Source of the DNA: Candidatus Pacearchaeota archaeon
GTDB taxonomy: Archaea > Nanobdellota > Nanobdellia > Pacearchaeales > GW2011-AR1
Direction of reading: 5' to 3'
Assembly (NCBI GenBank): GCA_041656875.1
Contig: JBBACR010000001.1
Coordinates: 325,386-389,385 of the forward strand
DNA: 64,000 nt
Shown: positions 1 through 64,000 of the stretch, in pieces
Numbering within the stretch: the first letter of the stretch is position 1
How the letters are laid out: every line of letters begins with the position of its first letter
Program-made: the position numbers and the translations under genes
The notes under the pieces: model-generated
Database searches by the model: none
The model's input: the letters and a program-made list of their open reading frames with translations, nothing else
What the model was told of the DNA's origin: nothing

Positions 1-577
1 ATCTTTCGTATGGAATTTCTTCATATAATTTTGAATCATCGTTATTGAAAATATAGCATGTTATCTTTCCTGTTTTGAGATTCTTAATTATCTTATAGCA
101 AAAAGCAGGAACTATTATGTTGTCTTTTTGTTCAAAAGAAAACCCGCCACAAATTATTAATAGCGAATCGTTTTGTGACTGTTTACGAACCTTTGTTTCA
201 ATAGTTTTCCAGTGTCCTCTATTGCATTCAACAGTTTGAGGTAATGCATTATAAAATCTGAACGTTTCTTCTTCATATTGACAGTTATATGCAAAATCTT
301 CTGCGTTTGCCATATGACCTATGTCATAACCTGAATGCGAATAATTTTTATTTGACTGTCCTGTTTTAATGCCATCTGTTTTAAATGTGAAATGTTCATC
401 TGCTCTACTGCATGTTCCACCGCCATGATATAATTTGTAAACAACAAACAAGGGATTTTTTGCATCATAACTGAAGTAACTTTTATAAATATCAGTAGTT
501 ATAACGGTATCAACTTTTTGACCGAATGATGATAATGTTATAAAAGCAAACATTAAAATTAAAAGAATCTTTTTCAT
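1..577 (-). CDS. secreted DNA/RNA non-specific endonuclease (Endonuclease_NS / NucA-like); 3' end runs off window start
   Basis: Not in ORF track (truncated). Minus-strand ATG at 575-577; translation MKKILLILMFAFITLSSFGQ (signal peptide) ... SGYDIGHMANAEDF (DRGH-type catalytic motif) ... YNALPQ (N-x-x-PQ metal-binding motif). Confidence 0.6.
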   Translation of the reverse strand, partial: MKKILLILMFAFITLSSFGQKVDTVITTDIYKSYFSYDAKNPLFVVYKLYHGGGTCSRADEHFTFKTDGIKTGQSNKNYSHSGYDIGHMANAEDFAYNCQYEEETFRFYNALPQTVECNRGHWKTIETKVRKQSQNDSLLIICGGFSFEQKDNIIVPAFCYKIIKNLKTGKITCYIFNNDDSKLYEEIPYER

Positions 578-584
578 ATAGTAA

Positions 585-1067
585 TTATTTTCGTGTTATC
601 ATTGACTCCAACTTGAATCCAATGCAATATCTTTTAGGTTTTTCGACAATAAGATTCGATACTTTACGTTTTTTACTTTGCGGAATAGAAACAACAGCTT
701 TAATTTTCATGTTAAATCGTTGCTCAAATTCAAATACAAGAATTGAATCGTTTTGCGAATTATCGTATATTACATTATTTGTTCCGTATTCATATAATCT
801 TAATATAGGCATATATTCATAACTTGAGCATATGCTCATTCTATAATCTCTGCCAGAAAAAATGTCAAATACTGTTTCAAGTATTTCAACATCTGAAATA
901 TTCGCACTTTTACTTACGCCTTGTCCTTTATCGTTCACAACCAATTGATAACTGTCATGATAATTATTTACAGTATCATTATGGCATGTATTCCAATATC
1001 CGTTGCAATCTTGAGATTTTAAATTTAAAGACAAAAACAAAAGAACGAATAATAGAATGTATCTCAT
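585..1067 (-). CDS. secreted hypothetical protein (N-terminal signal peptide); possible partner/inhibitor of the adjacent nuclease
   Basis: ORF track 160 aa; MRYILLFVLLFLSLNLKSQ hydrophobic leader; immediately upstream of the nuclease gene on the same strand. Confidence 0.45.
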   Translation of the reverse strand: MRYILLFVLLFLSLNLKSQDCNGYWNTCHNDTVNNYHDSYQLVVNDKGQGVSKSANISDVEILETVFDIFSGRDYRMSICSSYEYMPILRLYEYGTNNVIYDNSQNDSILVFEFEQRFNMKIKAVVSIPQSKKRKVSNLIVEKPKRYCIGFKLESMITRK

Positions 1068-1471
1068 ATTTTAAATATTTTTAAAGGTTTTTTTGTTTTT
1101 TTAGCATATTTTATACTATCATTTGTACCTGATGATACGCCATCCCAAAAAGCAATAACAATATGGGCATTATCAACAATATCTTTATTTCTTCGCATTC
1201 CTGCATTTGCATCATATTGTTTACCCCACTTGTTGATTAATATTCTTGCATTTGGATGTGATAAATCATCCCAAGATGGTATGAAAATTAATGTTTCTAA
1301 CGAATTTTCATTAGCCCATTTTTCACCCAATTTGTCTGCGCCGTTTGCGCCACCTGATACTACTGTTATTTTATGATCTTTATAATATTCTTTTAAAGTG
1401 TTCATGACACTTTTCAATTTATCATAATCATTAAAAGATCTTGAACCAACAATAGCAATTTTAAGATTCAT
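1064..1471 (-). CDS. SLOG-fold (DUF2493 / DprA-LOG-like) Rossmann protein
   Basis: IAIVGSRSF ... VVSGGANGAD glycine-rich motifs typical of the SLOG/DUF2493 family; class B motif upstream. Confidence 0.4.
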   Translation of the reverse strand: MNLKIAIVGSRSFNDYDKLKSVMNTLKEYYKDHKITVVSGGANGADKLGEKWANENSLETLIFIPSWDDLSHPNARILINKWGKQYDANAGMRRNKDIVDNAHIVIAFWDGVSSGTNDSIKYAKKTKKPLKIFKI

Positions 1472-1483
1472 ACAGTCAATACT

Positions 1484-1510
1484 AAAATTTATTTATATAT
1501 TATATACAAG
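1484..1510 (-). promoter_or_regulatory. class B AT-rich start-proximal motif
   Basis: gene-sense TTGTATATAATATATAAATAAATTT, 20 nt before ATG. Confidence 0.4.
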
Positions 1511-1561
1511 AAAAGCAAATAGTTTCCTACTTGCTTATCAGTTATTTGAATTTATATTTCG

Positions 1562-2575
1562 TTATTCCTTGTGAAACATGTAGTTTTCGCTTTTCGGCGT
1601 TGTGTCATTAAAATATCCAGTGTATTCTTTACCGCCGTACGTAAATGAATAATTCTTTCCAGTTTTTATTGATAAACTACGTGCAATGGATTTATCTAAA
1701 AGAAACGTATTATATTTTGACCATGGAAATACATATTTCGATAATTCAGATTCAGGACCATAATTTTCAGAAACAAACTCATCCCAAGTTGGTATTAGAT
1801 TTTTCTTAATTGGATTTGCTGATTCTTCTTTTGCAAATGGCTCTTTAAAATCAATTACACCTTTTTCTAAATCATCTATTGCACCCGGTGCTTTTGCAGG
1901 CTGTGGCATATAAACTCTGTCAGGTGCATCTTTAATTGGTTGATTTGATTTTCTCAACAATAAAACATTATTCCACATGTAATCTGCAAGTTCATCTTTA
2001 CTTTTTGTGTATGCATCCAAAACAGTTTCCGTTACGTTTTTCTTTACGTATGATTTAAACGCTTCTTCAGACATGTCATAAAGATTTGTTCCTTCAGGTG
2101 ACGACGTTGGTATTTTATTTGAATTTGCAGCAATTGCGAGTTGAATAATTTTTAATGCTTCAATAGGTTCAACATTTATTTTCATATCGTTAACAATAAC
2201 TCTAGTATTAGGATTAACAATATATGCTTCAACCCATCGGTGATGGCCATCAATAATGTACTTACCGTTTAATGTAACAACTGGTGAATTATTAATTGCA
2301 GCCGCACGGCCTTTAAGCATATCATGTAAACTATCTAAAGATTTACCTGCTAATGAATGCTTAATTGACGATTCAAGTAAAAGTTGTTTTTGACAAGGTA
2401 TTAAATTTCTTGCAACAACTTCGCCTGTTGTAAATTTTATCTTTTCGTCATCTGGAAAACCATCTTCACGTCCCGATTTGATTAAAGATTTAACTTTATC
2501 CTTTGCAGCGTCATCCATTAATTGTTTGACAAATCGAGTATATCCTAATTTTACGATATTAGATAAGTATGACAT
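1562..2575 (-). CDS. ParB/Srx-like nuclease domain protein
   Basis: YIIDGHHRWVEAY contains the DGHHR ParB N-terminal (ParBc) signature; 337 aa. Confidence 0.5.
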   Translation of the reverse strand: MSYLSNIVKLGYTRFVKQLMDDAAKDKVKSLIKSGREDGFPDDEKIKFTTGEVVARNLIPCQKQLLLESSIKHSLAGKSLDSLHDMLKGRAAAINNSPVVTLNGKYIIDGHHRWVEAYIVNPNTRVIVNDMKINVEPIEALKIIQLAIAANSNKIPTSSPEGTNLYDMSEEAFKSYVKKNVTETVLDAYTKSKDELADYMWNNVLLLRKSNQPIKDAPDRVYMPQPAKAPGAIDDLEKGVIDFKEPFAKEESANPIKKNLIPTWDEFVSENYGPESELSKYVFPWSKYNTFLLDKSIARSLSIKTGKNYSFTYGGKEYTGYFNDTTPKSENYMFHKE

Positions 2576-2587
2576 TAATTTTATTTT

Positions 2588-2869
2588 TTAAGCTTTTTCA
2601 AATCTCGATGAATTTAAAGAACGAATATCTTTTGAACTATCTTCAATTGCGTATACTCGTAAGTTACTTCCATCATATCCATCTGCAATAAAAATCTGTC
2701 CAATTGGGTATTTCTTAAATCCTGCAATTGCGGAACCTAACATTGTATGCTCACTTTTTTGGACTTCATTATATGCAGCATCTGTTAATTTTACTTTATC
2801 ACCTCTTTTAAAATTAGATGAATTTGATTCATTGATGAATTCTTCGATTGTAGGTATTCTTCTTTTCAT
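2588..2869 (-). CDS. RIPT-leader family protein (93 aa), start revised to internal Met
   Basis: ORF track 2588..2914; upstream gene stop at 2871; true start MKRRIPTIEEFINE matches the conserved leader. Confidence 0.55.
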   Translation of the reverse strand: MKRRIPTIEEFINESNSSNFKRGDKVKLTDAAYNEVQKSEHTMLGSAIAGFKKYPIGQIFIADGYDGSNLRVYAIEDSSKDIRSLNSSRFEKA

Positions 2870-2870
2870 A

Positions 2871-3152
2871 TTATTCGCCTGTAACGTCTGACCACGTGTA
2901 TATGTTATTTGCATTTTTCGTTATTGATAAAATGACAGTCTCATCTTTTTCAAGTTTTCTTTCAAGCCATTCGATAATTCCTTTGCCATTTGTTATGCTT
3001 GTAATTGTCGATTCTTCAACTTTTGGCGCAGGTGCTGTTTCAGCTTCCTCATCTGTTGTTATGAATGCATCAAACGTTTTGAATTTTTCTTCTTGATTTT
3101 CTTGTTCGTTTGGAACTTCTGAATTGATTAATTCTTTAAAATCTTTTATCAT
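2871..3152 (-). CDS. hypothetical acidic protein
   Basis: ORF track 93 aa, tightly packed co-directional array. Confidence 0.4.
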   Translation of the reverse strand: MIKDFKELINSEVPNEQENQEEKFKTFDAFITTDEEAETAPAPKVEESTITSITNGKGIIEWLERKLEKDETVILSITKNANNIYTWSDVTGE

Positions 3153-3159
3153 GATTACT

Positions 3160-3840
3160 TTATTTTGTTAAGCTTGCGTATAATGCAGCATAGTGTTCTG
3201 CTTTTTGTTTTATTTCAGCAATACGAGTTTTCATTCTGGCTTGGTCAATTTCTTGTACGCCATTGCTAATCCAATCTGTTGTTTTTGCCTTTGTTTTTGC
3301 AATTTCTTCTGTTGGCGCTTGCACAAATTCAACAGTTCCGCCATAACCCCAACCTTTATATGGGTCAGTGTATATAAATACTTCAAACCATTTATCTTTG
3401 AATGCTTCTGGCATTTTTTCATACATATAAGATTCGATATCATTCCATCCTATCCATTTGCCATTATCATATTCCAAATCAACACTTGTTCCTGCAATTC
3501 TATCAGTTGTAATAACTTTTATATCATTATTGCTATCTATATAAAATGTATATTTGCCATTAAATGAAGAAGGACCCCATTGTCTGTCTAGTGCTTTCGT
3601 GTAACTTTTCGATTGCAAAATTTCTGAAAACCATCCATGGCCTTTTGCTTCATTTGATACAAATTTTTTAATGATATCATATGTATCAGGACCAAATTTT
3701 ATAGGACTTAATCCTTTTAAAATTTTACTTAGATACTTTATAAGTGCATTATCGACATCGGTATTTCTTGCTTCATTTAATACATTAATTTTTTGATTTT
3801 CATTAATGTATTCTTCAATCGTTGGTATTCTTCTATTCAT
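3160..3840 (-). CDS. RIPT-leader family protein (226 aa)
   Basis: MNRRIPTIEEYINE leader; class B motif 8 nt upstream of ATG. Confidence 0.6.
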   Translation of the reverse strand: MNRRIPTIEEYINENQKINVLNEARNTDVDNALIKYLSKILKGLSPIKFGPDTYDIIKKFVSNEAKGHGWFSEILQSKSYTKALDRQWGPSSFNGKYTFYIDSNNDIKVITTDRIAGTSVDLEYDNGKWIGWNDIESYMYEKMPEAFKDKWFEVFIYTDPYKGWGYGGTVEFVQAPTEEIAKTKAKTTDWISNGVQEIDQARMKTRIAEIKQKAEHYAALYASLTK

Positions 3841-3847
3841 ATAAAAC

Positions 3848-3870
3848 TTATTTTATTATATATTCACAAA
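3848..3870 (-). promoter_or_regulatory. class B motif
   Basis: gene-sense TTTGTGAATATATAATAAAATAAG. Confidence 0.45.
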
Positions 3871-3876
3871 TAAAAC

Positions 3877-4611
3877 TTAAAATAATCCTTTTGCGCCTTT
3901 ATGATCTTTTTGAAAATAACAAAAAAGACATTTGTGTGCACATTGCGCTCTACTATTCAACAATTCAAATTTATTATCTAAACAATGACAAGTAGTTCGT
4001 TGGTATCCTGCTGGTTTTCCAGGTTCAACTCCAAGAATTTGACAATCCAATTCTGATATACAAGGTGTTGACGGTAATCCTTCTTCTGCACATAATGCTG
4101 GCATTTCAAATTCTCGCCATATTCTTTTTCTTATATCTAAAGGTAAATTGAAAGATGTGTATTTTAATTGAAAACCTTTTTCTTCAATTCTTTTTTGCGT
4201 ATGTGGATAGTTATCGTAAAACGATATTCTTACTCTACACATGTTTTCTTTAAGATTTGCTTTTGCCTCTTTCCACACATTTATCGAATTATACATATAA
4301 TTGGATATTGGCATTATCGGGTCAATTCTTAAAACAACACGTTGCGGACCTAATAATTCAACAAATTTATAAAGGTATTCTAAACTTTCTTTTGCGGATG
4401 GTGCATTAGGTTCTAAAGCAGTTCCACCATTTCCTGTTATTGTACAATGCACAATAATATTATAAGGTACATTAAGTTCGCTTATAATTTCATATATTTT
4501 TTTAGGGTTTTTAGATATAATGATTGCGGGATTCTTTTCAGATACCCATTTAATCCAACGATGGTCAAATGCAGCATCCCCATGTTCCGTAATTCCTATT
4601 TTTCTCGACAT
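3877..4611 (-). CDS. Cys-rich protein with C-terminal CX3CX2C (radical-SAM-like 4Fe-4S motif), DUF1848-like
   Basis: C-terminus ...AQCAHKCLFCYFQ = C-x3-C-x-F-C; additional Cys pairs CHC, CISELDC; class B-like motif upstream. Confidence 0.4.
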   Translation of the reverse strand: MSRKIGITEHGDAAFDHRWIKWVSEKNPAIIISKNPKKIYEIISELNVPYNIIVHCTITGNGGTALEPNAPSAKESLEYLYKFVELLGPQRVVLRIDPIMPISNYMYNSINVWKEAKANLKENMCRVRISFYDNYPHTQKRIEEKGFQLKYTSFNLPLDIRKRIWREFEMPALCAEEGLPSTPCISELDCQILGVEPGKPAGYQRTTCHCLDNKFELLNSRAQCAHKCLFCYFQKDHKGAKGLF

Positions 4612-4621
4612 CTATAATTTT

Positions 4622-4645
4622 TGTTTTTTGTTATATATTCATATT
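4622..4645 (-). promoter_or_regulatory. class B-like motif
   Basis: gene-sense ATATGAATATATAACAAAAAAC. Confidence 0.35.
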
Positions 4646-4654
4646 TTTAAACTG

Positions 4655-4702
4655 AAAAACCTTGACTAATATCACTAAAAGCAATCGTAGTCAAGGTTTT
4701 TG
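4655..4702. terminator. bidirectional rho-independent terminator hairpin after thyX
   Basis: aaaaa-CCTTGACTA-(19 nt loop)-TAGTCAAGG-ttttt. Confidence 0.6.
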
Positions 4703-4733
4703 ATTATTTTAGAATCGCGATATCACGTATTCT

Positions 4734-5462
4734 TTAGAATGTGATATCATCAAAAATAATTGGAATTTGTTTTTTGAAATCCTCAAGTAACGGAATTGTC
4801 AATTCACGCATTTGTGGATGTGCTGCGGTAGAACAACGAAGTTTGAAAAAATGTCTCCATTCACGAAGATTGCATGCCATATTGATTTCTGTTTTTAATG
4901 AATTTGGCAATACCGCTCTTGCTTCTTGAGGTTTCCAACCACGTTTTAATAAAGATTGATATGAAATTTCAGCAGTTGCCATTGCATTTAAAAATACAAG
5001 TTCATTGTAATCTTTATCTGTAAATTCTTGTTCTTCGGGTATTTCTGCAAATTGTTTTGCAATAAGTTTACTGTCATGAATTCCTAATTGAATTTCATCA
5101 ACCCATGGCGGTAGTATAAATTGAATATCAGCACCATTTTTTTGTTCGTCAGAGTAATCAACATATCGTGTTGATTCTTGAGCAAAACTTGCAATACGAT
5201 GTCTTACTAGTTCGTGTGAAACACCACGATCACAAGTGAACTTAACAGATATCATTCCACCAAATTCAAGCATTGCTTCATGACCTTTTGAAAGCAGAAC
5301 ACCTTTGATTAATTTTCTAGCAGAAATAGCTTCACCATTTTCTCCATGTTCAATTCGACCTTCGGATTTATAACATGTGCGAGCAGCAACTTCAATTTGT
5401 TTTAGAATTTGTTCTCCATCTATTGGAGTAGTAATTGTGTAAGAAGGTTTTATTAATTTCAT
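4734..5462 (-). CDS. thyX: FAD-dependent thymidylate synthase ThyX
   Basis: VRHRIASFAQESTRY = ThyX RHRx7-8S motif; 242 aa typical length; hairpin terminator immediately downstream. Confidence 0.85.
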   Translation of the reverse strand: MKLIKPSYTITTPIDGEQILKQIEVAARTCYKSEGRIEHGENGEAISARKLIKGVLLSKGHEAMLEFGGMISVKFTCDRGVSHELVRHRIASFAQESTRYVDYSDEQKNGADIQFILPPWVDEIQLGIHDSKLIAKQFAEIPEEQEFTDKDYNELVFLNAMATAEISYQSLLKRGWKPQEARAVLPNSLKTEINMACNLREWRHFFKLRCSTAAHPQMRELTIPLLEDFKKQIPIIFDDITF

Positions 5463-5498
5463 AAAAATAAAAGGATTAATGTATAATATTTGTATACA

Positions 5499-5735
5499 TT
5501 AATCCTTAATAGTTTTAGGTAATTTTAATGAGTAATACGGATTATACTGATATGCAATTAACGGATATGCTAATTCGATATTTGCATATTTTGTAATGAT
5601 TCCTCTGTTTTTATTATATCTTTCAATCGTTAAATAGCCATTCATTATACCTTGGTATGTTCCACGACCAAGACATTTAATGTACTTCTTTTTTAATTTT
5701 CTAGGCAGTTTCATTTTCGATTGAAATAGGAACAA
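5499..5735 (-). CDS. hypothetical small protein
   Basis: ORF track 78 aa; overlaps next ORF by 35 nt. Confidence 0.3.
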   Translation of the reverse strand: MFLFQSKMKLPRKLKKKYIKCLGRGTYQGIMNGYLTIERYNKNRGIITKYANIELAYPLIAYQYNPYYSLKLPKTIKD

Positions 5736-5928
5736 CTTCGATAAACTCAGGTGCCATATAAAGATGCATTAAAGTTCCGCATTCTCGCGAATCTAAACTG
5801 CAATATTTGTACTTCTTTTTGCCGTACCACGTACGATAAGGTATTTCAACCATAAAATCATGTACGTATTCAGATTGTCGAAGTATTTCTTCTTTTTCTG
5901 CTTCAGTACTTACCGTAATTTTTAACAT
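5701..5928 (-). CDS. hypothetical small protein
   Basis: ORF track 75 aa. Confidence 0.35.
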   Translation of the reverse strand: MLKITVSTEAEKEEILRQSEYVHDFMVEIPYRTWYGKKKYKYCSLDSRECGTLMHLYMAPEFIEVVPISIENETA

Positions 5929-6137
5929 GATATTCCTGTTGGCTTGTGAATTACTTTTATTGCTGTTACTTCGTACCGAGGATTTCTTTCGAAACGATCA
6001 TTTGATACATCACATTGAACAAACTCAATTGTTATTTCATTTACCGGTACTTTAAGATCTGCAGCAATTAATTCAGCTAATTGCTTCTTCTTAATTTCAT
6101 ACGTTTTTGTAACGTTTTCACCATTTATGATTCCCAT
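5922..6137 (-). CDS. hypothetical small protein
   Basis: ORF track 71 aa. Confidence 0.35.
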   Translation of the reverse strand: MGIINGENVTKTYEIKKKQLAELIAADLKVPVNEITIEFVQCDVSNDRFERNPRYEVTAIKVIHKPTGISC

Positions 6138-6138
6138 A

Positions 6139-6807
6139 TTACTTTGTATTATTTATATGAATGTCAACTACTTTTCTTTTAAATTGTCCAAGATTATATT
6201 TATCTTTATTGCCGGTGTATCCGCCATGTTTAAAACCTTTTTCTGTCCATATGAAAAAATCAGCAGGACCTTTTAAGCCTTTTTGAAAAATAACAACGTC
6301 ATTTTTAGTTGAACCTTGAGAAACAAATTTAATCGTGCAATTTTCTCCACCCCATGAAACTGTGTTAGGACATGCGTGTATAAGATTTTCAATTGAATGC
6401 TTAATATCAATTGGCAATTGCGTTATTTCGATATCTTGGTCGTATACGTTAATGTTATTTTGATATTCTTTTATTTTTGCTTCCCATTTTTTGTTTTTAT
6501 GCAAAATTTCTGGCAAGATATCATTTACAATATCAATTCCGGTTTTTTCACCAAGTTCGATATAAATACTTAATAAACATTGTAAAGCATCGGCCAATTC
6601 TTCCTTTAAGTGTTCTTTATCGTATGGCTTATAAGTATGTCCTAAGTACTTCAATGCTTCAGCTGTCATTTCACCAAATTCTTCATCGAACTTCATGAAC
6701 TTTGCTTCAATCGGTTTTGTTTCAAGTTTATTCAATCTTTCGATGTCATCAAGGATTACATGCAATTGCAATCCTAGTATTGTGTTTCTGTCGAGATTAT
6801 GATTCAT
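6139..6807 (-). CDS. MazG-like NTP pyrophosphohydrolase fused to a ~75-aa C-terminal domain shared with the next gene
   Basis: EEFGEMTAEALKY ... EELADALQCLLSIYIELG MazG EExxE/EELxD motifs; C-term WGGENCTIKFVS...GPADFF...HGGYTGNK paralogous to 6797..7339. Confidence 0.6.
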   Translation of the reverse strand: MNHNLDRNTILGLQLHVILDDIERLNKLETKPIEAKFMKFDEEFGEMTAEALKYLGHTYKPYDKEHLKEELADALQCLLSIYIELGEKTGIDIVNDILPEILHKNKKWEAKIKEYQNNINVYDQDIEITQLPIDIKHSIENLIHACPNTVSWGGENCTIKFVSQGSTKNDVVIFQKGLKGPADFFIWTEKGFKHGGYTGNKDKYNLGQFKRKVVDIHINNTK

Positions 6808-7339
6808 GATATTTTATGTTATTTTTATTAACGTTATTAATATAATATGCAAGTTCAACAATTGTGTATGATTCTTTATATCCGGTGTATGCACCATGAT
6901 AAAATTTGCCTTCTTTGTAATAGAACCAATCAGCAGGTCCTCGTACGCCTGCCTCGAAAACAATGATATCGTCGTATGTTGGATTTCCGCTTACAAATTC
7001 AATCGTTTTATTTTTACCGCCTCTTGAAACCATGTCAGGATACATTGCGACCAATTCGTCAATCATACCATTTATTTCCTTTGGTAATTTTGAATCGTTT
7101 TCGCCAGATAAAAGAATCAAAAATGAATTAGTTTTTAATGGACATTCCTCAAAAATTTCGTGTTTGATTGTAGGTTCAACATTTGAATCGTTATGATAAG
7201 CAAGTAACTTAAAATAACTACCTTCATTTAACGTATCTTTATGATTACACGAAATTTGAAACATTGAGCCAGAACCTTTTATAAAATGCTTATAAACAAA
7301 CGGACAATTATGGCAGTTTGTTACTTTGATTTCTTCCAT
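6797..7339 (-). CDS. hypothetical protein with CxxC N-terminus and the shared GGxNxTIxFVS...GPADxF...HGxYTGxK domain
   Basis: C-terminal ~75 aa aligns residue-by-residue with C-terminus of 6139..6807. Confidence 0.45.
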   Translation of the reverse strand: MEEIKVTNCHNCPFVYKHFIKGSGSMFQISCNHKDTLNEGSYFKLLAYHNDSNVEPTIKHEIFEECPLKTNSFLILLSGENDSKLPKEINGMIDELVAMYPDMVSRGGKNKTIEFVSGNPTYDDIIVFEAGVRGPADWFYYKEGKFYHGAYTGYKESYTIVELAYYINNVNKNNIKYHES

Positions 7340-7340
7340 A

Positions 7341-9539
7341 TTATTTTTTTATAAATGATAATGTATTTCCGTTAACTATTGCAATATAATATCCAGCAGA
7401 TAAATTTTCAACATTAATTGATTCTTCATCTGTAATTTCTTTTTCTATTACAGAAACACCATTTGCACCTATAATTTTTACTTTAGATGTTCCTATATTT
7501 TTAATTTTAATATAATCAGTTGTAGGATTTGGATATATTGAAATTTCATTTGTAATAATACCAACGGCCGTAGTATCTCCAACCGATGTAGTATCTTCAA
7601 TTCCTGCTTGAATAATTATGATTGTTTTTGATACGTTGCCTACAGGTTTTACCTCATCTGCCGCATATACTGTGATTTTAGCAGTTCTCTTTGTTTTTGT
7701 CGTATTTGCGCTTGCGGTAAATGATATTGAGTTTTGATTGCCAACAGTAGTTACAGTTAACCATGTTTGGTCAGAATTTACTTGTATGTAACCTGCATTT
7801 GATATTGCATACAGATTTTTAAAATTCGATGAACTTGATAAGACAATTGTTGCTGTATCAATTGTTATAATAACATCAGCAGGTTCTTGGGTAACAATTA
7901 TTGAATCTTTTACATTTCCTGCCCAAACAGTAACCTTTGCATGTCGGGGTATTGACATTGGATTTGCTTGTGCAGTAAATGTAATTACAGAATTTGTGAT
8001 TGCTGCAGTTAACCATGGTTCTGATGAAATTGGATAAAGCGAAGTATTTGAAGTAACTGTTACTGTTGCAATACTGTTAGTATCTTTACCAATACTTATA
8101 GAATCTTTCAAAATTGTTATTGTGCCATTGCCTGGTTTTTGTATAATCGTTAATGTTTTAGATGCGGGAACTCCTTTAATTGAATAAAGAATATGTGCTG
8201 TAGCAGTTCGAGTGGTTACATTTGGGTTTTCTTCAATTGCTTTAAATTCAATTGTTCCATTTCCATTTGTTTGCAAATTACTTGTGGTTAACCAAGAATC
8301 ATTTGATTCAACAGTCCATGTTGCATTTGATGATACATTGAAAGATACCGTACTGTTTTTTGTGTAATCAATTGTTGCAGTCGTTGAAACAAGGTCAATA
8401 TATTCGATACCTGCAGGTTGTGTAATTGTTATGATTTGGTCAGCAATGCCGTTTCCTTTAATTGTAACTGTTGCAGTTCTGTCAATAAGTGTTGGATTTA
8501 CAGATGCAATCAAGTTAATAGTTGTTCCATTTGTTGTTAAACTTAACCATGTTTGGTCAGATGTAGCAGTCCATTGTACATTTGCATCAATTGTAACATT
8601 TGCTGTATTTACAATATTAATAGTATTTGATGTAACGGATATGTATGGACTTTCGCCTTCTTGCACAATTGTCAAAGTATCTGCTATTGTATCCGCATAA
8701 CTAGTTGAATTGGTAGTTAATTGTGTTGTTGCTATTACAATTTTTGCAGTTCTTTTTGATGTAGTATGATTTGCTGATAACGTATATGAAACTGTACCGC
8801 CATCCAATCCAGTTGAATTATTAATAGTTATCCATGGCGAATCTGATGTTGCTGTCCAATCGCCTTGTCCTGTAAATGTGTTATCATATGATGCAGAAGT
8901 ACTTGGCACTGTATCAACCGTTTTTGTCAATAATACGCCATTCATTTCAAATATGTACGTAGATGCGGGGATAGTTACCAAGTTTTTATACAATTGCAAT
9001 GAACCGAACGGAACATAATAACTGACAGTATATGTACTATACGTTAAATTTGTAGGAGGGACTTTCGAGAAAAGATAAATGAAACTCCTATTTGCTTTTG
9101 TTCCACACAACGTGAACATTGCATATGAACCGATTGACGTTACATTTTTTGGTATAGCTAACCATCTAAGCGATGTGCATTGATAAAATGCGTATTTTCC
9201 GATTGCTGTCAATGATTGCGGTAATTTAATCCAAGTAATGACAAACCGATAAAACGCACTGTCGGGGAGTGCATTATTTGCATAAATTTTAGTTCCACTG
9301 TTATATTCAACAATGTTAGCATTTGATAAATCAACTGTCTTTAATTGATTTTTCATTGTTGTCATGAACACAAAATCACGGTAATCAATAGGACCAGTTA
9401 CGATTAAATCGGTAACTGTTGTAGTAGTAAATTTCACTGACATTTCGCCAGCGGCAGTAGAGTTGTACGTTGAGTACACTTGGGCGTTTACTGCGATTGC
9501 AATAAAAAATCCCGTCAATAAAAGGAATAGTTTTTTCAT
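7341..9539 (-). CDS. secreted BspA-type leucine-rich-repeat / multi-BACON protein with T9SS C-terminal sorting domain
   Basis: Signal peptide MKKLFLLLTGFFIAIAVNAQ; LRR_5-like AIGKYAFYQCTSL..IPKNVTSIGSYAMF; five W....WL BACON-like modules; C-term IYPNPTTDYIKIK...LSAGYYIAIVNGNTLSFIKK = T9SS CTD; degenerate class A promoter upstream. Confidence 0.7.
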   Translation of the reverse strand: MKKLFLLLTGFFIAIAVNAQVYSTYNSTAAGEMSVKFTTTTVTDLIVTGPIDYRDFVFMTTMKNQLKTVDLSNANIVEYNSGTKIYANNALPDSAFYRFVITWIKLPQSLTAIGKYAFYQCTSLRWLAIPKNVTSIGSYAMFTLCGTKANRSFIYLFSKVPPTNLTYSTYTVSYYVPFGSLQLYKNLVTIPASTYIFEMNGVLLTKTVDTVPSTSASYDNTFTGQGDWTATSDSPWITINNSTGLDGGTVSYTLSANHTTSKRTAKIVIATTQLTTNSTSYADTIADTLTIVQEGESPYISVTSNTINIVNTANVTIDANVQWTATSDQTWLSLTTNGTTINLIASVNPTLIDRTATVTIKGNGIADQIITITQPAGIEYIDLVSTTATIDYTKNSTVSFNVSSNATWTVESNDSWLTTSNLQTNGNGTIEFKAIEENPNVTTRTATAHILYSIKGVPASKTLTIIQKPGNGTITILKDSISIGKDTNSIATVTVTSNTSLYPISSEPWLTAAITNSVITFTAQANPMSIPRHAKVTVWAGNVKDSIIVTQEPADVIITIDTATIVLSSSSNFKNLYAISNAGYIQVNSDQTWLTVTTVGNQNSISFTASANTTKTKRTAKITVYAADEVKPVGNVSKTIIIIQAGIEDTTSVGDTTAVGIITNEISIYPNPTTDYIKIKNIGTSKVKIIGANGVSVIEKEITDEESINVENLSAGYYIAIVNGNTLSFIKK

Positions 9540-9567
9540 TTTGTTTAAGAATTGGTTAAATTATATG

Positions 9568-9610
9568 TAAAATCAAATATAAACTATATTTGATGTAATA
9601 GCAATAGAAA
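9568..9610 (-). promoter_or_regulatory. class A promoter element (degenerate copy), upstream of T9SS-CTD protein gene
   Basis: taaaatcaaatataaactatatttgatgtaatagcaatagaaa; minus strand carries TATATTTG (-7 box). Confidence 0.4.
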
Positions 9611-9632
9611 ATGAAATTATTTTCAAAAAAAG

Positions 9633-10445
9633 TTAAAATAATGTTACAGATTTTTCAACAAGTTTTTTTCCTTCAGTTATTTTTGCAAATTCTTTGATAA
9701 TTTTACGGAATTCTTCTGGAATTATTCGCAAAACGCGTTCTGCTAATTCATTAGGCAATTTTTCATAAAACACATATGCAAGGCCACAAGCAATTGCAGC
9801 CAATGTATCGGTATCTCCACCATGCATAATGCTTTCTCTAAGTACTTCGGTAAAATCATTTCCAGTAAAGAAACAATTGAATGCTTCATGAACACCTGTT
9901 ATCGAATGTAAAGAATTTTTACGTGTATCAACATCACCTGGTTTTTTGTATTCATAACCATATGTTGATTTCAACATTTTGTACAATTCAGATTTATCTT
10001 TGCAAGTTCGCGCCATGAATGTTACATGAGCAAGTTGCATTACAGCGTCAAGCGAATCTGTATGATTATGTGTGCATGATGATTGTTTTACAGCTTGTCT
10101 TAAAACTGTTGGCAAATCGTTGTAAAATAACGGAATTGATAACCCACGCATTGCTGAACCATTTCCATAGCTGTTGTACGCAGCTCTATCACCGGCAGTA
10201 TTTGCCCATTTTGTAAACATTCCGCCGTATCCCATTCTTGGGTATTTTCTAGCATATTTTTGAATCATCATATCAAATGGACGGTTTTTCAATAAAGCTT
10301 CAGAAACAGCCAATGTTAAAATTGTATCATCTGTAAAACGATTTGCCTTTGTTATAAATTTGAACTCTGGGCTGATATCAGTTTTCCATTCCTTTGTTGA
10401 CCCAACAACATCGCCGATTACAGCGCCAAGTAAAAAGTATTTCAT
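9633..10445 (-). CDS. ADP-ribosylglycohydrolase (ARH family)
   Basis: N-term LLGAVIGDVVGSTKEW and C-term GGDTDTLAAIACGLA match ARH metal-binding motifs. Confidence 0.7.
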   Translation of the reverse strand: MKYFLLGAVIGDVVGSTKEWKTDISPEFKFITKANRFTDDTILTLAVSEALLKNRPFDMMIQKYARKYPRMGYGGMFTKWANTAGDRAAYNSYGNGSAMRGLSIPLFYNDLPTVLRQAVKQSSCTHNHTDSLDAVMQLAHVTFMARTCKDKSELYKMLKSTYGYEYKKPGDVDTRKNSLHSITGVHEAFNCFFTGNDFTEVLRESIMHGGDTDTLAAIACGLAYVFYEKLPNELAERVLRIIPEEFRKIIKEFAKITEGKKLVEKSVTLF

Positions 10446-10446
10446 G

Positions 10447-10761
10447 TTATGCCATTTGTTTTTTTAATTCAGCAATTCTTTTTTCTAAATTTTCTATAGT
10501 ATTTTGCAGTTCAACATTATCCTTGAATGCGTCAACCGTAATTATTTGTAATCCTTGATATAATTTTGTAGCGGATTCATTAATATGTTTCAACGCTGTT
10601 TTTTTGGTTCCTAATAAATTTGAACTAATGAAAGGGTCAATCCCAACTCGAACGCGTTCTTTATAAACAGTATCAATACAGTATGTATCTTGTAACGTTA
10701 ATTTAATGTTATTTGCGATAATTGGTGTTCTTAATGTTTTGTTATGTTGTTGTAGTAACAA
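10447..10761 (-). CDS. hypothetical protein
   Basis: ORF track 104 aa. Confidence 0.4.
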   Translation of the reverse strand: MLLQQHNKTLRTPIIANNIKLTLQDTYCIDTVYKERVRVGIDPFISSNLLGTKKTALKHINESATKLYQGLQIITVDAFKDNVELQNTIENLEKRIAELKKQMA

Positions 10762-10764
10762 TTT

Positions 10765-11194
10765 TCACAATTCAACGTCAACATCTTTTTTATTACGTTC
10801 AGCATAAATTTTATGCACGATATCATAAAATGCAGCGGTAAATGTATCGTGACAAATAATTACAAGTGGTTTTGACCTGCGACCGTCTGCAATTGGAAAT
10901 TTTAACGATAAATTCATTCTTGATGAATTTTTTGCAATTGATGTTTTATCGCCATAAATTTTATGCACCCAAATTTTACCGTTTTTTTTCAGTAAATACC
11001 CATTTTACAGATTTTGTTTTGATTGTAGTATCTTCCATTTCAATAGTTGTACTGATGTTTTTCCATTTATTTGCAGGAATCAACGTTACATGCAAACCAA
11101 TTGCTTTTGCGTAGTTAAAAGCACCAGTTTCTCTAAAAAGTTCAAAATCTTTTAAATAAGATTGACGGATTTTTGGATTTTCAATTATTGTCAT
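10765..11194 (-). pseudogene. 2H phosphoesterase (LigT / 2'-5' RNA ligase-like) split by a frameshift in an A8 tract
   Basis: ORFs 10976..11194 (contains HVTL) and 10765..10968 (contains HDTF, table start is GTG) are offset by 1 nt across gaaaaaaaacgg at ~10983-10990; removing one A gives a continuous ~140-aa protein with two H-x-T-x motifs. Confidence 0.4.
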
Positions 11195-11217
11195 AAGTAG
11201 TGATTTTTAATGTTTTT

Positions 11218-11270
11218 ATCAATTAATTAAAATCAAATATACAACATTTATGATGCAATAGCAATAGTTT
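11218..11270 (-). promoter_or_regulatory. class A promoter element
   Basis: atcaattaattaaaatcaaatatacaacatttatgatgcaatagcaatagtt; minus strand = ...TATTGCTATTGC-N20-TATATTTG...; 23 nt upstream of ATG. Confidence 0.55.
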
Positions 11271-11276
11271 TGGCAA

Positions 11277-12197
11277 TTATTTTTGATAAATTTCGTGAAC
11301 TACAATTTTCATTTTTGCAATATCTTGCGAAACGATTCTTAAAGCTTCATCTCGATTATTTTTTTCAGGATACTCTCTTACGCATTCATCACCAATCCAT
11401 AACATTGCTTTATATGAACGGCTTTTCACAACGTCTTCAACCGTTACATTTAATTTCACAATATCATTTGAAACAATTACATCATCCTCAACAACTTTCG
11501 GTTGTTCATTGTTTACTGTATTAAATGATACGTCCAATGTTTTCTTTTGTTGTTCTAATCTTTGCGTTCTGAGATTTTCATCAATATCATCTTGATTAAG
11601 ACCAAGTTGTCCGTATAAACTTGCAGATTCAACCTTGACTGGGATTCCTTTATAATCAATACATGCTTTTTCATAAATATTCAAATCTTCAACATCTGGT
11701 AACAATGTATCTGAATCAAAGCCATCAACTTTTGATAAATAATACTTTATGACATGATACATATCAGGTCCAACAACGAATTTACAACGTTTATCGAAAA
11801 CATCATACATTCTTTTGTACTCTAACTTTGCAACTTCGCCTACTGTGTTTGCGATACGATATTTTAAAATGGTTTTTATAGACATATACATTCTATATCC
11901 AATTGTTGATTTTGGAAATTTGTCTTTAACTATAAACGAATAGCTATTCTCGCTTCCTTCAATCAATCGCGTACATGTTCCATTTTTATGAAACTTATAA
12001 ATAGAATATGGCAAAGTTACAATATCTCGTACTTTTATAATATAGTCATCCGAATAAGTCCATGGCATATTCAGTATGTGCGCATAAAAGCTATAAATTA
12101 ATGAACTTTTTAATATGTGTAATTCAATACTTCTATTCGTTGCTGCTTGTCTGTACAATTCTGTTCCGTATACTGTCATATTCTTAATTGTTTTCAA
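11277..12197 (-). CDS. hypothetical protein (306 aa)
   Basis: ORF track; no recognised motif. Confidence 0.45.
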   Translation of the reverse strand: MKTIKNMTVYGTELYRQAATNRSIELHILKSSLIYSFYAHILNMPWTYSDDYIIKVRDIVTLPYSIYKFHKNGTCTRLIEGSENSYSFIVKDKFPKSTIGYRMYMSIKTILKYRIANTVGEVAKLEYKRMYDVFDKRCKFVVGPDMYHVIKYYLSKVDGFDSDTLLPDVEDLNIYEKACIDYKGIPVKVESASLYGQLGLNQDDIDENLRTQRLEQQKKTLDVSFNTVNNEQPKVVEDDVIVSNDIVKLNVTVEDVVKSRSYKAMLWIGDECVREYPEKNNRDEALRIVSQDIAKMKIVVHEIYQK

Positions 12198-12549
12198 TTA
12201 TAATTCCTAATGCTTTAGACAAAACCCGTTCTGTTAATGAATCAAAATCAGGTAATTCCAATTCATCATTTGTTTTGACTTTTATTGTTTTAAATGCAAC
12301 GCCATCAGCATCAAGTATTTCCATGCGATAAAATATTTCATCTCGTACATTAACACCAACTTCATAAGTTACAGTAAAGTCATTACTTAATTCATAAACT
12401 GCTTTAATTTTATGCGCATTTTTTGCAACAATTGATGCGGCTGTTATTTCGATTTTTTCATCAAAGAAAAAGTTTTCAATAACATCAATTTCTTCTGCTG
12501 CATTTATAATATGTTCGCATGAACTGCTTATGCTTATATTTAATTCCAT
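12184..12549 (-). CDS. hypothetical protein
   Basis: ORF track 121 aa. Confidence 0.4.
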   Translation of the reverse strand: MELNISISSSCEHIINAAEEIDVIENFFFDEKIEITAASIVAKNAHKIKAVYELSNDFTVTYEVGVNVRDEIFYRMEILDADGVAFKTIKVKTNDELELPDFDSLTERVLSKALGIIIENN

Positions 12550-12550
12550 T

Positions 12551-13087
12551 CTAACGTTTTTTAGGGTTCATTACATTGTCTAATGATAAATTGGCAGATT
12601 CCTTTGTTTTAAAGAAATTGTTTGTTCTTTTACGATACGTTGTTTTATAATCGTCAGAAACGTAAGTATCTTGACAAACTTTACCACTAGAATTGATAAA
12701 CCAATAAAAAGTTGGTATATGAATATTATCTTCGATAACAGTGCATATTACCTTAGTTCCATTTTTAAGTGAATACTTATGAGGAACACCAGGCGTTGTT
12801 GATTGCAATACTTCTTGAACAATAAGTGCTGTTTTTTCACCTATTCCATTACCTATTACTTTAACCTTGTCAGGTCTTAAGTAAACAGAATCGCCTTTTT
12901 TATATTTTGGCATTGCAAATTCAACAAAGAAATGTGGTTCTTTTGTTGGGTCAAACATGCATGGTGCTGATGTTGTGTTCCAGTACCATACGCCTACACC
13001 TCTATCTGATACCATGTCTCCTACGTTATATCCGCCAGGAAATTTTGATTTTAAAATAAATGTTCTTACTTGTGGCATATCTTTCAA
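12551..13087 (-). CDS. hypothetical protein
   Basis: ORF track 178 aa; class B motif upstream. Confidence 0.45.
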   Translation of the reverse strand: MKDMPQVRTFILKSKFPGGYNVGDMVSDRGVGVWYWNTTSAPCMFDPTKEPHFFVEFAMPKYKKGDSVYLRPDKVKVIGNGIGEKTALIVQEVLQSTTPGVPHKYSLKNGTKVICTVIEDNIHIPTFYWFINSSGKVCQDTYVSDDYKTTYRKRTNNFFKTKESANLSLDNVMNPKKR

Positions 13088-13092
13088 TTTTA

Positions 13093-13114
13093 AATTTTAT
13101 TTTATATACAGAAA
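13093..13114 (-). promoter_or_regulatory. class B motif
   Basis: gene-sense TTCTGTATATAAAATAAAATTT. Confidence 0.45.
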
Positions 13115-13116
13115 TT

Positions 13117-13368
13117 TCAATTAGTTTTACTTAATATTTCAAAATTATATGCATGACCTGTTTGTGAGACAACAAATTTAACTTTCATGCCAATATACGG
13201 TTTTATTGATTGCCGTTGCATATATCCTCGGCCGCCTACGTTTTTTGCATCTATTAATACTTGCGGATAACCTTCGCCATCAATTCCTCTTACACTATCA
13301 ATAAAATATGTTACCCCATCATCACCTAATACTGCAGCACTGTAACTGTCTTTTATTATTCCTTCCAT
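13117..13368 (-). CDS. hypothetical protein
   Basis: ORF track 83 aa. Confidence 0.35.
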   Translation of the reverse strand: MEGIIKDSYSAAVLGDDGVTYFIDSVRGIDGEGYPQVLIDAKNVGGRGYMQRQSIKPYIGMKVKFVVSQTGHAYNFEILSKTN

Positions 13369-13904
13369 TAAAAAATCACTTTTGCATTTTCGTTTAAATA
13401 TAATTCAGGATCGTAAGAAACATATTGAATTCTTGCAATATCGTGACAATGTTTATCACGAATTCCACCAGCATCAATTGCAAATGCAGCAGATACTTTC
13501 AATTCAGTTTCTTTATAAGTTTCTTTTGTTGCTGTTGTTGGAATCAATACTTTTAAGCCATTTCCTGACGGCGTGATAAAAGCAGCAAAAACGTAATTTA
13601 GTTTTGTTGCTCTTTTTTTCAAATCTTCAACATTTTCAACATGGTCAATGTCAAGACAAATGAATCCATTATATTCAGCCATTCCGTTTATAGAACGGGT
13701 AATGAATTGTCCTGTTGGCGTAAAAAGTGGCAACTTGTATTTAAGGTCCTCTCGTTTTTTCTTATCGGTTTCTTTGAAAATTGGTTCAACAAGATTCTTA
13801 AATTTGCCGTTTTTTATATCAGCAAGAATTTCGGTAATATCTCTATTGCCTGAAGGCGTTGTAACTTTTACAGATGGAAATTCGGAAACAATAAATTTAG
13901 ACAT
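13368..13904 (-). CDS. possible archaeo-eukaryotic primase-like (VirE-N / BT4734-like) small domain protein
   Basis: GFICLDIDH (hhhDhD-like), TPSGNGLKVLIP (sGxG motif), DKHCHDIARIQY; weak motif-level match only. Confidence 0.3.
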   Translation of the reverse strand: MSKFIVSEFPSVKVTTPSGNRDITEILADIKNGKFKNLVEPIFKETDKKKREDLKYKLPLFTPTGQFITRSINGMAEYNGFICLDIDHVENVEDLKKRATKLNYVFAAFITPSGNGLKVLIPTTATKETYKETELKVSAAFAIDAGGIRDKHCHDIARIQYVSYDPELYLNENAKVIF

Positions 13905-13916
13905 AATAAAAAGTTT

Positions 13917-14486
13917 TTAGTTAATACTTGTTGTTAATTCAATGCCGTTTTTTGCAGATTTATTGCGAATTGTGATTAAATAATCTTTAGCAATATTATA
14001 ATCATCAGTTGCTTTTTTCAATTCGTTTTTGAACCATGCAGAAACATTTGATTTTAATTTTGTTCCTATCGGGACAATATACGTTTTGCCATCAATGATA
14101 CTTTCAAAATATAATTTATGGTCAGCAATGTTTATAAGTTTACCAGGATGCAGAATTATTCGTTTTGATGAATAATAACGAGGTGATAAATAAGTTTCAC
14201 CAATTATTGGAGTGCCAGTAATTGATTGATTTGCAACAGGTTCAGCATATGTTGATTCGTATACAGTAACAATGCCTTTTGCAATATTTTCATCTATAAA
14301 TTTGCAAGTAAAACCGTTTTCATCAACGAATTCTTTTCCTTTTGCTGAACATTTACGAACATGATATGTTTTAACACCTTTCTCGAAAATGGAATCTCGT
14401 ATTTTCATTACTTTTACGAATTTTGCAAACCTTGATATTTCTGAAATATCAAGGACTTTTCCGATTAAATTTTCACCTGTTTCCAT
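13917..14486 (-). CDS. hypothetical protein; start revised from TTG (14501) to ATG METGENL
   Basis: Table start codon is TTG lying inside the class A promoter element; first ATG at 14484-14486. Confidence 0.45.
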   Translation of the reverse strand: METGENLIGKVLDISEISRFAKFVKVMKIRDSIFEKGVKTYHVRKCSAKGKEFVDENGFTCKFIDENIAKGIVTVYESTYAEPVANQSITGTPIIGETYLSPRYYSSKRIILHPGKLINIADHKLYFESIIDGKTYIVPIGTKLKSNVSAWFKNELKKATDDYNIAKDYLITIRNKSAKNGIELTTSIN

Positions 14487-14496
14487 AAATTTGTTT

Positions 14497-14547
14497 ATCA
14501 ATTAATTAAAATCAAATATACAACATTTTTTGTGCAATAGCAATGGT
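14497..14547 (-). promoter_or_regulatory. class A promoter element
   Basis: same 50-bp consensus. Confidence 0.55.
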
Positions 14548-14560
14548 TTTCTTGATTATT

Positions 14561-14698
14561 TTATAACGAATCAACCAAATTTCTAATGTCTTCTCTATTC
14601 TTCATAGATTCGGACGGGTAAACTGGCGTAAACAAAATATGTAAAAATTGAATAAGAAGGATTGCAATAAGGCAACAACCGATAAATAAATCTTCCAT
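14561..14698 (-). CDS. small hydrophobic protein (~45 aa), approximate coordinates
   Basis: Below ORF-track cutoff; MEDLFIGCCLIAILLIQFLHILF... single TM helix. Confidence 0.25.
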   Translation of the reverse strand: MEDLFIGCCLIAILLIQFLHILFTPVYPSESMKNREDIRNLVDSL

Positions 14699-14704
14699 AT
14701 TATT

Positions 14705-15295
14705 TTAGTTTCTAAGTTTTAACATTTCTCTGCGGTGTGCAACAAATTCAGATGGTTTCATATTGTCACAATCAATATCACCATGGTAATAACTCCAGCA
14801 TTCAAATGATGGTCGAATTGTTATGTATTCTTCTAATCCTTCTTTGACAAATTCATCAATTTTTGCTAGCATCAATTCCTCGTTTTTTTCGATTGCACTC
14901 GGATTATTTATTATGTTTATTTTATGGCATTCCCACGTTCCTTTTGAATGTATTAATGAATCAGCATTAATTGTTGGGTCATTTAAATGACTTGGTGCAA
15001 GATTTTTACAATCATCAATTGCAATCATCCATCTTTGGAATTCAGATATAAGCCATTGAAGTTTTTGGAACTTATCAGAACAAAAAGTATTTGAAATTTC
15101 ATTAGATAAATCCATGAAATTGTCTTTTGAGTTAGGTTTGAATGACATTTCAAAACAAGTCCATAAAGAACCATTCAATAATCTTTTACTTGCATCGTTT
15201 TTTATGTAATCTTGTTTTCGAGTAAGAACTAATGCATTCGGTATTGAGTATTGCAAATCAATTCTGAAGTTTACTTTTGTTTTCATAATTAGCAA
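14705..15295 (-). CDS. hypothetical protein
   Basis: ORF track 196 aa. Confidence 0.45.
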   Translation of the reverse strand: MLIMKTKVNFRIDLQYSIPNALVLTRKQDYIKNDASKRLLNGSLWTCFEMSFKPNSKDNFMDLSNEISNTFCSDKFQKLQWLISEFQRWMIAIDDCKNLAPSHLNDPTINADSLIHSKGTWECHKINIINNPSAIEKNEELMLAKIDEFVKEGLEEYITIRPSFECWSYYHGDIDCDNMKPSEFVAHRREMLKLRN

Positions 15296-15483
15296 TTTTG
15301 TTTAAAGTTAGACATTATAACTGCAATTTCGGATAATGTATTAGATAACTCATTACATGTAAGATACTGATTAGCATCATTTACATATTCTAATTCGATT
15401 TCTTCTGCCTTTTCAACGTCATTAAATCCACATTTGTTAAGGTCAAAATTAAAATTCCAAATTATATCTTCTGCTGTAATCAT
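15289..15483 (-). CDS. hypothetical small acidic protein
   Basis: ORF track 64 aa; class A promoter element 12 nt upstream. Confidence 0.4.
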   Translation of the reverse strand: MITAEDIIWNFNFDLNKCGFNDVEKAEEIELEYVNDANQYLTCNELSNTLSEIAVIMSNFKQNC

Positions 15484-15494
15484 GTTTTATTTTT

Positions 15495-15543
15495 ATCAAT
15501 TAATTAAAATCAAATATACAACATTATTTAAGCAATAGCAATT
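15495..15543 (-). promoter_or_regulatory. class A promoter element (divergent with class B element for the plus-strand RIPT array)
   Basis: same consensus. Confidence 0.55.
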
Positions 15544-15556
15544 TTTTACGATACTT

Positions 15557-15589
15557 TTTTATGAATATATAAAATAAATTATTAATATT
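15557..15589 (+). promoter_or_regulatory. class B motif heading the plus-strand RIPT-leader gene array
   Basis: TTTTATGAATATATAAAATAAATTATTAATATT then ATG. Confidence 0.45.
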
Positions 15590-15829
15590 ATGGAAAGAAG
15601 AATACCAACAATTGAAGAATTTTCAGCAAAGCCAGAAGAAACTAATGAAGCTGTTGGAACTGTAGACTTACATTTCAAAGCAAAAATGTTCTGTCAAGAA
15701 GTTTTGAAATTAGGAACAAAAAATAACTTATTTGATACTTATATGAAAAGTCATCAAATAAATCCAGATGATTTAAGCGATTTCATGGTAGCAGTTATTG
15801 AAAACATTCAAACAAATTATTTAGTATAA
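15590..15829 (+). CDS. RIPT-leader family protein (79 aa)
   Basis: MERRIPTIEEF leader; class B motif immediately upstream; first gene of plus-strand array. Confidence 0.55.
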   Translation: MERRIPTIEEFSAKPEETNEAVGTVDLHFKAKMFCQEVLKLGTKNNLFDTYMKSHQINPDDLSDFMVAVIENIQTNYLV

Positions 15830-16137
15830 TGAAAAAAAGAATACCCACTTTAGATGAACACATTAATGAATCAAAATTGAATGAATTTTGCACTACTACT
15901 GTTTATAAATTCTCTGGCTCTGCTTCTCAATGGAATGAATTGCTTAAACTTTTAGATAAACTTGAGAATAAGAAAGAATTGGCATATGATTCCGAAGATT
16001 TACCGTATGGTGCACAATCATTTGCAGTATTCGATATTTTGCCAAAAAAACCTGAGACAGTTAATTGTCATATCATAGATTTAGAAACATTAATTCCAAA
16101 AGACTTAATGAAATTTATTTCACCAATATCAAAATAA
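15829..16137 (+). CDS. RIPT-leader family protein (102 aa)
   Basis: MKKRIPTLDEHINE leader; start overlaps previous stop (TAATG). Confidence 0.55.
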   Translation: MKKRIPTLDEHINESKLNEFCTTTVYKFSGSASQWNELLKLLDKLENKKELAYDSEDLPYGAQSFAVFDILPKKPETVNCHIIDLETLIPKDLMKFISPISK

Positions 16138-16145
16138 TAAGATAA

Positions 16146-17255
16146 ATGAAAAATAGAATACCTACGTTTGATGATTTTTTATTCGAAAGAACACCAGATA
16201 AAATTCCACATCCAAAACATAAATGGTTTGAAGTTAATCCAAAAGATTATGACGATTTGGAAGATGATTTTTATAAATTGATTCAAACTGCATATAAAGA
16301 TGTTCCTGGCGGTCACTTGAAAGTTCAAAAACCAGATGACGTATTTGATGCTGGATGGACTTATTGGGTTGCAATGGATAATGATAATAATCCCGATTTT
16401 AATGTTGTGAAAGGTTATAAAGTAACACCATACGGTTATAAATCAGCAGTTGCAGGTCATGATGTTACAAAGGTATCAAAAACTGATTATCTTACTAAAT
16501 TTGCTGAAGATATGAGCAAACCTGGTAAATACGCTGAGGTTTCTGAAAAACTAGCAGAAATTCTTATCAATAAATATCATGTTCATATTGTATCAAATCC
16601 CGATGCAATTAAAGCAGTACTTGGTAAAAGCGATGTTGTGTTTTATGGCAAAAATCCTGAGAATCCTTCAATGCCTGGTGATGGATGGTATACACGAAAA
16701 ATTGCAGGCGGCGTTCATGCAAAAATATTAGTAGGAAAACCTATTGTACAGGAATCTGTTACAGAAGGACTTGATAACGGTAAACCTACCGTTTTAGTTC
16801 TTCACGGATATGAATCATCAGTATATCCTCCAAGATTAAAAGTATTATCTGCAGATTATAATTTATTAACGCCTGAAATGGATTATGACCATAACCAAGG
16901 ATTGTTTGAAAAAACATACCAAACGTATAAAAATGCAAATATTGATTTAATAGTCGGTTCATCAATGGGCGGATACTTTGGATATTATTTAGCATCATTA
17001 CTTGATGTTCCTGCTTTATTATTCAATCCCGCGGTAATCGAAACAACATCAGGCATCAAAAAACAAGAAGTTCGAAAAGGCAAATATAATCCTGCAATTT
17101 ATGTTGTTTCAGGCAAAGATGATGATATCGTTATTTCATGGAAACTTAAACAATGGTTTAAGGAAAACGCAAGAAACTATGAATTTATTACTGAAAACAT
17201 GGGACATCGCCCTTCCGATGAAACTTATATAAAATATGTTAAAAAATATGTATAA
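16146..17255 (+). CDS. RIPT-leader protein with C-terminal alpha/beta hydrolase domain
   Basis: MKNRIPTFDDFLFE leader; LVLHGYESS ... VGSSMGG (GxSxG nucleophile elbow) ... D ... H. Confidence 0.6.
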   Translation: MKNRIPTFDDFLFERTPDKIPHPKHKWFEVNPKDYDDLEDDFYKLIQTAYKDVPGGHLKVQKPDDVFDAGWTYWVAMDNDNNPDFNVVKGYKVTPYGYKSAVAGHDVTKVSKTDYLTKFAEDMSKPGKYAEVSEKLAEILINKYHVHIVSNPDAIKAVLGKSDVVFYGKNPENPSMPGDGWYTRKIAGGVHAKILVGKPIVQESVTEGLDNGKPTVLVLHGYESSVYPPRLKVLSADYNLLTPEMDYDHNQGLFEKTYQTYKNANIDLIVGSSMGGYFGYYLASLLDVPALLFNPAVIETTSGIKKQEVRKGKYNPAIYVVSGKDDDIVISWKLKQWFKENARNYEFITENMGHRPSDETYIKYVKKYV

Positions 17256-17607
17256 AAGAATACCAACATTTGATGAACATGTAAATGAAGGCACATGGAA
17301 TAATGAAAAATATGGTTTCAGAATATCGAAATTTTTAGAACAGCATACAGGTAAAAACCTAACAGGCGAAATGAAAGTTCAAATTATTTTTAACGATTTT
17401 TTCAAAGCAAGTACTTATGAATATGCTAATAATTTATTATTGTGTTCAAGAATCGAAGGTTACATTAAATCGTATAAAATTCTTGAACATGATAGATTGA
17501 TAGGCAGTTACAGAAATATATTTATTGTAGATGTTGATGTAATTAAATGGTACGAATTTTTACGCAAACTAGATGATGGTCATTTAGATAACTTTAAAAT
17601 ATTATAA
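17248..17607 (+). CDS. RIPT-leader family protein, start revised to MYKRIPTFDEHVNE
   Basis: ORF track starts 17236; conserved leader begins at second Met. Confidence 0.5.
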   Translation: MYKRIPTFDEHVNEGTWNNEKYGFRISKFLEQHTGKNLTGEMKVQIIFNDFFKASTYEYANNLLLCSRIEGYIKSYKILEHDRLIGSYRNIFIVDVDVIKWYEFLRKLDDGHLDNFKIL

Positions 17608-17610
17608 GAA

Positions 17611-17883
17611 ATGAAAAAGAGAATACCAACATTTGATGAACATGTAAACGAAGGCATATTGCAAAGTTTTATTGATTTGTTCAAGAAAAAACCTGATGTA
17701 AGTACATGGACGCCACCAGAATTTAAAATTGAAGCAACATTAAAAAAGATTTTAACTGACGATGGCTGGACAAACTTAGGACGTGATGAAGAAGGCCGAC
17801 TAATCGGAAACAATACAAAGTACGGCGGTAATGGATTAGATGTTATCGAAACAATGCGTGATGAAAAAAAATTAAACTTCTAA
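17611..17883 (+). CDS. RIPT-leader family protein (90 aa)
   Basis: MKKRIPTFDEHVNE leader. Confidence 0.55.
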   Translation: MKKRIPTFDEHVNEGILQSFIDLFKKKPDVSTWTPPEFKIEATLKKILTDDGWTNLGRDEEGRLIGNNTKYGGNGLDVIETMRDEKKLNF

Positions 17884-17884
17884 T

Positions 17885-18658
17885 ATGAAAACCAGAATTC
17901 CATCTTTTGATGATTTCTTATTTGAATCTAATGATAGAATCATTACATTATATCATGGGACGGCTTCTGGGAAATTATCATCTATAAAGCTTAACGGACT
18001 TGATACTAATGCAGAAACAAATCAAAAAACGCATGGCTTTAATACAAGTAATCAAATTTCATTAAGCTTTAATTATTCTGATGCATATTATTATGGTTCA
18101 TTATTTGTTAAAACAAACGAACCAGTTACTGTTTTGATAATTAAACTTCCGTATTCGTATATAGCAGGAAAAGGGCTTTCGTTAAACGAAGTTCTTGTTA
18201 AACAAAATATATCATCAAAATACATAATAGGTGCATATAAAGACAAAGATATCGTAAAATTAGATAAATTGTCAACAAATGAAACATATGTAAATCCTGA
18301 TATGCTATCAACAAGTGATTTGCAACATTATAAGTCGCATTATAAAATTAACGAATCAATTGATGCCTTAGAAAAGATGGGGATCCAAGCAGATCCTGAC
18401 AAACCTTCAATATTCTTATATACGATATATCGTACGCCAAGTTCCGATGAAATTAAGGAATTTGAAAATTATCCGCAACTTACAGCTGATGAAATATTGA
18501 ACGGTTTTTGTTATACATGCATTGGCAGAGGAATTACGTCAAGTAGAAATATTGCATTAATAAAAGATAGCATAAATATGCTTATTGCTGCATACCCAGA
18601 TGATCCTCGATATACTGAAGCATTAAGAATAAGCGATGAATTAAAACCTAAATTTTAA
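17885..18658 (+). CDS. RIPT-leader protein with Tpt1/KptA- or PARP-like (H-Y-E class) ADP-ribosyltransferase-fold domain
   Basis: MKTRIPSFDDFLFE leader, then ITLYHGTASGKLSSIKLNGL (compare E. coli KptA FLYHGTASRFLDEIKKQGL, recalled from memory) and YSDAYYYGSLF (Y-x-Y segment); lacks the Tpt1 N-terminal R-H-R-R lobe. Confidence 0.4.
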   Translation: MKTRIPSFDDFLFESNDRIITLYHGTASGKLSSIKLNGLDTNAETNQKTHGFNTSNQISLSFNYSDAYYYGSLFVKTNEPVTVLIIKLPYSYIAGKGLSLNEVLVKQNISSKYIIGAYKDKDIVKLDKLSTNETYVNPDMLSTSDLQHYKSHYKINESIDALEKMGIQADPDKPSIFLYTIYRTPSSDEIKEFENYPQLTADEILNGFCYTCIGRGITSSRNIALIKDSINMLIAAYPDDPRYTEALRISDELKPKF

Positions 18659-18861
18659 AACATTACTTCATAAATTGTTTTACCTTTTTCTGTAATTTCC
18701 CATTCGTTTTTCTCATTGCATACAGCAAGTCCTAAATGAACCATTTTTTGCAATGCTAAAATTATATCTTCTTCAGAAATATTTTCAATAATCGGAAGCT
18801 CATGAAAGATTTTTTCTTTTATGAGCTTCGTGTATATTATGCTTACTTGTTTATCATTCAT
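18655..18861 (-). CDS. hypothetical small protein
   Basis: ORF track 68 aa; convergent overlap with 17885..18658. Confidence 0.35.
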   Translation of the reverse strand: MNDKQVSIIYTKLIKEKIFHELPIIENISEEDIILALQKMVHLGLAVCNEKNEWEITEKGKTIYEVMF

Positions 18862-19625
18862 ATTAATTGTCCTTTCTTATTAAATACCATGTATCTAAAT
18901 TTTATGCCCGATTTTAGTACAGCAGCCATTTTTAACGCATTTATATCTTCATTTTTTTGAAATGTCCATTCTGATTTAACTTCAATTATAGTATGCAAAG
19001 ACTTGATATAAATATCTGGCACATATAAATGCTTTTTTTCATTACACACATAAAAAATATTGCCAAGTTCTTTGCGTATAGCTTTTCCTCCTATTATTAT
19101 ATCTTCTTCATTATAAGATAACAGCAATAATAAAATTGCTTTATTTTCGTATCCTTGCGTTTTCACAACAGCGCCTGACGGCAATATGAATTTATGCCAT
19201 TTATATCGACCTCCGTAATTCAAAGCATCTGCCCTTTTTATTTTGTTCTCCTCTATACTATTGTATAATAATAATTTTTGTGATAAATTCTCTCGCCATT
19301 TTGCGTTATGTGATACAGCTTTCATAGATTCTGAAACGCGTGCACGAAGTTCATGAGTCCATCTATTTGGATCCTTAAGATGTATTTCCATTTTTTCTTT
19401 GTACATTGGATCTTCATATTTTTTTTTCATACTGCAATTTCGCGAACACGCAACTCTCCTATATGGCGTAAACATTTTACCGCATATCGGGCAAGCAATA
19501 TCTTGCAATTTATTTTTTTGTATTCTTGCTTTGCCAATGCAAGAACGGGAACAAAATTGTGCACTTTTTTTATTTGTTTTGAATTCTTTGTTACATACCG
19601 AACAATTTTTAATATATGTTGTCAT
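18858..19625 (-). CDS. putative homing endonuclease: N-terminal Zn ribbon plus C-terminal PD-(D/E)xK domain
   Basis: CSVCNKEF...CSRSC, CPICGK...CSRNC; C-term YVPDIYIKSLHTIIEVKSEWTF (PD...E-V-K); paralog of 38948..39850. Confidence 0.5.
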   Translation of the reverse strand: MTTYIKNCSVCNKEFKTNKKSAQFCSRSCIGKARIQKNKLQDIACPICGKMFTPYRRVACSRNCSMKKKYEDPMYKEKMEIHLKDPNRWTHELRARVSESMKAVSHNAKWRENLSQKLLLYNSIEENKIKRADALNYGGRYKWHKFILPSGAVVKTQGYENKAILLLLLSYNEEDIIIGGKAIRKELGNIFYVCNEKKHLYVPDIYIKSLHTIIEVKSEWTFQKNEDINALKMAAVLKSGIKFRYMVFNKKGQLI

Positions 19626-19673
19626 GATTTTTATTTATATATTAAAAGATACGCATTGTTATTTTGAAGTTAT

Positions 19674-21410
19674 TTAAAATCTTACATATACACATCTATC
19701 TAAAAAATCTTGAGGAAACATATGTCTATTCTGCGTAATTAGCCTGAAAAAATCGCTATCTAGAATATACGTTGTTGCGTAATCGTTTTCATTCCTAACT
19801 GAACGACCAACACCCTGTAAGACCGACAGTATTGTAATCCATGCGTACCAATCTTTATCTGTCTTCATTTTCGCATTTACGAATTTGTCCATGAGCGATG
19901 GGTAAGGAACTTTTGCAAATATTTGAAACCGGGACTTATCATTTCCTAAATCTAATCCTTCTAATAGACTGGGACCCATTAGAACTTTATTGTTTGCACT
20001 GCTAAAATCAAATAAAACATTTTTTTTATCTGAACTATTTATGTATGAAATAATTCTATCACTTTTTATGTTTTCATTCAAGTATACACTATTTGTGTAA
20101 CTTCCGGTGTGAATGATTCCATTCTCATTTTTGTGTTTTTCTAAAATTTCTGTTATTTTATTTGCAATTTTTGGCAAAGCAACTTCTTTATTTTTAAACG
20201 ACATGCTTACACCTTGATAAATTAATATTGGCGAACGGTCAAAATTGAATGTACTAGGTATTTTTCTATACTTTGCATTGTTTGCATTTATACTTTTTGC
20301 AAACAGCGTAGGTTCACCCATCGTTGCTGTCATCATGACAGCAAAGTTATTTTTGTCATGAAAATGTTTTTTCATGAGGTATTTTTCATTGATGCAATTA
20401 AACTGTATATTTGCACCGTTTTGGTTTTTAATCATTGCTCTAATATCAGTTGACGCAATAATTTGATTATAATCTTCAAATTTACAATGTAGATCTTTGC
20501 ATTCATCGCACAAGTTTAATCCTTTTCTCCATTCTGCTGGAACTGATTTGCCAGCATATTTTCTTCCTACGAATTTTTTTATTTCATCGGCGTGTTGAAC
20601 AAACGAATGAAGCATTTTCTCAAACATTCTGTTATGAATAAACAATTTTGCATTATCGTCTTCAGCAACAATTTTATTTATGATTTCTTTCAATTCATAT
20701 CCGCTATACGGAACTGCCATTGAATGTTCAGCAAGGAATCCTCGTAAACGTTCAAGCATAGGATATGTATTATCATTTACAATAGGACTAAAGTGTTTTT
20801 GTACAATGTTAACAACTTTATGCGCCTCATCGCATATAATAAAATCACGTTCATCAAATAACGCATGAGACGAATCCGTCATTTTTTCCAATACGTAATT
20901 CATTTGTATCAAATAATACGAATAGTTGAATATTGATGTTGGAGTAAAACTTGCGTAATCTCTTGCAAAATAATAAGGGCAGTCCTTATAACATGGTAGT
21001 TGTTTTGTTGCATTTGAATTTAAGTGCTTCATTTTACATTCACCAAGACTATGTTTTTCTTGGTTTTCTGTACAAAGATAATTATCAACACCTTTTACAC
21101 TTCCAAATCCTAAATGCAATTTCAATACGTCTTGTTCGTATTGGTCTTGTAATGCAAGATCTGATGATAGAATATATCCTTTTTTGCCGAATCTGTTTAA
21201 TACATATGAGGAGCATAATGCAATTAATGATTTACCGCTACCTGTTGGTGCGTCGATAAGATATATCTTTTTTTCTTCACCCATGCATGTTGCAACAACA
21301 TCAATAATTGCTTCTTTTTGACCTGTCCTGAACTCGAAATTTGTCCACCCATGATTTTTAACGAACATGTCAATATATTCGTTTATTTTATCTTCAAGTT
21401 CTTGATTCAT
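19674..21410 (-). CDS. DinG/XPD (Rad3)-family DEAH helicase with Fe-S Cys cluster
   Basis: Walker A IDAPTGSGKSL; motif II IICDEAHKV; four Cys CTEN..C..C..C between motifs I and II. Confidence 0.75.
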   Translation of the reverse strand: MNQELEDKINEYIDMFVKNHGWTNFEFRTGQKEAIIDVVATCMGEEKKIYLIDAPTGSGKSLIALCSSYVLNRFGKKGYILSSDLALQDQYEQDVLKLHLGFGSVKGVDNYLCTENQEKHSLGECKMKHLNSNATKQLPCYKDCPYYFARDYASFTPTSIFNYSYYLIQMNYVLEKMTDSSHALFDERDFIICDEAHKVVNIVQKHFSPIVNDNTYPMLERLRGFLAEHSMAVPYSGYELKEIINKIVAEDDNAKLFIHNRMFEKMLHSFVQHADEIKKFVGRKYAGKSVPAEWRKGLNLCDECKDLHCKFEDYNQIIASTDIRAMIKNQNGANIQFNCINEKYLMKKHFHDKNNFAVMMTATMGEPTLFAKSINANNAKYRKIPSTFNFDRSPILIYQGVSMSFKNKEVALPKIANKITEILEKHKNENGIIHTGSYTNSVYLNENIKSDRIISYINSSDKKNVLFDFSSANNKVLMGPSLLEGLDLGNDKSRFQIFAKVPYPSLMDKFVNAKMKTDKDWYAWITILSVLQGVGRSVRNENDYATTYILDSDFFRLITQNRHMFPQDFLDRCVYVRF

Positions 21411-21426
21411 TATTTATCTAATCTTT

Positions 21427-21455
21427 TTATGTAATATATAATTATATACATAAAG
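21427..21455. promoter_or_regulatory. near-palindromic class B element in divergent region (helicase <- -> 21471)
   Basis: tatgtaatatataattatatacataaag reads as class B motif on both strands. Confidence 0.4.
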
Positions 21456-21470
21456 TAAAAAAAGTTTATC

Positions 21471-21911
21471 ATGAATCAACGAATACCTACGTTTGACAAT
21501 TTCCTGTTTGAAGCAGGAATAAAATATGAACCTGGTTCGATTAGCGAACTATTAGCAGGACTGCGCGGTAACCAAGAGTTTTATGATTTTTGCAAAAAAC
21601 ATGGACATCCAAATCCACAAGCCTGGAATCCTATGGAATTTACGATGAGTTCTTGTACATTCGTTGCAAAATTTTTAGAGGAAAAAGGATTTGGTAAAGC
21701 ATTATCAAGTCACGGTCCATACGGCATGGCACCACATGCTTTTGTTTTGTATAACGGATTATATTATGATTATGAAGCAAGAGAAGGCGTTAAGAATGTT
21801 TATGACTTGCCAAACTTTCAAGATTTACGATACAATGTTAAAAAAGGTGATTCCTGGCCAAATTACAAAAAAGAAATAGTCAAAAACGTACAAAATTTTA
21901 ATTTTCAATAA
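21471..21911 (+). CDS. RIPT-leader family protein (146 aa)
   Basis: MNQRIPTFDNFLFE leader; near-palindromic class B element upstream. Confidence 0.55.
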   Translation: MNQRIPTFDNFLFEAGIKYEPGSISELLAGLRGNQEFYDFCKKHGHPNPQAWNPMEFTMSSCTFVAKFLEEKGFGKALSSHGPYGMAPHAFVLYNGLYYDYEAREGVKNVYDLPNFQDLRYNVKKGDSWPNYKKEIVKNVQNFNFQ

Positions 21912-22825
21912 TGAAGCTACGAATACCAAATTTTGATGATTTTATATTTGAATCTAATTATGAATGGATTCCAATGACCGTTGCATCTGCTAAAATTGTT
22001 GCTGATGGCATGATAAAATTGTTTGCGCCAAATAGTGATGAAATTGCAAAAAACAAAAAAATTGCCGAACTTGTATTAGCTGCGCTAGAAAAGCATATTG
22101 AACGTATGAAGTATTTCGATAAATTTCCCGACTTCAAGAAATTGATTGAGGATAACGTAAAACATATAATTGCAAATGATAAACGTCATGGCATCGAACC
22201 TGAAGACCCAAACATGGTTAAGGCATATGCAATGGAATATGCAATGGAAACAATTTACGAAAGAACAAAGGGCCAAGAATCACAAGAAGAAAAAGACAAG
22301 AAAACACAAGTTACATTTTTCAATAAAGTTTTTAATGAAGGCGCGGCATTACGCACAAAAGCAATTACAAATGCTGGTTTGAAATTTTACAAACAGAACT
22401 TGTTTGCATTTGAGGAAATAAACAGAAAATTACGAACAGATCATTCAAAAATGAGTGAGCATGATTGGTCAGTTGCAACTGATGTAGGAAATGCAATTGA
22501 CTTATTTAAAACATCAAAAGAAGTAACGGTTTTCCGTATTATTGATTCTGAAGATTTTCCATTTTCATTAAGCAAAGGAAAAAAGTTTACAGAAAAAGGA
22601 ATACTGTCAACATCATTTGACATTAATTATCTTTTAGAAAACAAAGAAAATTTTGAATCACCAGTTATATTGCAAATAGTAGTTCCGTCTGGCACTACAT
22701 ATTACAGATTTCCGAATGATTTTGAATCAGAAGTAGTTTTTGATTGTGATCATGAGATTATAATAACTGATAATTCATACGAATATTTAGACACACCAAT
22801 CATAAAATGCAAAATTATAAAGTAA
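21911..22825 (+). CDS. RIPT-leader protein with C-terminal R-S-E mono-ADP-ribosyltransferase domain (T4 Alt/Mod-like)
   Basis: MKLRIPNFDDFIFE leader; VTVFRII (Arg), GILSTSFD (STS), NDFESEVVF (ExE) with canonical spacing. Confidence 0.55.
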   Translation: MKLRIPNFDDFIFESNYEWIPMTVASAKIVADGMIKLFAPNSDEIAKNKKIAELVLAALEKHIERMKYFDKFPDFKKLIEDNVKHIIANDKRHGIEPEDPNMVKAYAMEYAMETIYERTKGQESQEEKDKKTQVTFFNKVFNEGAALRTKAITNAGLKFYKQNLFAFEEINRKLRTDHSKMSEHDWSVATDVGNAIDLFKTSKEVTVFRIIDSEDFPFSLSKGKKFTEKGILSTSFDINYLLENKENFESPVILQIVVPSGTTYYRFPNDFESEVVFDCDHEIIITDNSYEYLDTPIIKCKIIK

Positions 22826-22827
22826 CA

Positions 22828-23202
22828 ATGAATCAACGAATACCAAATTTTGATGATTTTGTTAATGAAGCAAAATCTGTTCCTAGAGAAAATACAGAAC
22901 GTGAAACTGTATTAGATTACATTATCAAAAACAAACAAGTCCGTTTAGAAAAGCTCAAGGAAATTAAAGCGCCTGAAATTATCATCACAGGAACTGAGAA
23001 CCAAATACATTTATTAAAATCAGGTCAATCAAAAATTAAAGGACTTGACATTTACGGTTCTAATATTTATAAAACGTTGGAATGGAGAAAAGGCAATGGT
23101 GGAGTTGATTTCATACAATTTGTAATGAATGATGATTCAGTTATAAATTATTTTCCAAATGCAAAATACGGAGCATTTTTCGCACCTAATACTAAAAAAT
23201 AA
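22828..23202 (+). CDS. RIPT-leader family protein, start revised to MNQRIPNFDDFVNE
   Basis: ORF track 22807 start; leader begins at third Met. Confidence 0.5.
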   Translation: MNQRIPNFDDFVNEAKSVPRENTERETVLDYIIKNKQVRLEKLKEIKAPEIIITGTENQIHLLKSGQSKIKGLDIYGSNIYKTLEWRKGNGGVDFIQFVMNDDSVINYFPNAKYGAFFAPNTKK

Positions 23203-23522
23203 TGGAAAGCTTATATATCATAACAGACGGAGAAAAATACAAAATAGGTTATAGCAAAGACGTGGCTAATCGTAAGAGACAACTACAGACAGCAAACGGA
23301 TCTTTACTGGATATTGTATTTGAATTTGAAACGGTTCATGGAATGAAATTAGAAAGATCCATTCAACGGTCAATGAAACATAAAAACATTATCGGCGAAT
23401 GGTTTGATTTAGAAAAAGAAGATATTGCAAAAATAAAAGAACTTTGTATTTTGCAAGAAAAAAACTTTAACATCATAAAGAAAAATGAAACAGAGAATTC
23501 CTACGTTAGAGGACTTTATTAA
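23202..23522 (+). CDS. T5orf172 (GIY-YIG-related) domain protein
   Basis: YKIGYSKDVANRKRQLQT ... IIGEWFDL matches T5orf172 KIG.T...RRL..L and GEWF signature. Confidence 0.65.
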   Translation: MESLYIITDGEKYKIGYSKDVANRKRQLQTANGSLLDIVFEFETVHGMKLERSIQRSMKHKNIIGEWFDLEKEDIAKIKELCILQEKNFNIIKKNETENSYVRGLY

Positions 23523-23940
23523 TGAATCGTCGAATGAAATTTTCACTAGTTCTGACATTATAGATTTGCAAAAAAATGGTGCAAGACCAGACGACACTTG
23601 GCAATCAATAAAATCATCGGCAAAATTTCAAAAAATAGATAATGTTAGTATTTCAAAAATTAATTGGTCAGAAAAAAATGTTGATATTTTAAAGAAACAA
23701 GAACGCAGATTAAACCGATTATTCGATGAAGATGATGGCACACAATACTATAAAGATGCCATTAAAAGAGAACAGTCAGAATTACAGCATATACAAAATC
23801 TTATTCAAATGGTAAAAAGCAATAAAAAATTAAATCCGATTGTTGTAGATTCAAATTATAGATTGCTTGATGGTTTTCATAGAATAGGTGCATATCAAAT
23901 TGCAGGTAAAAAAACTATTGACATATTTAAAGAAATTTGA
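23485..23940 (+). CDS. RIPT-leader protein with ParB-like nuclease domain
   Basis: MKQRIPTLEDFINE leader; C-term LLDGFHRIGAY (DGxHR ParB motif). Confidence 0.55.
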   Translation: MKQRIPTLEDFINESSNEIFTSSDIIDLQKNGARPDDTWQSIKSSAKFQKIDNVSISKINWSEKNVDILKKQERRLNRLFDEDDGTQYYKDAIKREQSELQHIQNLIQMVKSNKKLNPIVVDSNYRLLDGFHRIGAYQIAGKKTIDIFKEI

Positions 23941-23994
23941 TAATTTTTAAATTTATACTGCATGTGCCATTACAAAGAAAAATATACATACACA

Positions 23995-24741
23995 ATGAAA
24001 AACAGAATACCAGCATTTGATGACTTCATAGTTGAACGAGAATTTCCATTTACAGATACATCATTTGTTACACGGATTCTTACTAAATTAAAATCTCAAA
24101 TTTTAGAAAAAAATTTAGGAAACCTTGAAGTTGAAACAATTTTAAATAAAGCATTTAGAAGTTTTTTAGTTTCTTTTGAAAGTAACAGTGGACAATCTGC
24201 ATTTGATGATATGACTAGAGTCGGACTGATTCAATCACGAATTGACCAAGACGGCAACATAATTGTTGATTATGCAGATTATTTTTATGAAACATTTGAA
24301 GACGAAGAATTATATGATGAATTTGGAACAGTTCTTGCAAGAATTCTTGCGCATGAAAGAACGCATGCAGGCCAATTAGATAAAATACGAATGGGAAGAA
24401 ATTCTTATGACTTTTACAACATTTTAGGAAAAATAGGTAAAGACCCATCAAACCGTTTTAAATATTTGTCAAGCAAACAAGAAATGATGGCATTTGCGGT
24501 TGAATGCGTAGAAGAATTCAGAGGAATGGGATATTCCGATTCTGATATTTTACGTAAAATTAAAACACCGTTTAAAGACTATCAAGAATCCAATATTTTC
24601 TATTTATACATTGACTATTTCGATTATAGAGGTCATGTATTCGATAACGACGAAAAGGAAAGAAAAAAATGCAAAGACGTAATTGACGGATTCTTAAAAT
24701 ATATGTATCAATATATAACAAAACCGAAATCTTTAGAATAA
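23995..24741 (+). CDS. RIPT-leader protein with HExxH zinc-metallopeptidase motif
   Basis: Start revised to MKNRIPAFDDFIVE; LARILAHERTHAGQ = HExxH. Confidence 0.4.
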   Translation: MKNRIPAFDDFIVEREFPFTDTSFVTRILTKLKSQILEKNLGNLEVETILNKAFRSFLVSFESNSGQSAFDDMTRVGLIQSRIDQDGNIIVDYADYFYETFEDEELYDEFGTVLARILAHERTHAGQLDKIRMGRNSYDFYNILGKIGKDPSNRFKYLSSKQEMMAFAVECVEEFRGMGYSDSDILRKIKTPFKDYQESNIFYLYIDYFDYRGHVFDNDEKERKKCKDVIDGFLKYMYQYITKPKSLE

Positions 24742-25205
24742 TGCAATTTAAACAACTATTAAATATGAATGAAGCAAAACAAATTTGGAACAAAAAAGTG
24801 TTCCTAGGTGGCACATGTAATGAATCTAAATGGCGTGATGAATTAATCAAAAAACTTAAGATTGACTATTTCAATCCAGTTGTTCCAGATTGGACCGAAG
24901 AATGCTATCAAGAAGAATTAAGACAACGGGAATCATGCGATTTTTGTTTGTACGTTATTACACCAAAAATGACAGGCAGTTATTCAATTGCTGAAGTAGT
25001 TGACGATTCAAATAAACGTCCAGAAAAAACTGTTTTTTGTTTTGTTTCAACAGATGAAGATAAAGAATTCGATAAAGCACAAAACAAAAGTTTGGATAAA
25101 GTTGGCGTAATGGTTGCATCTAATGGCGGTACTTATTTGAAATCATTAGATGAAGTTGCAAACTTTTTAAACATGGAATATTACATAGAGAATAATGAAA
25201 AATAG
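24741..25205 (+). CDS. nucleoside 2-deoxyribosyltransferase-like Rossmann protein
   Basis: VFLGGTCNESKWRDELIKKL...YFNPV resembles NDT/YtoQ-like fold; weak. Confidence 0.3.
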   Translation: MQFKQLLNMNEAKQIWNKKVFLGGTCNESKWRDELIKKLKIDYFNPVVPDWTEECYQEELRQRESCDFCLYVITPKMTGSYSIAEVVDDSNKRPEKTVFCFVSTDEDKEFDKAQNKSLDKVGVMVASNGGTYLKSLDEVANFLNMEYYIENNEK

Positions 25206-26205
25206 AATACCTACATTTGAATCATTTGAATTTAATGATTGCACACAATTATTTGAATTATCGAATAATAGTACTTTATATCATCATTCAATGGCAAAAT
25301 TTAAAGTAGGTGATGTAATTACTTCACAGAAAAATGGTGATGGCGTTCATTGGCTTGCAAATGATCCAATGGAAATTGGATTAGAATTTTTCAGAAAAAA
25401 ACATTATCCTGATAGACCTTCACGTTTCGATTGCGTATATTCAAGCATAATCCCAAGAACGCGATTTTCAGACAAAGGATATTTATATGTAGTGCAACCA
25501 GTTGGAAGTCTTTTTATGACAGATTCAATGATTATTGATAGCTTAGGCGATGAATTTATGAGAGAACGAATGACCCCGTATTATGAAACATTAACTATTA
25601 ATGATTTCAAAAAAAATCCAGAGGAAGCTGAAAGAATTCTTTCTTATTATTCTGCAAAAAGATATTGGGATGGCGTTAAATCGCTGCCTAGGGAAAGATG
25701 GGGCGATATTGAAGTATTATCAAATTCCGCAATTGTGACACAGGTAATTGAAGATTCAGGAACAGTATTACGTCCAGGAATGGATGTTGTGGTTACGGAA
25801 GATAACATTATAGATGTGACAATGACTATTTATAATCAGCACCCGAAAGAAAATGATACTCAATTATTCGATAATGAACAAATTGCAACAATGTTAAGTT
25901 ATATTGAAAAACATATCATAAACGGCAAATTTGAACAGCAATCTTATAATAAAAATGTCTATGATATTCGCGGGTATTTAAGAAAAGATGCAAAACTTAA
26001 AACTACATTTATACGTACAAATTTAGCAAAAAATGTGCATACGTATGATACCGTAAAAGGAAAGTATAGTTTAATAACATTCGATTTATACATCGATGGC
26101 CATTTATTCAAACGTGCAAATGAAGCACCGCTTTTCAGACTTGAAACAGCAATGTATTTGAAAAATAAAGCTTATGATATTGGTATGTATCTAAAGAAAG
26201 TTTAG
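25195..26205 (+). CDS. RIPT-leader family protein (336 aa)
   Basis: MKNRIPTFESFEFN leader. Confidence 0.55.
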   Translation: MKNRIPTFESFEFNDCTQLFELSNNSTLYHHSMAKFKVGDVITSQKNGDGVHWLANDPMEIGLEFFRKKHYPDRPSRFDCVYSSIIPRTRFSDKGYLYVVQPVGSLFMTDSMIIDSLGDEFMRERMTPYYETLTINDFKKNPEEAERILSYYSAKRYWDGVKSLPRERWGDIEVLSNSAIVTQVIEDSGTVLRPGMDVVVTEDNIIDVTMTIYNQHPKENDTQLFDNEQIATMLSYIEKHIINGKFEQQSYNKNVYDIRGYLRKDAKLKTTFIRTNLAKNVHTYDTVKGKYSLITFDLYIDGHLFKRANEAPLFRLETAMYLKNKAYDIGMYLKKV

Positions 26206-26384
26206 TAATACCAGCAGCCAAGGCATTCTTCGATTCTGTTATCAAATTCGTATAAATCAGATAACGTTTGCTCGCCTTCTGGAAATGGCTCGTTTGTTTC
26301 AATTTTTTGCAATAAATCTTTAAGGTGTTTTACAAGATCTGTTCTAACTTTATTCGTTAGTTCTATTTCAACACTTTTTTCCAT
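26202..26384 (-). CDS. hypothetical small protein
   Basis: ORF track 60 aa. Confidence 0.3.
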   Translation of the reverse strand: MEKSVEIELTNKVRTDLVKHLKDLLQKIETNEPFPEGEQTLSDLYEFDNRIEECLGCWYY

Positions 26385-26815
26385 TACTTATTATCTATAA
26401 TATCTTTGATTGCTTTTTTGTTTTTGATAAAGAATACCTCAACTCCATCTTCATCGTCAATCGAATCCAATAAACCTTTACGTTTTAAATTGTAAAGAAA
26501 CACTGTTGACGCGCAGTTTTGTATTTCTAATAGCAATTCTTCTTCTGTAGGTTCTGTTAGATATAAACAAATAGTGCCGTCTTCGATAAAGTTTTTTAAT
26601 GTCTTTTCGCCATAAACACTAGTTATTGCTGCTTCATAAACTTCATCCGGCGCATCGGTAACCATCTCGTTTCTTGATGCAGCGTCATCAATCAATACTG
26701 CTTTTAATGTAGGAACAAACGATCTTAAGTAATCCTGAATTTCTTCAGGATACTTAGGAAGGTTATATGTATTATTGTTGAAAGTTATCATAATCCTCTT
26801 TACTTTTGAATTCAT
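26384..26815 (-). CDS. hypothetical protein
   Basis: ORF track 143 aa. Confidence 0.4.
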   Translation of the reverse strand: MNSKVKRIMITFNNNTYNLPKYPEEIQDYLRSFVPTLKAVLIDDAASRNEMVTDAPDEVYEAAITSVYGEKTLKNFIEDGTICLYLTEPTEEELLLEIQNCASTVFLYNLKRKGLLDSIDDEDGVEVFFIKNKKAIKDIIDNK

Positions 26816-26990
26816 TAAACCCTGTGATAATTAGATTAGACGTACTTGTATTTCTATCCATTATTTGTTGTTTCAATTTTGAATACAATGGCATTGTTTC
26901 TGATTCAACGTAATGAATACCGTAGCCGGAAGCCGAACGTTCATCTTTTCGTCCTTCCATGTATATATAGTAAAAAATAAAATATCTCAT
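26772..26990 (-). CDS. hypothetical small protein
   Basis: ORF track 72 aa. Confidence 0.3.
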   Translation of the reverse strand: MRYFIFYYIYMEGRKDERSASGYGIHYVESETMPLYSKLKQQIMDRNTSTSNLIITGFNEFKSKEDYDNFQQ

Positions 26991-26993
26991 TAT

Positions 26994-27173
26994 TTATCTG
27001 TAAAGAATTGTTAATGTATAACATACTTCGAGGTAATGTGTCGATTCCTTTGTTGATTGTGATTGCGTCATTTGCAATACTTCGATACCTTGAGCTTCTT
27101 CAGATATCAACCAATTATTCATACCATTTTCAATATCGCTAGGATAATTTCCGCTGATTACTTTTACTTTCAT
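26994..27173 (-). CDS. hypothetical small protein (59 aa, below ORF-track cutoff)
   Basis: MKVKVISGNYPSDIENGMNNWLISEEAQGIEVLQ...; fills an otherwise empty 180 nt gap; ATG overlaps stop of upstream gene. Confidence 0.35.
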   Translation of the reverse strand: MKVKVISGNYPSDIENGMNNWLISEEAQGIEVLQMTQSQSTKESTHYLEVCYTLTILYR

Positions 27174-27174
27174 A

Positions 27175-28434
27175 TTACATTAAATATTTAATTCCGTTTA
27201 CTTCAATAAAATATCTGAACCAAGATTCATTACGAATCTCCGATTCTTTCATTGTTTTTTCTTCACTTCTGTAAGAATATCTGTCAGGTTTTTCTATATT
27301 GATAACTATTTTGTTATTCTTTTCATCTAATGTATACTTTCCAGTTACATAAGTACTTACCTTTTCTATATCAGATTGTACCCAACTGTACGAATTTCTG
27401 TATGGCTCATTAAGATATCCGTTGCCGACAAATTTAAATGTTCCACGACTTTTAGATATCATTGGATATAATGATGTTGAATATCCACGTGAGCATTTCG
27501 ATTTCCATTTTACAATTTCTTCGTCAATGTTAACAGCTTCTTCAAAAACACTTGATACTTTAATTTTGTTCAATGACAACAAATAATTAGCATTCGATTG
27601 TCGCATGTTAATTTTATTTGGTGCATAATTTGGCGGTTCATTTTTTAAAACTTTCAAATCATAACTTTGTTTTGCAAGATTATATGTATCGACAAATTCC
27701 TCAATAGAAATAACAGATTTTCCAGATGGCTTCTTTGTTATTACTTGTAATGATGTGAAGAATTCATAATCGCCATTTGAATCCATTAGCACATGTAAAC
27801 GTTCGTCTTTTATTGTGTAATGAGCAGAAGATCTGTACGCACTGAATGAATGACTTGCAGAAATACCCCAGCATTTGCCAATGTATGTGTATATTTTTTC
27901 ATTCTTCATTTCGATTTCATCACCATTCAACAAATCCGTAGGTTTTATTGTAATTGCATTTTTCTTTCTTGTTGATTCTGTGGCAGACTCATATAATGCA
28001 GAATTTGTTGCAAGTAAAGCAAGATCTTTACCTTCCCATGCCCATACACAAGTGCCAACAAGTTTTCCTTCAATGATTGTTGAATTGCAAACCAATGCAA
28101 CTAAATTTGCTGCTGTGATTTCAAGGTCAAATCCATAAGGATCTGATATTCTGAACATTGTTCGTCCAGAAGAAAACCATTCGGAACTTCTTTTATCAAA
28201 TTCACTAAAGTAAAAACCTTCACGTGGAATATTGTCGAGAACCTGTGGCGCAATATTTTTATCTCGCCATCCTTCCCAAGATGTCTCTTTACGTAATTTG
28301 CCTTTGTCTCTAAAAGTTGCATATCCAAGTAAATATGATGGGCCATCAAAGTATTCTCCATCTACACCTCTAATATGCTTATGCTGTCTTTTATTGAAAC
28401 CTACTTCAATTTTTTCAGGAATTATCAATGCCAT
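27175..28434 (-). CDS. hypothetical protein (419 aa)
   Basis: ORF track; no motif recognised. Confidence 0.5.
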   Translation of the reverse strand: MALIIPEKIEVGFNKRQHKHIRGVDGEYFDGPSYLLGYATFRDKGKLRKETSWEGWRDKNIAPQVLDNIPREGFYFSEFDKRSSEWFSSGRTMFRISDPYGFDLEITAANLVALVCNSTIIEGKLVGTCVWAWEGKDLALLATNSALYESATESTRKKNAITIKPTDLLNGDEIEMKNEKIYTYIGKCWGISASHSFSAYRSSAHYTIKDERLHVLMDSNGDYEFFTSLQVITKKPSGKSVISIEEFVDTYNLAKQSYDLKVLKNEPPNYAPNKINMRQSNANYLLSLNKIKVSSVFEEAVNIDEEIVKWKSKCSRGYSTSLYPMISKSRGTFKFVGNGYLNEPYRNSYSWVQSDIEKVSTYVTGKYTLDEKNNKIVINIEKPDRYSYRSEEKTMKESEIRNESWFRYFIEVNGIKYLM

Positions 28435-28441
28435 AATTTAT

Positions 28442-28852
28442 TTAATTTTTAGTTAGTAAATATTTTAATTTTTCAATTTCTTGAAGTTTTTCTTCAATTT
28501 GTTTGTTGATTTCAGCATTTCTTTTTTTGTCTGCCAATTGTTGTGCTGTCATTTTTGCTTCTGCTTCCTCTTCTTGTATTTTATCTGCAAGTGTTTTTGC
28601 ATTTATTACAATAGGATCATTTAAAGGAAAAATACAAACTTCATAATCACTAATTGTTTTTTTAGGATCTGCTTTTCCACTATACGGACGATAGCTTCCT
28701 GCTTCTCTTATAAAATTTTTCAAAGCATCAATAGCACCTTTGGATGTTGCCCATGATGCTTTAGGTTGACAACCAGGATTAATAAATTTTGTATCACCAA
28801 CTAATCGAATGCGATACATGAATTTTTCTTTCGGCTTTTTAATTTTTGACAT
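28442..28852 (-). CDS. hypothetical protein with coiled-coil C-terminus; paralogous to C-terminal third of 28869..29969
   Basis: KFMYRIRLVGDTKF...DYEVCIFPLNDPI vs KYLYRIRMKGDTKY...DYEICMLPVNDPI. Confidence 0.45.
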   Translation of the reverse strand: MSKIKKPKEKFMYRIRLVGDTKFINPGCQPKASWATSKGAIDALKNFIREAGSYRPYSGKADPKKTISDYEVCIFPLNDPIVINAKTLADKIQEEEAEAKMTAQQLADKKRNAEINKQIEEKLQEIEKLKYLLTKN

Positions 28853-28868
28853 GACAATAAGATTTTAA

Positions 28869-29969
28869 TTACTTAACGTTAATGTATTGAGTTTTAAGCA
28901 ATTCGATTTCTGCAATTTTTTCATCAATTGCTTTTTGTAAATCTGCTTTTTTCTTTTTAATTTCGCGTTGTTTTGCGGATAATGCCTTTTCTTTTTCTTT
29001 TTCAATACGTAATCTTACAAAAACATCAGCAGAAACTGTAATAGGATCATTTACAGGCAGCATACAGATTTCGTAATCTGCTAATGTTTGATTTCCATGC
29101 ATATGACTTTTAATAGCGTCAATTGCACTTGAAGCACGTTGCCATGTTGATTTCGATTTATACCCAGGTGATAAGTATTTTGTGTCACCTTTCATTCGAA
29201 TTCTGTATAAATATTTTGGTTCAGCAGGTTTTTTGCTTTTTGCAACTGCTGCAGTTACCGCATTATTACTTTTTTTGCATGAATCCTCATTATTTTCTTT
29301 CATTGCATCAATGATTGATGTAATGCCATTCTTTTTCGATTTTAATGGAAATTCAGTATTTGATAATTGAGCTTTGATATCTTCATACTCAGCTTTTTGC
29401 TCAACTATTGTTGGCACTCTTGTTAATCCCATATAAGCATGTATTGTTCTGTCTTGTCCTGCAATTGTGCGAGAAGAAGGTGTAAATGTTCCTGGTTTTA
29501 TTAAAGCGTCAGGATCTGTAACAACTGTTGACCTTGTAACTGGTGTAGATGCTTTATCATTAATTGAAAGTTCACCTGACTTTTCATTATAATCAACATC
29601 AATTTTTGAAATTGCACCTGTACGTATTGCAGCAGCAAATGTTACATCTTTAATGTCAAACCCATTGATTTCTAATGTTTTTCTAACTAAAGTAGTTTTA
29701 TCAAGAACGATTTTCTGTTTGTACTTCATGTCAGCAGGTTCATTAATAGCAAATGTTAATGAATATTCATTATCAGATACTGTAATAATAAAACCGTTCT
29801 TTACTCTAATTTTGTCAGTTCCATTGATAATGGCATTAGACAAATCGAGAATTGTTTCATGTTGCAAACGAGGTTGCATAATGTTTGCCATTTTAGGCAA
29901 TGAACCTAAAAGATTCATCCAGTCGAAGTTATCGACAAGTGCTTGTGCTAAATTGATTGGTGTTGTCAT
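28869..29969 (-). CDS. hypothetical protein (366 aa) sharing C-terminal domain with 28442..28852
   Basis: see paralogy above. Confidence 0.5.
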   Translation of the reverse strand: MTTPINLAQALVDNFDWMNLLGSLPKMANIMQPRLQHETILDLSNAIINGTDKIRVKNGFIITVSDNEYSLTFAINEPADMKYKQKIVLDKTTLVRKTLEINGFDIKDVTFAAAIRTGAISKIDVDYNEKSGELSINDKASTPVTRSTVVTDPDALIKPGTFTPSSRTIAGQDRTIHAYMGLTRVPTIVEQKAEYEDIKAQLSNTEFPLKSKKNGITSIIDAMKENNEDSCKKSNNAVTAAVAKSKKPAEPKYLYRIRMKGDTKYLSPGYKSKSTWQRASSAIDAIKSHMHGNQTLADYEICMLPVNDPITVSADVFVRLRIEKEKEKALSAKQREIKKKKADLQKAIDEKIAEIELLKTQYINVK

Positions 29970-29974
29970 ATTTC

Positions 29975-30211
29975 TTATAATTGTGATTTAAAAATGTCTA
30001 AATGTTTTGCGGTTGATATTGTGTATAAATGTTCGGTGAGTTCTGTACAATTATGATACTTTTCAAAATTACGTATCATTCGATTGCATGCGTTGATATG
30101 TCCTTGACGTGTGCAAGATTCAATAGTTTTGCAAATTTTTTCTACGCTATCTTCAATTATTATAGCTGTATATGGATTCCATGGAATCCATATTTCCGGT
30201 GTCTCGTTCAT
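29975..30211 (-). CDS. hypothetical small Cys/His-containing protein
   Basis: ORF track 78 aa. Confidence 0.35.
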   Translation of the reverse strand: MNETPEIWIPWNPYTAIIIEDSVEKICKTIESCTRQGHINACNRMIRNFEKYHNCTELTEHLYTISTAKHLDIFKSQL

Positions 30212-30642
30212 TATTTTGTTAATTTAGTTAGCATGTATTGTACTTCAGATTCTGTTAGTTTGATTACGTTCTTCAATTTTATTTTGCAGATTTCATCAAT
30301 TGATAACATGGAATACACTAATGAATTTTCATTGTCGGCAATCAATAATGCAACGGCAAATGCAGTTGTTGTATCATTAGCAACAGCAAGGTTTTCATTT
30401 AACGTTTTTACCGTTTGTCTGAAATTTGCATTTTCAATTGCAGCTTCAGATAATTCATTTTGTATTTCATTAATACTCCAAAGTTTATTTTCGATTTCCG
30501 TCCCGTTCAAAAAAGAAAAATCACTTCGAATATTACTTCGGAATCTTTCCAATTCTCCAGGAAATGCTTGTGCAAAATATGAATCAGAATTCATCAATTC
30601 TTCAATCAATTTAATTTCGGCGTTTTTCGATAATGTTCCCAT
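30211..30642 (-). CDS. hypothetical protein
   Basis: ORF track 143 aa. Confidence 0.45.
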   Translation of the reverse strand: MGTLSKNAEIKLIEELMNSDSYFAQAFPGELERFRSNIRSDFSFLNGTEIENKLWSINEIQNELSEAAIENANFRQTVKTLNENLAVANDTTTAFAVALLIADNENSLVYSMLSIDEICKIKLKNVIKLTESEVQYMLTKLTK

Positions 30643-30663
30643 ACAATAAAGTTTTAAGTTAAA

Positions 30664-30801
30664 TTAAGCAAAAATCCACATTGAAACAAAAAATAAACCA
30701 AAAAAACCAAGAATGATTACAAATCCTTTAATTGCTTCAGCTTTTTCATTTGTAGGATTTACAACAATTTCAGATAATTTAGTGTCAGTATAATTTTCCA
30801 T
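30664..30801 (-). CDS. small tail-anchored membrane protein (~45 aa), first gene after a class A promoter
   Basis: Below cutoff; MENYTDTKLSEIVVNPTNEKAEAIKGFVIILGFFGLFFVSMWIFA; ATG 14 nt downstream of promoter element. Confidence 0.35.
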   Translation of the reverse strand: MENYTDTKLSEIVVNPTNEKAEAIKGFVIILGFFGLFFVSMWIFA

Positions 30802-30815
30802 AGCGATTTGTTTTT

Positions 30816-30867
30816 ATCAATTAATTAAAATCAAATATACAACATTTATGAAGCAATAGCAATAGTT
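30816..30867 (-). promoter_or_regulatory. class A promoter element
   Basis: same consensus; followed by small membrane protein ORF. Confidence 0.55.
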
Positions 30868-32486
30868 TATGAAAATAATTTTACATAAGATGATAATGAA
30901 TCGTATGCATCTGTTAATTTGAATTCTTCAACTATTAATTTTCCATCGTATATTTTGCCGTTTATTGCATCAACTGAAATAAAATCGCCTTCTTTATAAA
31001 CTTTATTGTTAATTGTTAATGTTAATGTTTTCATATCAATTGTCATATTGCTACAGCCAACAACACAAGGTTTATTCATTTGTCTTGCAACAATTGCTGC
31101 GTGGCATGTCATACCACCTCTTGTTGTTATAACGCCATCTGATAATTTCATACCAATTAAATCAGCAGGTGATGTATCAATTCTAACTAAAATTGAGTTT
31201 TCTCCGGATTTATTAAATTTTTCAACACTTTCATTATTAAAAGCAATACGGCCAACCGCAATACCGCTTGATGCACTTAATCCTGTTGAAATATGAATAT
31301 CGTTTACTTTTAATCTTTTTGCATTAAGAAAATGCAATTGAGTTTTATCTATTCTATTCAATGCAGTATTAGGTGATATTAAACCTTCGCACGCCATATC
31401 ATATGCAATATTAACAGCGCCAAGTATATTACATTTTGCATTTCTTGTTTGTAAAATGTAAACAATTTCATTTTCTATCGTAAATTCGATATCTTGAACA
31501 TCGCCATAATGTTGCTCTAATTTATTAGCATAAGATATGAGTTTACTATATGCAATTGGCATTGATTCTTCTAATGAAATGTAGTTTTTATTTCGTTCAG
31601 TTTCATCTATAAAATTATCAGTTGCCCATTTTGCCGATTCATATTTCGATATTTTTTTAGGTGTAACAACACCTGATACGATATCTTCACCTTGTGCTTT
31701 TGTCAAATATTCTCCAGTTATCAGATTTTCACCTGTAATAGGATTTCGTGTAAATAATACACCCGTTCCTGAATTGTCATTTATATTTCCAAAGACCATT
31801 GATTGTACAACAACAGCAGTTCCTAATGAATCATCTATGCCGTATGATTTTCTGTAATAAACAGCAACATCATTATTGAAAGAATTGAATACTGCAGATA
31901 TTGAACGGAATAACTGCGTGTATACATCAATAGGAAATTCTTCACCGATTTCTTTGAAATACAACTTTTTATATTCTGCAATTGCTGTTTGCAATTCTTC
32001 TACTGTTGCGTTATTATTGCAAAAATCAAATAAATCTTCATCGATGCCAGACACATGAATTGCAAAAGTTTCGATGAATTTCAAATATAATCGTAATGGA
32101 AATATTGCATCTCCAGTTTCTTTAGCAATTACATTAACAATATCATCATTGATTCCAACATTTAAAATTGTTGTCATCATGCCAGGCATTGATTCAACAC
32201 CGCTTGAACGTATTGATAAAAGTAATGGATTAGAACTTCCGCCGAACAACTTGTTTGTTTCTGATTCTAATGTTTTTATATCATTAGTAATATGCTGTTT
32301 TAATTCAGATGTTATGTTTTTATCGTTTTTCCATTTTGCGTATGCATCAGTTGAAACAATAAAACCGTATGGCAATGAAACATTCAAACGATTCATTTCT
32401 AAAAGATTGAATCCTTTTCTACCTACTGCTGTTAATTCGGCAGTATCTGAAAAATTTGTTCTAAAAAAATACGATAGTTTATTCAT
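30867..32486 (-). CDS. PEP-utilising enzyme family protein: PpsA/PPDK N-terminal ATP-grasp plus phosphohistidine swivel domain, no PEP-binding TIM barrel (rifampin-phosphotransferase-like architecture)
   Basis: N-term VGRKGFNLLEMNRLNVSLPYGFIVSTDAY; C-term GGMTCHAAIVARQMNKPCVVG = PEP-utilisers phosphohistidine signature; start revised from TTG to ATG (MNKLSYFF). Confidence 0.6.
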   Translation of the reverse strand: MNKLSYFFRTNFSDTAELTAVGRKGFNLLEMNRLNVSLPYGFIVSTDAYAKWKNDKNITSELKQHITNDIKTLESETNKLFGGSSNPLLLSIRSSGVESMPGMMTTILNVGINDDIVNVIAKETGDAIFPLRLYLKFIETFAIHVSGIDEDLFDFCNNNATVEELQTAIAEYKKLYFKEIGEEFPIDVYTQLFRSISAVFNSFNNDVAVYYRKSYGIDDSLGTAVVVQSMVFGNINDNSGTGVLFTRNPITGENLITGEYLTKAQGEDIVSGVVTPKKISKYESAKWATDNFIDETERNKNYISLEESMPIAYSKLISYANKLEQHYGDVQDIEFTIENEIVYILQTRNAKCNILGAVNIAYDMACEGLISPNTALNRIDKTQLHFLNAKRLKVNDIHISTGLSASSGIAVGRIAFNNESVEKFNKSGENSILVRIDTSPADLIGMKLSDGVITTRGGMTCHAAIVARQMNKPCVVGCSNMTIDMKTLTLTINNKVYKEGDFISVDAINGKIYDGKLIVEEFKLTDAYDSLSSYVKLFS

Positions 32487-32489
32487 AAT

Positions 32490-32542
32490 CAATTTTTAAA
32501 ATCAAATATACAACATTTAGAAATCATTAGCAATGGTTTCAT
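32490..32542 (-). promoter_or_regulatory. class A promoter element
   Basis: ttttaaaatcaaatatacaacatttagaaatcattagcaatggtt. Confidence 0.5.
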
Positions 32543-32550
32543 CTAAAACT

Positions 32551-32979
32551 TTATAATAAAATTTGTAGCATTGTGATTCGTTTCTTTTCACAATTGTTTC
32601 TTTTTATAAATAACTTAAATTCTAAAACCTCACGACCTGGTGGAACGTTTACTCCTTTTTTATTGAAATGATATTTCAATTGTAAAAATTCAGGATATCC
32701 ACGTTTCATGTGTTCTGCATTGCAAATTGGAATATAAACACTTGAATGCATGTCGCCATCATGTAATGCTTTTAAACTATAACGTCTAATCAACGTGTCA
32801 GCCGCACCGTATAACAGTAATTTAAAAGTTAATTCATTAGGTTCCCATTCAGATGGCGATTGTGGCCATTGTTCGTCATGATAATCTGCTTGTTCACAAA
32901 TTGCAGACATGCACCGTTTCTCACAAAAATTTCCAATTGCTTTTGCAAATGATTTGATACTAATTTTTGGTTTTTTCAT
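32551..32979 (-). CDS. hypothetical protein
   Basis: ORF track 142 aa. Confidence 0.4.
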   Translation of the reverse strand: MKKPKISIKSFAKAIGNFCEKRCMSAICEQADYHDEQWPQSPSEWEPNELTFKLLLYGAADTLIRRYSLKALHDGDMHSSVYIPICNAEHMKRGYPEFLQLKYHFNKKGVNVPPGREVLEFKLFIKRNNCEKKRITMLQILL

Positions 32980-33694
32980 TTTCTTCTAAGTATTTGTTTG
33001 CTGCTTTACGAACTTGTTCTTTTGATTTAAACTCGCCAATTTGTGTTAAAATACCATCTTCGTGTGTTTTTTTGCCTTCATAATTAGCATGAAATAACAA
33101 AAATCGTGATTCTGTTACCGTGATAATAGGTATTTCAGATTTCCCTAAGCCAGTTCTATTTTTTTCTGTTTCTAAATAATATGATGCCCAAACCTTAGTT
33201 TTTATAATAAACGTTGGCCTACGCCAATCATCTTTTTTCAATTCGCCACAGCCGTTTTTTCTATATATCCATGATATTGTTGAATTTTCTAATTGTTCAA
33301 ACTTATCAGGCACATAATTTTCATGCAACTTTTGTCCTTTATCATATTGGTCATCCCAAGTAAACTTTAATTGCGATGCGGTTTTGGGCGTTATTTGCAA
33401 ATCGTACGGTTCGTACTCTATTCCATTAATATCTTTAGCAGTTACTTCTAAACATGATACCATTTTTTTGAACATACCGCCTCTTAAGTTAATCGACATT
33501 GTATCGCTTCCAAATTTGTATAATGAATTGAATTGCACAATAGTTCCTGCAGGAATTTTGTACGATTTATTTTTTGAATCGTATATATCAGCGTATGCTG
33601 CAAATTTAAAACGTGCGCCCCACGATGTATGTAATTCCCAATCATTTAAAAGAATTATGCATTCTTTACTTGCTGGCAACCAAAGTTTACTCAT
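32960..33694 (-). CDS. hypothetical protein
   Basis: ORF track 244 aa. Confidence 0.45.
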   Translation of the reverse strand: MSKLWLPASKECIILLNDWELHTSWGARFKFAAYADIYDSKNKSYKIPAGTIVQFNSLYKFGSDTMSINLRGGMFKKMVSCLEVTAKDINGIEYEPYDLQITPKTASQLKFTWDDQYDKGQKLHENYVPDKFEQLENSTISWIYRKNGCGELKKDDWRRPTFIIKTKVWASYYLETEKNRTGLGKSEIPIITVTESRFLLFHANYEGKKTHEDGILTQIGEFKSKEQVRKAANKYLEENEKTKN

Positions 33695-33917
33695 TAGTCT
33701 CCTCTTTTCGTTTTTTTCTGTATGTCTTCACAATCTGATTCCAAGCATCTTTATTTTCTTTTCGCCATTCACGATTATAATCGGCGACCTTTTCTTTGTT
33801 TTTATCTCGCCATTTTTTTTGATACTCTTTTAATTTCTCTGGATTGTTTTGTCGCCATTCCTTTTGAGCTTGACGTTGTCTTTCCTTTTGTTCTTCTTCA
33901 GTGAGTTTGCTTGACAT
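33687..33917 (-). CDS. highly basic Lys/Arg/Trp-rich small protein
   Basis: repeated WRxxN/K-rich segments; likely nucleic-acid binding. Confidence 0.35.
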   Translation of the reverse strand: MSSKLTEEEQKERQRQAQKEWRQNNPEKLKEYQKKWRDKNKEKVADYNREWRKENKDAWNQIVKTYRKKRKEETNE

Positions 33918-33925
33918 AATGTTAA

Positions 33926-34273
33926 TTATTTTAAAGTATCTTCAGAATTTTCATCTGAAGCTGTTGGTATAGGTTCAACGGATGAACCAAATAGTTTCAT
34001 TCTTTTTGTTGTTCTTTTATTCATTTCTTTACCAATGAAATTTGCATTTTTATGGAATTTTTTTATTCTTGCAGGTTCAGCAGTCTTTAAATCGAAATAT
34101 ATGCCTTCTTTATCTTCACGTTTATCAACTATTTGAAAGGAAACAACATTACCTTCTGCATCAATAATCATTGATAATGCTAGTCCTAATCTGTGAAAAA
34201 ATTGTCGGTTCGCTTCTTGAAGATATCCTTTATCTCTAAATTCTTCTCCAGACATTGTTTTCAAATCTTCCAT
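33926..34273 (-). CDS. hypothetical protein
   Basis: ORF track 115 aa. Confidence 0.4.
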   Translation of the reverse strand: MEDLKTMSGEEFRDKGYLQEANRQFFHRLGLALSMIIDAEGNVVSFQIVDKREDKEGIYFDLKTAEPARIKKFHKNANFIGKEMNKRTTKRMKLFGSSVEPIPTASDENSEDTLK

Positions 34274-34539
34274 TACTTTTCGTCAAATTTTGGAATAGTT
34301 GAAACAAATTTTATACCGTTCTTTTCATCTGTATTTTTCCAAATTGTCTTTTGAGCAGTCTCGCTGTATTTTTCAGACAATACTTTTACGTTATTGAAAC
34401 GTTTATATGTTGCAACATATTCGTCTGGATTTTCAATGTTATAAATCTTTTCGCCGTTTTCGTTTACAATAAACCAGCCTTTCATTATACATTTTTCTTT
34501 GTGTCCTGGTTTTAAAACAGGTTCCTTAGTTTCTTCCAT
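34273..34539 (-). CDS. hypothetical protein
   Basis: ORF track 88 aa. Confidence 0.4.
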   Translation of the reverse strand: MEETKEPVLKPGHKEKCIMKGWFIVNENGEKIYNIENPDEYVATYKRFNNVKVLSEKYSETAQKTIWKNTDEKNGIKFVSTIPKFDEK

Positions 34540-35042
34540 ATTGTTTCTTTTTTATTTTGTGAATTTTCGTTTTCGTATAAAGCTTTATGCCTATCAGGTA
34601 TTTCAAATGAACCGCATATTTTATCTTCAGATTTATTTGGTGTTGGACTAGTCAAATTATGTGTATTGTACCAAGGTCCTTGACATAATACAGAATTTTC
34701 AAGGTTTGTCTCCCATTCTTCTTTTGTTATTGTCATTTTAGCACCAGCAAACCCGGGTTCGCTTATAAGATAATCACCATACCGTATGTTTGGGTATTTT
34801 CTTGGACTAAAGTCAGGTTCGGTTTTTCCTCTACTTTTAAAATCATCAATACTTTGTTGATTTTGTTGATAAATTGGACTTACCGACACCTCAACATATT
34901 CATTGCATTTATTGCAATAAAATCCATTGTAATCTGTTTCTGCAGGTCTTTTTATTTTGTAAGATCCGCAATGATTGCAAACTACTGGGATCTTTTGTTT
35001 TGTTTCTTCATTAAAGAAGTAATCATAAACGTTTCCTGACAT
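34512..35042 (-). CDS. zinc-ribbon protein
   Basis: CNHCGS...CNKCNEY Cys4. Confidence 0.4.
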   Translation of the reverse strand: MSGNVYDYFFNEETKQKIPVVCNHCGSYKIKRPAETDYNGFYCNKCNEYVEVSVSPIYQQNQQSIDDFKSRGKTEPDFSPRKYPNIRYGDYLISEPGFAGAKMTITKEEWETNLENSVLCQGPWYNTHNLTSPTPNKSEDKICGSFEIPDRHKALYENENSQNKKETIWKKLRNLF

Positions 35043-35052
35043 ATCAAGTATT

Positions 35053-35415
35053 TTAATTTATTTCAACATATAATTCAGTATATAATTCATGTCCTTCTGA
35101 TTGTAAAATTTCCTTTTTTGCTTTATCAATTGCTTCTTTTTTAATGTCGTCATCAGCAATTAAAAACCAATCATTTAATTTTGCAATACGAACTAGCTCA
35201 TTATAGTATTCTTCATCAATTTTACCTTTTAATGGAATTTGTGGGCATAACGGACTGTCGAATGATAACTTTCTACCATCCCAATAAATCAAAAAGTAAT
35301 CATGTTCATCACCACCTATTCCAATCAATCTTGCAACATTGTGATATCCCGTAATTAAAAATTGACCTTTACGTTCATTGAATAACTCAAGTAATCTTTC
35401 TAAACTTTTATCCAT
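35053..35415 (-). CDS. hypothetical protein
   Basis: ORF track 120 aa; class B motif 3 nt upstream of ATG. Confidence 0.45.
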   Translation of the reverse strand: MDKSLERLLELFNERKGQFLITGYHNVARLIGIGGDEHDYFLIYWDGRKLSFDSPLCPQIPLKGKIDEEYYNELVRIAKLNDWFLIADDDIKKEAIDKAKKEILQSEGHELYTELYVEIN

Positions 35416-35418
35416 TTG

Positions 35419-35445
35419 ATTATTATTTTATTTTATATACACAAG
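35419..35445 (-). promoter_or_regulatory. class B motif
   Basis: gene-sense CTTGTGTATATAAAATAAAATAATAA-ATG. Confidence 0.45.
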
Positions 35446-35456
35446 CAATTAAAAGT

Positions 35457-36302
35457 TTACTTTTTCAGTTTATTCTCCAGCATCGGTATAATTACCAATT
35501 CAAATGTTTCCTTTTCTGTTATGTAGTTATCTTTGTTTACCTGACCAATGCTTCTACTTGAAATAGAGCATGTTGATTGTTTGAATACTGATTCAAGAAA
35601 CTTTGGATCGTCAAATTTGATTTCATTATTCTGATTTGCATAACCAACAATTTCATCTTTATATTTTACAGGAATTGTGTATAACTTCATTTTTGTAAGT
35701 CGTTCTTCACGTCTTAATAACGTGTCAGCCCATTTTACACTTGCATTAAAAGTATCAGAATCGTTTTCAGTATTTATCATGCACATTGCTGCTTTTCGAT
35801 ACTCATCATATGTTGATTGTTTTTCATTGATTTTTGCAAACTCGTCCTTTGTTTTCCCATCACGCAATTTGACGCGTTTTAATCTGGCTTTGAAATCATC
35901 GGTTGCATTTGTTCCCGCAACAACCGCAATTACTTTATCGTATTTTGATGAATTGCCCAAAGACAATGCTTGTGCACATTCAACTAATACGTAATCTGCA
36001 TGCTGATTATCGCACCACATATCAAATAATGTATTGATATATGGAATCATAAAATCTTCGATTATTTTTTTCTTTTCATGATTTTCATAGAATTCTGTTA
36101 CGAATTCTCGTTTCAATCGAAATTCTTCTGTGAAGCAATCCTCACCAAATACTTTTTTATACACTTCTTGCACTACAGGATTCTTTAATGCAATTCTGTT
36201 TTCATTATCAACAAAAAATACAGGAACGCCAAGTTCTTGGAATTTTTTAGCAACAGTAGTTTTACCTGCTCCAATATTTCCAGTAAGTAATACTTTTAAC
36301 AT
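35457..36302 (-). CDS. dephospho-CoA kinase (CoaE)-family P-loop kinase with ~80-aa C-terminal extension
   Basis: LLTGNIGAGKTTVAKKFQELGVPVFFVDNE; ADYVLVECAQAL; VIAVVAGTNATDDFKARLKRVKLRDGKTKDEF align with CoaE GLTGGIGSGKST / DADxIA / DRVLVV..RLxxRDG blocks. Confidence 0.55.
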   Translation of the reverse strand: MLKVLLTGNIGAGKTTVAKKFQELGVPVFFVDNENRIALKNPVVQEVYKKVFGEDCFTEEFRLKREFVTEFYENHEKKKIIEDFMIPYINTLFDMWCDNQHADYVLVECAQALSLGNSSKYDKVIAVVAGTNATDDFKARLKRVKLRDGKTKDEFAKINEKQSTYDEYRKAAMCMINTENDSDTFNASVKWADTLLRREERLTKMKLYTIPVKYKDEIVGYANQNNEIKFDDPKFLESVFKQSTCSISSRSIGQVNKDNYITEKETFELVIIPMLENKLKK

Positions 36303-36463
36303 TATTTTTTTTCTTTAAATTGTTTTTTATACGAATTCCATGTTTTCTTACAAGATGTTGTAAACATCGGTTTATCATTTAATCTATCTTCTTCAGATTT
36401 ATAAATGTAATAAGTTGTTTGTTCTAAAAAGACTGCTCCGTTGATTGATTCTGTTTTAATCAT
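36302..36463 (-). CDS. hypothetical small protein (~53 aa, below cutoff; coordinates approximate)
   Basis: MIKTESINGAVFLEQTTYYIYKSEEDRLND...; start/stop overlap neighbours (ATGATTAA, TAATG). Confidence 0.3.
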   Translation of the reverse strand: MIKTESINGAVFLEQTTYYIYKSEEDRLNDKPMFTTSCKKTWNSYKKQFKEKK

Positions 36464-36674
36464 TTTCAATATGTTTTAATTCGTTTGCATACCATTCACC
36501 AACCCACCTTTGATATCTAGGTTTTACCATAACGTAAAAGCCATTTTGAGAAATAACTCTTCCATATATCGGCCGAGGTTTATTTTCAAATTGTTTACCC
36601 AAGTTACCAATAATTATAACTTTTTCGCCATTTACATACGTATGTCGGGCTCTTTTTTGTTTTGGTTTTTCCAT
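36456..36674 (-). CDS. hypothetical small protein
   Basis: ORF track 72 aa. Confidence 0.35.
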   Translation of the reverse strand: MEKPKQKRARHTYVNGEKVIIIGNLGKQFENKPRPIYGRVISQNGFYVMVKPRYQRWVGEWYANELKHIEND

Positions 36675-36766
36675 GATATGCTACTATACATTAATGTTAT
36701 TCTAATGAACTTATTATAACTTTTAATATACAACTATATCAAAAATTATAAGTCAGATATGAATTT

Positions 36767-36964
36767 CTATTTTGGGTTAATAATTATTTTATATCCTTCA
36801 GTTATTGCAATTTCCATATGTCCAAAATCAAGACACCGTCCTACTGTAAATCTTGGGTGATTAGATTCAAATATTCTTAATTGAATTCCATCATTATCTT
36901 TCCACATGCTGCCTGCTTGACTTTTAGGTTCCGCAAAGCATACAATTTCTCCGTATTTTGCCAT
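36767..36964 (-). CDS. hypothetical small protein
   Basis: ORF track 65 aa; class B motif upstream. Confidence 0.4.
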   Translation of the reverse strand: MAKYGEIVCFAEPKSQAGSMWKDNDGIQLRIFESNHPRFTVGRCLDFGHMEIAITEGYKIIINPK

Positions 36965-36970
36965 AATTTA

Positions 36971-36992
36971 ATATTTTATATTATATACACAA
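36971..36992 (-). promoter_or_regulatory. class B motif
   Basis: gene-sense TTGTGTATATAATATAAAATATTAAATT-ATG. Confidence 0.45.
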
Positions 36993-37006
36993 AAGGCAGA
37001 TAGTTT

Positions 37007-37040
37007 AACTTTGAAAAGTTTTAAAACTTTGAAAACTTTA
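37007..37040. promoter_or_regulatory. direct 16-bp repeats (AACTTTGAAAAsTTTw x2), candidate operator for MerR-type regulator
   Basis: aactttgaaaagtttt aa aactttgaaaacttta in divergent intergenic region. Confidence 0.3.
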
Positions 37041-37072
37041 ATGAATATATAAATAAATTAATACTTATAAAC
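37036..37072 (+). promoter_or_regulatory. class B motif upstream of MerR-family gene
   Basis: CTTTAATGAATATATAAATAAATTAATACTTATAAAC-ATG. Confidence 0.45.
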
Positions 37073-37279
37073 ATGACACTTTACACACCTGCGCAAGTTG
37101 CAAAATTATTCGGCGTATCAACTAACACAATCCGAAACTACGAATCTCAAGGTATTATTCCTAAAAGATTGCCAAGCGGTTATAGGAAATACACAATTCA
37201 AAACATCAAGGAACTTGTGGACCTTTTAGGAATTGACTCCGATGAAATTAAAAAAATTCTAACAGATGAACAAAACTAA
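37073..37279 (+). CDS. MerR-family HTH transcriptional regulator
   Basis: LYTPAQVAKLFGVSTNTIRNYESQGII...GYRKYT. Confidence 0.6.
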   Translation: MTLYTPAQVAKLFGVSTNTIRNYESQGIIPKRLPSGYRKYTIQNIKELVDLLGIDSDEIKKILTDEQN

Positions 37280-38444
37280 ATACTTTTACGTTTACAAACT
37301 TGTACATAAGGAAACTGACGAATTTTACATAGGTTCTAGAGTTTGCAATTGTAAACCTGAAAAAGATATAAACTATCTTGGTTCAATGAAAACATGGAAA
37401 ACCGATAAATCGAAACTTTTAAAATCAATTCTTAAAACTGATTTTACTGCGACTGAGGATATGATTGAATTTGAAAGTAAACTTATATCAGAAAACATTA
37501 AAAACCCACTAAATCGAAATTACCACATTCCTAATTTAGGTTTTAGAACACACGGCAAAACTGCAGTTAAAGATAAAGATGGCAATGGGTTTCTTGTTGA
37601 CGTTAACGACGAAAGAATACTAACAGGCGAACTTCATCATGCGTGTAAAGGAAAATTTACGGCGCAAGACAGAGATGGAAATACTTTTCAAATTGCAATA
37701 AACGATAATATGTTTTTATCAGGTAACGCTTTCGGTTTAGCGAAAGGGATGCTGCCTGTTAAAGATAAAGATGGCAATACGTTTCAGGTTAATAAAAACG
37801 ATCCTAGATTTATTTCAGGCAATGTAACATCAATTTTTAAAGGAAAGGTTGTTGTAATTGATAAAAATAATAATACACTACAAGTAGATACTAACGATCC
37901 TAAATATATTTCTGGGGAATATGTGCATAACACAACAGGAAAGACAACTGTTAAAGATGAAAATGGAAATACGTTCCAAATTAACACAAACGATGAAAGA
38001 TATGTATCAGGAGAACTTCATCATATGAATATTGGTAAAGTTCCTGTTAAAGACAAAGAAGGCAATAGCTTTCAAGTTGCTAAAAATGATCCTCGACTTT
38101 TATCTGGTGAATTACAGCATGTTACAAAAGGTGCCAACATCGGTAAATGTATCGTTAAAGATGCAAATGGCAAAATATATCGTGTAGATCGTACAGATCC
38201 TCGGTTCATATCAGGCGAACTTGTGCATATTGCAGCAGGAAGAATTACTGTAAAGGACAAAGAGGGTAATACATTCCAAGTTGATAAAAACGATCCTAGA
38301 TATTTATCAGGCGAATTAATCAGTATTAACGCGGGTATGGCGTGGGGAACTGGAAAAGATAATACGCCTATCAGAACAAAAATCGATGATCCAAGATTTA
38401 AAACTGGAGAATTACAGCGAGGTCGAAAATACAGAATACGTTAG
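37266..38444 (+). CDS. GIY-YIG homing endonuclease with nine ~29-aa tandem DNA-binding-type repeats
   Basis: FYVYKLVHKETDEFYIGS (GIY-YIG); repeats VKDKDGNxFQVxxNDPRxxSGELxHxxxG x9. Confidence 0.6.
   Translation: MNKTKYFYVYKLVHKETDEFYIGSRVCNCKPEKDINYLGSMKTWKTDKSKLLKSILKTDFTATEDMIEFESKLISENIKNPLNRNYHIPNLGFRTHGKTAVKDKDGNGFLVDVNDERILTGELHHACKGKFTAQDRDGNTFQIAINDNMFLSGNAFGLAKGMLPVKDKDGNTFQVNKNDPRFISGNVTSIFKGKVVVIDKNNNTLQVDTNDPKYISGEYVHNTTGKTTVKDENGNTFQINTNDERYVSGELHHMNIGKVPVKDKEGNSFQVAKNDPRLLSGELQHVTKGANIGKCIVKDANGKIYRVDRTDPRFISGELVHIAAGRITVKDKEGNTFQVDKNDPRYLSGELISINAGMAWGTGKDNTPIRTKIDDPRFKTGELQRGRKYRIR
37560..38350 (+). repeat. nine tandem ~87-bp coding repeats (29-aa modules) inside GIY-YIG gene
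   Basis: VKDKDGNTFQVNKNDPRFISGELxHxxKG-type units. Confidence 0.6.
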
Positions 38445-38968
38445 TCACGTTTATTGTAAACCGTAAACTCTTCTTCAGGAACGAATACCAATTCGTTTTT
38501 AGCACGAGTACATGCGACGTAGTCTATGTTGCGTTCTTGCTGTATGTCCATATCCTTTTTCGCCCATGGTGCTTGTAGGATTTTTGGTTCAATGATAAAT
38601 ACTTTGTGCGATTCTAAACCTTTAACTTTATGAATTGTTGAACAACAAATTCCTGCTTTATTATCAGCAAAGATTGCAGCAATCAATGATGTTAATTCAG
38701 AAACCTTACTTAAACGTTTTGAATCTGTAAGAATTTCCATTACTTGAATTTTTTCTTCGAAATTTCTGTACGATGTTGTGTTTGTTGCCTCTTCAGGTGT
38801 CATTCCTAAGCCCATCAATTTAACTCTAATTTTTGAAAGGTCACCGTAAAGTGTTGAAATTGCACCTTTAATAGTTGGGCGTTTTGTTTTCTCCAACATT
38901 GTGATTAAGTTTTTTCCTATATCAGAACCTTTAACGTATGCTTTTTTATGTTGAGCAATAAATTTCAT
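38441..38968 (-). pseudogene. isolated UvrD/PcrA-type helicase C-terminal fragment (motifs V-VI only)
   Basis: STIHKVKGLESHKVFII and YVACTRAKNELVF correspond to helicase C-terminal motifs; no N-terminal ATPase part in window; flanked by two homing-endonuclease genes. Confidence 0.4.
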
Positions 38969-39850
38969 ACAAAGGGTAACAAGTGGACGAGTTGTACGGC
39001 AAAGAAAATGAAAGCACCGATAATTAAAATTTGTCCTTTTTGCTTAATTGAATTTATTGCAAAACGAACAAAGTCAGTTTTTTGTTGTAGATCGCATGCG
39101 CAAACATATGCAGCAAACAAACCCGAACGTATTGCATTAAGTTCTTTAAATGCAAAAGCTAGATGGACGGATGCTACATTCAGAAATCATATGTTAGAAG
39201 AAATTAAAAATTTTGCATCATCTGCGGAATTCAAAGAAAAACAGTCGGTTGTTCAAAAGGAAAGACAATCTCATCAATCGGTAAAAGCGGAAATTAGCAA
39301 ACGTTCCAAAGAACAATGGGCAAGACAAGAAACGAAGGAAAAACAATCTGCATCGCAAAAAATTGCGCAAAATAAGTCAGACGTTAAAGAAAATAAGTCA
39401 CACAAACTTAAGCAAATAACAAATGAATGGCACTGGCGTAAAAGACAATCCCAAAATATGTTAAATTTATGGAAAAATGCAGATTATGCAGAACGTGTAT
39501 TTGCTGGAAATAAAGCAGCAATGTATAAACGTTACGATTTTATATTGCCATCTGGCACAATAGTAAAGTTGCAAGGATATGAACCTCGCGCATTGCGTGA
39601 ACTGTTAGAAACTTATCATGAATCAGATATAGTAATCGGCGTTAAAGAAATGAATTCCGTCATAGGAACAATTTCGTATTTGTTTGAAAGTAAAGAAAGA
39701 ACATATTATCCAGATTTTTATATAAAGTCAACTAATACAATAATAGAAGTTAAAAGCACGTGGACGTTTGAATCGGAAAAGGAAAAAAATATAGCAAAAG
39801 AACAAAGTTGTTTATCAAAAGGATTTGCTTTTAAATTTATTATTTATTAA
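38948..39850 (+). CDS. putative homing endonuclease (Zn ribbon plus PD-(D/E)xK), paralog of 18858..19625
   Basis: CPFCLIEF..CCRSH; C-term YYPDFYIKSTNTIIEVKSTWTF. Confidence 0.5.
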   Translation: MLSNKFHTKGNKWTSCTAKKMKAPIIKICPFCLIEFIAKRTKSVFCCRSHAQTYAANKPERIALSSLNAKARWTDATFRNHMLEEIKNFASSAEFKEKQSVVQKERQSHQSVKAEISKRSKEQWARQETKEKQSASQKIAQNKSDVKENKSHKLKQITNEWHWRKRQSQNMLNLWKNADYAERVFAGNKAAMYKRYDFILPSGTIVKLQGYEPRALRELLETYHESDIVIGVKEMNSVIGTISYLFESKERTYYPDFYIKSTNTIIEVKSTWTFESEKEKNIAKEQSCLSKGFAFKFIIY

Positions 39851-40535
39851 ATCGTGCAAATGCCTTCTCTGTTATAAATATTTTTCTCGACTTTTTAAAT
39901 TCTAACAAATTCTTAGACGAAGTATAGCTCATTGCACTTGACAGATAATGTTTAAAATTTTCAACCCAACCGTCAATTGTGTATTCAACAGGATTCATTC
40001 TTGTAATTCCTTCCGACGTTTTTATTACGTCAGCGCCTAAAGATTTTTGTGCACCTTTAGTACTCATTCCTCTAAATTTTTTGAAAAATTGAGTTCCGTA
40101 ATTAAATGCAATTTCTGTTTCCTCTGCATATTGATTCACCTTTTCACCTGGTTCAGTCCAGCCATCGTTCTTTTTATTTTGTTTGTATGTATCGCCACAA
40201 CTTTCCAATGCTTTATTGAAAATTGAACCAATCATACAAAAATCAGCACCTAACGCAAGTGCTTTAAGTATATCTGAGTAACTTTTAAATCCACCATCTG
40301 CAATTATTTTTGCAGGTTTTTCTAATCTTAAAGACATTTCATAGCATTCAGAAATAAGTGATGCCATTGGATAACCTATTCCTGTTTGAACAGTTGTAAG
40401 ACACCCGCTGTTATGAACAATAATTCCGTTTATATTATATGAATGATCTGTTTCTATACATAAATCATGTACTGTACCTTCGTAATATTCAACACTTTTT
40501 TTTATTTCTATTAAATTAAAACTTCGTTTTCCCAT
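39840..40535 (-). CDS. guaC: split-intein C-fragment (IntC, 42 aa) fused to GMP reductase C-extein
   Basis: MGKRSFNLIEIKKSVEYYEGTVHDLCIETDHSYNINGIIVHN (intein blocks F and G) then SGCLTTVQTGIGYPMASLISEC...ADGG (GuaC catalytic-Cys loop and downstream motifs). Confidence 0.6.
   Translation of the reverse strand: MGKRSFNLIEIKKSVEYYEGTVHDLCIETDHSYNINGIIVHNSGCLTTVQTGIGYPMASLISECYEMSLRLEKPAKIIADGGFKSYSDILKALALGADFCMIGSIFNKALESCGDTYKQNKKNDGWTEPGEKVNQYAEETEIAFNYGTQFFKKFRGMSTKGAQKSLGADVIKTSEGITRMNPVEYTIDGWVENFKHYLSSAMSYTSSKNLLEFKKSRKIFITEKAFARFNK
40410..40535 (-). other. IntC segment of split intein
   Basis: blocks F/G, terminal HN followed by +1 Ser. Confidence 0.55.
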
Positions 40536-41623
40536 GATTTTATTCTTTTAAATTCGCATTTTAGATATGTTCGTATTTCTTCTTCTCGTATTTTATCTTT
40601 CTCTCGTAAGTTCCCATTTCTATCAAAATGATATGGCTCATCATATTCATATACAATATTATTTATTTCATCATAGCCATCAACAAAATAACCTAAATCT
40701 TTAATATGATATTCGCCGCCGTTCAATGCATGACATATTTGCGTATTTGTCTTTTTTGCAAGTTTATCAAAATACGTGCAGCCATTTACATTAAAATTGG
40801 GTTGATGAATACAACCGTTTGGAAAATACATTGCAATACGTTTAAGCATTGTAACTCTAAGATTTCTTCTATGTTCTGTTGAAAATTCGCGGCCTTTTAA
40901 TGATTCTGATATTTTATCTAAAATGTCATTCCATTTATCTGTTTCTTTTAACTTTCGTATCGCGTTTTTCATATTTTGTTTGTATGCTTCAAACTTTATA
41001 TCTGCCACTTCTTTCCCATATTTTTCTTCCCACACAGAATAAACAGATTTACCAAACATTGGATTATTATCGCATGAACTCGCAAACTGTTGTCTCACTT
41101 TGTACGCTTCAAACTTTATATCTGCCACTTCTTTCCCATATTTTTCTTCCCATACAGAATAAACAGATTTACCAAACATTGGATTATTTTCGCCATCGTA
41201 TTTTCCTTTCATCCCATCAGACCTATGTTTTTTCATTTCTGGAGAATGCCGTTTATTATAAAACGGATTATTTTCGCCGATAAAATTTTCTTTGATATGA
41301 TTATCCCACATCGAATTGCCTGTTTCTTCACCATACTTTCCAATCCATATTGTCTTCAAAGATTTTTCAAACATTGGATTATTTTCGCCTTTAATTCTGC
41401 ATTTTCTACATAGAAAGATTTTATCCAATTTTGGCCGTGATCTTTGAACAGTTTCATGTCCGCAATCGCTGCATATAATTTTATTGAATTTCATATTTGC
41501 TTCCTTTGCACGCATTTCATTGCCATCAATAAACTTAAATACAAAACAATTTTTATTTTTTAATTCATACGCAATAACTTGAACGTCATCAATATAAAAT
41601 GTCGGTATTATTTTTGTTTCCAT
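40511..41623 (-). CDS. free-standing homing endonuclease between intein halves: Zn finger, NUMOD3-like repeats, C-terminal Vsr/DUF559-like PD-(D/E)xK
   Basis: Own ATG after 60-nt AT-rich spacer; CSDCGHE..CRKC; GENNPMFGKS x3; C-term VDGYDEINNIVYEYDEPYHF; frames differ from both intein halves. Confidence 0.6.
   Translation of the reverse strand: METKIIPTFYIDDVQVIAYELKNKNCFVFKFIDGNEMRAKEANMKFNKIICSDCGHETVQRSRPKLDKIFLCRKCRIKGENNPMFEKSLKTIWIGKYGEETGNSMWDNHIKENFIGENNPFYNKRHSPEMKKHRSDGMKGKYDGENNPMFGKSVYSVWEEKYGKEVADIKFEAYKVRQQFASSCDNNPMFGKSVYSVWEEKYGKEVADIKFEAYKQNMKNAIRKLKETDKWNDILDKISESLKGREFSTEHRRNLRVTMLKRIAMYFPNGCIHQPNFNVNGCTYFDKLAKKTNTQICHALNGGEYHIKDLGYFVDGYDEINNIVYEYDEPYHFDRNGNLREKDKIREEEIRTYLKCEFKRIKSWENEVLI
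40981..41198. repeat. ~97-bp near-perfect tandem duplication (period 120 bp) inside intein-associated HEG
   Basis: 40981-41078 vs 41101-41198 identical except 2-3 positions; encodes duplicated NNPMFGKSVYSVWEEKYGKEVADIKFEAYK. Confidence 0.7.
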
Positions 41624-41684
41624 TTCTTGTTTATTTTATATATAAAGAATATGAAATGCAAATTATACAAGAATTGGAGTTGGG

Positions 41685-42500
41685 CTAATATTGAATCAAT
41701 AAATGTGTGTTTTCATCCAAATCAACAGCAGATATCCATTTTGCATATGCTGATATGTTATCATCATCGACTATATCTTTATACTTTTTGTCAATAACGT
41801 AGTATTCATGATTCATTGTTGAACCTTCACCATTAATAAATATTATGTCTTCTTCTTTATTATATGTATATGTTTCTATTACTTTTTGCCATATGTTTGT
41901 GTGTGTTAAGACATAATCACCAACTTTAACATCTTCTATATTTTTCAATCCTGTTTTTGTCAAAACTTTTGTTCCTCTGATGAAACAGCCGCCTCCAATA
42001 CCGCAACGAATTGCATCGGCGCCAGCAATTGATAAATCCCAATACGTTTCTGGATTAGCAATATTACCTACCATAAGATACAATTTTGTTCCGTATTTTC
42101 TTTTTGCTGCACCGATAGCGGATGACAAACTTGCCATGTGTCCATTAGCAATATCAATAAGTACATAATACGTTCTATCATTACCTAAGATTAATTTAGA
42201 TAATGTTGAATCTTTTAAAAACAAATCAGTAAATTGCGTTAAACTGTATGATTTAAAAATTTTTGCAAAATCGCTGTAATCTTGAGACCTTGCATCTTGT
42301 ACTCTTGGAAATACTGCATATATGTTATTATTCAAAAAATATTCATAGTTATCATTATTAATAACAGTATCCATTGGTGCTGTCATAATTGGTAACATGC
42401 CATCATCATTAAACAAATTGCATTCGCTTCTTGATGAAATTTCCGTCGATACGGATGGGACGATAAGAATATCGTCAAAATCAAATTTTCTTTCTATCAT
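41685..42500 (-). CDS. guaC: GMP reductase N-extein fused to split-intein N-fragment (IntN, ~99 aa)
   Basis: MIERKFDFDDILIVP, PIMTAPMDTV, VLIDIANGH, MVGNIA, CGIGGG then CFIRGTKVLT...GSTMNHEYYV (intein blocks A,B) to stop; start revised to Met-17 of table ORF. Confidence 0.6.
   Translation of the reverse strand: MIERKFDFDDILIVPSVSTEISSRSECNLFNDDGMLPIMTAPMDTVINNDNYEYFLNNNIYAVFPRVQDARSQDYSDFAKIFKSYSLTQFTDLFLKDSTLSKLILGNDRTYYVLIDIANGHMASLSSAIGAAKRKYGTKLYLMVGNIANPETYWDLSIAGADAIRCGIGGGCFIRGTKVLTKTGLKNIEDVKVGDYVLTHTNIWQKVIETYTYNKEEDIIFINGEGSTMNHEYYVIDKKYKDIVDDDNISAYAKWISAVDLDENTHLLIQY
41688..41987 (-). other. IntN segment of split intein
   Basis: Cys1 codon at 41985-41987; blocks A and B; ends at stop. 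Confidence 0.55.
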
Positions 42501-42735
42501 CTTTTCCTTTTTTAAGTGCTTTTTCGATTCCGTCGCATATTGCAACAAAATCTGGGTTTAACGATTGTCTTAAATATACGCCTGTGCCTTGTAATGAAGT
42601 TTCGGCATAACACTCAACAAGTTCGATAATTCTATTCTGAATTTCTTTTTTATTGTGTTTCCAATCAGCGCCTTTTGTTTCTTTTGACATTTCAATCATT
42701 TTCATGATTGCTTTTAGTTCTTTATCAAAATCCAT
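42481..42735 (-). CDS. hypothetical protein
   Basis: ORF track 84 aa. Confidence 0.4.
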   Translation of the reverse strand: MDFDKELKAIMKMIEMSKETKGADWKHNKKEIQNRIIELVECYAETSLQGTGVYLRQSLNPDFVAICDGIEKALKKGKDDRKKI

Positions 42736-42738
42736 AAA

Positions 42739-43686
42739 TTAATGTTTTAGTTTACAATTATCAAAATGAAATAATTTAAAATTACTTTTTCCAGATTTTC
42801 CACAATGCGGGCATTCGTACACTGGTCTATATTGGTTTTTTGCAATTTCCCGTTTCTTTTTACGAAATGCTTCACGTTCTTCTTCTGTCATCTTTGCAAA
42901 ATATGCTTTACTAGTTTCGCGTAATTTTTCACGCCGTTTCTGTTTATCATCTTCGGACTTTGCATCAATTGTTTGTTTGAATTTTGCTGTGCGTTCTTTA
43001 AGTTTATCTTCTGACATATTCAATACACGTTCGCTAGCATCTTTGCGGATTTTTTCTTTATGTTCATCAGTTAAATTATTAAACGCATTCCGTAAATTCT
43101 CTTTTTTCAATTCTCTTTCATCGTCTGTTAAATTACGCCATTGTTGTCTTACATTTTCTTTGCAATTTTCTTTCTGTTCGTTTGTCATGTTAGACATTCC
43201 TTGCTTTACCGCATTTGCAATATTTTGTCTTTCATCTTGCGACAATTTTGACCATCTTTTCTGCATTCCAAGAGAATGCTTTTGCTTTTGTTCTTCCGCA
43301 ATAATATCAGATTTATAAATCTCGGCGTATGTTTTTCCTTTTAATGCATCAGATAATTTTGTTCGTGTTTCCGCAGTAGGACTATAATCCAGTATCAATT
43401 TACCGCCGCCAGTGATTAAATTCATACATAATGGCTCATTTATTAAAGTGATTGTTACAATTTCTTTTTCTCTTAAAACAACAGATGCTCTATCTTTGCA
43501 ATATTCTAAAATTTCAGTTTTAAAATTGTTACGTCCATACTTTTGTATTGAACGCCACAAATATAATCCCGAACCAATGTAACCATCATTCAAATCAAAA
43601 GTAGAATGCATACCGATATAAAACTTATTATTTATAAGATTTGTTGTTTTATAAATATAATGATACGTGTGAGGTTTCCTTGCCAT
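42739..43686 (-). CDS. GIY-YIG homing endonuclease with NUMOD-like repeats and C-terminal Zn finger
   Basis: YHYIYKTTNLINNKFYIGMHS...YIGSG; repeated ...NxTDxExxK modules; CPHCGKSGK..C..H. Confidence 0.6.
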   Translation of the reverse strand: MARKPHTYHYIYKTTNLINNKFYIGMHSTFDLNDGYIGSGLYLWRSIQKYGRNNFKTEILEYCKDRASVVLREKEIVTITLINEPLCMNLITGGGKLILDYSPTAETRTKLSDALKGKTYAEIYKSDIIAEEQKQKHSLGMQKRWSKLSQDERQNIANAVKQGMSNMTNEQKENCKENVRQQWRNLTDDERELKKENLRNAFNNLTDEHKEKIRKDASERVLNMSEDKLKERTAKFKQTIDAKSEDDKQKRREKLRETSKAYFAKMTEEEREAFRKKKREIAKNQYRPVYECPHCGKSGKSNFKLFHFDNCKLKH

Positions 43687-43691
43687 AACTT

Positions 43692-43715
43692 TAATTTTTA
43701 TTTATATATTAAAGT
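43692..43715 (-). promoter_or_regulatory. class B motif
   Basis: gene-sense CTTTAATATATAAATAAAAATTAAAG. Confidence 0.4.
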
Positions 43716-43731
43716 TTACGGTACATTTTAT

Positions 43732-44313
43732 TCACGCCCAATATCCTCTAGCGTCAGTGCCATCACCCATATCCCAATCACTATCTTTGTCAATGTTGAC
43801 AACACCAGTTCCTTTTATGATAGTGTTCATTTCAGCCCATTCTGCATTGGCAAGATCATTAGCTTTTCTGATACATTCTGAACGTTCTTCTGCTGTTTGT
43901 TTGCCGTCTGTTGTAACCACACGATATAATTTTTCGCCTTTAGGTTTGTCTTTTGTTTCTTCTATTAATTCAAAATCGAATTCTTGGTCATATAGATATC
44001 CACAGCGTTCAGCGTAATCATCTTTTAAATGGTTTTCACAAAGTTCAATCCAACGTTTCATTTGTTTGACTTTTAACCCTTTGCTTGTATTTTCTTCATA
44101 ACCTTTATCTATATCGGCTAATAGAATTCCCATTTGAAATTTTTGCATTTCAAGAATATATGCGTAATCCCATGGACGCATTTTAGTTACAACTTTGAAA
44201 TATTTTCTTAATGCCCAAAACGTCCATTTTGCATCATAATACAAATCAACCCATTTAAGCCAAAAGTAATATTTAAGATTAAAAAGGAAGATATCTTTTT
44301 TAGTTCTTTTCAT
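43732..44313 (-). CDS. hypothetical protein
   Basis: ORF track 193 aa. Confidence 0.45.
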   Translation of the reverse strand: MKRTKKDIFLFNLKYYFWLKWVDLYYDAKWTFWALRKYFKVVTKMRPWDYAYILEMQKFQMGILLADIDKGYEENTSKGLKVKQMKRWIELCENHLKDDYAERCGYLYDQEFDFELIEETKDKPKGEKLYRVVTTDGKQTAEERSECIRKANDLANAEWAEMNTIIKGTGVVNIDKDSDWDMGDGTDARGYWA

Positions 44314-44318
44314 ATTTT

Positions 44319-44678
44319 TTATTTTTTATCTTTTTTGCAATATGCATCCCATGCACATAATATTTCGTAAAATGCATCAGTACTATCTGCTAAATATTCT
44401 TTATTATCAATTGTTGCTTCCATTGGCGTTTCACCAAATTGACAATCATACATAAACCATTCAAGCCAATTCGATTCGCATTCTTCTGGTGTATCACAAT
44501 GCTCAACTGTTATAGCCCACAATCTTTGAAATGCCAAATTCAATTGAACAGATAATGTTGATGCCATATTGCCATCAATGTATGTTTGCATGAATTCTGT
44601 AAACTTGTTTTCAAGTTCGTGTTGTTCTTTGACTGCATTGATTATGTAATCAAAATCTTTTTTACTTATCATCATCAA
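44319..44678 (-). CDS. hypothetical protein
   Basis: ORF track 119 aa. Confidence 0.4.
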   Translation of the reverse strand: MMMISKKDFDYIINAVKEQHELENKFTEFMQTYIDGNMASTLSVQLNLAFQRLWAITVEHCDTPEECESNWLEWFMYDCQFGETPMEATIDNKEYLADSTDAFYEILCAWDAYCKKDKK

Positions 44679-45258
44679 TATCTTTAATGTTGAACTCTAC
44701 ATTTCCTGTTCCGTTCATTTCGATTGTTGCTCGAACAACTTCCCCGAAATCTTCACCTTCCGCAATTTTTGCAAATTCTTTCAATTTGCTTTCGTCCATT
44801 TCATTAACTTGACTAATGATATCGTACAACGTTTTAATCAGTGCAGCATCGGCTTCAGTTAATAAATTTGCGCCACATTGAGGACATGGTTTGTTTAACC
44901 ATTCTGCAATTACAGCATCAGCATCTGTCCATAAGACGGTATTATCTTGCCATCCGCATTTTGGATTATCGCATTTTATCCCGTTGCTTTCGATTTCAAC
45001 ATTTACTTTTTCTTTTGCCATTTTTTTGATTTTTATTATTAATGTTTCCTTTTCCAAATGATTATCTAAAAAGGGACTGTTCGTTGTGATTGTTCCATCT
45101 GCAAGTTCATAATAGATTTTGCCATCTACCGAATAAACAAGTGGAATACCACGTTCTTTGTTTTCTAATTGTACTTCACGAATTGCTTTATTACCAATGC
45201 TTTGAATTTCAAATCCTTTTAAGTACAAATTAAGATCATCAAATTTTTTGACTTCCAT
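44662..45258 (-). CDS. zinc-ribbon containing hypothetical protein
   Basis: CDNPKC...CPQC. Confidence 0.4.
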   Translation of the reverse strand: MEVKKFDDLNLYLKGFEIQSIGNKAIREVQLENKERGIPLVYSVDGKIYYELADGTITTNSPFLDNHLEKETLIIKIKKMAKEKVNVEIESNGIKCDNPKCGWQDNTVLWTDADAVIAEWLNKPCPQCGANLLTEADAALIKTLYDIISQVNEMDESKLKEFAKIAEGEDFGEVVRATIEMNGTGNVEFNIKDIDDDK

Positions 45259-45282
45259 AATTTATTTTTTTTACAAACAACG

Positions 45283-45501
45283 TCAAACAGTTGTTTTTAT
45301 GTACCCATGATTATAAGGGTCTCCTTCAATGTGGTTTAGTTTATATTCAGCAAGTATTTCAATTACAATGTTTTTCATTGCTGTTGAATTTCCTGTTACA
45401 AAAATAACATCAACATTTGCATTCCAGTGTCTTTCAATTTCTCGTATAATATCATTTCTAACGGATATGTGAGAACGTCCATGCAAATCTAAAACGTACA
45501 T
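45283..45501 (-). CDS. Smr-domain protein
   Basis: VLDLHGRSHISVRNDIIREI...VIFVTGNS...IVIEIL fits Smr LDLHG core. Confidence 0.5.
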   Translation of the reverse strand: MYVLDLHGRSHISVRNDIIREIERHWNANVDVIFVTGNSTAMKNIVIEILAEYKLNHIEGDPYNHGYIKTTV

Positions 45502-45503
45502 AT

Positions 45504-45914
45504 TTATTCAAATTTATAAGATTTCAGTGTTTGAAATCTTTTTGTTAAATCGTCAATTTCTTCTGGAAAGCAAGGTCCTATACCTATGCATGTTATTGTC
45601 GGTTCAGTGAAAACTGTATAACCTGCATCTTTTATTATTGCAACAGGAATGTTTCTTGCTTTCACATCTTCTGCTAACTTTAATAATTTGTCAAGACTTT
45701 TGCATCCCAATATAATTTTAACAAATGGTCCATCTAACCAAAGTTGTAAAGCAGAACCTTCCTTTGTAATTAATGTTCGAACGTCGCCAGACTTTGTCAT
45801 TTGATTATACACAGGTGCTTCACTTGCATGCGATATTTGTGCACCTAATTTGCCCATTGGCATAACTAAATCGGTTCTTACAACAATAACTTGTTTTGGT
45901 AAATTTTGAGGCAT
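45504..45914 (-). CDS. peptidyl-tRNA hydrolase, PTH2 family
   Basis: QVIVVRTDLVMPMGKLGAQISHA ... DAGYTVFTEPTITCIGIGP aligns with PTH2 VVRxDL.MGKGK.AAQCSHA / DAGxT..T.LGIGP. Confidence 0.8.
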   Translation of the reverse strand: MPQNLPKQVIVVRTDLVMPMGKLGAQISHASEAPVYNQMTKSGDVRTLITKEGSALQLWLDGPFVKIILGCKSLDKLLKLAEDVKARNIPVAIIKDAGYTVFTEPTITCIGIGPCFPEEIDDLTKRFQTLKSYKFE

Positions 45915-45929
45915 ATTGCTTTTTATTTG

Positions 45930-45950
45930 TTTGATTTATATATACATAAC
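45930..45950 (-). promoter_or_regulatory. class B motif (longer spacer)
   Basis: gene-sense TTATGTATATATAAATCAAACAAATAAAAAGCA-ATG. Confidence 0.4.
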
Positions 45951-45956
45951 TATCCG

Positions 45957-47105
45957 TTAGTTTTCTACTATATGCAGTTCATGCGCTTCAATATTCAACG
46001 GCACTTCTAATTTTTTGCGCATTTTATCCATCACGCATAACGGAACTTGTTCTTTTTCTGTTCTGCTTAAATTTTGTTTTACACAATCAGCATAAGGTGT
46101 TGCAATAAAAATTATTTTTACATACGCCTTATACGAAGTGAACAATGAAATAAGTCCTTCTCTCATTTGTCTTGTTATGTTAGTTGCATTCCAAACAAAA
46201 TCAATTCCTTTTGCCATATATTCTTTGGCAGTTTTCTTTGCTTCTTGAATAACACGACCTTGTTCATCAGTCGGCTTTATTTTTAATCTTCTTCGTATTT
46301 CGTCTAAAGATATCACAGGTATTCCTGACATATGTTTCGATATGTAATAATCTTTACCCGAACCAGGCAAACCTACCATCATGCATACGGTTGATTTTGT
46401 ATCATCAAACGGACAATCTGAATGATGATGTGTTCTTTCAACAAGATACTTATATTTTGCAATTCCTGTTCCGAATTCGTATGCACCGTCAATAAGATCC
46501 AAATCAAAAGCTAATAATAAAAAGTAATCAATTGCTTCAAGTCTTTTATCAATGTCTGATGCAATTCTTCCTTTAAAATCACTTTTTGTCATGTAATAAA
46601 GATTGTCCATTCTGCAATCTTGTGACATTTTAATAATTGAACGTTCTTGTTCTTCTCTTGTTTTATCAATAAGCCATGTAGGTTTTCCATGATATAGAAT
46701 AAGATTGCAAATTTCGATACGATCCAAAATAGGCATCTTATCACCATTAATTATTGATACTTTAAGGTTCTCTAATAATTCCCATGCAATTTTTGCGCCT
46801 GTTGCTTCGTGTCCATGTGCTCTAATTTTGCCATCCTCTAATTTTGAGACTATCGGTTTTGCAATATCATGAAGTAACAATGCATAATTTATAATTGTTA
46901 TGTCATGCGCGCATAACGATAATTCTTCATCAATTCCGTCAAGTTCATTACAAATTTTTTCAAATTCGTCAAGAACCATTTTTGTATGTGTTAGCACATC
47001 GCCTTCACCGTGCCAGTCTGGATTTTGTTCGCATAATGACATTGCATTTAAGTATGGATGCAATTCTTTCCATTGCGGAACAACATAATCATAAAATTTA
47101 CTCAT
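45957..47105 (-). CDS. HD-Pnk: N-terminal HD phosphoesterase plus C-terminal P-loop 5'-OH polynucleotide kinase (end-healing enzyme)
   Basis: NPDWHGEGDVLTHT, LLLHDIAKP, HGHE (HD motifs); CMMVGLPGSGKDYY Walker A; architecture as described for Runella HD-Pnk. Confidence 0.65.
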   Translation of the reverse strand: MSKFYDYVVPQWKELHPYLNAMSLCEQNPDWHGEGDVLTHTKMVLDEFEKICNELDGIDEELSLCAHDITIINYALLLHDIAKPIVSKLEDGKIRAHGHEATGAKIAWELLENLKVSIINGDKMPILDRIEICNLILYHGKPTWLIDKTREEQERSIIKMSQDCRMDNLYYMTKSDFKGRIASDIDKRLEAIDYFLLLAFDLDLIDGAYEFGTGIAKYKYLVERTHHHSDCPFDDTKSTVCMMVGLPGSGKDYYISKHMSGIPVISLDEIRRRLKIKPTDEQGRVIQEAKKTAKEYMAKGIDFVWNATNITRQMREGLISLFTSYKAYVKIIFIATPYADCVKQNLSRTEKEQVPLCVMDKMRKKLEVPLNIEAHELHIVEN

Positions 47106-47108
47106 TTC

Positions 47109-48302
47109 TTATAATTTTAATAGTCCTTGTTCAATATGTCCCGAATATAATTCTCTAAGTTTATCGTGTCCGATATTCAATATTTCAGATTCAAGTTTCG
47201 CTCTCCTCCAATTTTTCGACCAATGTTCATCGGTTTTCACATGTTTTGCTCTTACATATTTGTAAACAGAATTGTAAAACATGTCATTTGGAAATTCTTC
47301 TTGTATTCTAGCAACCACGCCTTCTTTAGGTGATTCAAATATCATATCGTTCGATAAATGAGATGTGTGTGTCATCAAATCATTTATTATGTCTTCCATT
47401 GTTTGCGGCTGTTGAACACGGAATTTATTTTCAACTCGCCAGTTTGATGAATCAACTCTGAAAAGAATCGGAACAGTTACAAAATCAAACATTTTTGCCC
47501 AATATTCTGTTTCCTCCCACGATAAGAAAACATCATGTTTCATATTTCTTACACCAAATACGTAAAAGTGTTCCTGCAATCCAGAATAAATAATAGAATG
47601 CTCACCATACATATTTTCGCCACAAATTTCAAGGTCGAAATCTTTTAAATCATTTTTGATTGAATCCCATTTGGGTTTAAGCCATTGCGCCCATGGGTTT
47701 TTTGTTGGTGCTGTTCGTGATCTTGCAAATAAACCGTATTGTGAAATACTTGTGTTTTCGCCATCAAGTTTTTCTGTTATGATAACAGGTCTTTTGTAAA
47801 GAATATTTGTATTTTTTGCAATCCTATCATCTGATGTTGTACCAGGTGAAAATGGAAAATGATAAGTTCGAGGATACTTATCAACAATAGGATCATACGG
47901 TTTATCGAAATCTTTAAGACGAGATTGTATGATCTTTTGAACATTTGCATTGCGGAAGATATATCCTTTCAATCTTCGTCCATCTTTTAAAATTGGATTT
48001 CCCCATTTATCATAATCCATAACAAATTCGTTAAGTGATAAATCGGAAGGATATAATATGTTTTTTATTTTTGCGTGCGATCTTAAAAATTCGCAAGATA
48101 TTTCAGTTTCCTCTGCCAACATATGATGTTCAAAACACAATGAAACACCGTTATCTAAATAATAACCGCCGTCATCGAATAACGAACGGTCGATTATATG
48201 ATGTGCATCAACTGCAGGTTTTCCGCATATAACGCATTTATGATTATCTCGTTTGAATACAGATTCTTTGAATTCTGTTCTATTTAACAATGTCTGATTC
48301 AT
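47109..48302 (-). CDS. HNH endonuclease domain fused to ATP-dependent RNA ligase (covalent nucleotidyltransferase) domain
   Basis: CVICGK..DAHHIIDRSLF...NGVSLCFEHH (HNH); ITEKLDGENTSI (motif I KxDGxN), ICGENMY (III), KEGVVARI (IV), VRAKHVK (V). Confidence 0.6.
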   Translation of the reverse strand: MNQTLLNRTEFKESVFKRDNHKCVICGKPAVDAHHIIDRSLFDDGGYYLDNGVSLCFEHHMLAEETEISCEFLRSHAKIKNILYPSDLSLNEFVMDYDKWGNPILKDGRRLKGYIFRNANVQKIIQSRLKDFDKPYDPIVDKYPRTYHFPFSPGTTSDDRIAKNTNILYKRPVIITEKLDGENTSISQYGLFARSRTAPTKNPWAQWLKPKWDSIKNDLKDFDLEICGENMYGEHSIIYSGLQEHFYVFGVRNMKHDVFLSWEETEYWAKMFDFVTVPILFRVDSSNWRVENKFRVQQPQTMEDIINDLMTHTSHLSNDMIFESPKEGVVARIQEEFPNDMFYNSVYKYVRAKHVKTDEHWSKNWRRAKLESEILNIGHDKLRELYSGHIEQGLLKL

Positions 48303-48332
48303 ATATAATTTATTTTATATTATATACACAAA
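48303..48332 (-). promoter_or_regulatory. class B motif upstream of HNH-RNA ligase
   Basis: gene-sense TTTGTGTATATAATATAAAATAAATTATAT-ATG. Confidence 0.45.
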
Positions 48333-48351
48333 GTGTTCAAAGTTTATAAAT

Positions 48352-49044
48352 TTATGATTTTAAAATTTCTGGCCATGCTGCATAATCAACATTTTCAGAC
48401 ATGCAATATTCGCGAACTGAACGCTTTTGAGCAGCAGACATTTTATCAGGCAATACAAAATTAGGTGGGTCAGTCCAACCTAATATACGAGCCCATCCCA
48501 TATCTTGTAGAATTTCATAATGATATTTGCCAAATTGCTTTTCAACAAATCCGTATTTATCGCAAAGTTCTGGACAATTGTCTTTTAAGTAATCTGCAGC
48601 AAATTCTTCATGACACGCAAAACCTACCCAATGAACATGGCCTGACGGTTCAATCCAACAAGATTTATATGTTCTACGAACAACTTCAATACTTACTTCT
48701 TCAATTTTTTTAAGTTCTTTTGTTCCTTCGGTTTTTGCAACTTTTGGTTTTCTTGTTGCTTTCTTGCGTTTTTTTGCAAACACTAGTCTGCCTTCAATAA
48801 CAGGAACAGATAAAATAGTATCATACGGTTTTGCATTTGTTTTCTTGAATGAAAGAACAACCCATTCAAATACTAATTGAAAATCGAATTCTCTGCATAA
48901 TGAAGGTATTTGGTCGTCAACCCAATTTCTTGCTTCATATATTGAGTCGAATGTTGTATCTTCAATAACAGTTTCAAAAACTGCTTTGTAAAAAGATGCA
49001 TTCTCGCAATACGTACAATAAAATATGAGTTTTGTGTTTTTCAT
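48352..49044 (-). CDS. hypothetical protein
   Basis: ORF track 230 aa. Confidence 0.45.
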   Translation of the reverse strand: MKNTKLIFYCTYCENASFYKAVFETVIEDTTFDSIYEARNWVDDQIPSLCREFDFQLVFEWVVLSFKKTNAKPYDTILSVPVIEGRLVFAKKRKKATRKPKVAKTEGTKELKKIEEVSIEVVRRTYKSCWIEPSGHVHWVGFACHEEFAADYLKDNCPELCDKYGFVEKQFGKYHYEILQDMGWARILGWTDPPNFVLPDKMSAAQKRSVREYCMSENVDYAAWPEILKS

Positions 49045-49268
49045 TATATTAAAACTTTAACAATTTTTGAATCAAAAGATCCATTACTTTCAACGATAAC
49101 AAATTGCTTGGGATACTTTGAATTTTCATTTAAATTTATCGCATGAATTTCACATTCTTCAGCAGAATCAAAATAATGTTTAAATTTACCGGTTGCTGTT
49201 TTTGAATTTTTATTACCTTGTACTCTTAGTGAGCCGTATTGATAATAATATAAAAGATATGTTAACAT
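49044..49268 (-). CDS. hypothetical small protein
   Basis: ORF track 74 aa; class A promoter upstream. Confidence 0.4.
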   Translation of the reverse strand: MLTYLLYYYQYGSLRVQGNKNSKTATGKFKHYFDSAEECEIHAINLNENSKYPKQFVIVESNGSFDSKIVKVLI

Positions 49269-49279
49269 TTTTTGTTTGT

Positions 49280-49331
49280 TTAATTGTTAAAAATCAAATA
49301 TACAACATTAATGAAGCAATAGCAATAGATT
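49280..49331 (-). promoter_or_regulatory. class A promoter element (subtype 2: ttgttaaaatc...)
   Basis: same consensus. Confidence 0.55.
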
Positions 49332-49336
49332 ATGCA

Positions 49337-49687
49337 TTAAAATTTTTCTGGCTCTCCTTGTTTTTCTTCAATTAATTTGTAAAATTCTGCATGAATTCCA
49401 GGCCAAGATGAATGCACTCTATATGCAGGAAATTTAACATTTTGTTTTTCGCATTCTTTTTTCAAATATTCAGCACAATCCAAACCTGTTTTAGGACCAA
49501 GTATGTTATAATCGAAAGATACAAAATTTGGAATACCGTTTTCCTCAATTACATTGATAAAATCGCCATACGATAACGCTAATTTGAATTCCGCAGTATC
49601 ATAAATTGATTCATCACCAGGATAATCACGACAATGTTTTGGTTGACGTTCATCGTCAAGAAATAAATTATAACTCATAAGTTGCAA
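49337..49687 (-). CDS. hypothetical protein
   Basis: ORF track 116 aa. Confidence 0.4.
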   Translation of the reverse strand: MQLMSYNLFLDDERQPKHCRDYPGDESIYDTAEFKLALSYGDFINVIEENGIPNFVSFDYNILGPKTGLDCAEYLKKECEKQNVKFPAYRVHSSWPGIHAEFYKLIEEKQGEPEKF

Positions 49688-50171
49688 GTTTTTCGTTTAA
49701 TTCGTTAATGTATTTTTGGTAAGAATTGATTGTGTTTTTTATTTCAGCAATTTTACGTTCGCGAACAAGTTTTATTTTTGTTGCAATTTCTTCATCGGTT
49801 GCTTTGCGAAATTGCCCTAGCATTAAACCCATATCAGAATCAGCAACTGAAACCGTTTCACCATAGTTATAGAATTTTTCAATTTGATATGCTTCACCAA
49901 CGTTTCCTTCGCTATTGTAATTTACGTAGTATTCAGCAAATCTTTTTCCTTTTACCGGAGCGTGATTATCTAAAGCAGTAACCCAATCACCAACTTTTAA
50001 ATTTTCAAATGATGTTATCATGCCTTGTTTAAGATATGACTCATACATTTCTTTTGCTTCGGAATAATTTTCAGGTTTGTACGGATATAAATTACGCAAT
50101 GTTTTCAACATTTTTGCCGAATGATTACGGTATGCAGTTGATGCGTTTATATATTTTTTATTGGTTTCCAT
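49668..50171 (-). CDS. hypothetical protein
   Basis: ORF track 167 aa. Confidence 0.45.
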   Translation of the reverse strand: METNKKYINASTAYRNHSAKMLKTLRNLYPYKPENYSEAKEMYESYLKQGMITSFENLKVGDWVTALDNHAPVKGKRFAEYYVNYNSEGNVGEAYQIEKFYNYGETVSVADSDMGLMLGQFRKATDEEIATKIKLVRERKIAEIKNTINSYQKYINELNEKLATYEL

Positions 50172-50301
50172 AATGAGTGCTGCGCGATTAACACCTGCGG
50201 TATTGCAAAGGGAATTATCTTTAACGATATGAGATATAAGACGTTTATATATGCAATGATTTCTTTTGGATTTGTTATCATATTTTTAAAATTTTGTTTT
50301 G

Positions 50302-50352
50302 TTTAATTGTTAAAATCAAATATACAACATTAATGAAGCAATAGCAATAGTT
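50302..50352 (-). promoter_or_regulatory. class A promoter element (subtype 2)
   Basis: same consensus. Confidence 0.55.
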
Positions 50353-50575
50353 ATGCAACTTTTTTTATTTTTAATGTTAACATAAATTTTGACATCAACA
50401 AATCTCGAAATCTTCTAAGAACTTCGGGCTTATCCATTTCTGAACCAATTTTGACTGTAAAGAAAATATCAAATTCGTCATGTTTAATATAAGTACCGCC
50501 GCATTGCGCCGCGCCTACAAATAAGTATTGTAATGCTTTTTCTGCCGTCATTTTATTTAAAGATAAATTTAACAA
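50351..50575 (-). CDS. hypothetical small protein
   Basis: ORF track 74 aa. Confidence 0.35.
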   Translation of the reverse strand: MLNLSLNKMTAEKALQYLFVGAAQCGGTYIKHDEFDIFFTVKIGSEMDKPEVLRRFRDLLMSKFMLTLKIKKVA

Positions 50576-50756
50576 TTGCTATCTGTTCATCAACGGTATA
50601 TCCGTTTTTTATTCCTTCTTCAATATCTTTTGATATGTTATTCATGCGAACAATAATTCTATCATCTGATAAGAATTCTTGCCAATCAGATTCATTCATC
50701 CAAGATTCTCTGAAAACATCTGATAGCAATTTTTTGATTTCTTTTTCGTATTTCAT
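50553..50756 (-). CDS. hypothetical small protein
   Basis: ORF track 67 aa. Confidence 0.35.
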   Translation of the reverse strand: MKYEKEIKKLLSDVFRESWMNESDWQEFLSDDRIIVRMNNISKDIEEGIKNGYTVDEQIAIVKFIFK

Positions 50757-50757
50757 A

Positions 50758-51171
50758 TTACCCGAAAATTACTTCTTGATACACTATTGATTGTAAAAGC
50801 GAATCTGCAGTACATGCATCATCATTGCCTTCAACGTAATCAATTAAAGTTGTTGCCGGTGCAAACTTGTAGTTTTCATGCACCATTTCTAGGGTAATTT
50901 CGCGATTATATTCGCCTTCGCATTCCTCATCAATAATTTGCAATGTTTTACCATTTCTCAATATTTCAACAAGTACATCTTCGAAACAAATAGTTTCACT
51001 TGGGATTTCGTTGTTCAACATTTTTGCTTTAAGTGAACATTTTGCATCAAGATAATCGGATTGCATATAGTCAAGTCGTAAACCGTATCCTTGGAATTCA
51101 GAAATTCCGCCATTGCATAAAGCTGAATGAAAGTATTCTTCAGCTTCTTTTTTTGATAAAATAATTTCCAT
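50758..51171 (-). CDS. hypothetical protein
   Basis: ORF track 137 aa. Confidence 0.4.
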   Translation of the reverse strand: MEIILSKKEAEEYFHSALCNGGISEFQGYGLRLDYMQSDYLDAKCSLKAKMLNNEIPSETICFEDVLVEILRNGKTLQIIDEECEGEYNREITLEMVHENYKFAPATTLIDYVEGNDDACTADSLLQSIVYQEVIFG

Positions 51172-51175
51172 ATTC

Positions 51176-51572
51176 TTATTTTGCTAAAAGTGAATCAAAT
51201 ATTTCTTTTTGCGATTTTGTCATATCAGGAACGTATATGAATTCATAATTCTCATATGCATGTTCGATACGTAACATTTTTACTCGTCTTGAATAAATGC
51301 CATTTGCTGTTTCTTCAATTTGCTCGATGATATCATCAGTATCATCAGTATGTGGTTTTGCTACTGCAATTGCGGTTAGTCTTGCAATGTATTCTGCTTT
51401 TTCTTTTTGCAAGGAATCAGGAACTTCGTCGTTAATTGATATTTTGTACTTTGGATACTCCTGGCTTTTCCATTGCGCCTTTTGATTTTGGTGTACACGC
51501 AATAACAAATAATGTTAAAATTATAGCAATAGCATTGGCAGATACAACAAAACGTGTGATATAACATTTCAT
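51176..51572 (-). pseudogene. lipoprotein gene with apparent frameshift between signal peptide and body
   Basis: ATG at ~51572 encodes MKCYITRFVVSANAIAIILTLFVIAC (lipobox-like) then stops after 46 aa; the 110-aa body ORF 51176..51508 is in another frame and its table start is TTG with no ATG; frames meet in T/A homopolymer runs ~51470-51500. Confidence 0.35.
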
Positions 51573-51592
51573 AATTTTAAGATTTAAGATTT

Positions 51593-51644
51593 ATCAATTA
51601 ATTAAAATCAAATATACAACATTATGAATGCAATAGCAATGGTT
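51593..51644 (-). promoter_or_regulatory. class A promoter element
   Basis: same consensus; preceded by hairpin terminator. Confidence 0.55.
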
Positions 51645-51671
51645 TATGCAAATATTTTCAAAAAATGTGTA

Positions 51672-51701
51672 AAAAAAAAGGAACCCGATTGAGTTCCTTT
51701 G
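51672..51701 (-). terminator. rho-independent terminator
   Basis: aaaaaaaaa-GGAAC-ccgattga-GTTCC-ttt; on minus strand the stem is followed by T9. Confidence 0.6.
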
Positions 51702-51722
51702 TGATGTTATAATAATGTATGT

Positions 51723-52364
51723 TTATTTGTTATATTTCTTACCGCTGAATACATCGGATTTGATGACATAGTTTACTAATTTTTGAGATCCCATGTCAAA
51801 TAAGTTATTTGTTGAAACAATAAAACACCAATCAGAATACATTTTTATAACAAATACATCCTTTGCAACTTCGTTTACTTTGCCGCCATCATGCGACAAT
51901 TTCTTTAACGCTAATTTAGGACTATCTGCAGATACTGTTGTTGAACCGTAGTTATTGCCTCTATTTGCTAATGCGCTTTCAATTGCTCCTTTGATTGTTT
52001 CTTTACCGACGCCGCCCATGCTAACACTTATGACATAATATTCTGTTCCGTATTCGATAAGACCCCACTTATTTAATTGTTTTGCAATTGCTGGATATTT
52101 TTCTGGCGTAAATAAATCAAAGTGTGATTCAAAGTCAGAAATTTCTACATCACTATAATGTTCTTGATTAGGATTTGCATACGTTAAGTATACATACTGT
52201 TTTTTTGGAGAATATTGTGCAGCTTTCTTTATATACGGTTCTCCCTTTAAAAACCTTCCTATGTCACCATTCAAATTACTTGTGCATATATAAATTTCTA
52301 ATGGCTTTTTAGCAGCTTCATTAACAAATTCAAAGCTATCAAATGTAGGTATTCTGTTTTTCAT
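51723..52364 (-). CDS. RIPT-leader family protein (213 aa)
   Basis: MKNRIPTFDSFEFVNE leader. Confidence 0.55.
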   Translation of the reverse strand: MKNRIPTFDSFEFVNEAAKKPLEIYICTSNLNGDIGRFLKGEPYIKKAAQYSPKKQYVYLTYANPNQEHYSDVEISDFESHFDLFTPEKYPAIAKQLNKWGLIEYGTEYYVISVSMGGVGKETIKGAIESALANRGNNYGSTTVSADSPKLALKKLSHDGGKVNEVAKDVFVIKMYSDWCFIVSTNNLFDMGSQKLVNYVIKSDVFSGKKYNK

Positions 52365-52366
52365 AA

Positions 52367-52939
52367 TTACTTTTTCTTTTTATTGCATTCGTATAAATTT
52401 GATGTAATTTGTGGTGGCAATTGCTCAAATTTCATATCAGCATATTTTTCACAATCATCAGGATCTTCGCACGCGCCAGATACTGCTTCACATCTATCAT
52501 CAAAACTCATTTTATCCCATGTTTGTTTTGTAATAAGAACTTGTTTGCCTTCATTTGTTTTGATTTCATCATACAGTTCTTTCAACTTCTTACCGCCAAA
52601 TTTGCTTATAAGATTTTTAAATTCGTCTTTGAATCTTTTTTCAAATTCCGCAAAAGTATCGCATTCATCAGCTAATGCATAAACGTCAGAAAGATCTGAT
52701 TCGTTTACAAAACTTTCATTTGTTTCGCTTTGAACTCTGTTATACAACTCGTGCAATTTCACACCTTTAAAATTACGAACAAATTGTTTAAAATCTACGT
52801 TAAATCTTTTGTCGAATTCTTCAAATGTATCACATTCTTTTGCTAACGATTCTATATCAGATAGTATGTCAGATATTTCTTTTTCATTAACTTTTGATTC
52901 GTTGATGTATTCATCGAGTGTAGGTATTCTTCTTTCCAT
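52367..52939 (-). CDS. RIPT-leader family protein with internal duplicated ~45-aa module
   Basis: MERRIPTLDEYINE leader; ECDTFEEFDKRF... repeated as ECDTFAEFEKRF...; class B motif upstream. Confidence 0.55.
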   Translation of the reverse strand: MERRIPTLDEYINESKVNEKEISDILSDIESLAKECDTFEEFDKRFNVDFKQFVRNFKGVKLHELYNRVQSETNESFVNESDLSDVYALADECDTFAEFEKRFKDEFKNLISKFGGKKLKELYDEIKTNEGKQVLITKQTWDKMSFDDRCEAVSGACEDPDDCEKYADMKFEQLPPQITSNLYECNKKKK

Positions 52940-52948
52940 TATATGTAC

Positions 52949-52969
52949 TTTATTTTATATATTCCAATT
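52949..52969 (-). promoter_or_regulatory. class B motif
   Basis: gene-sense TTGGAATATATAAAATAAAGTAC. Confidence 0.4.
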
Positions 52970-54374
52970 ATTTAATAGCATTTATATAATAATTTCGCTC
53001 AAAGTATTTAGTCAAACTTCCATGCATATCAGGACCATAATTTTTGAATGATTTTTCTAAATTTGAATACGATGGCCTTTGGAATACCGTCATGGGAACT
53101 GCAAGATACGATTTGTCATTTCTTTGAATATCGCATAAAATCCAATCCCATATGTCTCTAAGGTTATTATCGTTTAAATCTGTTATATGTTCTGTTCTTT
53201 TAATAATTTCATCAAATACCGTATGATTGTAACATATTGCATGCGCTAACAAACCTTCCTTCAATTTCAATAAATTGGCAGATGATTGAAAAACATAAGT
53301 ATTTAACCAAACGCCAAAATACAAAAGTTCCCAATCAGTTTCCTGCACTTGACACGTTGCTTTATAAATTGTATTATGAACAGACTTTGCATTACGGAAA
53401 ATTACATCATCTTCAAATATCAGGATATTTTTTAATCCTTTATCTTTTGCATATTTTATTAATGTAGAAAAAGATTTCAAACAGCCTAACGGGCCATTTT
53501 CATTTTCGATTGCAGAGAATCTTTTAACCCTATCTTTAATTCCAATTGCATCAAATTCGATTAAGCATTCTTCCCATCTATCTTTACGGCTATCTAAATT
53601 GATACACCAAATTTCTTCAAAAAAATCAAATGGATTGTGTAAAGGCTCACTGTTTATCGTTTTGAATTGTGGCGTTATACCAGCAGCAATTAATTCGGTT
53701 GAAAATGTTTCTTCTGATTCAATAAAATCTTTTATGTATCTTTGGTTATACATTTTAATACAAAGATTCTTATGGTAATCAATTACGTTTTGAGCGTCAG
53801 AATACGATTCATATTGCAATGCAATCATGGGTGATGCCATTACTGTTATGTTATCATATTGTAATTTTTGCAATTTTACATCGTATATGTTTTCATGCGT
53901 ATCGGTATACGAATTTTCATTGAATAATGATATTACTGAATCGTATATGTTTGCATTATAGCAAACAGCATGTGTATACGCAGCATCACGTATTTTTGCA
54001 AGGTTAGGTCGAATATGTCCAAAATCATGAACTACATATGCACCAAAATAAAATAAAGACCAATTGATTTCTTTTAATTGATTTACGCAGTTGCTTATTG
54101 TATTGATGTCAGCTGTAAATTCTACATCATCCTCAAATATAAGAATGTTTTTCAATCCTTTATCTTTTGCATATTTAATTATTGCAACATTCGATTTTAT
54201 AATTCCATCGATGTGTGATTCGTGATTTTCAATTGCCGAAAACCGTTGAACACGATGCTCTATGCCAATTTTAGAAAATTCTTCAAGCGCATGATTCCAT
54301 CTGTCTTTTCGACGGTCTAAATTAATACACCAAATTTCTTCAAAAAAATCAAAAGGGTTTGTGTCTATTGACAT
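52968..54374 (-). CDS. tandem-duplicated glycosyltransferase family 25 (LOS/LPS-type) protein
   Basis: two copies of NPFDFFEEIWCINLD(R/S)RKDRW...RFSAIEN...GLKNILIFEDDV; nucleotide-level duplication also visible (e.g. 53565-53640 vs 54290-54365). Confidence 0.55.
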   Translation of the reverse strand: MSIDTNPFDFFEEIWCINLDRRKDRWNHALEEFSKIGIEHRVQRFSAIENHESHIDGIIKSNVAIIKYAKDKGLKNILIFEDDVEFTADINTISNCVNQLKEINWSLFYFGAYVVHDFGHIRPNLAKIRDAAYTHAVCYNANIYDSVISLFNENSYTDTHENIYDVKLQKLQYDNITVMASPMIALQYESYSDAQNVIDYHKNLCIKMYNQRYIKDFIESEETFSTELIAAGITPQFKTINSEPLHNPFDFFEEIWCINLDSRKDRWEECLIEFDAIGIKDRVKRFSAIENENGPLGCLKSFSTLIKYAKDKGLKNILIFEDDVIFRNAKSVHNTIYKATCQVQETDWELLYFGVWLNTYVFQSSANLLKLKEGLLAHAICYNHTVFDEIIKRTEHITDLNDNNLRDIWDWILCDIQRNDKSYLAVPMTVFQRPSYSNLEKSFKNYGPDMHGSLTKYFERNYYINAIK

Positions 54375-54376
54375 AT

Positions 54377-54595
54377 TTATTCTTTATGAAAGATTGCTTC
54401 TAATATTTTGTTATCTGATTCCAAGAATTCTTGTACCTCAGCATAAGGTTTTAAAACAATGTATATTTCATTTACACCGTTTTTATCTTTTGTTCCAATA
54501 AATTCGATGCGGGTTGTATGTTTCTCTCTCCAGTTATTTGATATTTTACAAGTTCCTAAGATTAGAGTTTCTGCACCGCCGTTGATTATTTTCAT
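54377..54595 (-). CDS. hypothetical small protein
   Basis: ORF track 72 aa. Confidence 0.35.
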   Translation of the reverse strand: MKIINGGAETLILGTCKISNNWREKHTTRIEFIGTKDKNGVNEIYIVLKPYAEVQEFLESDNKILEAIFHKE

Positions 54596-54617
54596 GATTT
54601 CATAACATTATTTTATG

Positions 54618-54920
54618 TTATGGAGTTTTAAGTGATGCTACGCATTCTCTATAGCATGTCCACAATTTATTATCAATTTCGTATAACTTATTAACGTTTT
54701 CACGTTCGTCAGACCAAGGAATTTGAACTTTAAAATGATACACATTTTCTAGAACTTTGCCTGTTCCGTTACAATTTTCGCATGTCACAAAAGTACTATC
54801 TCTAAATCCATGTTCCTCTCGTTTACCACTGCCTTTACACGTTTCGCATAACTTAATATCCATTGTTTTATATATTACTTTGTTGTTGGACTTTCGAATG
54901 TTTATCTGATACTTTGGCAC
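54618..54920 (-). CDS. DnaJ-type CxxCxGxG zinc-finger protein
   Basis: CETCKGSG and CENCNGTG repeats. Confidence 0.45.
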   Translation of the reverse strand: MPKYQINIRKSNNKVIYKTMDIKLCETCKGSGKREEHGFRDSTFVTCENCNGTGKVLENVYHFKVQIPWSDERENVNKLYEIDNKLWTCYRECVASLKTP

Positions 54921-55107
54921 GTTCTTTTTCTAATGCACGTGTGATTTTACTCTTTGGAAAGAAAACCCTAATTAAAGAAACCGGAACTAAGGGTGCCCAC
55001 CAAAATGTTAACCAAATAGGAATATGTCCTATTGCAAATAATGAAACTAAAATTGCAACAACTGCTATTCCGATTGTTCCAAAAAATATGTAATCAGCTA
55101 TTCTCAT
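54868..55107 (-). CDS. small two-TM membrane protein
   Basis: ADYIFFGTIGIAVVAILVSLFAIGHIPIWLTFWWAPLVPV. Confidence 0.4.
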   Translation of the reverse strand: MRIADYIFFGTIGIAVVAILVSLFAIGHIPIWLTFWWAPLVPVSLIRVFFPKSKITRALEKERAKVSDKHSKVQQQSNI

Positions 55108-55811
55108 TAATATGCATTTAAGTGTGCCATCAATTCAATTACGCCTGATGTTGCTGGTTTTTGTATATGAACAAAAGAGACATCAGATTTTGAATTTACT
55201 TCAGCAGGGTCGATTAAATAAATTTCAGTTGTGGTTGCAATATCAAGTAATGATGCTGCAGGATATACTTGTAAGCTTGTTCCTACAACGACAACAATAT
55301 CAGCATCACGTACAATTTTTGCAGCTTCATGCATTTTAGGAACTGCTTCGCCAAAGAACACAACAGCAGGTCTGTAATCAGGTCTTTCTTTTAAATCTAA
55401 AGGAGCGTATCCTATATCAATTGTTTGCGAATTATCACCTCTTAATACATAAACAGGATCTTGGTCTTTACGAATTTTTGTTAATTCACCATGAATATGT
55501 AAAATATTTGTACTTCCCGCTCGTTCGTGTAAATCATCAACGTTTTGTGTAATCACATGTACGTCAAAGTGTTTTTCAAGTCGGACGATATTAAAATGCG
55601 CGCTATTGGGTTTTATTGATTCAAGATCTTTTCGTCTTTCATTATAAAACTCATTCATTTTATCTTTCATCGAATGCCAAGATCTGATATTTGCATATAC
55701 AGCAGGATCATATTTTTCCCATAAGCCCCCTTTGTCACGATATGTATCAATTCCGCTTTCTTTTGAAATACCAGCACCTGTTATGAATACTAATTTTTGT
55801 TTCTTTTCCAT
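55107..55811 (-). CDS. Sir2-family NAD-dependent deacylase/ADP-ribosyltransferase lacking the Cys4 zinc ribbon
   Basis: VFITGAGISKESGIDTYRDKGGLW; ITQNVDDLHERAG; HIHGE; VVFFGE; VVVGTS; the segment between HG and VFFGE contains no cysteine. Confidence 0.7.
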   Translation of the reverse strand: MEKKQKLVFITGAGISKESGIDTYRDKGGLWEKYDPAVYANIRSWHSMKDKMNEFYNERRKDLESIKPNSAHFNIVRLEKHFDVHVITQNVDDLHERAGSTNILHIHGELTKIRKDQDPVYVLRGDNSQTIDIGYAPLDLKERPDYRPAVVFFGEAVPKMHEAAKIVRDADIVVVVGTSLQVYPAASLLDIATTTEIYLIDPAEVNSKSDVSFVHIQKPATSGVIELMAHLNAY

Positions 55812-56290
55812 TATTCTAAATTTTGTGTTATTACCGATATTGACTTAAGTGATTCAATCAACGCTTCTCTTGCTGGTAAATGTTTCCTACATGTGTATGT
55901 AATTGATAAAAATCCTAATATAAATTGTAAAGAATATTTTTCAGTTGACAATTTTGCTAGAATGTCATTGCATTCTTCGTATTTTTTTTCAATACATAAA
56001 TCATCAAGTCTATCCATTACAAAATCTAATACACGTGCAGTACTTTCCATTGAAATAATGCAATCTAGCATTATGTAAAATGCTTTTGTTTTATCTTCGA
56101 TACTTAAATCCGATTTATCTTCTTTATACATTGGATTATTTGGGTCAATGCATAAGTCAATTTCTCTGATTAAACCGCATGCTTCACGCCATGTGTATTC
56201 GTTTGTTTGTTCACCAATATTATTTGCAATATGTTCTAGAAACTTTTTTGTTTCTAGCAGTACCATATTTAGATGTTCGTTATTCTTCAT
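55811..56290 (-). CDS. hypothetical protein
   Basis: ORF track 159 aa. Confidence 0.4.
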   Translation of the reverse strand: MKNNEHLNMVLLETKKFLEHIANNIGEQTNEYTWREACGLIREIDLCIDPNNPMYKEDKSDLSIEDKTKAFYIMLDCIISMESTARVLDFVMDRLDDLCIEKKYEECNDILAKLSTEKYSLQFILGFLSITYTCRKHLPAREALIESLKSISVITQNLE

Positions 56291-56669
56291 CGTTATTCTT
56301 TAATTTTCTCAACTCGAGTATTCGCATATTAGGATTATTATTAATTTCTTGTTTTATCCAATCAGCATATTGTGCAGCAGTTTCTACTGAATCGAAATAC
56401 AAACAAATTGACTTTGCATCTTCATTATTGCCTTGACATATGAGGATATATGGTCTCAAATAAACCGCATTATCAATAATTGCATAATAAGATAGCGCGC
56501 CAATATCTTCTAATGTAACTTTTGTTTGCTTAAACGTTACATCATTTTGTTTATTTTTTATGCATTCAGTTAATTTTGTTGTATAGATAGTATGCAAAGA
56601 TTTATCATGAACTTCGATATCTCTAATATTATTTACATTAATGTATCTTTTAAATAGCATCCTTTTCAA
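56280..56669 (-). CDS. hypothetical protein
   Basis: ORF track 129 aa. Confidence 0.4.
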   Translation of the reverse strand: MKRMLFKRYINVNNIRDIEVHDKSLHTIYTTKLTECIKNKQNDVTFKQTKVTLEDIGALSYYAIIDNAVYLRPYILICQGNNEDAKSICLYFDSVETAAQYADWIKQEINNNPNMRILELRKLKNNDEE

Positions 56670-57057
56670 TTATTAAGTTATTTTTTAAATTATCTATCAT
56701 GTATCGACGCCATAATCTGCTAACAGGATGTGGCAATTTTTTATGTTCAACTTTTAAATCGTCAAGTGCTTTACCAGCAGTTTTACCACATGCAATTATT
56801 GCAAACCAAGAATCTCTATCAATTGCTGATTTAACCCATTTTAAATCAACAGGAAACTTTGTATCTTTGTTATCTGCAATTTCTGGAGTTGTTTCAGTAA
56901 ACCAAAGTTCAAAGTGTTCTTCAAGAGAAAGCAGTCTTGAATATGTTGCGTTTTTTCGATTGATGATTCTTGTATCATATACAGGAATCTTGAACTTGTT
57001 TTTACGATATCCGTAAAAATTTTCAAGTACAATAAGTATTTTTGGTTTTTCTTCCAT
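56650..57057 (-). CDS. hypothetical protein
   Basis: ORF track 135 aa. Confidence 0.4.
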   Translation of the reverse strand: MEEKPKILIVLENFYGYRKNKFKIPVYDTRIINRKNATYSRLLSLEEHFELWFTETTPEIADNKDTKFPVDLKWVKSAIDRDSWFAIIACGKTAGKALDDLKVEHKKLPHPVSRLWRRYMIDNLKNNLIIEKDAI

Positions 57058-57275
57058 TACGCAATAAGTAATACTTTTGATGCAATTCTTTCAACATTTT
57101 CAATATTTGTTTCTTTTGCAGTTTTTAATGCTGCAAGATAACCGTCAATGTATCCTTCTTTGGCAGCACCAAATTTATCTTCGGAAATTCTACCGACAGC
57201 ATGCAATCCGTTATATGTATGAAATTTATCTTCAGCGTATTGCCATGCAACAAATTCTAGTTCATCATTCTCCAT
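57057..57275 (-). CDS. hypothetical small protein, start revised to MENDELEF
   Basis: class B motif cattgtgtatataaaataaaattgatacc lies immediately 5' of this ATG; table's longer N-terminus would overlap the motif and the GATase 3' end. Confidence 0.4.
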   Translation of the reverse strand: MENDELEFVAWQYAEDKFHTYNGLHAVGRISEDKFGAAKEGYIDGYLAALKTAKETNIENVERIASKVLLIA

Positions 57276-57283
57276 TGGTATCA

Positions 57284-57305
57284 ATTTTATTTTATATACA
57301 CAATG
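57284..57305 (-). promoter_or_regulatory. class B motif (inside 3' end of GATase gene)
   Basis: gene-sense CATTGTGTATATAAAATAAAATTGATACC-ATG. Confidence 0.4.
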
Positions 57306-57912
57306 AAGGAAAAGTTTTACTATACAGCCATTCAGAAACAATTCTTTCGCAAAAAGTACCTCTTACTTCTTCACGTTCAGGATGCCATTGAACAAGCATA
57401 CAATTATCGCCTGCCCACGCCATTTCTATAATGCCATCATCTGATTTTGCAACAGGATGGATATCTTGTCCCAATGTTTTTATTGCTTGATGATGTCTTG
57501 AATTAACTTCAGCTTGCATTCCATTGATTGCAATAAAATGCCAACTTGATTCTAAAGATGGCAGTGGCTCATTTGCAATTGCAACTGCATTTGCCGAATG
57601 ATTTATTTTTGTTTGCGTTTCATTTAAAATGTCACCGTATAAAGTGCCGCCTAATGCAACATTTACTAATTGTAAACCACGGCAGATACCAAGAACTGGG
57701 ATATTTCCGTATGCTGAACCAAACCATTTTGTTTCTCTTAAATCTCGTTCAAAATTTTTACCAATATCAGCTCCACCACAAAGTAATAACATGCTAAATT
57801 TATCGGTTATGAGTTCATCTTCGTTAAGTACATGGTATTTCAATTGACGGTATTCAAGCCATTCTAAATAATTATTTAGTTGATTCTTATGTGGCGGTGC
57901 AACTGCTATCAT
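57292..57912 (-). CDS. class I glutamine amidotransferase (PuuD / peptidase C26-like)
   Basis: LGICRGLQL (Cys nucleophile), NSRHHQAI, VQWHPE (His-Glu). Confidence 0.7.
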   Translation of the reverse strand: MIAVAPPHKNQLNNYLEWLEYRQLKYHVLNEDELITDKFSMLLLCGGADIGKNFERDLRETKWFGSAYGNIPVLGICRGLQLVNVALGGTLYGDILNETQTKINHSANAVAIANEPLPSLESSWHFIAINGMQAEVNSRHHQAIKTLGQDIHPVAKSDDGIIEMAWAGDNCMLVQWHPEREEVRGTFCERIVSEWLYSKTFPSLCI

Positions 57913-57928
57913 TTTGCTTTCATTTAAA

Positions 57929-58801
57929 TTAATTACGTTTTCTTTTTTTTGCTGATTCGCGCATTTTTTGTTTCGTTTCGTCTGTTCGTTTTTGACCTCT
58001 CCTAGATTCTGCTGCTTTGTCTATAGATTCTTGCTTTTGTCTTACACCTCTTGTTATACCTACCAATTCACCTGATAAATATCTGGGGTCATCTCGTAAA
58101 ACTTTGTATGTTTTACCTGATGCGTCTTTAACCATTACCATTCCCTTTGATATGTTTACCAATTCCCCCGATAAATATCTAGGATCGTTTTTATCAACTT
58201 GTAATGTACAGCCATTGGCATCTTTAACAGTTACTCTTCCTTTAGCAATACCCACCAATTCGCCAGATAAATATCTTACGTCGTCAGGTAATACAGAAAA
58301 ATAATTGCCATTTGCATCTTTAACACTTATACGTCCTTTAAACATGTGAATTAATTCACCAGATACATATCTTGGATCATTTTTATCAACCATATGATAA
58401 TTATTATCTGAATCTAATGTTGGCACAATGCCTTTTGTTACGCCAACAAAATTCCCAGATAAATACAGTTCGCTGTCTTTACGTAATAACTTCACATTTC
58501 CGTTAGCATCCTTTAGTGATGCTGCACCTGTTGTGTGAAAGCCAACAGATGGAATATGATAGTTTTCATTTAAAGGATCTTCAATCCATTTTGAAATTTC
58601 TTCAGTTTCAAACTTAATAGCATCTTCTCTACAAATAAAGTCATCTTTAATAATTTCCTTTTTTAGTTTTGTTTTGTTAGGTTTCCAAGTTTTCATTGAA
58701 CCTAAATAAGAATCTAGAGTAGGATGAACTTCTGAACTTCTGGAACCTATATAGAATTGTTTAGTTTCTATATGTTCAATTCGATATACATAATGATACA
58801 T
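57929..58801 (-). CDS. GIY-YIG homing endonuclease with tandem 29-aa repeats, paralog of 37266..38444
   Basis: MYHYVYRIEHIETKQFYIGS; repeats VKDANGNxxxVxxDDxRYLSGELVGIxKG x5-6. Confidence 0.6.
   Translation of the reverse strand: MYHYVYRIEHIETKQFYIGSRSSEVHPTLDSYLGSMKTWKPNKTKLKKEIIKDDFICREDAIKFETEEISKWIEDPLNENYHIPSVGFHTTGAASLKDANGNVKLLRKDSELYLSGNFVGVTKGIVPTLDSDNNYHMVDKNDPRYVSGELIHMFKGRISVKDANGNYFSVLPDDVRYLSGELVGIAKGRVTVKDANGCTLQVDKNDPRYLSGELVNISKGMVMVKDASGKTYKVLRDDPRYLSGELVGITRGVRQKQESIDKAAESRRGQKRTDETKQKMRESAKKRKRN
58036..58516 (-). repeat. five to six tandem ~87-bp coding repeats in paralogous GIY-YIG gene
   Basis: VKDANGNYFSVLPDDVRYLSGELVGIAKG-type units. Confidence 0.55.
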
Positions 58802-58818
58802 ACATTTAAATATTTTTA

Positions 58819-58841
58819 ATTATTTATATTATATATCAAAA
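58819..58841 (-). promoter_or_regulatory. class B motif upstream of GIY-YIG HEG
   Basis: gene-sense TTTTGATATATAATATAAATAATTAAAAA. Confidence 0.4.
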
Positions 58842-58844
58842 TTG

Positions 58845-58881
58845 ATATAGGAATAAATTAAAGTTTAATATAGGAATAAAT
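58845..58881. repeat. 16-bp direct repeat x2 (TATAGGAATAAATTAA) between HEG promoter and GATase-fragment
   Basis: gatataggaataaattaaagtttaatataggaataaattaagtc. Confidence 0.5.
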
Positions 58882-58885
58882 TAAG

Positions 58886-58984
58886 TCTGTCGATTCTAAG
58901 ATATGATATTTTAAACCTAAAGAATCAAGCCAACCTGTATAATTTGGCATTTGGTTTGGATGTGCAGGTGCAAGTGCTATCATA
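58886..58984 (-). pseudogene. orphan 5' fragment (~33 codons) homologous to the start of the GATase gene
   Basis: minus-strand ATGATAGCACTTGCACCTGCACATCCAAACCAA... = MIALAPAHPNQMPNYTGWLDSLGLKYHILE vs GATase MIAVAPPHKNQLNNYLEWLEYRQLKYHVLNE; ATG overlaps stop of 58980..59699 (TAAGATATG). Confidence 0.45.
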
Positions 58985-59699
58985 TCTTAGGTGCTAATTT
59001 TCTAAAATCTGTTAATAATAACTTATGTGTTTGTTTGAATCTTGATTCCCAAACCGACCAATCCAATGGCATTTTTTTAATAGCATCAAGATAACAGTTT
59101 GCTGACGAATAATCAACTATTTTACCATGTGTTGCAATTTGAATACCAAATTCAACAATTCTTAAAGAATGAAACAATGATTTTTGTGCAATGTACGTTT
59201 CGCCGTCTGCAAGTTTCTTTTTTGCTTTAACCCATGAATTGCTTGATACTTGTGAAATTGAATGACGGAGTTTTTGCAAATTTAATTCAAATGTGTAATC
59301 GGTCTTTCCTTCAGACATGTGAGCAGGTAAAAAGAAGCATTCAAGTGCTGAAATTTCATGATTATCCAAATCTTTTTGAAAACCTTTTTCATTATAAAAT
59401 GTGAAGTTGTTTCCTAAAATTTCAACAGAATCAATTTTTTCTTCTGGTTGTTCACGAACAACAATAAAGTCAAAATCCGATTCGGATGTGTTACACCCAT
59501 ATACCCGTGAACCATATTGGAATTTTGAAATAACTTTTGGGTTATCTAAACCGGGTTCGCATGTTAATTCTAATTGTGGCGCATCAACTATTGTGTTGAA
59601 TATGAAATCTGCAATTGCAGTTTCAACTGCTGTTTCATTAGCCGCTGGCCTTCTTGCAGCATTCCACAATGCTTGTTTTTGTTCCTTTGTAAATATCAT
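58980..59699 (-). CDS. Pol-beta-superfamily nucleotidyltransferase
   Basis: GSRVYGCNTSESDFDFIVV = hG[GS]x9-13Dh[DE]h NTase signature. Confidence 0.45.
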   Translation of the reverse strand: MIFTKEQKQALWNAARRPAANETAVETAIADFIFNTIVDAPQLELTCEPGLDNPKVISKFQYGSRVYGCNTSESDFDFIVVREQPEEKIDSVEILGNNFTFYNEKGFQKDLDNHEISALECFFLPAHMSEGKTDYTFELNLQKLRHSISQVSSNSWVKAKKKLADGETYIAQKSLFHSLRIVEFGIQIATHGKIVDYSSANCYLDAIKKMPLDWSVWESRFKQTHKLLLTDFRKLAPKI

Positions 59700-59911
59700 A
59701 ACTCAATGTCCTTTCTTTTTATCATGTAATCTGAAATTTCTTTCTTCGTAATTCTTTTTTCAGATAGCAATTGTTTAATGAATGAATCAAAACAATGTAT
59801 CTGATATTTTCGCAATTCATTTGATAAATTAAGTTTAACACACGTCTTTCTTAATCTGTTGATATCTTTTTGATAAGCAGATCTTGTTTTACTTTCAGAA
59901 TCGTTTTTCAT
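59696..59911 (-). CDS. hypothetical small basic protein
   Basis: ORF track 71 aa. Confidence 0.35.
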   Translation of the reverse strand: MKNDSESKTRSAYQKDINRLRKTCVKLNLSNELRKYQIHCFDSFIKQLLSEKRITKKEISDYMIKRKDIEL

Positions 59912-59914
59912 ATT

Positions 59915-60370
59915 CTATTTTTCTCTATGTTTATGTAATTCTTTAATACGCTTTTCTTTTTCATTTTGAGTTTCATCATGAACTGCTTGCATTTCAGCGT
60001 CAAGTTTTGTTATAACAGCAATACCGAAAGGCCAACTGTTTATTTTGTTGCAAAGTGTCAGACCATTTTTTTCAGCAAAATCGGCAATTGCATTATCAAT
60101 AACTTCACCTATATGAAAACATGCATTGCTGTTAAAACCGTTTAATGGCAACTGTTTATCAATACTTATTTCGTCAGTATATAAGCAATCAACAGAATAT
60201 TTTTTATCAGGTCCAAATCCTCCCTTTGCAAGATACACGTCAAATTCAACATATACATTTAAAATTTTGCCAGTGTATCTATGAGATAGAGTTCTTGTAT
60301 TTTCAATCTCTGTAAATTTATCAATAAAACCGATACGAATATTCGATTCTTTATATTCTTTATAATCCAT
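59915..60370 (-). CDS. hypothetical protein
   Basis: ORF track 151 aa. Confidence 0.4.
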   Translation of the reverse strand: MDYKEYKESNIRIGFIDKFTEIENTRTLSHRYTGKILNVYVEFDVYLAKGGFGPDKKYSVDCLYTDEISIDKQLPLNGFNSNACFHIGEVIDNAIADFAEKNGLTLCNKINSWPFGIAVITKLDAEMQAVHDETQNEKEKRIKELHKHREK

Positions 60371-60373
60371 GAT

Positions 60374-60955
60374 TTAAAGTATTACATTCCACATTAAGTT
60401 ACAATAATTACAGCATTTGTCAATTTCGCTTTTTCGCATGAATTGCAATAAAGGTCGACCCATGTGTGCAGTTTCTTCCGCAATTTCATCAAGTTCATGA
60501 AATTGTCCACAATCATCACATTTAACTTTAATTGTTGATTTATCAGGCAATAAGTCCATGTAAACGGATCTTGGAACATCTAGCCAAACATCGCCGAAAA
60601 ATTTAACACCTACGTTTACACCGTCTTTGATGTAAAGCATGTCTTTAAAAATTCGAGATTCATCGTATGTAATGATATCTTGATTTGGAAATTTTGCAAT
60701 TAACGCTTCATGAATCTGTTCAATTGTTTGAAATCTTCCAGTTGAACTTCCAATATGCAAACAACAATAGCCATCTTTTCTTTCAAGATATTTTAATTCA
60801 GCTTCATCTGTTATAATACGTTGCAAATCCTCGCCGTGTGAAGTACTCAAAGCATGTATCTTTGGCACATAGTTTTCAATTTCAATGTAACGGCAATAAA
60901 AATGTTCAGCATCGGCGCATTGTCCTTCGAATGTTGATATGTTTCCCACAATCAT
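60374..60955 (-). CDS. hypothetical Cys-rich protein
   Basis: CDDCGQFHELDE...CCNYCN. Confidence 0.4.
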   Translation of the reverse strand: MIVGNISTFEGQCADAEHFYCRYIEIENYVPKIHALSTSHGEDLQRIITDEAELKYLERKDGYCCLHIGSSTGRFQTIEQIHEALIAKFPNQDIITYDESRIFKDMLYIKDGVNVGVKFFGDVWLDVPRSVYMDLLPDKSTIKVKCDDCGQFHELDEIAEETAHMGRPLLQFMRKSEIDKCCNYCNLMWNVIL

Positions 60956-61269
60956 TATATTACTGTTTTAGCGTTAATAAACATTTCAACTTGATTGTCA
61001 ACAATCATATGATGTAAATCACTAACATAAAAATGTTGTTGACCAAATAATTCGTTTGTTGCTTTTAGCGTAATTTTATAATCGTCAGCAACTTTATATT
61101 TTGATTCTGTTATTGTTGCAGGAACAATGTAATCAGGATCGTTACTGCTTGTGTGGGGAAAAAACCCAAATGCGGTACGAATAGGTTTCATTGGAACCAT
61201 GAATAAACATTTGTCGATTCCAATTTCAAGAATTTTACTTGTCAAATCGTGTAATTTGTGGTCAGTCAT
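60955..61269 (-). CDS. hypothetical protein
   Basis: ORF track 104 aa; class A promoter upstream. Confidence 0.4.
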   Translation of the reverse strand: MTDHKLHDLTSKILEIGIDKCLFMVPMKPIRTAFGFFPHTSSNDPDYIVPATITESKYKVADDYKITLKATNELFGQQHFYVSDLHHMIVDNQVEMFINAKTVI

Positions 61270-61280
61270 AATTTTTTAAA

Positions 61281-61334
61281 TTGTTAATTGTTTAAAATCA
61301 AATATACAACATTAATGCAGCAATAGCAATGGTT
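61281..61334 (-). promoter_or_regulatory. class A promoter element (subtype 2)
   Basis: same consensus. Confidence 0.55.
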
Positions 61335-61339
61335 TATGA

Positions 61340-61663
61340 TTAATATTTTGCAGGAAATGTTTTTCCTTTGAAAAACGGAACAATGTACATTTTAGCGTGC
61401 GGTACGTTTTCGTGTTTTCTTTCAAGATCCGATATTGCTTGTTCTGCACTTTCAATTGATTTGTAATTTTTATACTTATAGAATTCACCGGTTGTTTCGT
61501 TTCCGATAACAATTGTGTGCGTAAATAATGCATATTCTGCAAGATCTTTTTTCGATTGTTCTAATCGTTTTTCTTGTTCTTTTTTATCAATTTTGTTTGG
61601 AACTTCATTTGCAATAAATAAAGTTGAATGATTCCATATCATTCTATAAAAATACATGCTCAT
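61340..61663 (-). CDS. hypothetical protein
   Basis: ORF track 107 aa (preferred over overlapping 61312..61542). Confidence 0.4.
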   Translation of the reverse strand: MSMYFYRMIWNHSTLFIANEVPNKIDKKEQEKRLEQSKKDLAEYALFTHTIVIGNETTGEFYKYKNYKSIESAEQAISDLERKHENVPHAKMYIVPFFKGKTFPAKY

Positions 61664-61666
61664 AAC

Positions 61667-61876
61667 TTATGAATTAATGATTTGACTTTTAAAGATATAT
61701 TTACTGTTTAACATTAATGGAGGAAAATAAATTGGCCTTCCGTTTAAATCGGTAATATTTCCAATCGTTAAATAATTAATGTTATCTTGCCAAATTGTTC
61801 CTAAATAAATTTTATCACTTCCAATACTTGGGTGAAATTTGATTTGTTTTTGGTTTTGGTTTTTGCTGATTTTCAT
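61667..61876 (-). CDS. hypothetical small protein, start revised from TTG to ATG (MKISKNQ)
   Basis: table start TTG lies inside class A element. Confidence 0.35.
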   Translation of the reverse strand: MKISKNQNQKQIKFHPSIGSDKIYLGTIWQDNINYLTIGNITDLNGRPIYFPPLMLNSKYIFKSQIINS

Positions 61877-61888
61877 AACGATTGTTTT

Positions 61889-61940
61889 TATCAATTGTTT
61901 AAAATCAAATATACAACATTAATGAAGCAATAGCAAATAT
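61889..61940 (-). promoter_or_regulatory. class A promoter element (subtype 2)
   Basis: same consensus; preceded by hairpin terminator. Confidence 0.55.
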
Positions 61941-61959
61941 TTATGATAAAATATAACTA

Positions 61960-61995
61960 AAAAATGCAAGGGCATTTCTACCCTTGCATTTTATT
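61960..61995. terminator. bidirectional hairpin terminator after SPFH lipoprotein gene
   Basis: aaaaat-GCAAGGG-catttcta-CCCTTGC-attttatttc. Confidence 0.55.
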
Positions 61996-62017
61996 TCATA
62001 TTGCAATATGCAATAAT

Positions 62018-62845
62018 TTATTTCACCGGAAATGTTGCAGGCACATTAGCACCTTGAATAAACGTAATTGTTACATTTTTATGATCTTTTAACAATTCAA
62101 CTTGTTCTTTAGTAATTTCAAGTTGTCGAATATGTGTATACTCGGCAATTGTCATTCCCATCTGATTCATGTATGCCTTATCCGCAATTGCTTTATTTAT
62201 TTCCGCTTGTTTACGAGATAATTCAGCTGTTGCTCTGGCATTTTGTGTAAGAACAGATTGATTTTGTGCAGCAGTATTTTTTGTTTCTGTTAATACCTGG
62301 TCTGGTGGCGTTATTGCACCAATTGATACCTTTACTACATCAACAGGCAGGTTTATCGACTTTACGTATGCAACCATGCCATCAAATAATTTTGTTTCAA
62401 TTTGAGTACTTATCATTCGGTTACTTGATAATTCAAACATTTTGTATATACATGATTTGTCACGTACCATTGTTCTGAAAGTCGATTGAACATTATTAAG
62501 ATACCAAGCTATTCCGAAATCCTTATATAATCGTGGAGTTTTACCTGTCTGTATTCTTAATGTTATATATGCGCTAAACGATACTGGCGTATTGTCTGCG
62601 GGAATCATATTTGTAAAATCCTCAGTATACATAACTGGAGTAATAACAAATTCTTGATGGTCGGTTGAAAACATACACCATGTTGAACCTGTATTTATTG
62701 CGTAATCATCGACACCACCATGTCCAAAAATTATAGGTTTATACACTAAAACAGATTCCTGTCCCGGGTCTGGCTTTACTTGATAACAACTTTGAAGAGA
62801 GAAAAGCATGCACGTAGCTGCTAGAATTAAAATTAATTTTTTCAT
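62018..62845 (-). CDS. SPFH (band-7/prohibitin-like) domain lipoprotein
   Basis: MKKLILILAATCMLFSLQSC lipobox; C-terminal QVLTETKNTAAQNQSVLTQNARATAELSRKQAEINKAIADKAY SPFH-type helix. Confidence 0.5.
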   Translation of the reverse strand: MKKLILILAATCMLFSLQSCYQVKPDPGQESVLVYKPIIFGHGGVDDYAINTGSTWCMFSTDHQEFVITPVMYTEDFTNMIPADNTPVSFSAYITLRIQTGKTPRLYKDFGIAWYLNNVQSTFRTMVRDKSCIYKMFELSSNRMISTQIETKLFDGMVAYVKSINLPVDVVKVSIGAITPPDQVLTETKNTAAQNQSVLTQNARATAELSRKQAEINKAIADKAYMNQMGMTIAEYTHIRQLEITKEQVELLKDHKNVTITFIQGANVPATFPVK

Positions 62846-62882
62846 TTGATTAAGATAAGAATAAATTGGTTAATAAACTAAA

Positions 62883-63146
62883 TTAAATTACATTGAATTT
62901 CACACGATACAGTAAGCCTTCAGGTCCTGTTTCTGAGTTATACGGATTTTTCACGATTGCAGTTTGTCCTACTTCGATAGTTTCATCTAAGCCGTAGCAA
63001 TCAATTGCGATATCGCAATCTTCAGTTGCTTTGCCACCTGGTGTGCCATCTTCTTTTTTTGTTGACCAACAGTCAATCATTACGTTTGGTGATTTTTCAA
63101 TAATCGCCGAAATTTTGCGGATAGCCGCGAATCTAAGTTTTGCCAT
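62883..63146 (-). CDS. hypothetical protein
   Basis: ORF track 87 aa. Confidence 0.4.
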   Translation of the reverse strand: MAKLRFAAIRKISAIIEKSPNVMIDCWSTKKEDGTPGGKATEDCDIAIDCYGLDETIEVGQTAIVKNPYNSETGPEGLLYRVKFNVI

Positions 63147-63170
63147 TTTGTTTTATTTAAAGATTAATTT

Positions 63171-63413
63171 TTACTTACTGTTAGGTTTTATTCTACGGTT
63201 TAACAACTTAATATCCGTATTTAGACTATTGAGAACTGCAGCAATACCGTTTTTAAACATATCTTCATCAGGTTTTTCTGACAAGAAAGCTTGAAAATAA
63301 TCTAAGCTTTTCTTCAATTCGATAACGTCATCAATGTATTGTTGTTTTAATGTTTTCTCTGGCATGATTAAGATTTGAAAGGTTGAATTATGTATCCTGT
63401 ATAATCCGAGCAA
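63171..63413 (-). CDS. hypothetical protein
   Basis: ORF track 80 aa. Confidence 0.35.
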   Translation of the reverse strand: MLGLYRIHNSTFQILIMPEKTLKQQYIDDVIELKKSLDYFQAFLSEKPDEDMFKNGIAAVLNSLNTDIKLLNRRIKPNSK

Positions 63414-63634
63414 TTATCTTCTGGATTGTTATATTTTACTAATGTTGTCCATTCATCGTCCCCATTGTCATTAATTATAATGTCGTTATAATCAAACATG
63501 CAACCGTCGGCCCATGTTTCAGCATCGGCTTCAGTATAAAACTTTTGTTTAACAACAGTTTCATTATCACAACAATCATAAAATACAACTTCGAAAAGTG
63601 AAGTATCGGTATCATTTATCAATTGCTCTGCCAT
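63368..63634 (-). CDS. hypothetical acidic protein
   Basis: ORF track 88 aa; class A promoter upstream. Confidence 0.4.
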   Translation of the reverse strand: MAEQLINDTDTSLFEVVFYDCCDNETVVKQKFYTEADAETWADGCMFDYNDIIINDNGDDEWTTLVKYNNPEDNCSDYTGYIIQPFKS

Positions 63635-63644
63635 AATTTGTTTG

Positions 63645-63697
63645 TTTAATTAATAAAATCAAATATACAACATTAATTAAGCAATAGCAATAGAAAT
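63645..63697 (-). promoter_or_regulatory. class A promoter element
   Basis: same consensus. Confidence 0.55.
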
Positions 63698-63707
63698 GCA
63701 ATATATT

Positions 63708-63968
63708 TTATGGAAGTACTTCTATTTCTCTAACGTACCAGTCTTCATAAGAACCGAATACATTTGGATTTTCAGCAGTAAATTCAGGATCCATTAGTTT
63801 ACATTGATTATCAAATTCCAAAAACTTTTTATACTCTTCAGCTTTATGTTCTTCCATTGCTTTAATAGCACCTGCTTCTGAAAAATGAATACTTACAGTT
63901 CCACCAACACTTTCGCATGTATCTGAATTATAGCAAAATTCGTACAATATTGTTTTTTCAGTCATCAA
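63708..63968 (-). CDS. hypothetical protein
   Basis: ORF track 86 aa. Confidence 0.4.
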   Translation of the reverse strand: MMTEKTILYEFCYNSDTCESVGGTVSIHFSEAGAIKAMEEHKAEEYKKFLEFDNQCKLMDPEFTAENPNVFGSYEDWYVREIEVLP

Positions 63969-64000
63969 GCATTATTTTTAAGTTAAGTAATTCAATTTTT

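Follow-up and report, generated by a model that had tools for sequence, protein, structure and literature searches.

The window, that is, the whole 64-kb stretch of DNA analysed here, comes from a huge phage (a 425-kb contig), whose hosts are probably Bacteroidota. It contains genes for two proteins with the ADP-ribosyltransferase (ART) fold, an ADP-ribosylglycohydrolase (ARH) and a sirtuin (Sir2), the four being spread across 46 kb on both strands. Both ART-fold proteins begin with a 14-aa leader that is common to 16 ORFs of the window and is N-terminal in every case. The features are as follows.

2588..3840, minus strand: two leader-tagged ORFs outside the main cassette (2588-2869 and 3160-3840)
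9633..10445, minus strand: ADP-ribosylglycohydrolase (ARH/ARG), no leader, metal-site motif set intact
15590..18658, plus strand: left half of the leader-gene cassette; six ORFs with the leader, starts at 15590, 15829, 16146, 17248, 17611 and 17885
17885..17926, plus strand: leader MKTRIPSFDDFLFE of ORF 17885-18658, 14 aa, a putative capsid-targeting propeptide ending in L-F-E
17930..18334, plus strand: minimal ART-fold domain of the H-Y-E / Tpt1-NAD-lobe type, aa 16-150
17954-17956, 18074-18076 and 18188-18190, plus strand: the H-Y-E residues H24, Y64 and E102, respectively
18392..18655, plus strand: C-terminal domain of ORF 17885-18658, about 85 aa, PSIF..TIYRxP...GFxYTxIGRGI
18655-21410, minus strand: block between the ART genes, with a small ORF, a DUF7487 endonuclease and a Rad3-type helicase
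21471..26205, plus strand: right half of the same cassette; ORFs with the leader, starts at 21471, 21911, 22828, 23485, 23995 and 25195
21911..21952, plus strand: leader MKLRIPNFDDFIFE of ORF 21911-22825, 14 aa
21953..22387, plus strand: N-terminal region of the R-S-E ART protein, aa 15-159, no recognisable family
22388..22822, plus strand: ADPrib_exo_Tox (C3/VIP2/Alt-type) ART domain, with PF03496, MuF-ART, PDB and T4 Alt matches
22535-22537, 22607-22615 and 22724-22732, plus strand: the R-S-E catalytic residues R209, S233-T-S235 and E272-S-E274, respectively
45504..49678, minus strand: RNA-repair-type cluster, comprising PTH2, HD + P-loop kinase, RNA ligase, an unknown ORF and cREC
51723..52939, minus strand: two more leader-tagged ORFs (51723-52364 and 52367-52939)
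55107..55811, minus strand: CobB-like Sir2, no leader, no cysteines

The interval 17885-22825 is not a single unit, as the minus-strand block splits the two ART genes. Other leader-tagged ORFs of the cassette include an alpha/beta-hydrolase-like one (start 16146) and a ParB_N-like one (start 23485), and two ORFs within its right half, 23202 (T5orf172/MUG113) and 24741 (Nuc_deoxyri_tr2), are untagged. The genes around the cassette belong to replication and nucleotide metabolism, with no head module, and no prohead protease, capsid or portal gene was found in the window.

The ORF 21911-22825 encodes a protein of 304 aa, in which the leader is followed by a helical region and then by the R-S-E ART domain, with the motifs TVFR (aa 206-209), LSTSF (232-236) and FESEV (271-275). 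The N-terminal region has no match in Pfam, PHROG or PDB. In the Pfam search, the full-length protein does not match PF03496, and the isolated domain (aa 160-304) gives a borderline match (E 3.8e-5, 23.6 bits at the cut-off of 23.4). The membership is supported by a transitive link: Alakazam gp6, a MuF-ART protein and a PF03496 member (E 4e-13), matches the window protein in pairwise BLASTP at 6e-13 with R, STS and ExE in register. In a tblastn search of 50,697 phage records, aa 165-287 match the ART domain of MuF-ART fusions of Microbacterium phages (E 3e-6), and an alignment with three ART domains from phages shows no variation in F208-R209, S233-T234-S235 and E272-S-E274. Among the PDB structures, the profile of this domain matches Lmo0066 (8za7_B, 1.6e-9), the same motifs being aligned, and Certhrax (0.03). 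The BLASTP comparison with T4 Alt is not significant; profile comparison by hhalign aligns the domain with Alt residues 417-506 (E 1.3e-4). As judged from the sequence, this is a real ART-fold protein of the C3/VIP2/Alt type. The R-S-E triad claimed for it by the original prediction is real, and of the proposed cholera-toxin/T4 Alt type the Alt half stands and the cholera-toxin half does not.

The ORF 17885-18658 encodes a protein of 257 aa. It contains LYHGTASGKLSSIKLNGL, identical at 12 of 18 positions to residues 103-120 of E. coli KptA (LYHGTASRFLDEIKKQGL), so that the KptA/Tpt1-like segment noticed earlier is genuine; the Y-rich stretch is NYSDAYYYGSLF (aa 63-74). The protein itself is above threshold for no Pfam model, and the Pfam PARP model matches five of the ten members of its family. 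Sequence matches of the family profile are limited to DarT (DarT1 at 1.3e-4), Tpt1 and PARP (PARP1/2, weak). In the ten-sequence family alignment H24, Y64 and E102 are invariant and Y69 is nearly so. In the AF2 model, built from only these ten sequences, E102 is at the start of the fifth strand, where ARTs have the catalytic Glu. In comparison with PARP1, H24 aligns with H862, hhalign places the AYYY stretch against the SANY (Y907) region, and the position equivalent to Tyr896 is Ser or Phe in the family. Activity is thus not assured, given a model from ten sequences and Ser or Phe at the Tyr896 position.

The domain has the fold of the Tpt1 NAD+ lobe and its HGT...GL motif, and the family has an extra conserved HG[FYW] loop. 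Nevertheless, the identity with Tpt1/KptA was rejected, as both the RNA lobe and the Arg-His-Arg-Arg tetrad are missing: ORF 17885-18658 lacks the N-terminal winged-helix RNA lobe of the two-lobe Tpt1 architecture, to which three of the four tetrad residues belong, and the family alignment shows no conserved Arg before strand 2. Further, Tpt1 does not share the invariant Glu at what is probably the catalytic position of ARTs. Compared to DarT and PARP, the domain is much smaller. The protein described earlier as Tpt1/PARP-like is a real ART fold, closest to the Tpt1 NAD+ lobe, DarT and PARP, but not a Tpt1/KptA; in the window, it is the founding member of an ART family that is small and has not been described.

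Instead of a transferase, the domain might be a Tpt1-derived or non-catalytic module binding NAD+ or ADP-ribose, serving RNA repair or acting as a sponge for ADPr-derived defence signals. In structure and in sequence, Tpt1 is indeed one of its best neighbours, the same window contains an RNA-repair cluster and a Sir2, and the Tyr or His that is canonical at the second position is not conserved. The missing RNA lobe and Arg and the invariant Glu are at odds with this explanation, as are the leader and the 27 kb that separate the gene from the repair cluster, and we consider it improbable.

The C-terminal domain of the same protein has no match in Pfam, PDB or the 50,697 phage records. It is behind most of the 152 matches among 50%-identity cluster representatives, where its relatives are often proteins of about 100 aa that follow a T4-CTS-like leader. 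Since neither the H/Y/E ART family nor this domain is present in Pfam or among sequenced phage isolates, both are candidates for a new substrate specificity. Homologues of the ART domain bear leaders resembling the T4 capsid-targeting sequence (CTS) as well, for example MKTFRQLLE and MKYIPSFAEFINE. One such leader-tagged homologue is encoded, on a 320-kb contig, 5 kb from a Peptidase_S77 gene, the product of which matches T4 gp21 at 1.3e-10.

The consensus of the window leader is M-x-x-R-I-P-x-[FLI]-[DE]-[DE]-[FHY]-[ILV]-x-E. The two ART ORFs, correctly predicted to be leader-tagged, both start with M-x-x-R-I-P-x-F-D-D-F-[LI]-F-E. A degenerate DNA pattern for the leader has 12 matches in the window and none in each of 100 shuffles. 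The Arg, Ile and Pro residues are retained despite synonymous codon changes (AGA/CGA, ATA/ATT, CCA/CCT/CCC), and the peptide is therefore under selection. The last seven residues parallel the T4 CTS, MKTYQEFIAE (PMC8442874), and the end, [ILV]-x-E in 14 of the 16 ORFs, fits the gp21 cleavage motif L/I-X-E (PMC9026906). The analogy with T4 Alt drawn in the original prediction is therefore apt, as the leader has the form of the T4 CTS with the gp21 motif at its end. About 20 other phage loci from metagenomes, and one IMG/VR phage of which two loci were sampled, have unrelated ORFs in tandem that start with the same leader. For LR756500, the closest relative with a sequence, a sample of 50 kb contained no leader.

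These features suggest the following interpretation, to which we assign a probability of roughly 60%: the leader-tagged ARTs are packaged and injected, the leader being removed by a gp21-type protease, the untagged ARH works in the cell, and the Sir2 goes with RNA repair. The leader would direct many proteins, unrelated to each other, to the head during its assembly, a prohead protease of the T4 gp21 type would remove it after the glutamate, and the cleaved cargo would be ejected into the cell together with the DNA. Among the 16 tagged proteins of the window, two would be NAD+-dependent ADP-ribosyltransferases; given the T4-like capsid-targeting leader, and by analogy with T4 Alt, both are probably injected with the DNA. 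From its E-x-E motif, the R-S-E ART is predicted to modify arginine in a host protein as soon as infection begins. T4 Alt modifies RNA polymerase at this very stage. The target of ORF 17885-18658 may be nucleic acid or protein, as its relatives suggest.

An alternative is that both ARTs are ordinary enzymes of the early or middle phase that work inside the cell, similar to T4 ModA/ModB, and the shared N-terminus is no packaging signal but a tag specific to the family that serves another purpose, for example regulated turnover, localisation or, as a conserved region, translation initiation. It would agree with the absence of structural and protease genes from the window, with the DNA-metabolism genes that surround the cassette and with the leaderless sample of LR756500. 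Moreover, the promoter-like motif 5' of the leader genes is also found before untagged genes, and hence late timing cannot be inferred from it. On the other hand, the leader is preserved as a peptide through synonymous changes, has the gp21 motif at its end in 14 of 16 cases and is found on unrelated cargos in many phages, all of which speaks against this alternative; the CTS-like leaders of the ART-domain homologues, one of them on the contig encoding the S77 protease, are against it as well. We regard this alternative as unlikely, if worth keeping in mind, and retain packaging and injection as the preferred reading.

The ARH gene was identified correctly by the original prediction. Its product matches PF03747 (6.9e-29, 101.8 bits at the cut-off of 26.2) and phrog_6572 (7.8e-35), and the motifs GDVVGS, FTDDT, GNGSAMR and GGDTDT are all found. 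The nearest NCBIfam models, DraG (3.6e-13) and Tri1 (8.4e-8), are both far under the cut-off; DraG and Tri1 are arginine-specific. In PDB the best matches are ARH3 (9e-9) and DraG (2e-5), followed by Lmo0067 (6e-5), the latter match being weak and partial, with no stretch that passes alone. The gene is on the strand opposite to the ART genes, 7 to 11 kb away from them.

One more possibility is a toxin-immunity pair made up of the R-S-E ART and the ARH, like DraT/DraG, Tre1/Tri1 or Lmo0066/Lmo0067, which would serve not host take-over but superinfection exclusion or abortive functions. Lmo0066, the nearest solved homologue of the ART, was crystallised with its ARH-like partner Lmo0067, which also matches the window ARH, and ART-ARG pairs occur in some Aeromonas phages (PMC9503650). 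However, the known pairs are adjacent, whereas these two genes are 11.5 kb apart on opposite strands; the ARH is closer to ARH3 and DraG than to Lmo0067, and the ART has a leader and the ARH none. We find such a pair very unlikely. With packaged ARTs, the untagged ARH would act intracellularly on ADP-ribosyl-protein adducts, possibly limiting self-damage by newly made ART.

The Sir2 matches PF02146 (2.7e-37, 128.9 bits at the cut-off of 24), phrog_2162 (7.3e-51), NF001753 (8.3e-55) and E. coli CobB (1s5p, 1.9e-32), and the catalytic motifs GAGIS, TQNVD, HIHGE, FFGE and GTS are all found. There are no cysteines in the whole protein; the zinc ligands are lost, with the length of the segment about kept. 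Thus it is indeed a Sir2 without the Cys4 module, but this is not a peculiarity of the window protein, as the Cys4 site is absent from all four phage relatives checked (two have no cysteine there and two have one). A homologue is present in 1018 phage records. For this clade of phage sirtuins, an RNA-repair role in such a neighbourhood was predicted by Iyer et al. 2022 (PMC9503650). The window Sir2 resembles the CobB-like sirtuins of that study in its family, phrog_2162, in the loss of the zinc cysteines and in the RNA ligase, kinase and cREC neighbours; it differs in being 5.4 kb from the cluster, not adjacent to it, and its putative placement in the clade comes from the sequence family. Most likely, its partners are the RNA-repair genes close by and not the ARTs, and the role predicted for this neighbourhood is not NAD depletion.

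The ARH and Sir2 are ordinary phage genes, and their sole tie to the ARTs is the common genome. The integrated ADP-ribosylation kit initially envisaged is thus supported only in part: the two leader-tagged ARTs remain, the ARH and Sir2 are scattered and unlinked to them, and the anti-defence role has no direct support.

The outline of this picture has been published by Iyer et al. 2022 (PMC9503650): phage ARTs are often packaged (about 44% are in contexts suggesting head packaging), about 5% of jumbo phages encode an ARH, and the sirtuins of phages are found alongside RNA-repair genes. What is new is one small undescribed ART family and the leader-based mode of delivery proposed here. Injected enzymes act ahead of any phage gene expression and therefore determine how the first minutes of an infection go. 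Should the leader be a packaging address, it provides a readable label for the whole injected arsenal of a phage lineage, 16 genes in this window alone, and two NAD+-using transferases would be among the first-line weapons, in Bacteroidota, a host phylum where phage take-over has been barely studied. A bolder version, in which the capsid-delivered family of ORF 17885 (the H/Y/E fold with the TIYRxP...GRG module) ADP-ribosylates nucleic acid on entry, be it DNA or RNA ends or bases of the host or the DNA of the phage itself, and the R-I-P leader is a general address system of huge Bacteroidota phages injecting dozens of effectors, seems to us quite doubtful.

Among the closest known systems, T4 Alt enters with the DNA after gp21 has trimmed its terminal propeptides (PMC9026906). 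The window R-S-E ART has the R / S-T-S / E-x-E motifs of Alt, and its leader looks like a propeptide and terminates in the motif cleaved by gp21. However, it is 304 aa long compared to 682 in Alt, the likeness is seen at the profile level only, and its leader is of the internal-protein CTS type, whereas Alt has its own 7-residue N-terminal and C-terminal propeptides. Of the relatives that could be detected by sequence, the MuF-ART fusions of temperate and Microbacterium phages, such as Alakazam gp6, are closest to the ART domain (32% identity over 133 aa), and they are head-associated cargo (PMC9503650). There the ART is delivered through covalent fusion to the MuF head protein, and in the window protein a 14-aa leader stands in place of MuF. 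Finally, the internal proteins of T-even phages have varied cargo and only the conserved CTS in common (PMC3012670). Like T4 IPI, IPII and IPIII, the window proteins combine a short N-terminal leader ending in [LI]-x-E with unrelated cargo, and their genes form variable arrays (PMC3012670, PMC9026906). The window leader differs from that of T4 in its length (14 residues compared to 10) and in the R-I-P core, which T4 does not have; its cargo includes enzymes of 250 to 370 aa, and its carrier is a 425-kb, probably Bacteroidota-infecting phage rather than a T-even one.

The four proteins of the original prediction, which saw in them a kit for reprogramming the host or countering its defences, are all present with the motifs ascribed to them: two leader-tagged ADP-ribosyltransferases (ARTs), an ADP-ribosylglycohydrolase (ARH) and a Sir2. 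The observation is confirmed, and its interpretation is partly supported. Treating 17885-22825 as one unit is not tenable, as a minus-strand block splits the plus-strand ART genes.

17885-18658, plus strand: ORF 17885 (257 aa), leader-tagged second ART fold
18655-21410, minus strand: block of a small ORF, a DUF7487 zinc-finger endonuclease and a helicase
21911-22825, plus strand: ORF 21911 (304 aa), leader-tagged R-S-E ART
9633-10445, minus strand: ARH, no leader
55107-55811, minus strand: Sir2, no leader

A 425,361-bp contig that NCBI labels as a Candidatus Pacearchaeota MAG, with locus tags WC979_02555 and WC979_02580, contains both ART proteins without any difference (100% identity). The window has a G+C content of 31%, contains no tRNA genes, and features phage-like genes for homing endonucleases, ThyX, an RNA ligase and a Rad3-type helicase. 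The top match of the helicase and the Sir2 is LR756500, an uncultured 462-kb phage (43% and 53% identity, respectively), followed, for the helicase, by jumbo phages of Chryseobacterium and Tenacibaculum and by Lak phages. An archaeal origin is rejected on the gene content and the best hits, both typical of a huge phage; the contig was probably mis-binned and belongs to a huge phage related to LR756500. The following gene suggests that the host is a member of the Bacteroidota, since its product has both BACON repeats and a sorting domain for type IX secretion.

7341-9539, minus strand: 732-aa secreted protein with BspA-type LRR, several BACON / viral BACON repeats and a type IX secretion C-terminal sorting domain

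The leader is a 14-aa peptide, M-x-x-R-I-P-x-[FLI]-[DE]-[DE]-[FHY]-[ILV]-x-E, that starts 16 ORFs with unrelated cargo, among them an alpha/beta-hydrolase-like protein and a ParB_N-like protein.

15590-26205, plus strand: leader cassette, 12 tagged ORFs
2588-3840, minus strand: two tagged ORFs
51723-52939, minus strand: two tagged ORFs

The six-frame translation of the window contains no leader motif away from an N-terminus, and a degenerate DNA pattern of the leader yields 12 matches, against none in 100 shuffles. The invariant residues use varying codons, hence the leader is conserved as a peptide. It ends in [ILV]-x-E in 14 of the 16 cases and in Asp in one. In T4, the prohead protease gp21 cuts after L/I-X-E, and Asp at the cleavage position permits targeting while blocking processing (PMC9026906). 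The last seven residues of the T4 capsid-targeting sequence (CTS), MKTYQEFIAE (PMC8442874), resemble FDDFLFE or LDEYINE of the window in their pattern.

The leader of the window also precedes unrelated ORFs arranged in tandem in one IMG/VR phage (contigs of 58.9 kb and 155.6 kb with identical ORFs) and in about 20 metagenomic loci, several of them on contigs of 130 to 220 kb. A scan of IMG/VR for related loci gave no match, a 50-kb piece of LR756500, the closest relative with a sequence, has no R-I-P leaders, and HMMs of both ART domains, of the C-terminal domain of ORF 17885 and of Peptidase_S77 match nothing in 40 metagenomic leader loci. CTS-like leaders also occur on homologues of the ORF 17885 ART domain, and a T4 gp21-related Peptidase_S77 gene is situated 5 kb from one of these leader-bearing homologues. 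The 64-kb window itself contains no prohead protease or head gene, and the packaging of the leader-tagged proteins is therefore inferred rather than observed.

Further genes in the cassette and outside it have domains of the NAD/ADPr-network type or weak matches to other families.

1064-1471, minus strand: SLOG/YAcAr protein, NAD/ADPr-network-type domain
23485-23940, plus strand: leader-tagged ORF 23485, ParB_N-like; weak match to the Thoeris inhibitor Tad3 (E 0.012, below threshold)
24741-25205, plus strand: nucleoside 2-deoxyribosyltransferase-like protein, NAD/ADPr-network-type, inside the leader cassette
25195-26205, plus strand: leader-tagged ORF 25195; weak match to DUF2441 (E 1.3e-3, below threshold)

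DUF2441 is presumably ART-related; ORF 25195 has no match in PDB. The N-terminus of the 24741-25205 product, MQFKQLLNMNE, is similar to CTS-like leaders found in other phages.

A short distance before the start codon, tagged and untagged genes alike can have the motif [AG]TATATAAAATAAA, with 24 matches at up to two mismatches, compared to 12.3 expected. It is likely a phage promoter element, and is uninformative about timing, since many genes without the leader also have it.

15565-15578, plus strand: [AG]TATATAAAATAAA
41630-41643, minus strand: the same motif
52949-52962, minus strand: the same motif
13096, 35427 and 57286, minus strand: the same motif

ORF 21911 encodes the R-S-E ART. Neither its full-length sequence nor that of ORF 17885 has a match in Pfam, PHROGs or PDB (phmmer, single sequence), and a word-indexed homologue search yielded only self matches for both. 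A tblastn search of 50,697 phage records pairs residues 165-287 of ORF 21911 with MuF fusion proteins in five Microbacterium phage records, over their C-terminal domain (best E 3e-6). Alakazam gp6, at the top of these matches, carries the annotation of an ART-MuF fusion and matches PF03496 at 4e-13; its pairwise alignment with ORF 21911 has E 6e-13 and 32% identity. The motifs are in register (F-R/H-R, STS/STS and ESE/ERE in ORF 21911 and Alakazam gp6, respectively), and in the upstream helix FEEINRKLR pairs with YESINGVLR. Scanned alone, the domain matches PF03496 at 3.8e-5 with 23.6 bits (gathering score 23.4). Its four-sequence profile retrieves Listeria Lmo0066 (8za7_B, 1.6e-9) and, weakly, Certhrax from PDB, and aligns with residues 417-506 of T4 Alt (E 1.3e-4), a relationship that was significant in the profile comparison alone and not by BLASTP. 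Given the motif register, PF03496 and the profile matches to Lmo0066 and Alt, ORF 21911 is, judged by its sequence, an ART of the C3/VIP2/Alt type. The R-S-E assignment stands, and the cholera-toxin type, proposed alongside it, is rejected. Within the C3/VIP2/Alt clade, a last motif of the form E-x-E accompanies arginine specificity, and ORF 21911 would be expected to share it. Residues 15-159 match no family.

The ARH is a solid member of PF03747 with the full set of metal-site motifs. Of the curated models, the arginine-specific DraG and Tri1 come closest, with scores far under their cut-offs; among structures ARH3 is the nearest, followed by DraG and, weakly, Lmo0067. The latter, an ARH-like protein, was crystallised together with Lmo0066, which among solved structures is most closely related to the ORF 21911 ART domain (22388-22822), as chains of PDB 8za7. 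This partnership makes it conceivable, by analogy, that ORF 21911 and the ARH act as a writer and an eraser, 8za7 being a precedent for such an ART-ARH pair; however, the two genes lie on different strands with 11.5 kb between them, and the leader is absent from the ARH.

ORF 17885 had been likened to KptA over one NAD-binding segment. The likeness is real, with 12 of 18 residues identical, although by itself it is little proof. HMMER, run exhaustively against 1.84 billion cluster representatives (50% identity), produced 152 matches falling into two separate parts of the protein. Residues 16-150 are matched by nine short proteins, and the alignment of this ART domain has invariant H24, T26, S28, G38, L39, H50, G51, Y64, A67, S72, F74 and E102 (ORF 17885 numbering). 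Against PDB, the family profile retrieves only ART-clade structures: DarT1 at 1.3e-4, Tpt1 at 3e-3 and, at 0.1-1, a large number of PARP1/2 chains. Five of the ten family members match the Pfam PARP model (best 9.6e-5), and two of the ten match PTS_2-RNA. AlphaFold2 with the family alignment gave pLDDT 88.6 and pTM 0.85, compared to pLDDT 34 from the single sequence; in the model, the fifth strand begins with E102, and it is there that ARTs have their catalytic glutamate. In hhalign with PARP1, YHGT is set against WHGS (H862) and AYYY against the region of Y907, and the position of Y896 is occupied by Ser or Phe.

The DarT1, Tpt1 and PARP profile matches uphold the ART fold of ORF 17885, and its identification as Tpt1/KptA is rejected. 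Tpt1 requires an N-terminal RNA lobe, which bears three of its four essential residues (PMC6333775). In ORF 17885 the fold begins directly after the leader, leaving neither RNA lobe nor tetrad, and the fourth residue, Arg, is not conserved. The family is metagenome-only, with eight clusters in a set of 5.8 billion proteins, none of them named. Foldseek against viral models finds many similar small ART folds in large phages, mostly unannotated, several of them in Bacillus phage G.

Most of the 152 matches are due to the second part of the protein.

18392-18655, plus strand: conserved domain of about 85 aa (residues 170-257 of ORF 17885), PSIF..TIYRLPT.EEL...GFxYTIIGRGI

It often occurs in proteins of about 100 aa behind T4-CTS-like leaders, such as MKTYTEFLNE or MKHVKLFESFLNE, and has no match in Pfam, in PDB (profile search) or in the 50,697 sequenced phage records. 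On a related 4-kb contig, a leader protein at the same place beside the helicase has this domain preceded by a different N-terminal part, which indicates domain shuffling.

The Sir2 is a CobB-like sirtuin with all catalytic motifs and no cysteines, the length of the zinc-module segment being kept; the absence of Cys4 had been noted correctly. It is a trait of the clade rather than an oddity: the Cys4 site is missing from all four relatives compared, which stem from two huge phages, a T4-like phage of Vibrio and a phage of Acinetobacter; two of the relatives have no cysteine there and two have one. A Sir2 homologue is present in 1018 phage records. On the same strand, 5.4 kb downstream, there is an RNA-repair-type cluster.

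45504-49678, minus strand: PTH2 peptidyl-tRNA hydrolase, HD + P-loop kinase, RNA ligase, an ORF with no known family, cREC
49337-49678, minus strand: cREC domain protein of this cluster

This type of neighbourhood has been described, and the main phage sirtuin clade is predicted to remove RNA 2'-phosphates in tRNA repair (PMC9503650). A role in RNA repair fits better than NAD depletion.

Two other loci encode enzyme-like proteins, the second apparently being a metabolic gene split by an intein.

30867-32486, minus strand: 539-aa protein with PPDK_N and PEP-utilizer mobile domains (PEP synthase / rifampin phosphotransferase-like)
39840-42500, minus strand: IMP dehydrogenase / GMP reductase-like fragment running into a Hint (intein) domain, then a NUMOD3 homing-endonuclease-like ORF

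The kit as such is a known theme, given three findings of a survey of viral NAD+-ADPr domains: ARTs are the commonest of these domains in DNA viruses, about 44% of phage ARTs occur in contexts implying head packaging, and ARG domains are found in about 5% of jumbo phages (Iyer et al. 2022, PMC9503650). The small H/Y/E ART family and the C-terminal partner domain of ORF 17885 appear to be new. So does the use of the leader on ARTs: the known packaged ARTs are delivered as MuF fusions or with Alt's own propeptides, whereas the ARTs of the window carry a leader of the internal-protein type, in a huge non-T-even phage, and their packaging is putative.

Follow-up and report, generated by a model that had tools for sequence, protein, structure and literature searches.

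A probable IMPDH-1-type fractured gene with a split intein and a free-standing endonuclease gene on a huge phage contig

The locus described here raises the question of what becomes of an enzyme of the IMPDH/GMPR family when its gene is broken beside the codon of the catalytic cysteine and another gene lies in the break. In the window, which is the whole stretch of 64,000 nucleotides that was analysed, ORF calling recovered three ORFs at this locus (Table 1). The host gene consists of two separately translated ORFs on the same strand, and the two intein halves flank an endonuclease ORF that is separate from the intein and has a start codon of its own. All three genes are located on the minus strand, which the preliminary description of this DNA had left unstated. 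The locus adds a new case to the "fractured genes" described in a 2009 publication, so that the type of system is already known. It is very probably an IMPDH-1-type fractured gene of a huge phage, in which a split intein and an endonuclease gene reside in a GMP-reductase-like host gene of the IMPDH/GMPR family. The surroundings belong to a phage contig, about 380-425 kb in length, that shows signals of Bacteroidota type.

Table 1. Coordinates of the features of the fractured locus, counted from the first nucleotide of the window
Feature	Position	Strand	Basis
N-half gene, 271 aa (171-aa N-extein + 100-aa IntN), ends with TAG	41685..42500	-	ORF, Pfam IMPDH + Hint_2
N-extein, N-terminal part of IMPDH/GMPR-type barrel, ends ...RCGIGGG	41988..42500	-	tblastx to L004 stops exactly at 41988; aligns with GMPR/IMPDH structures
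IntN, 100 aa: Cys1, block B T-M-N-H, IMPDH-1-like C-terminal break	41688..41987	-	BLASTP to IMPDH-1 N fragment
Inserted element, entire, 1578 bp: IntN, spacer, endonuclease gene, IntC	40410..41987	-	missing from uninterrupted P0102/L004
Spacer, 61 nt, IntN stop to endonuclease ATG	41624..41684	-	hairpin and box ATATATAAAATA within
Free-standing homing-endonuclease gene, 370 aa	40511..41623	-	ORF; frame differs from both halves
Zinc ribbon CxxC-x17-CxxC, residues 51-75	41399..41473	-	invariant Cys; weak treble-clef/CxxC model matches
DNA-binding region with NUMOD3-type repeats	40979..41392	-	NUMOD3 match; direct repeat family D1
Nuclease domain, residues ~272-370, predicted Vsr-like PD-(D/E)xK fold	40514..40810	-	conserved HA-NGGE...DGYD...E-DE--H...D...R
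C-half gene, 231 aa (42-aa IntC with own Met + 189-aa C-extein)	39840..40535	-	ORF, Pfam IMPDH + Intein_splicing
IntC, 42 aa: block F VHDLCIETDHSYNI, block G IIVHN	40410..40535	-	IMPDH-1 C-fragment homology; motifs recur in sister loci
C-extein, begins Ser+1-Gly-Cys	39843..40409	-	tblastx to L004 begins exactly at 40409

The interrupted host gene

Both halves match the Pfam IMPDH/GMPR domain (PF00478; E 2.5e-12 for the N-half and E 8.4e-22 for the C-half), and the barrel includes the catalytic Cys loop. In-silico removal of the inserted element leaves a protein of 360 aa, whose residues 2-360 are 71% identical to the uninterrupted 361-aa protein P0102, with a gap-free junction and no frameshift. 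The same product is 51% identical to a contiguous gene of the huge phage LR756500. At the DNA level, the flanks 41988 and 40409 abut precisely in the uninterrupted allele L004 (tblastx). Moreover, the loop GIGGGSGCLTT can be aligned with GIGGGSVCST and GIGPGKVCIT from solved IMPDH/GMPR structures. The insertion had been placed beside the catalytic cysteine, and this residue is indeed found at position +3 of the C-extein (codon 40401-40403).

The host gene had been named guaC, a name that is supported at the level of the IMPDH/GMPR family. The best NCBIfam matches of the host protein are full-length matches to GMP reductase models; however, neither the GMP reductase nor the IMPDH equivalog cut-off of NCBIfam is reached, the best score (134.6 bits, PRK05458) lying far below its cut-off of 344. 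The GMP reductase model PRK05096 aligns over the full length, whereas the IMPDH models align only from residue ~112, and Pfam detects no CBS domain in the host protein. By size and layout the host is GMP-reductase-like; "GuaC" is a family-level call from the sequence, and GMP and IMP are both candidate substrates. "IMPDH" is the name that was given to the equivalent host gene in the 2009 paper (PMC2677866).

The mechanical ORF of the N-half (41685..42548) begins with TTG. The end of the gene agrees with the preliminary description, but its start does not, as the likely start codon is the ATG at 42500, with AAGGAAAAG just upstream. Translation from this ATG gives a 271-aa protein that is identical to the database protein P0001 and to the gene calls on independent contigs. 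The C-half protein is present as an exact copy on at least eight contigs.

The endonuclease gene and its spacer

The endonuclease ATG at 41623 is in a frame unlike that of either half, and the 370-aa product is identical to a protein from a public library (P0129). Homologues occupy the equivalent position in three sister loci (L016, L017, L069), and the three-gene layout is shared among sister loci. The gene is free-standing between the halves, as had been proposed; however, it is not spaced from the C-half gene, the ATG of which (40535) falls within the final 25 nt of the endonuclease gene. On its other side, the spacer that precedes its own ATG is one nucleotide longer than the 60 nt that had been counted. 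Within and around this spacer, a hairpin (~41619..41678) pairs the endonuclease AUG and the bases upstream of it, with a folding energy of the RNA of -11.2 kcal/mol, which makes it only modestly more stable than shuffled sequence (z -1.68). AUG-occluding hairpins of a similar kind are found in seven of 11 sister loci, and two sister loci have none. A box, ATATATAAAATA, is located at 41632..41643 and occurs three times in the window (0.25 copies expected). Such hairpins and TATAAATA boxes have been reported at fractured genes (Dassa et al. 2009; PMC2677866). The start-codon hairpin probably holds back expression of the endonuclease, and the late-promoter-like box, a putative promoter, would sit in the hairpin loop.

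The N-terminal part of the endonuclease had been described as a Zn finger with NUMOD3-like repeats, and it is borne out by Pfam NUMOD3 matches (E 1.2e-10 for the whole protein; E 2.3e-11 over three stretches for the N-terminal part alone) and by the cysteines C51, C54, C72 and C75, which are invariant across five related proteins. The NUMOD3 region contains a duplication with a 120-nt period, the copies at 40979-41073 and 41099-41193 being 97% identical. For the C-terminal domain, a PD-(D/E)xK nuclease of the Vsr/DUF559 type had been proposed. A Vsr/I-Bth0305I-like fold is predicted by modelling, but similarity at the sequence level does not accompany it. Pfam yields no match for the domain, and a profile of 30 nuclease-domain homologues, searched against PDB sequences, matched neither 3R3P nor Vsr. 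In sister loci, the canonical EDxHD domains do match 3R3P (E 2.6e-6), whereas hhalign aligns them with the window domain at a probability of 6%. DUF559 matches are marginal and limited to eight of the 30 homologues. The acidic and His residues (VDGYD ... E-Y-D-E-x-x-H ... D) follow an order comparable to that of EDxHD, but the spacing differs and the F/Y-W pair is absent; the putative catalytic residues are thus assigned by pattern.

In the proposed cycle, the product of the middle gene would be a modular homing endonuclease, of which the zinc ribbon and the NUMOD3 repeats recognise DNA and the Vsr-fold nuclease cuts it. A candidate cleavage target is the uninterrupted L004 sequence around GGTGGTGGG/TCAGCGTGT. 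It is conceivable, albeit unlikely, that the gene no longer acts in homing, either because it is inactive or decaying or because it has acquired another role, e.g. the cleavage of rival phage genomes at the boundaries of exchange. In L013, L014 and L022, three sister loci, the split intein persists although the middle gene has been lost, indicating that a fixed cassette can do without homing activity. In addition, four endonuclease-like genes are located inside 6.5 kb of the window, the nuclease domain falls outside the canonical EDxHD type, and phage nuclease genes have reportedly been tied to recombination boundaries (PMC10448857). However, the window ORF is of full length and has kept all residues that are invariant in the nuclease family, the zinc-ribbon cysteines and the NUMOD3 repeats. 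Furthermore, it occupies exactly the position of the homing endonucleases in the sister loci. These observations favour a homing endonuclease.

The split intein and proposed trans-splicing

The preliminary description had recognised intein blocks A and B after the Cys codon 41985-41987 of the N-half, and a C-half composed of its own Met, blocks F and G, a Ser and the catalytic loop. Both assignments are corroborated by the ORFs and by Pfam, with Hint_2 matching the N-half tail and Intein_splicing the C-half head, and by homology to IMPDH-1. The 42 aa given for IntC are correct, and IntN, for which ~99 aa had been estimated, has 100 aa and ends at the TAG codon 41685-41687. A comparison with known split inteins, as had been suggested, leads to the halves of IMPDH-1. 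IntN is 49% identical to the published N fragment (gapless over 99 of 100 residues, E 2e-35) and IntC is 50% identical to the C fragment (E 5e-13); these BLASTP E values imply a resemblance beyond chance. The residues for splicing, namely Cys1, TxxH of block B, the penultimate His, the terminal Asn and Ser+1, are all present, with His-Asn ending IntC and Ser+1 encoded at 40409-40407. For the fused IntN and IntC, an AF2 model predicts a HINT fold (pLDDT 84.6). Foldseek returned 47 matches for this model at E <= 1e-3, every one of them a HINT-fold protein, comprising inteins (gp41-1, AceL NrdHF and Npu DnaE among them), bacterial intein-like domains and hedgehog autoprocessing domains. The top matches, which include the gp41-1 and AceL NrdHF inteins, have E values of 1e-7 to 1e-6 and a TM score of ~0.7.

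For the homologous IMPDH-1 pair, efficient trans-splicing has been established experimentally in vivo and in vitro (PMC11168065; PMC7090010), and by analogy we infer that the window pair splices in trans as well. The halves could instead reassemble non-covalently, with the intein fragments serving as affinity domains that do not splice. Assembly without splicing is reported for Aeh1 NrdA/MobE (PMC3045599), where a free-standing endonuclease gene divides the phage gene. Moreover, the net charge of IntC is -2 in the window and +3 in IMPDH-1; with the positive charge lost, the electrostatic complementarity of the N and C fragments described for IMPDH-1 is weaker in the window intein. However, Cys1, TxxH, His-Asn and Ser+1 are conserved here and family-wide, although mere association would not need them, and an unspliced HINT domain of 142 residues would occupy the catalytic loop only two residues from the active-site Cys. 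Non-covalent reassembly is therefore considered quite improbable.

Slightly less credence still is given to the view that the insertion of the endonuclease gene destroyed the host gene and left dead remnants that form no functional enzyme. Auxiliary metabolic genes of phages are often dispensable, and of 80 related viral loci ~59 are uninterrupted and ~20 carry the intein, so that the intact form is the norm. Decay, however, is at odds with the conservation of the break. Both ORFs are intact with all splicing residues retained, and the extein is free of frameshifts when compared with the intact allele. From the 120 top-ranking database relatives of the N-half, 24 were sampled, of which 23 carry IntN and end at the identical break. 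C1, T and H are conserved in the alignment of 25 sequences, and the IntN alignment shows no exchange at C1, T57 or H60. Nearly all of the 120 are 253-326 aa long. The efficient splicing of the IMPDH-1 pair likewise speaks against dead remnants.

A single contiguous intein with an embedded endonuclease, for which the stop codon and the frame changes would be sequencing or assembly errors, is practically negligible as an explanation: the element does have a length divisible by three, and a contiguous LAGLIDADG-containing intein is known at the equivalent insertion site in L025/L026, but independent assemblies of other samples agree across the element at 99.97-100% identity without a single indel and reproduce the stop codon and the frames, the position of the stop, the separate Met and the separate endonuclease frame recur in sister loci of diverged sequence, and the endonuclease start follows a non-coding spacer. 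The contiguous reading was thus tested and rejected.

The interpretation of the preliminary description, that the enzyme is reconstituted by protein trans-splicing, is supported. According to the trans-splicing model, a mobile cassette of 1578 bp would have been inserted into the catalytic-loop codons of a GMP-reductase-like gene. The two polypeptides would associate via IntN and IntC, which would fold as a single HINT domain, and trans-splicing would ligate GIGGG to SGCLTT and give an active enzyme of ~40 kDa. Such a spliced enzyme would make the insertion cheap for the phage. The endonuclease would cut intein-less alleles in co-infecting relatives, and repair would copy the whole cassette across.

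Relation to known systems

The family of fractured genes named in the preliminary description proved correct in detail. The window gene has the host enzyme family in common with IMPDH-1, -2 and -3, the three fractured IMPDH loci from the GOS metagenomes (Dassa et al. 2009; PMC2677866). With IMPDH-1 it shares the insertion site (GGG/SIC in IMPDH-1, GGG/SGC here) and the split point with halves of ~100 and ~40 aa, although the inteins differ at about half of their residues and IntC is net negative in the window. In IMPDH-type fractured genes, as in the window, a NUMOD3 endonuclease gene lies between the halves, and a hairpin and a late-promoter-like box, both of them candidate elements in the window, precede it; the Vsr-like endonucleases of IMPDH-1 and IMPDH-2 carry tandem NUMOD3. 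In contrast, the window endonuclease is larger (370 aa), it carries a zinc ribbon together with a duplication of the NUMOD3 unit, and its nuclease domain meets Vsr/I-Bth0305I at the level of the predicted fold only. Moreover, the genomic context, a phage contig, is now known for the window locus. The IMPDH-1 split intein is employed in protein engineering.

The fractured genes of gp41-1, gp41-8, NrdJ-1 and NrdA-2 (PMC2677866) are alike in their three-part architecture and inferred life cycle, but they concern other host genes, and the similarity of their inteins to the window intein is marginal (gp41-1, E 0.058). I-Bth0305I, the prototype of the EDxHD (Vsr-like) homing endonucleases (PMC3239194; PDB 3R3P), is intron-encoded and uses NUMOD2, whereas the window endonuclease uses NUMOD3, and no sequence-profile similarity was detected between I-Bth0305I and the window nuclease domain. 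Canonical EDxHD members have E-L-D-G-E-Y-W-H where the window protein has E-Y-D-E-P-Y-H, without the aromatic pair before His. In Aeromonas phage Aeh1, as reported (PMC3045599), a gene of nucleotide metabolism, nrdA, is likewise split into two ORFs, and the free-standing homing-endonuclease gene mobE is restrained in its translation by a hairpin, as is probably the case in the window. Unlike the splicing proposed here, the nrdA locus is intein-free and its halves reassemble non-covalently. Finally, the cyanobacterial Ssp and Npu DnaE inteins rebuild an essential enzyme by natural trans-splicing, the process proposed for the window pair. Their halves are encoded far apart in a cellular host, with no endonuclease gene between them, unlike in the window, but the fused model of the window intein resembles Npu DnaE.

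Gene layout and the restored host protein

The locus is a split gene with an intact modular nuclease gene inside it; its halves carry a homologue of a proven trans-splicing intein with intact chemistry, and the host protein is exactly restored when the inserted element is removed in silico. The three ORFs recorded in the preliminary description were found on the minus strand (see table), and the Pfam matches were as expected, with the IMPDH/GMPR domain in the N-half and the C-half, Hint_2 at the tail of the N-half, Intein_splicing at the head of the C-half and NUMOD3 in the middle gene. The ORF listed for the N-half is present, but its likely start is the internal ATG, which is preceded by AAGGAAAAG. 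The claimed layout of the N-terminal intein fragment (IntN) and the spacer also held, except that their sizes had been given as about 99 residues and 60 nt. The N-half protein begins with MIERKFDFDD, and its host-protein part, the N-extein, ends with RCGIGGG. The C-terminal fragment (IntC) comprises the first 42 residues of the C-half and ends with ...DHSYNINGIIVHN, after which the C-extein reads SGCLTTVQTGIGYPMASLISEC...

Features of the locus and of its surroundings in the window
Feature	Coordinates	Strand	Remarks
N-half, as first listed	41685..42548	-	ORF; start codon of the listed ORF is TTG
N-half, ATG start	42500	-	271 aa; same protein as database entry P0001 and as called on independent contigs
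IntN	from Cys codon 41985-41987	-	100 residues, CFIRGTKVLT...THLLIQY, then TAG
Spacer, IntN stop to middle gene		-	61 nt
Middle (endonuclease) gene	start 41623	-	370-aa ORF, frame differs
C-half	ATG 40535	-	231-aa ORF; ATG overlapped by last 25 nt of endonuclease ORF
Direct repeat, 120-nt period	40979-41073 and 41099-41193		within endonuclease gene; 97% identical
Third repeat copy	41294-41388		within endonuclease gene; 60%
ATATATAAAATA copies	15565-15576; 41632-41643; 52951-52962	+; -; -	12-mer search of the window
GIY-YIG-type homing-endonuclease-like gene	37266..38444	+	YVY...YIG N-terminus, then ~ten 35-residue repeats
UvrD-type helicase, orphan C-terminal third	38441..38968, match to 39004	-	alignment to residues 316-490 of a protein (499 aa) of Bacteroides phage DAC19
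DUF7487/TnsA-like nuclease ORF, 300 aa	38948..39850	+	Pfam E 3.9e-29; overlaps 3' end of C-half by 11 nt
GIY-YIG-type homing-endonuclease-like gene	42739..43686	-	phrog_314, 4.7e-36
BACON/LRR protein, 732 aa, T9SS sorting tail	7341..9539	-	
PPDK-like PEP-utilising enzyme	30867..32492	-	
HD/AAA_33 kinase-like protein	45957..48302	-	adjoins RNA ligase

Joining the two exteins in silico yields a protein of 360 aa (40.2 kDa) with the junction ...CGIGGG-SGCLTTVQTGIGYPMASLISECYEMSLR. Residues 2-360 align with 71% identity to P0102, an uninterrupted metagenomic relative of 361 aa, and the junction is free of gaps (GIGGGSGCLTT versus GIGGGSACLTS). At the DNA level, the alignment to this uninterrupted allele (P0102/L004) breaks off at 41988 and picks up again at 40409. 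Thus, the insert comprises exactly 40410..41987, i.e. 1578 bp. The insertion site of the L004 allele lies between GGGATAGGTGGTGGG and TCAGCGTGTTTAACT. The Cys of the catalytic loop is residue +3 of the C-extein, and the insertion is indeed placed just before it, as had been claimed.

The search with curated models revealed that GMP reductase models match the joined host protein best and that PRK05096 spans its full length, while IMPDH models cover only the C-terminal two thirds. No CBS domain was detected by Pfam in the two host protein halves, and the closest solved structures are the CBS-less 'IMPDH' 3r2g and the GMP reductase 1ypf. Because none of the models scores anywhere near its equivalog cut-off, the earlier name GuaC holds at the family level, and the host protein is better regarded as a GMP-reductase-like member of the IMPDH/GMPR family. 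Huge phages (LR756500, 51%; Lak phages, ~35%) and the crAss-like phage cr108_1 have contiguous homologues.

The split intein and its spread among relatives

Three 'fractured' IMPDH loci, in which an endonuclease gene lies between the halves of a split intein, have been described from ocean and lake metagenomes (Dassa et al. 2009, PMC2677866). Pinto et al. [quoted passage not shown] The IntN of the window is 49% identical to the N-terminal fragment of IMPDH-1 (gapless, 99 of 100 residues, E 2e-35) and the IntC is 50% identical to the C-terminal one (E 5e-13). Moreover, the break points of the two inteins coincide, and the window intein has kept all splicing residues, namely Cys1, the T-x-x-H of block B, the terminal His-Asn and Ser+1. 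When IntN and IntC were fused and modelled with AlphaFold2 (pLDDT 84.6), the model gave 47 structural matches at E <= 1e-3, all of which have the HINT fold; they are inteins, among them the split gp41-1, AceL NrdHF and Npu DnaE, as well as intein-like domains of bacteria and autoprocessing domains of hedgehog proteins. The window intein is homologous to this published split intein IMPDH-1, which is active in experiments. The previous identification of both halves as parts of a split intein agrees with these data, and the 'fractured gene' assignment matches the arrangement of the published IMPDH loci.

The split form is common among relatives. A search of a collection of 5.8 billion proteins with the N-half yielded 1738 relatives. 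Almost all of the best 120 are 253-326 aa long, with a query coverage of 93-100%, and 23 of the 24 sampled from these share the same break point, the remaining one being the uninterrupted P0102. Among 80 related IMG/VR loci, the intein is present in about 20 and the gene is uninterrupted in about 59. The intein-bearing sister loci have the three-gene layout of the window, with a middle ORF of 332-362 aa. In three loci (L013, L014 and L022), the intein halves are only ~35-230 bp apart, with stop codons between them, and the middle gene is gone; here, the endonuclease gene has been lost and the split intein retained. The GGG/S site of L025/L026 is occupied by a contiguous intein of 372 aa (5484..6599), which has LAGLIDADG-type motifs and is not interrupted by a stop codon, so that two or more types of intein use this site.

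L020 (5514..7320) has an intein of this split family (IntC ...VYDLEVEDNHSYNVNGIIVHN) elsewhere in the host gene, at a second site that lies 54 residues downstream of the common one (KALALG / intein / SDYVMIGS), and a DUF7487-like endonuclease gene, assigned by motifs only, lies between the halves. By eye, the C-terminal motifs of the DUF7487 ORF of the window (PDIFLK...IIEVKSEWT) and of the L020 middle gene (PDFYIK...IIEVKSTWT) are alike. In L034, where the host gene is uninterrupted, an IntN-like match (6603..6908) was also observed ~550 bp further downstream in another gene and may represent a related intein in another host protein. When the 3-kb region was compared by megablast with 50,697 phage records, no match was obtained, and these records thus contain no close cultured or deposited relative. 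No relevant paper emerged from the literature search, whether on huge-phage split inteins or, for the time after 2010, on IMPDH together with a free-standing endonuclease.

A modular endonuclease and the proposed homing cycle

The endonuclease has an N-terminal DNA-binding module, in which a CxxC-x17-CxxC ribbon (residues 51-75), whose four Cys are invariant in five related proteins, is followed by NUMOD3-type repeats in three stretches (residues ~78-215, E 2.3e-11). The zinc finger and the NUMOD3-like repeats had both been recognised before. The 120-nt repeat duplicates a NUMOD3-like unit (NNPMFGKSVYSVWEEKYGKEVADIKFEAYK), which is also doubled in the L008, L012 and L016 proteins. In the window and in L008, the copies look closer within a locus than between loci, which suggests repeated duplication or gene conversion. 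A phmmer search of PDB sequences with the endonuclease matched the zinc ribbon at chance level only, and the sole PHROGs match was a family of unknown function over the repeat region, with none over the nuclease domain.

The isolated C-terminal nuclease domain (~100 residues) gave nothing relevant in Pfam at E up to 10, and its profile of 30 homologues matched no PDB sequence, neither Vsr nor 3R3P. The family to which the domain belongs has at least 4472 clusters (50% identity), and all of the conserved family residues (H, N, E, D, E, H, D and R) are kept in the window protein, in the pattern HA-NGGE / DGYD / E-DE--H / D / R. Marginal DUF559 matches in 8 of 30 family members and the name 'very-short-patch-repair endonuclease', which one source gives to a member, support the 'Vsr/DUF559-like' fold assignment made at the outset. 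Most sister loci encode another nuclease domain (IELDGEYWH...ND) with a sequence match to 3R3P (E 2.6e-6), the I-Bth0305I prototype of the Vsr-like EDxHD homing endonucleases. Since hhalign of the window-type profile against canonical EDxHD domains gave a probability of only 6%, i.e. the two are unrelated at the profile level, membership of the window domain in EDxHD by sequence was set aside.

The first ~230 residues of the window endonuclease are common to the L008/L012 proteins, which bear a canonical EDxHD domain, and its C-terminal domain is common to the L016/L017 proteins. The zinc-ribbon and NUMOD3 module is thus combined with EDxHD in L008/L012 and with the HA-NGGE/DGYD nuclease in L016, L017 and the window locus, and all of these loci have the same insertion site. 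This amounts to an exchange of nuclease domains at a single homing site, with the DNA-binding module in common. The HA-NGGE/DGYD-type domain could represent a large homing-endonuclease lineage without a Pfam model, which is distinct from EDxHD, has only the Vsr/RAP-type fold in common with it and was swapped onto the L008/L012 module, a proposal to which we give slightly less than an even chance. If true, the locus is a natural experiment in which nuclease domains were exchanged and the target specificity was kept.

The spacer is predicted to fold into a hairpin that buries the AUG of the endonuclease gene (CCA-UUCUUGU pairs with ACAAGAA-UGG; -11.2 kcal/mol, z -1.68), and AUG-burying hairpins of differing sequence occur in 7 of 11 sister loci. 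The hairpin loop contains the 12-mer ATATATAAAATA, of which the window holds three copies versus 0.25 expected. Two copies lie directly upstream of gene starts, those of the endonuclease gene and of ORF 52367..52939, and L017 has an exact TATAAATA at the equivalent position. The 12-mer is a candidate phage promoter box.

According to the proposed mechanism, the halves would come together and be spliced into the active enzyme, the nuclease would cut element-free alleles in co-infecting relatives and repair would copy the cassette into the cut alleles, while the hairpin may gate nuclease translation. The middle gene, which is dispensable in three sister loci, may no longer act in homing. Non-covalent assembly of the halves, as for Aeh1 NrdA, is unlikely, because the splicing residues are retained, and dead remnants can be rejected, because the split form is conserved as well. 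Sequencing or assembly errors, which could have produced the stop codon and the frame changes, are ruled out by independent assemblies, a contig of 379 kb from ENA and Logan contigs of other runs, which reproduce the split form at 99.97-100% identity over 2.7-6.8 kb without any indel and differ within the element only by a substitution at 41224 in the endonuclease gene.

Genomic setting and comparison with known systems

The locus lies on a phage contig of 379-425 kb. A neighbouring protein has BACON and Por_Secre_tail domains, and a UvrD-type helicase has its closest matches in Bacteroides phages; the setting is best described as a huge phage with Bacteroidota-type host signals. At NCBI, P0001 is called 'MAG: IMP dehydrogenase [Candidatus Pacearchaeota archaeon]'. 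The archaeal binning of the surrounding sequence is probably wrong because the 379-425 kb contigs, the homing endonucleases, the RNA ligase and the BACON-domain protein look like those of a huge phage.

Four endonuclease-like genes are located within 37.2-43.7 kb. The helicase fragment is wedged between two of these, both on the opposite strand, and may therefore represent another gene that mobile nucleases have disrupted, in this case without an intein. The N-terminal 315 residues of the helicase were not found in the 64-kb window, either by tblastn with a full-length Bacteroides-phage homologue or by Pfam analysis of 20 larger ORFs.

The 'fractured IMPDH' of 2009, a metagenome-only arrangement, is now placed in a defined genome, that of a huge phage of ~380-425 kb. 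The arrangement is widespread and polymorphic, as the sampled relatives are intein-less, have the intein with or without the endonuclease gene, or carry a contiguous LAGLIDADG intein. For engineering, the window and its relatives offer many natural variants (~40-59% identity) of the fast, orthogonal IMPDH-1 split intein, which could be mined for new orthogonal pairs. The occurrence of one DNA-binding module with two nuclease domains is of some interest for modular nuclease design. The current understanding of inteins and homing is unchanged by the locus.

Compared with the known systems, the window locus is a new, ~50% diverged allele of the fractured IMPDH gene already published, and is seen in a complete genomic context. 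The net charge of its IntC is -2 versus +3 in IMPDH-1, and the charge complementarity described for the latter is therefore less obvious. The spacer weakly suggests the hairpin and late-promoter pattern of Dassa et al. 2009 (PMC2677866), and it is only in the type of nuclease domain that the window departs from the pattern published there.

Follow-up and report, generated by a model that had tools for sequence, protein, structure and literature searches.

Bacteriophage T4 uses Pnkp and Rnl1 for tRNA repair as a counter-defence to the anticodon nuclease PrrC. Such repair has been reviewed as phage counter-defence, and the same work already reports the HNH-Rnl2 fusion in jumbo phages (Iyer et al. 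2021, PMC7824862). There, HNH-Rnl2, PTH2, cREC, and RlaP are read as RNA repair proteins, cREC is linked to RNA ligases, PTH2 is proposed to clear cleaved peptidyl-tRNA, and the fused HNH is suggested to target host or rival-phage DNA (PMC7824862). The closest bacterial system is the LIG/HD-Pnk cassette of Runella slithyformis, in which end-healing activities of HD-Pnk and self-adenylylation of the ligase are reported (Munir & Shuman 2017; PMC6097658). Tpt1, an RNA enzyme, is also encoded in the Runella cluster, and the title of a reference within PMC6097658 calls the Runella HD-Pnk a 'DNA/RNA end-healing enzyme'. RNA sealing by the Runella-type pair had been called established in a preliminary description of the present DNA, but the Runella ligase, the one member of its family to have been studied, failed on every 3'-OH/5'-PO4 RNA or DNA substrate tried (PMC6097658).

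The window, which is the whole 64,000-nucleotide stretch analysed, belongs to a very large phage, probably one with a Bacteroidota host. Its ligase and HD-Pnk genes are read here, with a probability of about 0.6, as the phage counterpart of the LIG/HD-Pnk cassette of bacteria, which would 'heal and seal' broken ends of nucleic acid, most likely of RNA. The gene set is real and largely already described, the LIG/HD-Pnk pair in Runella and the HNH-ligase fusion in jumbo phages.

Gene run and the ligase/HD-Pnk pair

Four adjacent minus-strand genes (Smr, PTH2, HD-Pnk, and HNH-ligase) had been named in the preliminary description, and all four are present and correctly identified. They and the features discussed with them are as follows.

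45283-45501, minus strand: minimal stand-alone Smr-domain protein, 72 aa (Pfam Smr matches of its family, AlphaFold fold)
45504-45914, minus strand: PTH2-type peptidyl-tRNA hydrolase, 136 aa (Pfam PF01981)
45957-47105, minus strand: HD-Pnk, 382 aa (Pfam HD and AAA_33)
47109-48302, minus strand: HNH-LIG, 397 aa, with HNH module, conserved linker, and minimal ATP-dependent RNA-ligase-like nucleotidyltransferase domain
47178-47888, minus strand: ligase nucleotidyltransferase domain, aa 139-375 (motifs I, III, IV, V and homology to bacterial LIG)
47745-47754, minus strand: insert site directly after the KLDGEN codons (strain L004 against the window)
48099-48281, minus strand: HNH domain, aa 8-68 (PHROG HNH families, IscB HNH, invariant residues)
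48352-49268, minus strand: ORFs p74 (74 aa) and p230 (230 aa), between promoter-like element and ligase
49294-49328, minus strand: promoter-like element, 35 nt, upstream of the run p74, p230, HNH-LIG, HD-Pnk, PTH2, Smr
49337-49687, minus strand: cREC (cyclic-phosphate-processing receiver-like) domain protein, 116 aa (Pfam PF20274)
58980-59699, minus strand: Pol-beta superfamily nucleotidyltransferase, possibly RlaP-like (phrog_388)

HD-Pnk starts 3 nt past the ligase stop codon, PTH2 follows after a gap of 42 nt, and Smr starts 2 nt past the PTH2 stop codon. The promoter-like element occurs in seven copies in the window against none expected (100 shuffles), and minus-strand terminator-like sites were absent across 42.5-51 kb. 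Co-transcription of the run is predicted, with the tight packing, the lack of such a terminator-like site, and the promoter-like element counting in favour. ORFs p74 and p230 gave no significant family match in Pfam, PHROG, and NCBIfam searches, and in the comparison of HNH-ligase neighbourhoods they were seen in near-identical strains only.

The ligase matches Pfam RNA_ligase PF09414 at aa 172-350 (E 1.1e-28), and phrog_24030 covers HNH-LIG end to end (E 4.5e-81). AlphaFold predicts one compact structure for HNH-LIG (pLDDT 91, pTM 0.89), and the best 33 Foldseek matches in the PDB are RNA ligases, except one from Aquifex that bears the name of a putative DNA ligase in its deposition. The RNA ligases among the fold matches include the ATP-dependent NgrRnl, archaeal Rnl3, T4 Rnl2, and Trl1, and established DNA ligases first appear at rank 34. 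Motif I (K178-L-D-G-E-N), motif III (E229), motif IV (E327-G328), motif V (K348/R351), and an N-terminal KYPRTYH...DD segment are invariant in 45 sequences. The motifs quoted in the preliminary description are all present, but the Lys of 'KHVK' (K353) is variable, a K in only 11 of the 45, and the invariant residues of motif V are K348 and R351. Loss of the motif I Lys and a DNA ligase identity had also been raised there; K178 is invariant, and the fold and Pfam matches point to RNA ligases.

HD-Pnk matches Pfam HD (E 2.7e-7) and AAA_33 (E 1.4e-22), scores above the cut-off of the HDIG model, and aligns through its kinase with that of Clostridium thermocellum Pnkp (CthPnkp, 4gp7; E 2e-5). An N-terminal HD phosphoesterase (aa ~27-185) is followed by a C-terminal P-loop polynucleotide kinase (aa ~236-375). 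Among 29 sequences, H79, D80, H99, D176, K251, D268, and R271 are invariant, and H32, H40, and H139 nearly so. An adjacent pair in Cytophagaceae CP133159 has the same gene order and is 46% identical in the ligase domain and 38% over full-length HD-Pnk, the LIG compared being a 230-aa stand-alone protein adjoining HD-Pnk. Of 80 bacterial HD-Pnk loci, 74 have a LIG no more than 5 kb away, and in at least 62 it is directly upstream on the same strand. The huge phage LR756500.1 and two phage contigs from metagenomes also have the ligase followed by HD-Pnk. Homology over the full length and the shared gene order identify the two genes as the LIG/HD-Pnk cassette, and the earlier assignment to the Runella type holds.

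Most characterised HNH nucleases cut DNA, and members of the mini-Smr family carry the JGI label 'DNA-nicking Smr family endonuclease'. The pair might accordingly act on DNA: HD-Pnk would heal 3'-phosphate/5'-OH DNA nicks for the ligase to seal, the HNH would be a nickase or a weapon directed at DNA, and Smr would nick DNA. The 'DNA/RNA' title of the Runella HD-Pnk, the suggested targeting of host or rival-phage DNA by the fused HNH (PMC7824862), and the failure of the Runella ligase on all RNA substrates tried (PMC6097658) agree with such a role. However, that ligase also failed on DNA, its cluster has Tpt1, PTH2 and cREC adjoin the pair here, and the present ligase domain belongs to Pfam RNA_ligase, has RNA ligases as its nearest structural matches, and is missing the OB domain of DNA ligases. 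A DNA-acting pair is thus considered quite unlikely.

HNH module and the intein variant of a sister strain

The N-terminal HNH domain is supported by PHROG HNH families (best E 2.7e-8), and its profile finds the IscB HNH in the PDB (E 0.0055). The Zn ligands are C23, C26, C56, and H/C59, and the catalytic residues are H34, N51, and H60; C23, C26, H34, N51, and C56 are invariant in the 45 sequences. Mean pairwise identity in this set is 60% for the HNH and 44% for the ligase part. The HNH module is under stronger constraint than the ligase domain and so probably has a catalytic job of its own. One possibility is that it trims ends to give 3'-OH/5'-phosphate termini fit for ligation; another is an attack on foreign DNA. 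The fusion had been called unusual, but it forms its own family, phrog_24030, and relatives of HNH-LIG were found in at least 478 viral stretches of IMG/VR, in addition to those already published (PMC7824862).

Mobile endonucleases (GIY-YIG/NUMOD3 and DUF7487 ORFs) and split inteins abound in the genome, a 139-aa phage protein consists of the HNH-plus-linker module by itself, and the HNH domain is on none of the 74 bacterial LIGs examined beside HD-Pnk. A selfish homing endonuclease, fused in frame by chance and without a role in ligase function, could leave such a pattern. That origin is very improbable: the HNH is unlike a decaying or hopping homing endonuclease because the fusion is kept across homologues 35-66% identical, all catalytic and Zn residues are retained in the better conserved part of the protein, the linker is conserved, and the AlphaFold model is compact.

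In the near-identical strain L004, 1,463 nt stand in place of the 10 nt at the insert site, whereas the window copy is uninterrupted; one flank is identical and the other has 1 mismatch in 11,788 bases. The insert consists of split intein halves and a DUF7487 endonuclease ORF, and the split protein halves read '...KLDGEN|CLDADTLII' (P0024) and '...ILVHN|SSLSQYG' (P0018). An intein beside motif I is expected of a functional enzyme, because inteins tend to target active sites.

Neighbouring genes and proposed role

PTH2 scores 92 bits with Pfam PF01981 (cut-off 23, E 2.8e-26), and NCBIfam Pth2 matches with E 9.5e-26, yet under the equivalog cut-off. Its homologues are found in 44 phage records, mostly of jumbo phages. 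The window Smr protein alone matched no Pfam model, but 54 of 56 family members match Pfam Smr, and the family profile matches N4BP2 Smr structures. Its AlphaFold model (pLDDT 93) has Smr domains as all of its top six PDB matches (TM 0.73-0.84); the DxH motif (D5-L6-H7) is kept, and the second motif is G37-N-S39, not GxG. The cREC gene, missed in the preliminary description, lies three genes upstream of the ligase and scores 54 bits with PF20274 (cut-off 27, E 2.6e-14).

The four genes had been presented as a module. In 80 other HNH-ligase neighbourhoods from IMG/VR, however, PTH2 and Smr were absent from all, true HD-Pnk was present in one, and cREC in two. PTH2 and Smr adjoin the ligase/HD-Pnk pair in near-identical strains only, and in the closest phage relative PTH2 is ~57 kb from the pair. 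On sequence comparison, the conserved unit is the ligase/HD-Pnk pair only, and PTH2, Smr, and cREC are lineage-specific additions, not a fixed module.

These contexts also bear on the idea of one integrated pathway, in which mRNA would be cut by Smr where cleaved tRNA has stalled a ribosome, PTH2 would free the peptide, HD-Pnk and ligase would mend the tRNA, and the HNH would couple cleavage directly to resealing. Four consecutive genes 2-42 nt apart behind one promoter-like element, the retained DxH of a mini-Smr whose relatives work at collided ribosomes, and the proposed clearance of cleaved peptidyl-tRNA by jumbo-phage PTH2 (PMC7824862) speak for it, as does the sharing of one genome by ligase and PTH2 in LR756500.1, SCTP-2, RsoM2USA, and XacN1 (in XacN1 a ligase-domain-only relative of HNH-LIG). 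On the other hand, the co-occurring genes in other genomes are 24-198 kb apart, four other mini-Smr contexts are without PTH2, ligase, and HD-Pnk, and the mini-Smr has neither the N-terminal ribosome-recruiting extension nor the KOW of SmrB and the Bacteroidetes clade. The genome is organised as long co-oriented gene runs, and adjacency alone is therefore weak evidence. Such a pathway is unlikely.

The preferred reading is a ligase and HD-Pnk predicted to be copied from the bacterial cassette, with PTH2 and Smr dealing with stalled ribosomes alongside. The most likely role is to mend RNA, probably tRNA, that host defence nucleases have cleaved. The substrate ends would be a 2',3'-cyclic-phosphate or 3'-phosphate and a 5'-OH, of the kind that metal-independent RNases of the host, for example anticodon nucleases, leave behind. 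The HD domain of HD-Pnk would produce a 3'-OH and the P-loop kinase a 5'-phosphate, and the ligase domain would self-adenylylate on Lys178 and then seal the break. PTH2 would release tRNA from peptidyl-tRNA on stalled ribosomes, the minimal Smr endonuclease has relatives that cut mRNA at collided ribosomes, and the cREC just upstream is a putative cyclic-phosphate phosphoesterase. The pair, PTH2, Smr, and cREC plausibly serve translation recovery after host RNase attack. An anti-defence RNA repair role, as proposed in the preliminary description, matches the published jumbo-phage reading (PMC7824862), and it is one that we infer for this locus.

Three further genes had been cited as related. 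The Pol-beta nucleotidyltransferase, ~10.7 kb from the cluster, is supported by phrog_388 (E 5.4e-14), with Pfam NTP_transf_2 and RlaP matches below cut-offs; in Bacillus phage Kirov and its relatives, homologues 44% identical have genes for RNA ligase and Pnk beside them. The ORFs at 10765-11194, read as a LigT-like 2H phosphoesterase, matched nothing in Pfam, NCBIfam, PHROGs, or the PDB, even with the two frames joined, and the ORF at 17885-18658, read as Tpt1-like, likewise gave no match and is missing the Tpt1 R-H-R-R tetrad; both readings are unsupported. Neither tRNA genes nor Rfam RNAs were found within the window. The Bacteroidetes host named earlier is plausible, given a BACON and T9SS sorting-domain protein encoded in the window and the repeated promoter-like element, which contains the Bacteroidetes -7 box TAnnTTTG.

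Comparison with known systems

The T4 Pnkp and Rnl1 system acting against PrrC shares a common logic with the present pair, in that 2',3'-cyclic-PO4/5'-OH ends are healed and an ATP-dependent ligase then seals. In contrast, the phosphoesterase here is HD-type, not HAD-type, and the ligase is a minimal PF09414 enzyme, not Rnl1. The window ligase also lacks the C-terminal domain of T4 Rnl2.

The Smr protein has the beta-alpha-beta-alpha-beta-beta fold of SmrB, MutS2, and N4BP2 (TM up to 0.84) and the invariant DxH catalytic motif. Unlike these, it is a bare 72-aa domain without ribosome-recruiting N-terminal extension, KOW, or MutS modules, with G-N-S in place of GxG and a sequence below Pfam detection. 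Dassa et al. (2009) reportedly described fractured genes with split inteins and free-standing homing endonucleases. The sister-strain ligase is arranged likewise, as an N-extein+IntN ORF, an endonuclease ORF, and an IntC+C-extein ORF, but in the strain variant only, the window copy being intact, and with a DUF7487 endonuclease.

The Runella cassette (Munir & Shuman 2017; PMC6097658) shares the architecture of HD and P-loop 5'-OH kinase with a ligase ORF immediately upstream, a likeness measured on the Cytophagaceae pair (38% for HD-Pnk, 46% for the ligase domain) and not on Runella sequences. The phage ligase differs in its extra ~138-aa N-terminal HNH-plus-linker, and near the phage pair PTH2, mini-Smr, and cREC are found instead of Tpt1 or MTase-HIT. 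With the jumbo-phage HNH-Rnl2 ligases (PMC7824862; phrog_24030) the architecture of N-terminal HNH and PF09414 is in common, and full-length relatives are present in Salicola SCTP-2, Ralstonia RsoM2USA, Caulobacter CcrBL9/CcrSC, Acinetobacter ME3, Halogranum HGTV-1, and LR756500.1. What sets the present ligase apart from them is its pairing with a bacterial-type HD-Pnk, which it shares with a small sub-clade (LR756500.1/L011, L008, L009) and which occurs in 1 of the 80 IMG/VR loci.

The ligase/HD-Pnk core

The cluster spans positions 45283-48302 of the window on the minus strand and consists of four consecutive ORFs, which are separated by gaps of 2, 42, and 3 nt.

45283-45501, minus strand: small Smr-domain protein, 72 aa
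45504-45914, minus strand: PTH2 peptidyl-tRNA hydrolase, 136 aa
45957-47105, minus strand: HD-Pnk, a fusion of an HD phosphoesterase and a polynucleotide kinase, 382 aa
47109-48302, minus strand: HNH-LIG, a ligase with an N-terminal HNH, 397 aa

The preliminary description had placed these four genes side by side on the minus strand, and the assignment stands: PTH2, HD-Pnk, and the ligase are recognized by profile searches, and Smr through its family and structure. The best-supported reading is that the core of the cluster is a phage copy of the bacterial heal-and-seal cassette of HD-Pnk and LIG, the ligase without HNH; all of its activities are ones that we infer.

The N-terminal HD domain of HD-Pnk matches Pfam HD at E 2.7e-7 (31.3 bits against a cut-off of 22) and TIGR00277 HDIG at 32.3 bits against 27.6. 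In 29 aligned sequences, H79, D80, H99, and D176 are invariant, and H32, H40, and H139 are nearly so. The C-terminal P-loop kinase matches AAA_33 at E 1.4e-22 and aligns to the kinase of Clostridium thermocellum Pnkp (4gp7, E 1.9e-5) with GxxGxGK, the Asp general base D268, and R271 in register; the P-loop residues, D268, and R271 are likewise invariant in 29 sequences. Phosphoesterase activity on 2',3'-cyclic, 3', and 2' phosphates and 5'-OH kinase activity are reported for Runella HD-Pnk only (PMC6097658); the homology of the window protein is to other Cytophagia/Bacteroidota members, and its comparison to Runella itself follows the published description. Full-length bacterial HD-Pnk homologues, 34-42% identical, occur in Bacteroidota, Cyanobacteria, Planctomycetota, Myxococcota, and Chloroflexota.

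On a Cytophagaceae chromosome, a 230-aa PF09414 ligase directly precedes HD-Pnk; the former shares 46% identity with aa 139-373 of the window ligase, and the latter 38% with the window HD-Pnk over its full length. Among 80 bacterial HD-Pnk loci, LIG lies within 5 kb in 74 and directly upstream on the same strand in at least 62, and none of the LIGs at these loci has an HNH part. In the window, HD-Pnk is downstream of the ligase with a gap of 3 nt, and the same order is present in the comparison loci L001 (from the huge phage LR756500.1), L008, L009, and L010. The two genes lie side by side in LR756500.1 and in the IMG/VR counterpart of that phage, where the ligase is 59% and the HD-Pnk 47% identical to the window protein; the pair is also present in two metagenomic contigs, one of which additionally has a T4-type Rnl1 and Thg1. 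A true HD-Pnk adjoins one of 80 IMG/VR HNH-ligase loci. When the 974 neighbouring ORFs of 80 HNH-ligase loci were clustered, no family was found in more than five loci, and thus the HNH-ligase has no fixed partner outside the HD-Pnk sub-clade. Because the bacterial loci nearly always pair LIG with HD-Pnk, and the phage pair recurs while other neighbour families are each confined to a few loci, gene order identifies LIG plus HD-Pnk as the conserved unit; in phages HNH is added to it, and the majority of HNH-ligases occur without HD-Pnk.

Other neighbours are seen at individual loci. Four related IMG/VR contigs (L074-L077) encode a 175-aa protein with two HxT motifs, HCTVLY and THVTLSY, about 100 nt downstream of the ligase gene (e.g., L075 6613-7140); it probably acts as an alternative healing partner of the 2H phosphoesterase type. 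In LR756500.1, the closest phage relative, a 424-aa ORF that is PARP-like by eye (L001 1831-3105, 'FWHGSRNQNW...') lies about 3 kb upstream of the HNH-LIG/HD-Pnk pair, and an AAA-type ATPase is encoded between them.

The ligase part of HNH-LIG matches Pfam RNA_ligase PF09414 at E 1.1e-28 over aa 172-350, behind the N-terminal HNH. In an alignment of 45 full-length homologues, 35-66% identical, the motif residues K178, D180, and G181 (I), E229 (III), E327 and G328 (IV), and K348 and R351 (V) are invariant, as are K142, H148, D158, and D159 of the N-terminal ligase segment. Among the motifs named previously, KLDGEN is present with the invariant K178, but the lysine K353 of 'KHVK' is variable and the real motif V lysine is K348. 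The AlphaFold model of HNH-LIG (pLDDT 91, pTM 0.89) predicts an RNA-ligase-type nucleotidyltransferase fold for the ligase domain. Its best 33 Foldseek matches in the PDB (best E 8.8e-7) are RNA ligases except one Aquifex entry deposited as a putative DNA ligase; these RNA ligases, Naegleria NgrRnl, archaeal Rnl3, T4 Rnl2, and fungal Trl1, are all ATP-dependent. Established DNA ligases first appear at rank 34. The Runella ligase, the only studied member of the family, self-adenylylates yet sealed none of the substrates tested (PMC6097658); a role of the HNH-LIG/HD-Pnk pair on DNA is an alternative that we regard as unlikely.

No Rnl subfamily is assigned, since Rnl2, Rnl3, Rnl5, and Trl1 structures match about equally and none is clearly closest. 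A PDB profile search with the ligase matched NgrRnl weakly (E 0.058), and single-sequence PDB searches gave weak HNH (IscB) and kinase matches only. T4 Rnl2 has a C-terminal domain after its nucleotidyltransferase domain, whereas HNH-LIG is without such a domain and stops about 45 aa past motif V. HNH-LIG has no OB domain, and a bacterial orthologue of its ligase domain is only 230 aa long.

The HNH domain is matched by PHROG HNH families down to E 2.7e-8, while Pfam HNH_2 scores 15.8, below its cut-off of 21. The zinc and catalytic residues C23, C26, H34, N51, and C56 are invariant; H60 is conserved in 43 of the 45 homologues and H/C59 in 44. Mean pairwise identity among these homologues is 60% for the HNH part versus 44% for the ligase part. 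Since the HNH part is the better conserved of the two, the alignment argues for a real catalytic role and against a decaying selfish endonuclease, a point that goes beyond Iyer et al. (PMC7824862). The fusion, which the preliminary description called unusual, is common and was previously described by the same authors (PMC7824862). The family phrog_24030 ('RNA ligase') covers HNH-LIG end to end at E 4.5e-81, and at least 478 IMG/VR stretches encode HNH-ligase relatives. Full-length relatives are found in the huge phage LR756500.1, Salicola SCTP-2, Ralstonia RsoM2USA, Caulobacter CcrBL9/CcrSC, Acinetobacter ME3, and the archaeal virus HGTV-1. At E<=1e-5, a large protein database yields 3,499 homologues, and the HNH part is covered by almost all of the best 120. 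These relatives are at the protein level only; when the region was compared by megablast with 50,697 phage records, no match appeared.

Neighbouring genes and transcription

PTH2 matches Pfam PF01981 at E 2.8e-26 (92.4 bits against a cut-off of 23) over profile positions 2-114 of 115. It is a divergent family member, since it scores below the cut-offs of the NCBIfam equivalog models (90 vs. 126 and 77 vs. 82). The 72-aa Smr protein alone has no match in Pfam (E<=10), PHROGs, or NCBIfam. An exhaustive HMMER search with it collects 117 small proteins of 59-154 aa, mostly 70-90 aa, several of which are named Smr endonucleases by JGI and NCBI. Pfam Smr PF01713 is matched by 54 of 56 aligned members (best E 3.3e-8), and the profile of this mini-Smr family finds N4BP2 Smr domain structures as its best PDB matches. 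The AlphaFold model, built with 45 sequences, has a pLDDT of 93 and a beta-alpha-beta-alpha-beta-beta topology. Its best six PDB matches are all Smr domains, namely Thermus and Deinococcus MutS2 at TM 0.84 (2zqe, 4och) and N4BP2 at TM 0.73-0.77 (3fau 0.76). The DxH motif D5-L6-H7 is invariant, as is S39 in the second motif; the GxG loop is not present and reads G37-N38-S39. In E. coli SmrB, DxH is the motif required in vivo, and a GxG mutant shows no discernible effect on in vivo activity. The initial Smr call is therefore right, because the family matches Pfam Smr, the model matches Smr domains, and DxH is invariant.

A further gene, overlooked in the preliminary description, encodes cREC three genes upstream of the ligase in the same orientation.

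49337-49687, minus strand: cREC, PF20274, E 2.6e-14 (54.1 bits against a cut-off of 27)

The cREC domain is proposed to open cyclic phosphates and has a reported linkage to RNA ligases, and PTH2, cREC, and RlaP genes are explained as components of phage RNA repair (PMC7824862). PTH2, mini-Smr, and cREC may plausibly help translation to recover after RNase attack; their linkage is an adjacency in one lineage only. The proposed four genes are not a conserved module, and PTH2, Smr, and cREC are lineage-specific neighbours: neither PTH2 nor Smr lies within 8 kb of the HNH-ligase in any of 80 other loci. PTH2, ligase, and HD-Pnk were not found in four other mini-Smr contexts on large phage-like contigs, each looked up individually. 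Single-protein scans of IMG/VR with PTH2 and Smr returned no relatives, and the alignment of the mini-Smr family varies too much for pattern scanning. PTH2 is present in 44 phage records, mostly jumbo phages. In several of these, an HNH-ligase, or for XacN1 a relative with only the ligase domain, is encoded 24-198 kb from PTH2; the two are about 57 kb apart in LR756500.1.

The whole window has about 31% G+C, and the majority of its genes are on the minus strand. A 35-nt element, CTATTGCTATTGCnTCATnAATGTTGTATATTTGA, has seven minus-strand copies in the window versus none expected, and all four copies examined lie directly upstream of a gene start.

11233-11267, minus strand: copy upstream of the putative 2H ORFs
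30831-30865, minus strand: copy
49294-49328, minus strand: copy just upstream of the run p74, p230 (ORFs of 74 and 230 aa), HNH-LIG, HD-Pnk, PTH2, Smr
50316-50350, minus strand: copy upstream of p167 (a further ORF) and cREC
61298-61332, minus strand: copy
61905-61939, minus strand: copy
63659-63693, minus strand: copy

The element includes TAnnTTTG, which we take to be the Bacteroidetes -7 promoter box, and probably defines a class of phage promoters with a -7 box of this type. A scan of the minus strand between 42.5 and 51 kb found no terminator-like site. Because of this and the promoter-like element upstream of the run, the cluster is likely co-transcribed. A sigma-70 promoter scan (56 sites vs. 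44.5 expected) is not informative, and no tRNA genes or known RNA families were found in the window.

Three genes elsewhere in the window had been connected with RNA repair at the outset.

10765-11194, minus strand: 'LigT-like' ORFs
17885-18658, plus strand: 'Tpt1-like' ORF
58980-59699: Pol-beta nucleotidyltransferase, about 10.7 kb from the ligase

The nucleotidyltransferase is borne out by a match to phrog_388 (E 5.4e-14); Pfam RlaP (PF10127) is weak (E 0.18), and NTP_transf_2 scores 18.5 bits against a cut-off of 21. In Bacillus phage Kirov and relatives, homologues with 44% identity have an RNA ligase two genes away and Pnk three genes away, which makes a link to RNA repair plausible. In the 'LigT-like' ORFs, HVTL and HDTF are in different frames that meet at an A8 run (10985-10992), a junction that may mark a slippery site or a pseudogene or stem from a sequencing error. 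The separate ORFs match no family in Pfam, NCBIfam, or PHROGs, and the frame-joined 143-aa sequence has no Pfam or PDB match at E<=10. Tpt1 is defined by an Arg-His-Arg-Arg tetrad (PMC6097658). The assignment of the 'Tpt1-like' ORF is not supported, as it is without this tetrad and has no match in Pfam, NCBIfam, PHROGs, the PDB, or phage tblastn; the only Arg residues in its first ~200 aa are R4 and R18, neither beside His. It is the third of three tandem plus-strand ORFs (17236-18658; 123, 90, and 257 aa) that open with a similar motif, 'K..RIP(T/S)FD(E/D)', and form a small paralogous family.

Inteins, homing endonucleases, and the source of the contig

The near-identical sister strain L004 (JGI Ga0378408_0000332) shares 7,898 of 7,898 and 11,788 of 11,789 flanking bases with the window, and 1,463 nt (L004 7899-9361) replace window positions 47745-47754. 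Its ligase is encoded by three ORFs: a 283-aa N-half, a 338-aa DUF7487 endonuclease, and a 250-aa C-half. The N-half ends '...KLDGEN|CLDADTLII...' and the C-half opens with an intein C-segment, '...ILVHN|SSLSQYG...', so the gene reads as a fractured gene with a split intein just after KLDGEN, five residues past K178. The window copy is intact and the insert is present only in the sister strain, a difference that reflects a very recent gain or loss. The split intein at motif I offers a natural split-intein pair. A second fractured gene and several free-standing homing-endonuclease-like ORFs (DUF7487; GIY-YIG/NUMOD3-like) are present in the window.

39840-42548, minus strand: IMPDH/FMN-dehydrogenase-like gene, fractured into an N-part that carries a Hint_2 intein segment (41685-42548), a 370-aa NUMOD3 endonuclease (40511-41623), and a C-part (39840-40535)
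18858-19625, minus strand: free-standing homing-endonuclease-like ORF
38948-39850, plus strand: free-standing homing-endonuclease-like ORF
42739-43686, minus strand: free-standing homing-endonuclease-like ORF
57929-58801, minus strand: free-standing homing-endonuclease-like ORF

In one strain variant, 25 nt are missing from the NUMOD3 endonuclease region of the IMPDH-like gene and the endonuclease ORF is shorter (330 aa). The free-standing homing-endonuclease-like ORFs indicate heavy mobile-element traffic in this genome.

An NCBI protein labelled 'Candidatus Pacearchaeota archaeon' (P0121), encoded on contigs as long as 425 kb, is 100% identical to the window HD-Pnk, and over 21 kb an ENA contig is 99.995% identical to the window. 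The gene content includes homing endonucleases, inteins, genes with best matches in jumbo phages, and a protein with BACON and T9SS sorting domains. Because this content looks less like an archaeon than like a huge phage with a Bacteroidota host, the Pacearchaeota bin is probably mislabelled, and databases require caution with a 425-kb contig that carries these genes and is deposited as a Pacearchaeota archaeon. Further cargo is as follows.

7341-9539, minus strand: 732-aa BspA-type leucine-rich repeat protein with several BACON domains and a C-terminal T9SS sorting domain (Por_Secre_tail)
9633-10445, minus strand: ADP-ribosylglycohydrolase, PF03747, E 7e-29
30867-32492, minus strand: 541-aa pyruvate-phosphate-dikinase-type protein, PPDK_N (E 2.5e-47) plus PEP-utilising mobile domains
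55107-55811, minus strand: SIR2-family protein

The BACON/T9SS protein is unusual phage cargo and a clue to the host. The ADP-ribosylglycohydrolase, SIR2, and cREC genes suggest an NAD+/ADP-ribose conflict toolkit beside the RNA repair genes.

Proposed function and relation to known systems

In the proposed mechanism, HD-Pnk would turn breaks with 2',3'-cyclic-phosphate and 5'-OH ends into 3'-OH and 5'-phosphate ends, and the ligase would seal the healed ends via a Lys178-AMP intermediate. The strongly conserved HNH may contribute an end-trimming or DNA-attacking activity. A bolder proposal, which we consider a long shot, takes HNH as the missing partner and thereby accounts for the failure of the ligase family, Runella enzyme included, to seal an ordinary nick. 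HNH-LIG would then be a 'trim-and-seal' enzyme that cuts damaged or nuclease-shortened RNA ends to 3'-OH/5'-phosphate and rejoins them on the spot. In this phage it would be part of a pathway linked to the ribosome: mini-Smr would cleave mRNA where ribosomes collide, and PTH2 would release broken tRNA, which HD-Pnk and HNH-LIG would then repair. SmrB and MutS2 have recruiting extensions, whereas the window mini-Smr is a bare domain without them.

If the heal-and-seal reading is true, the cluster is a further case in which a huge phage brings its own enzymes for reversing the damage done by RNA-cutting host defences and for restarting translation. The practical value lies in the ligase family, which the phage version ties to a strongly conserved HNH and to PTH2, Smr, and cREC neighbours; these links suggest broken tRNA, trimmed ends, and 2'-phosphate ends as candidate substrates. 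Each of the components, like the overall logic, has been published before, and the cluster is not a new system. In Runella slithyformis the ligase ORF is immediately upstream of HD-Pnk and overlaps it (PMC6097658), and the window keeps the same order with a 3-nt gap in place of the overlap.
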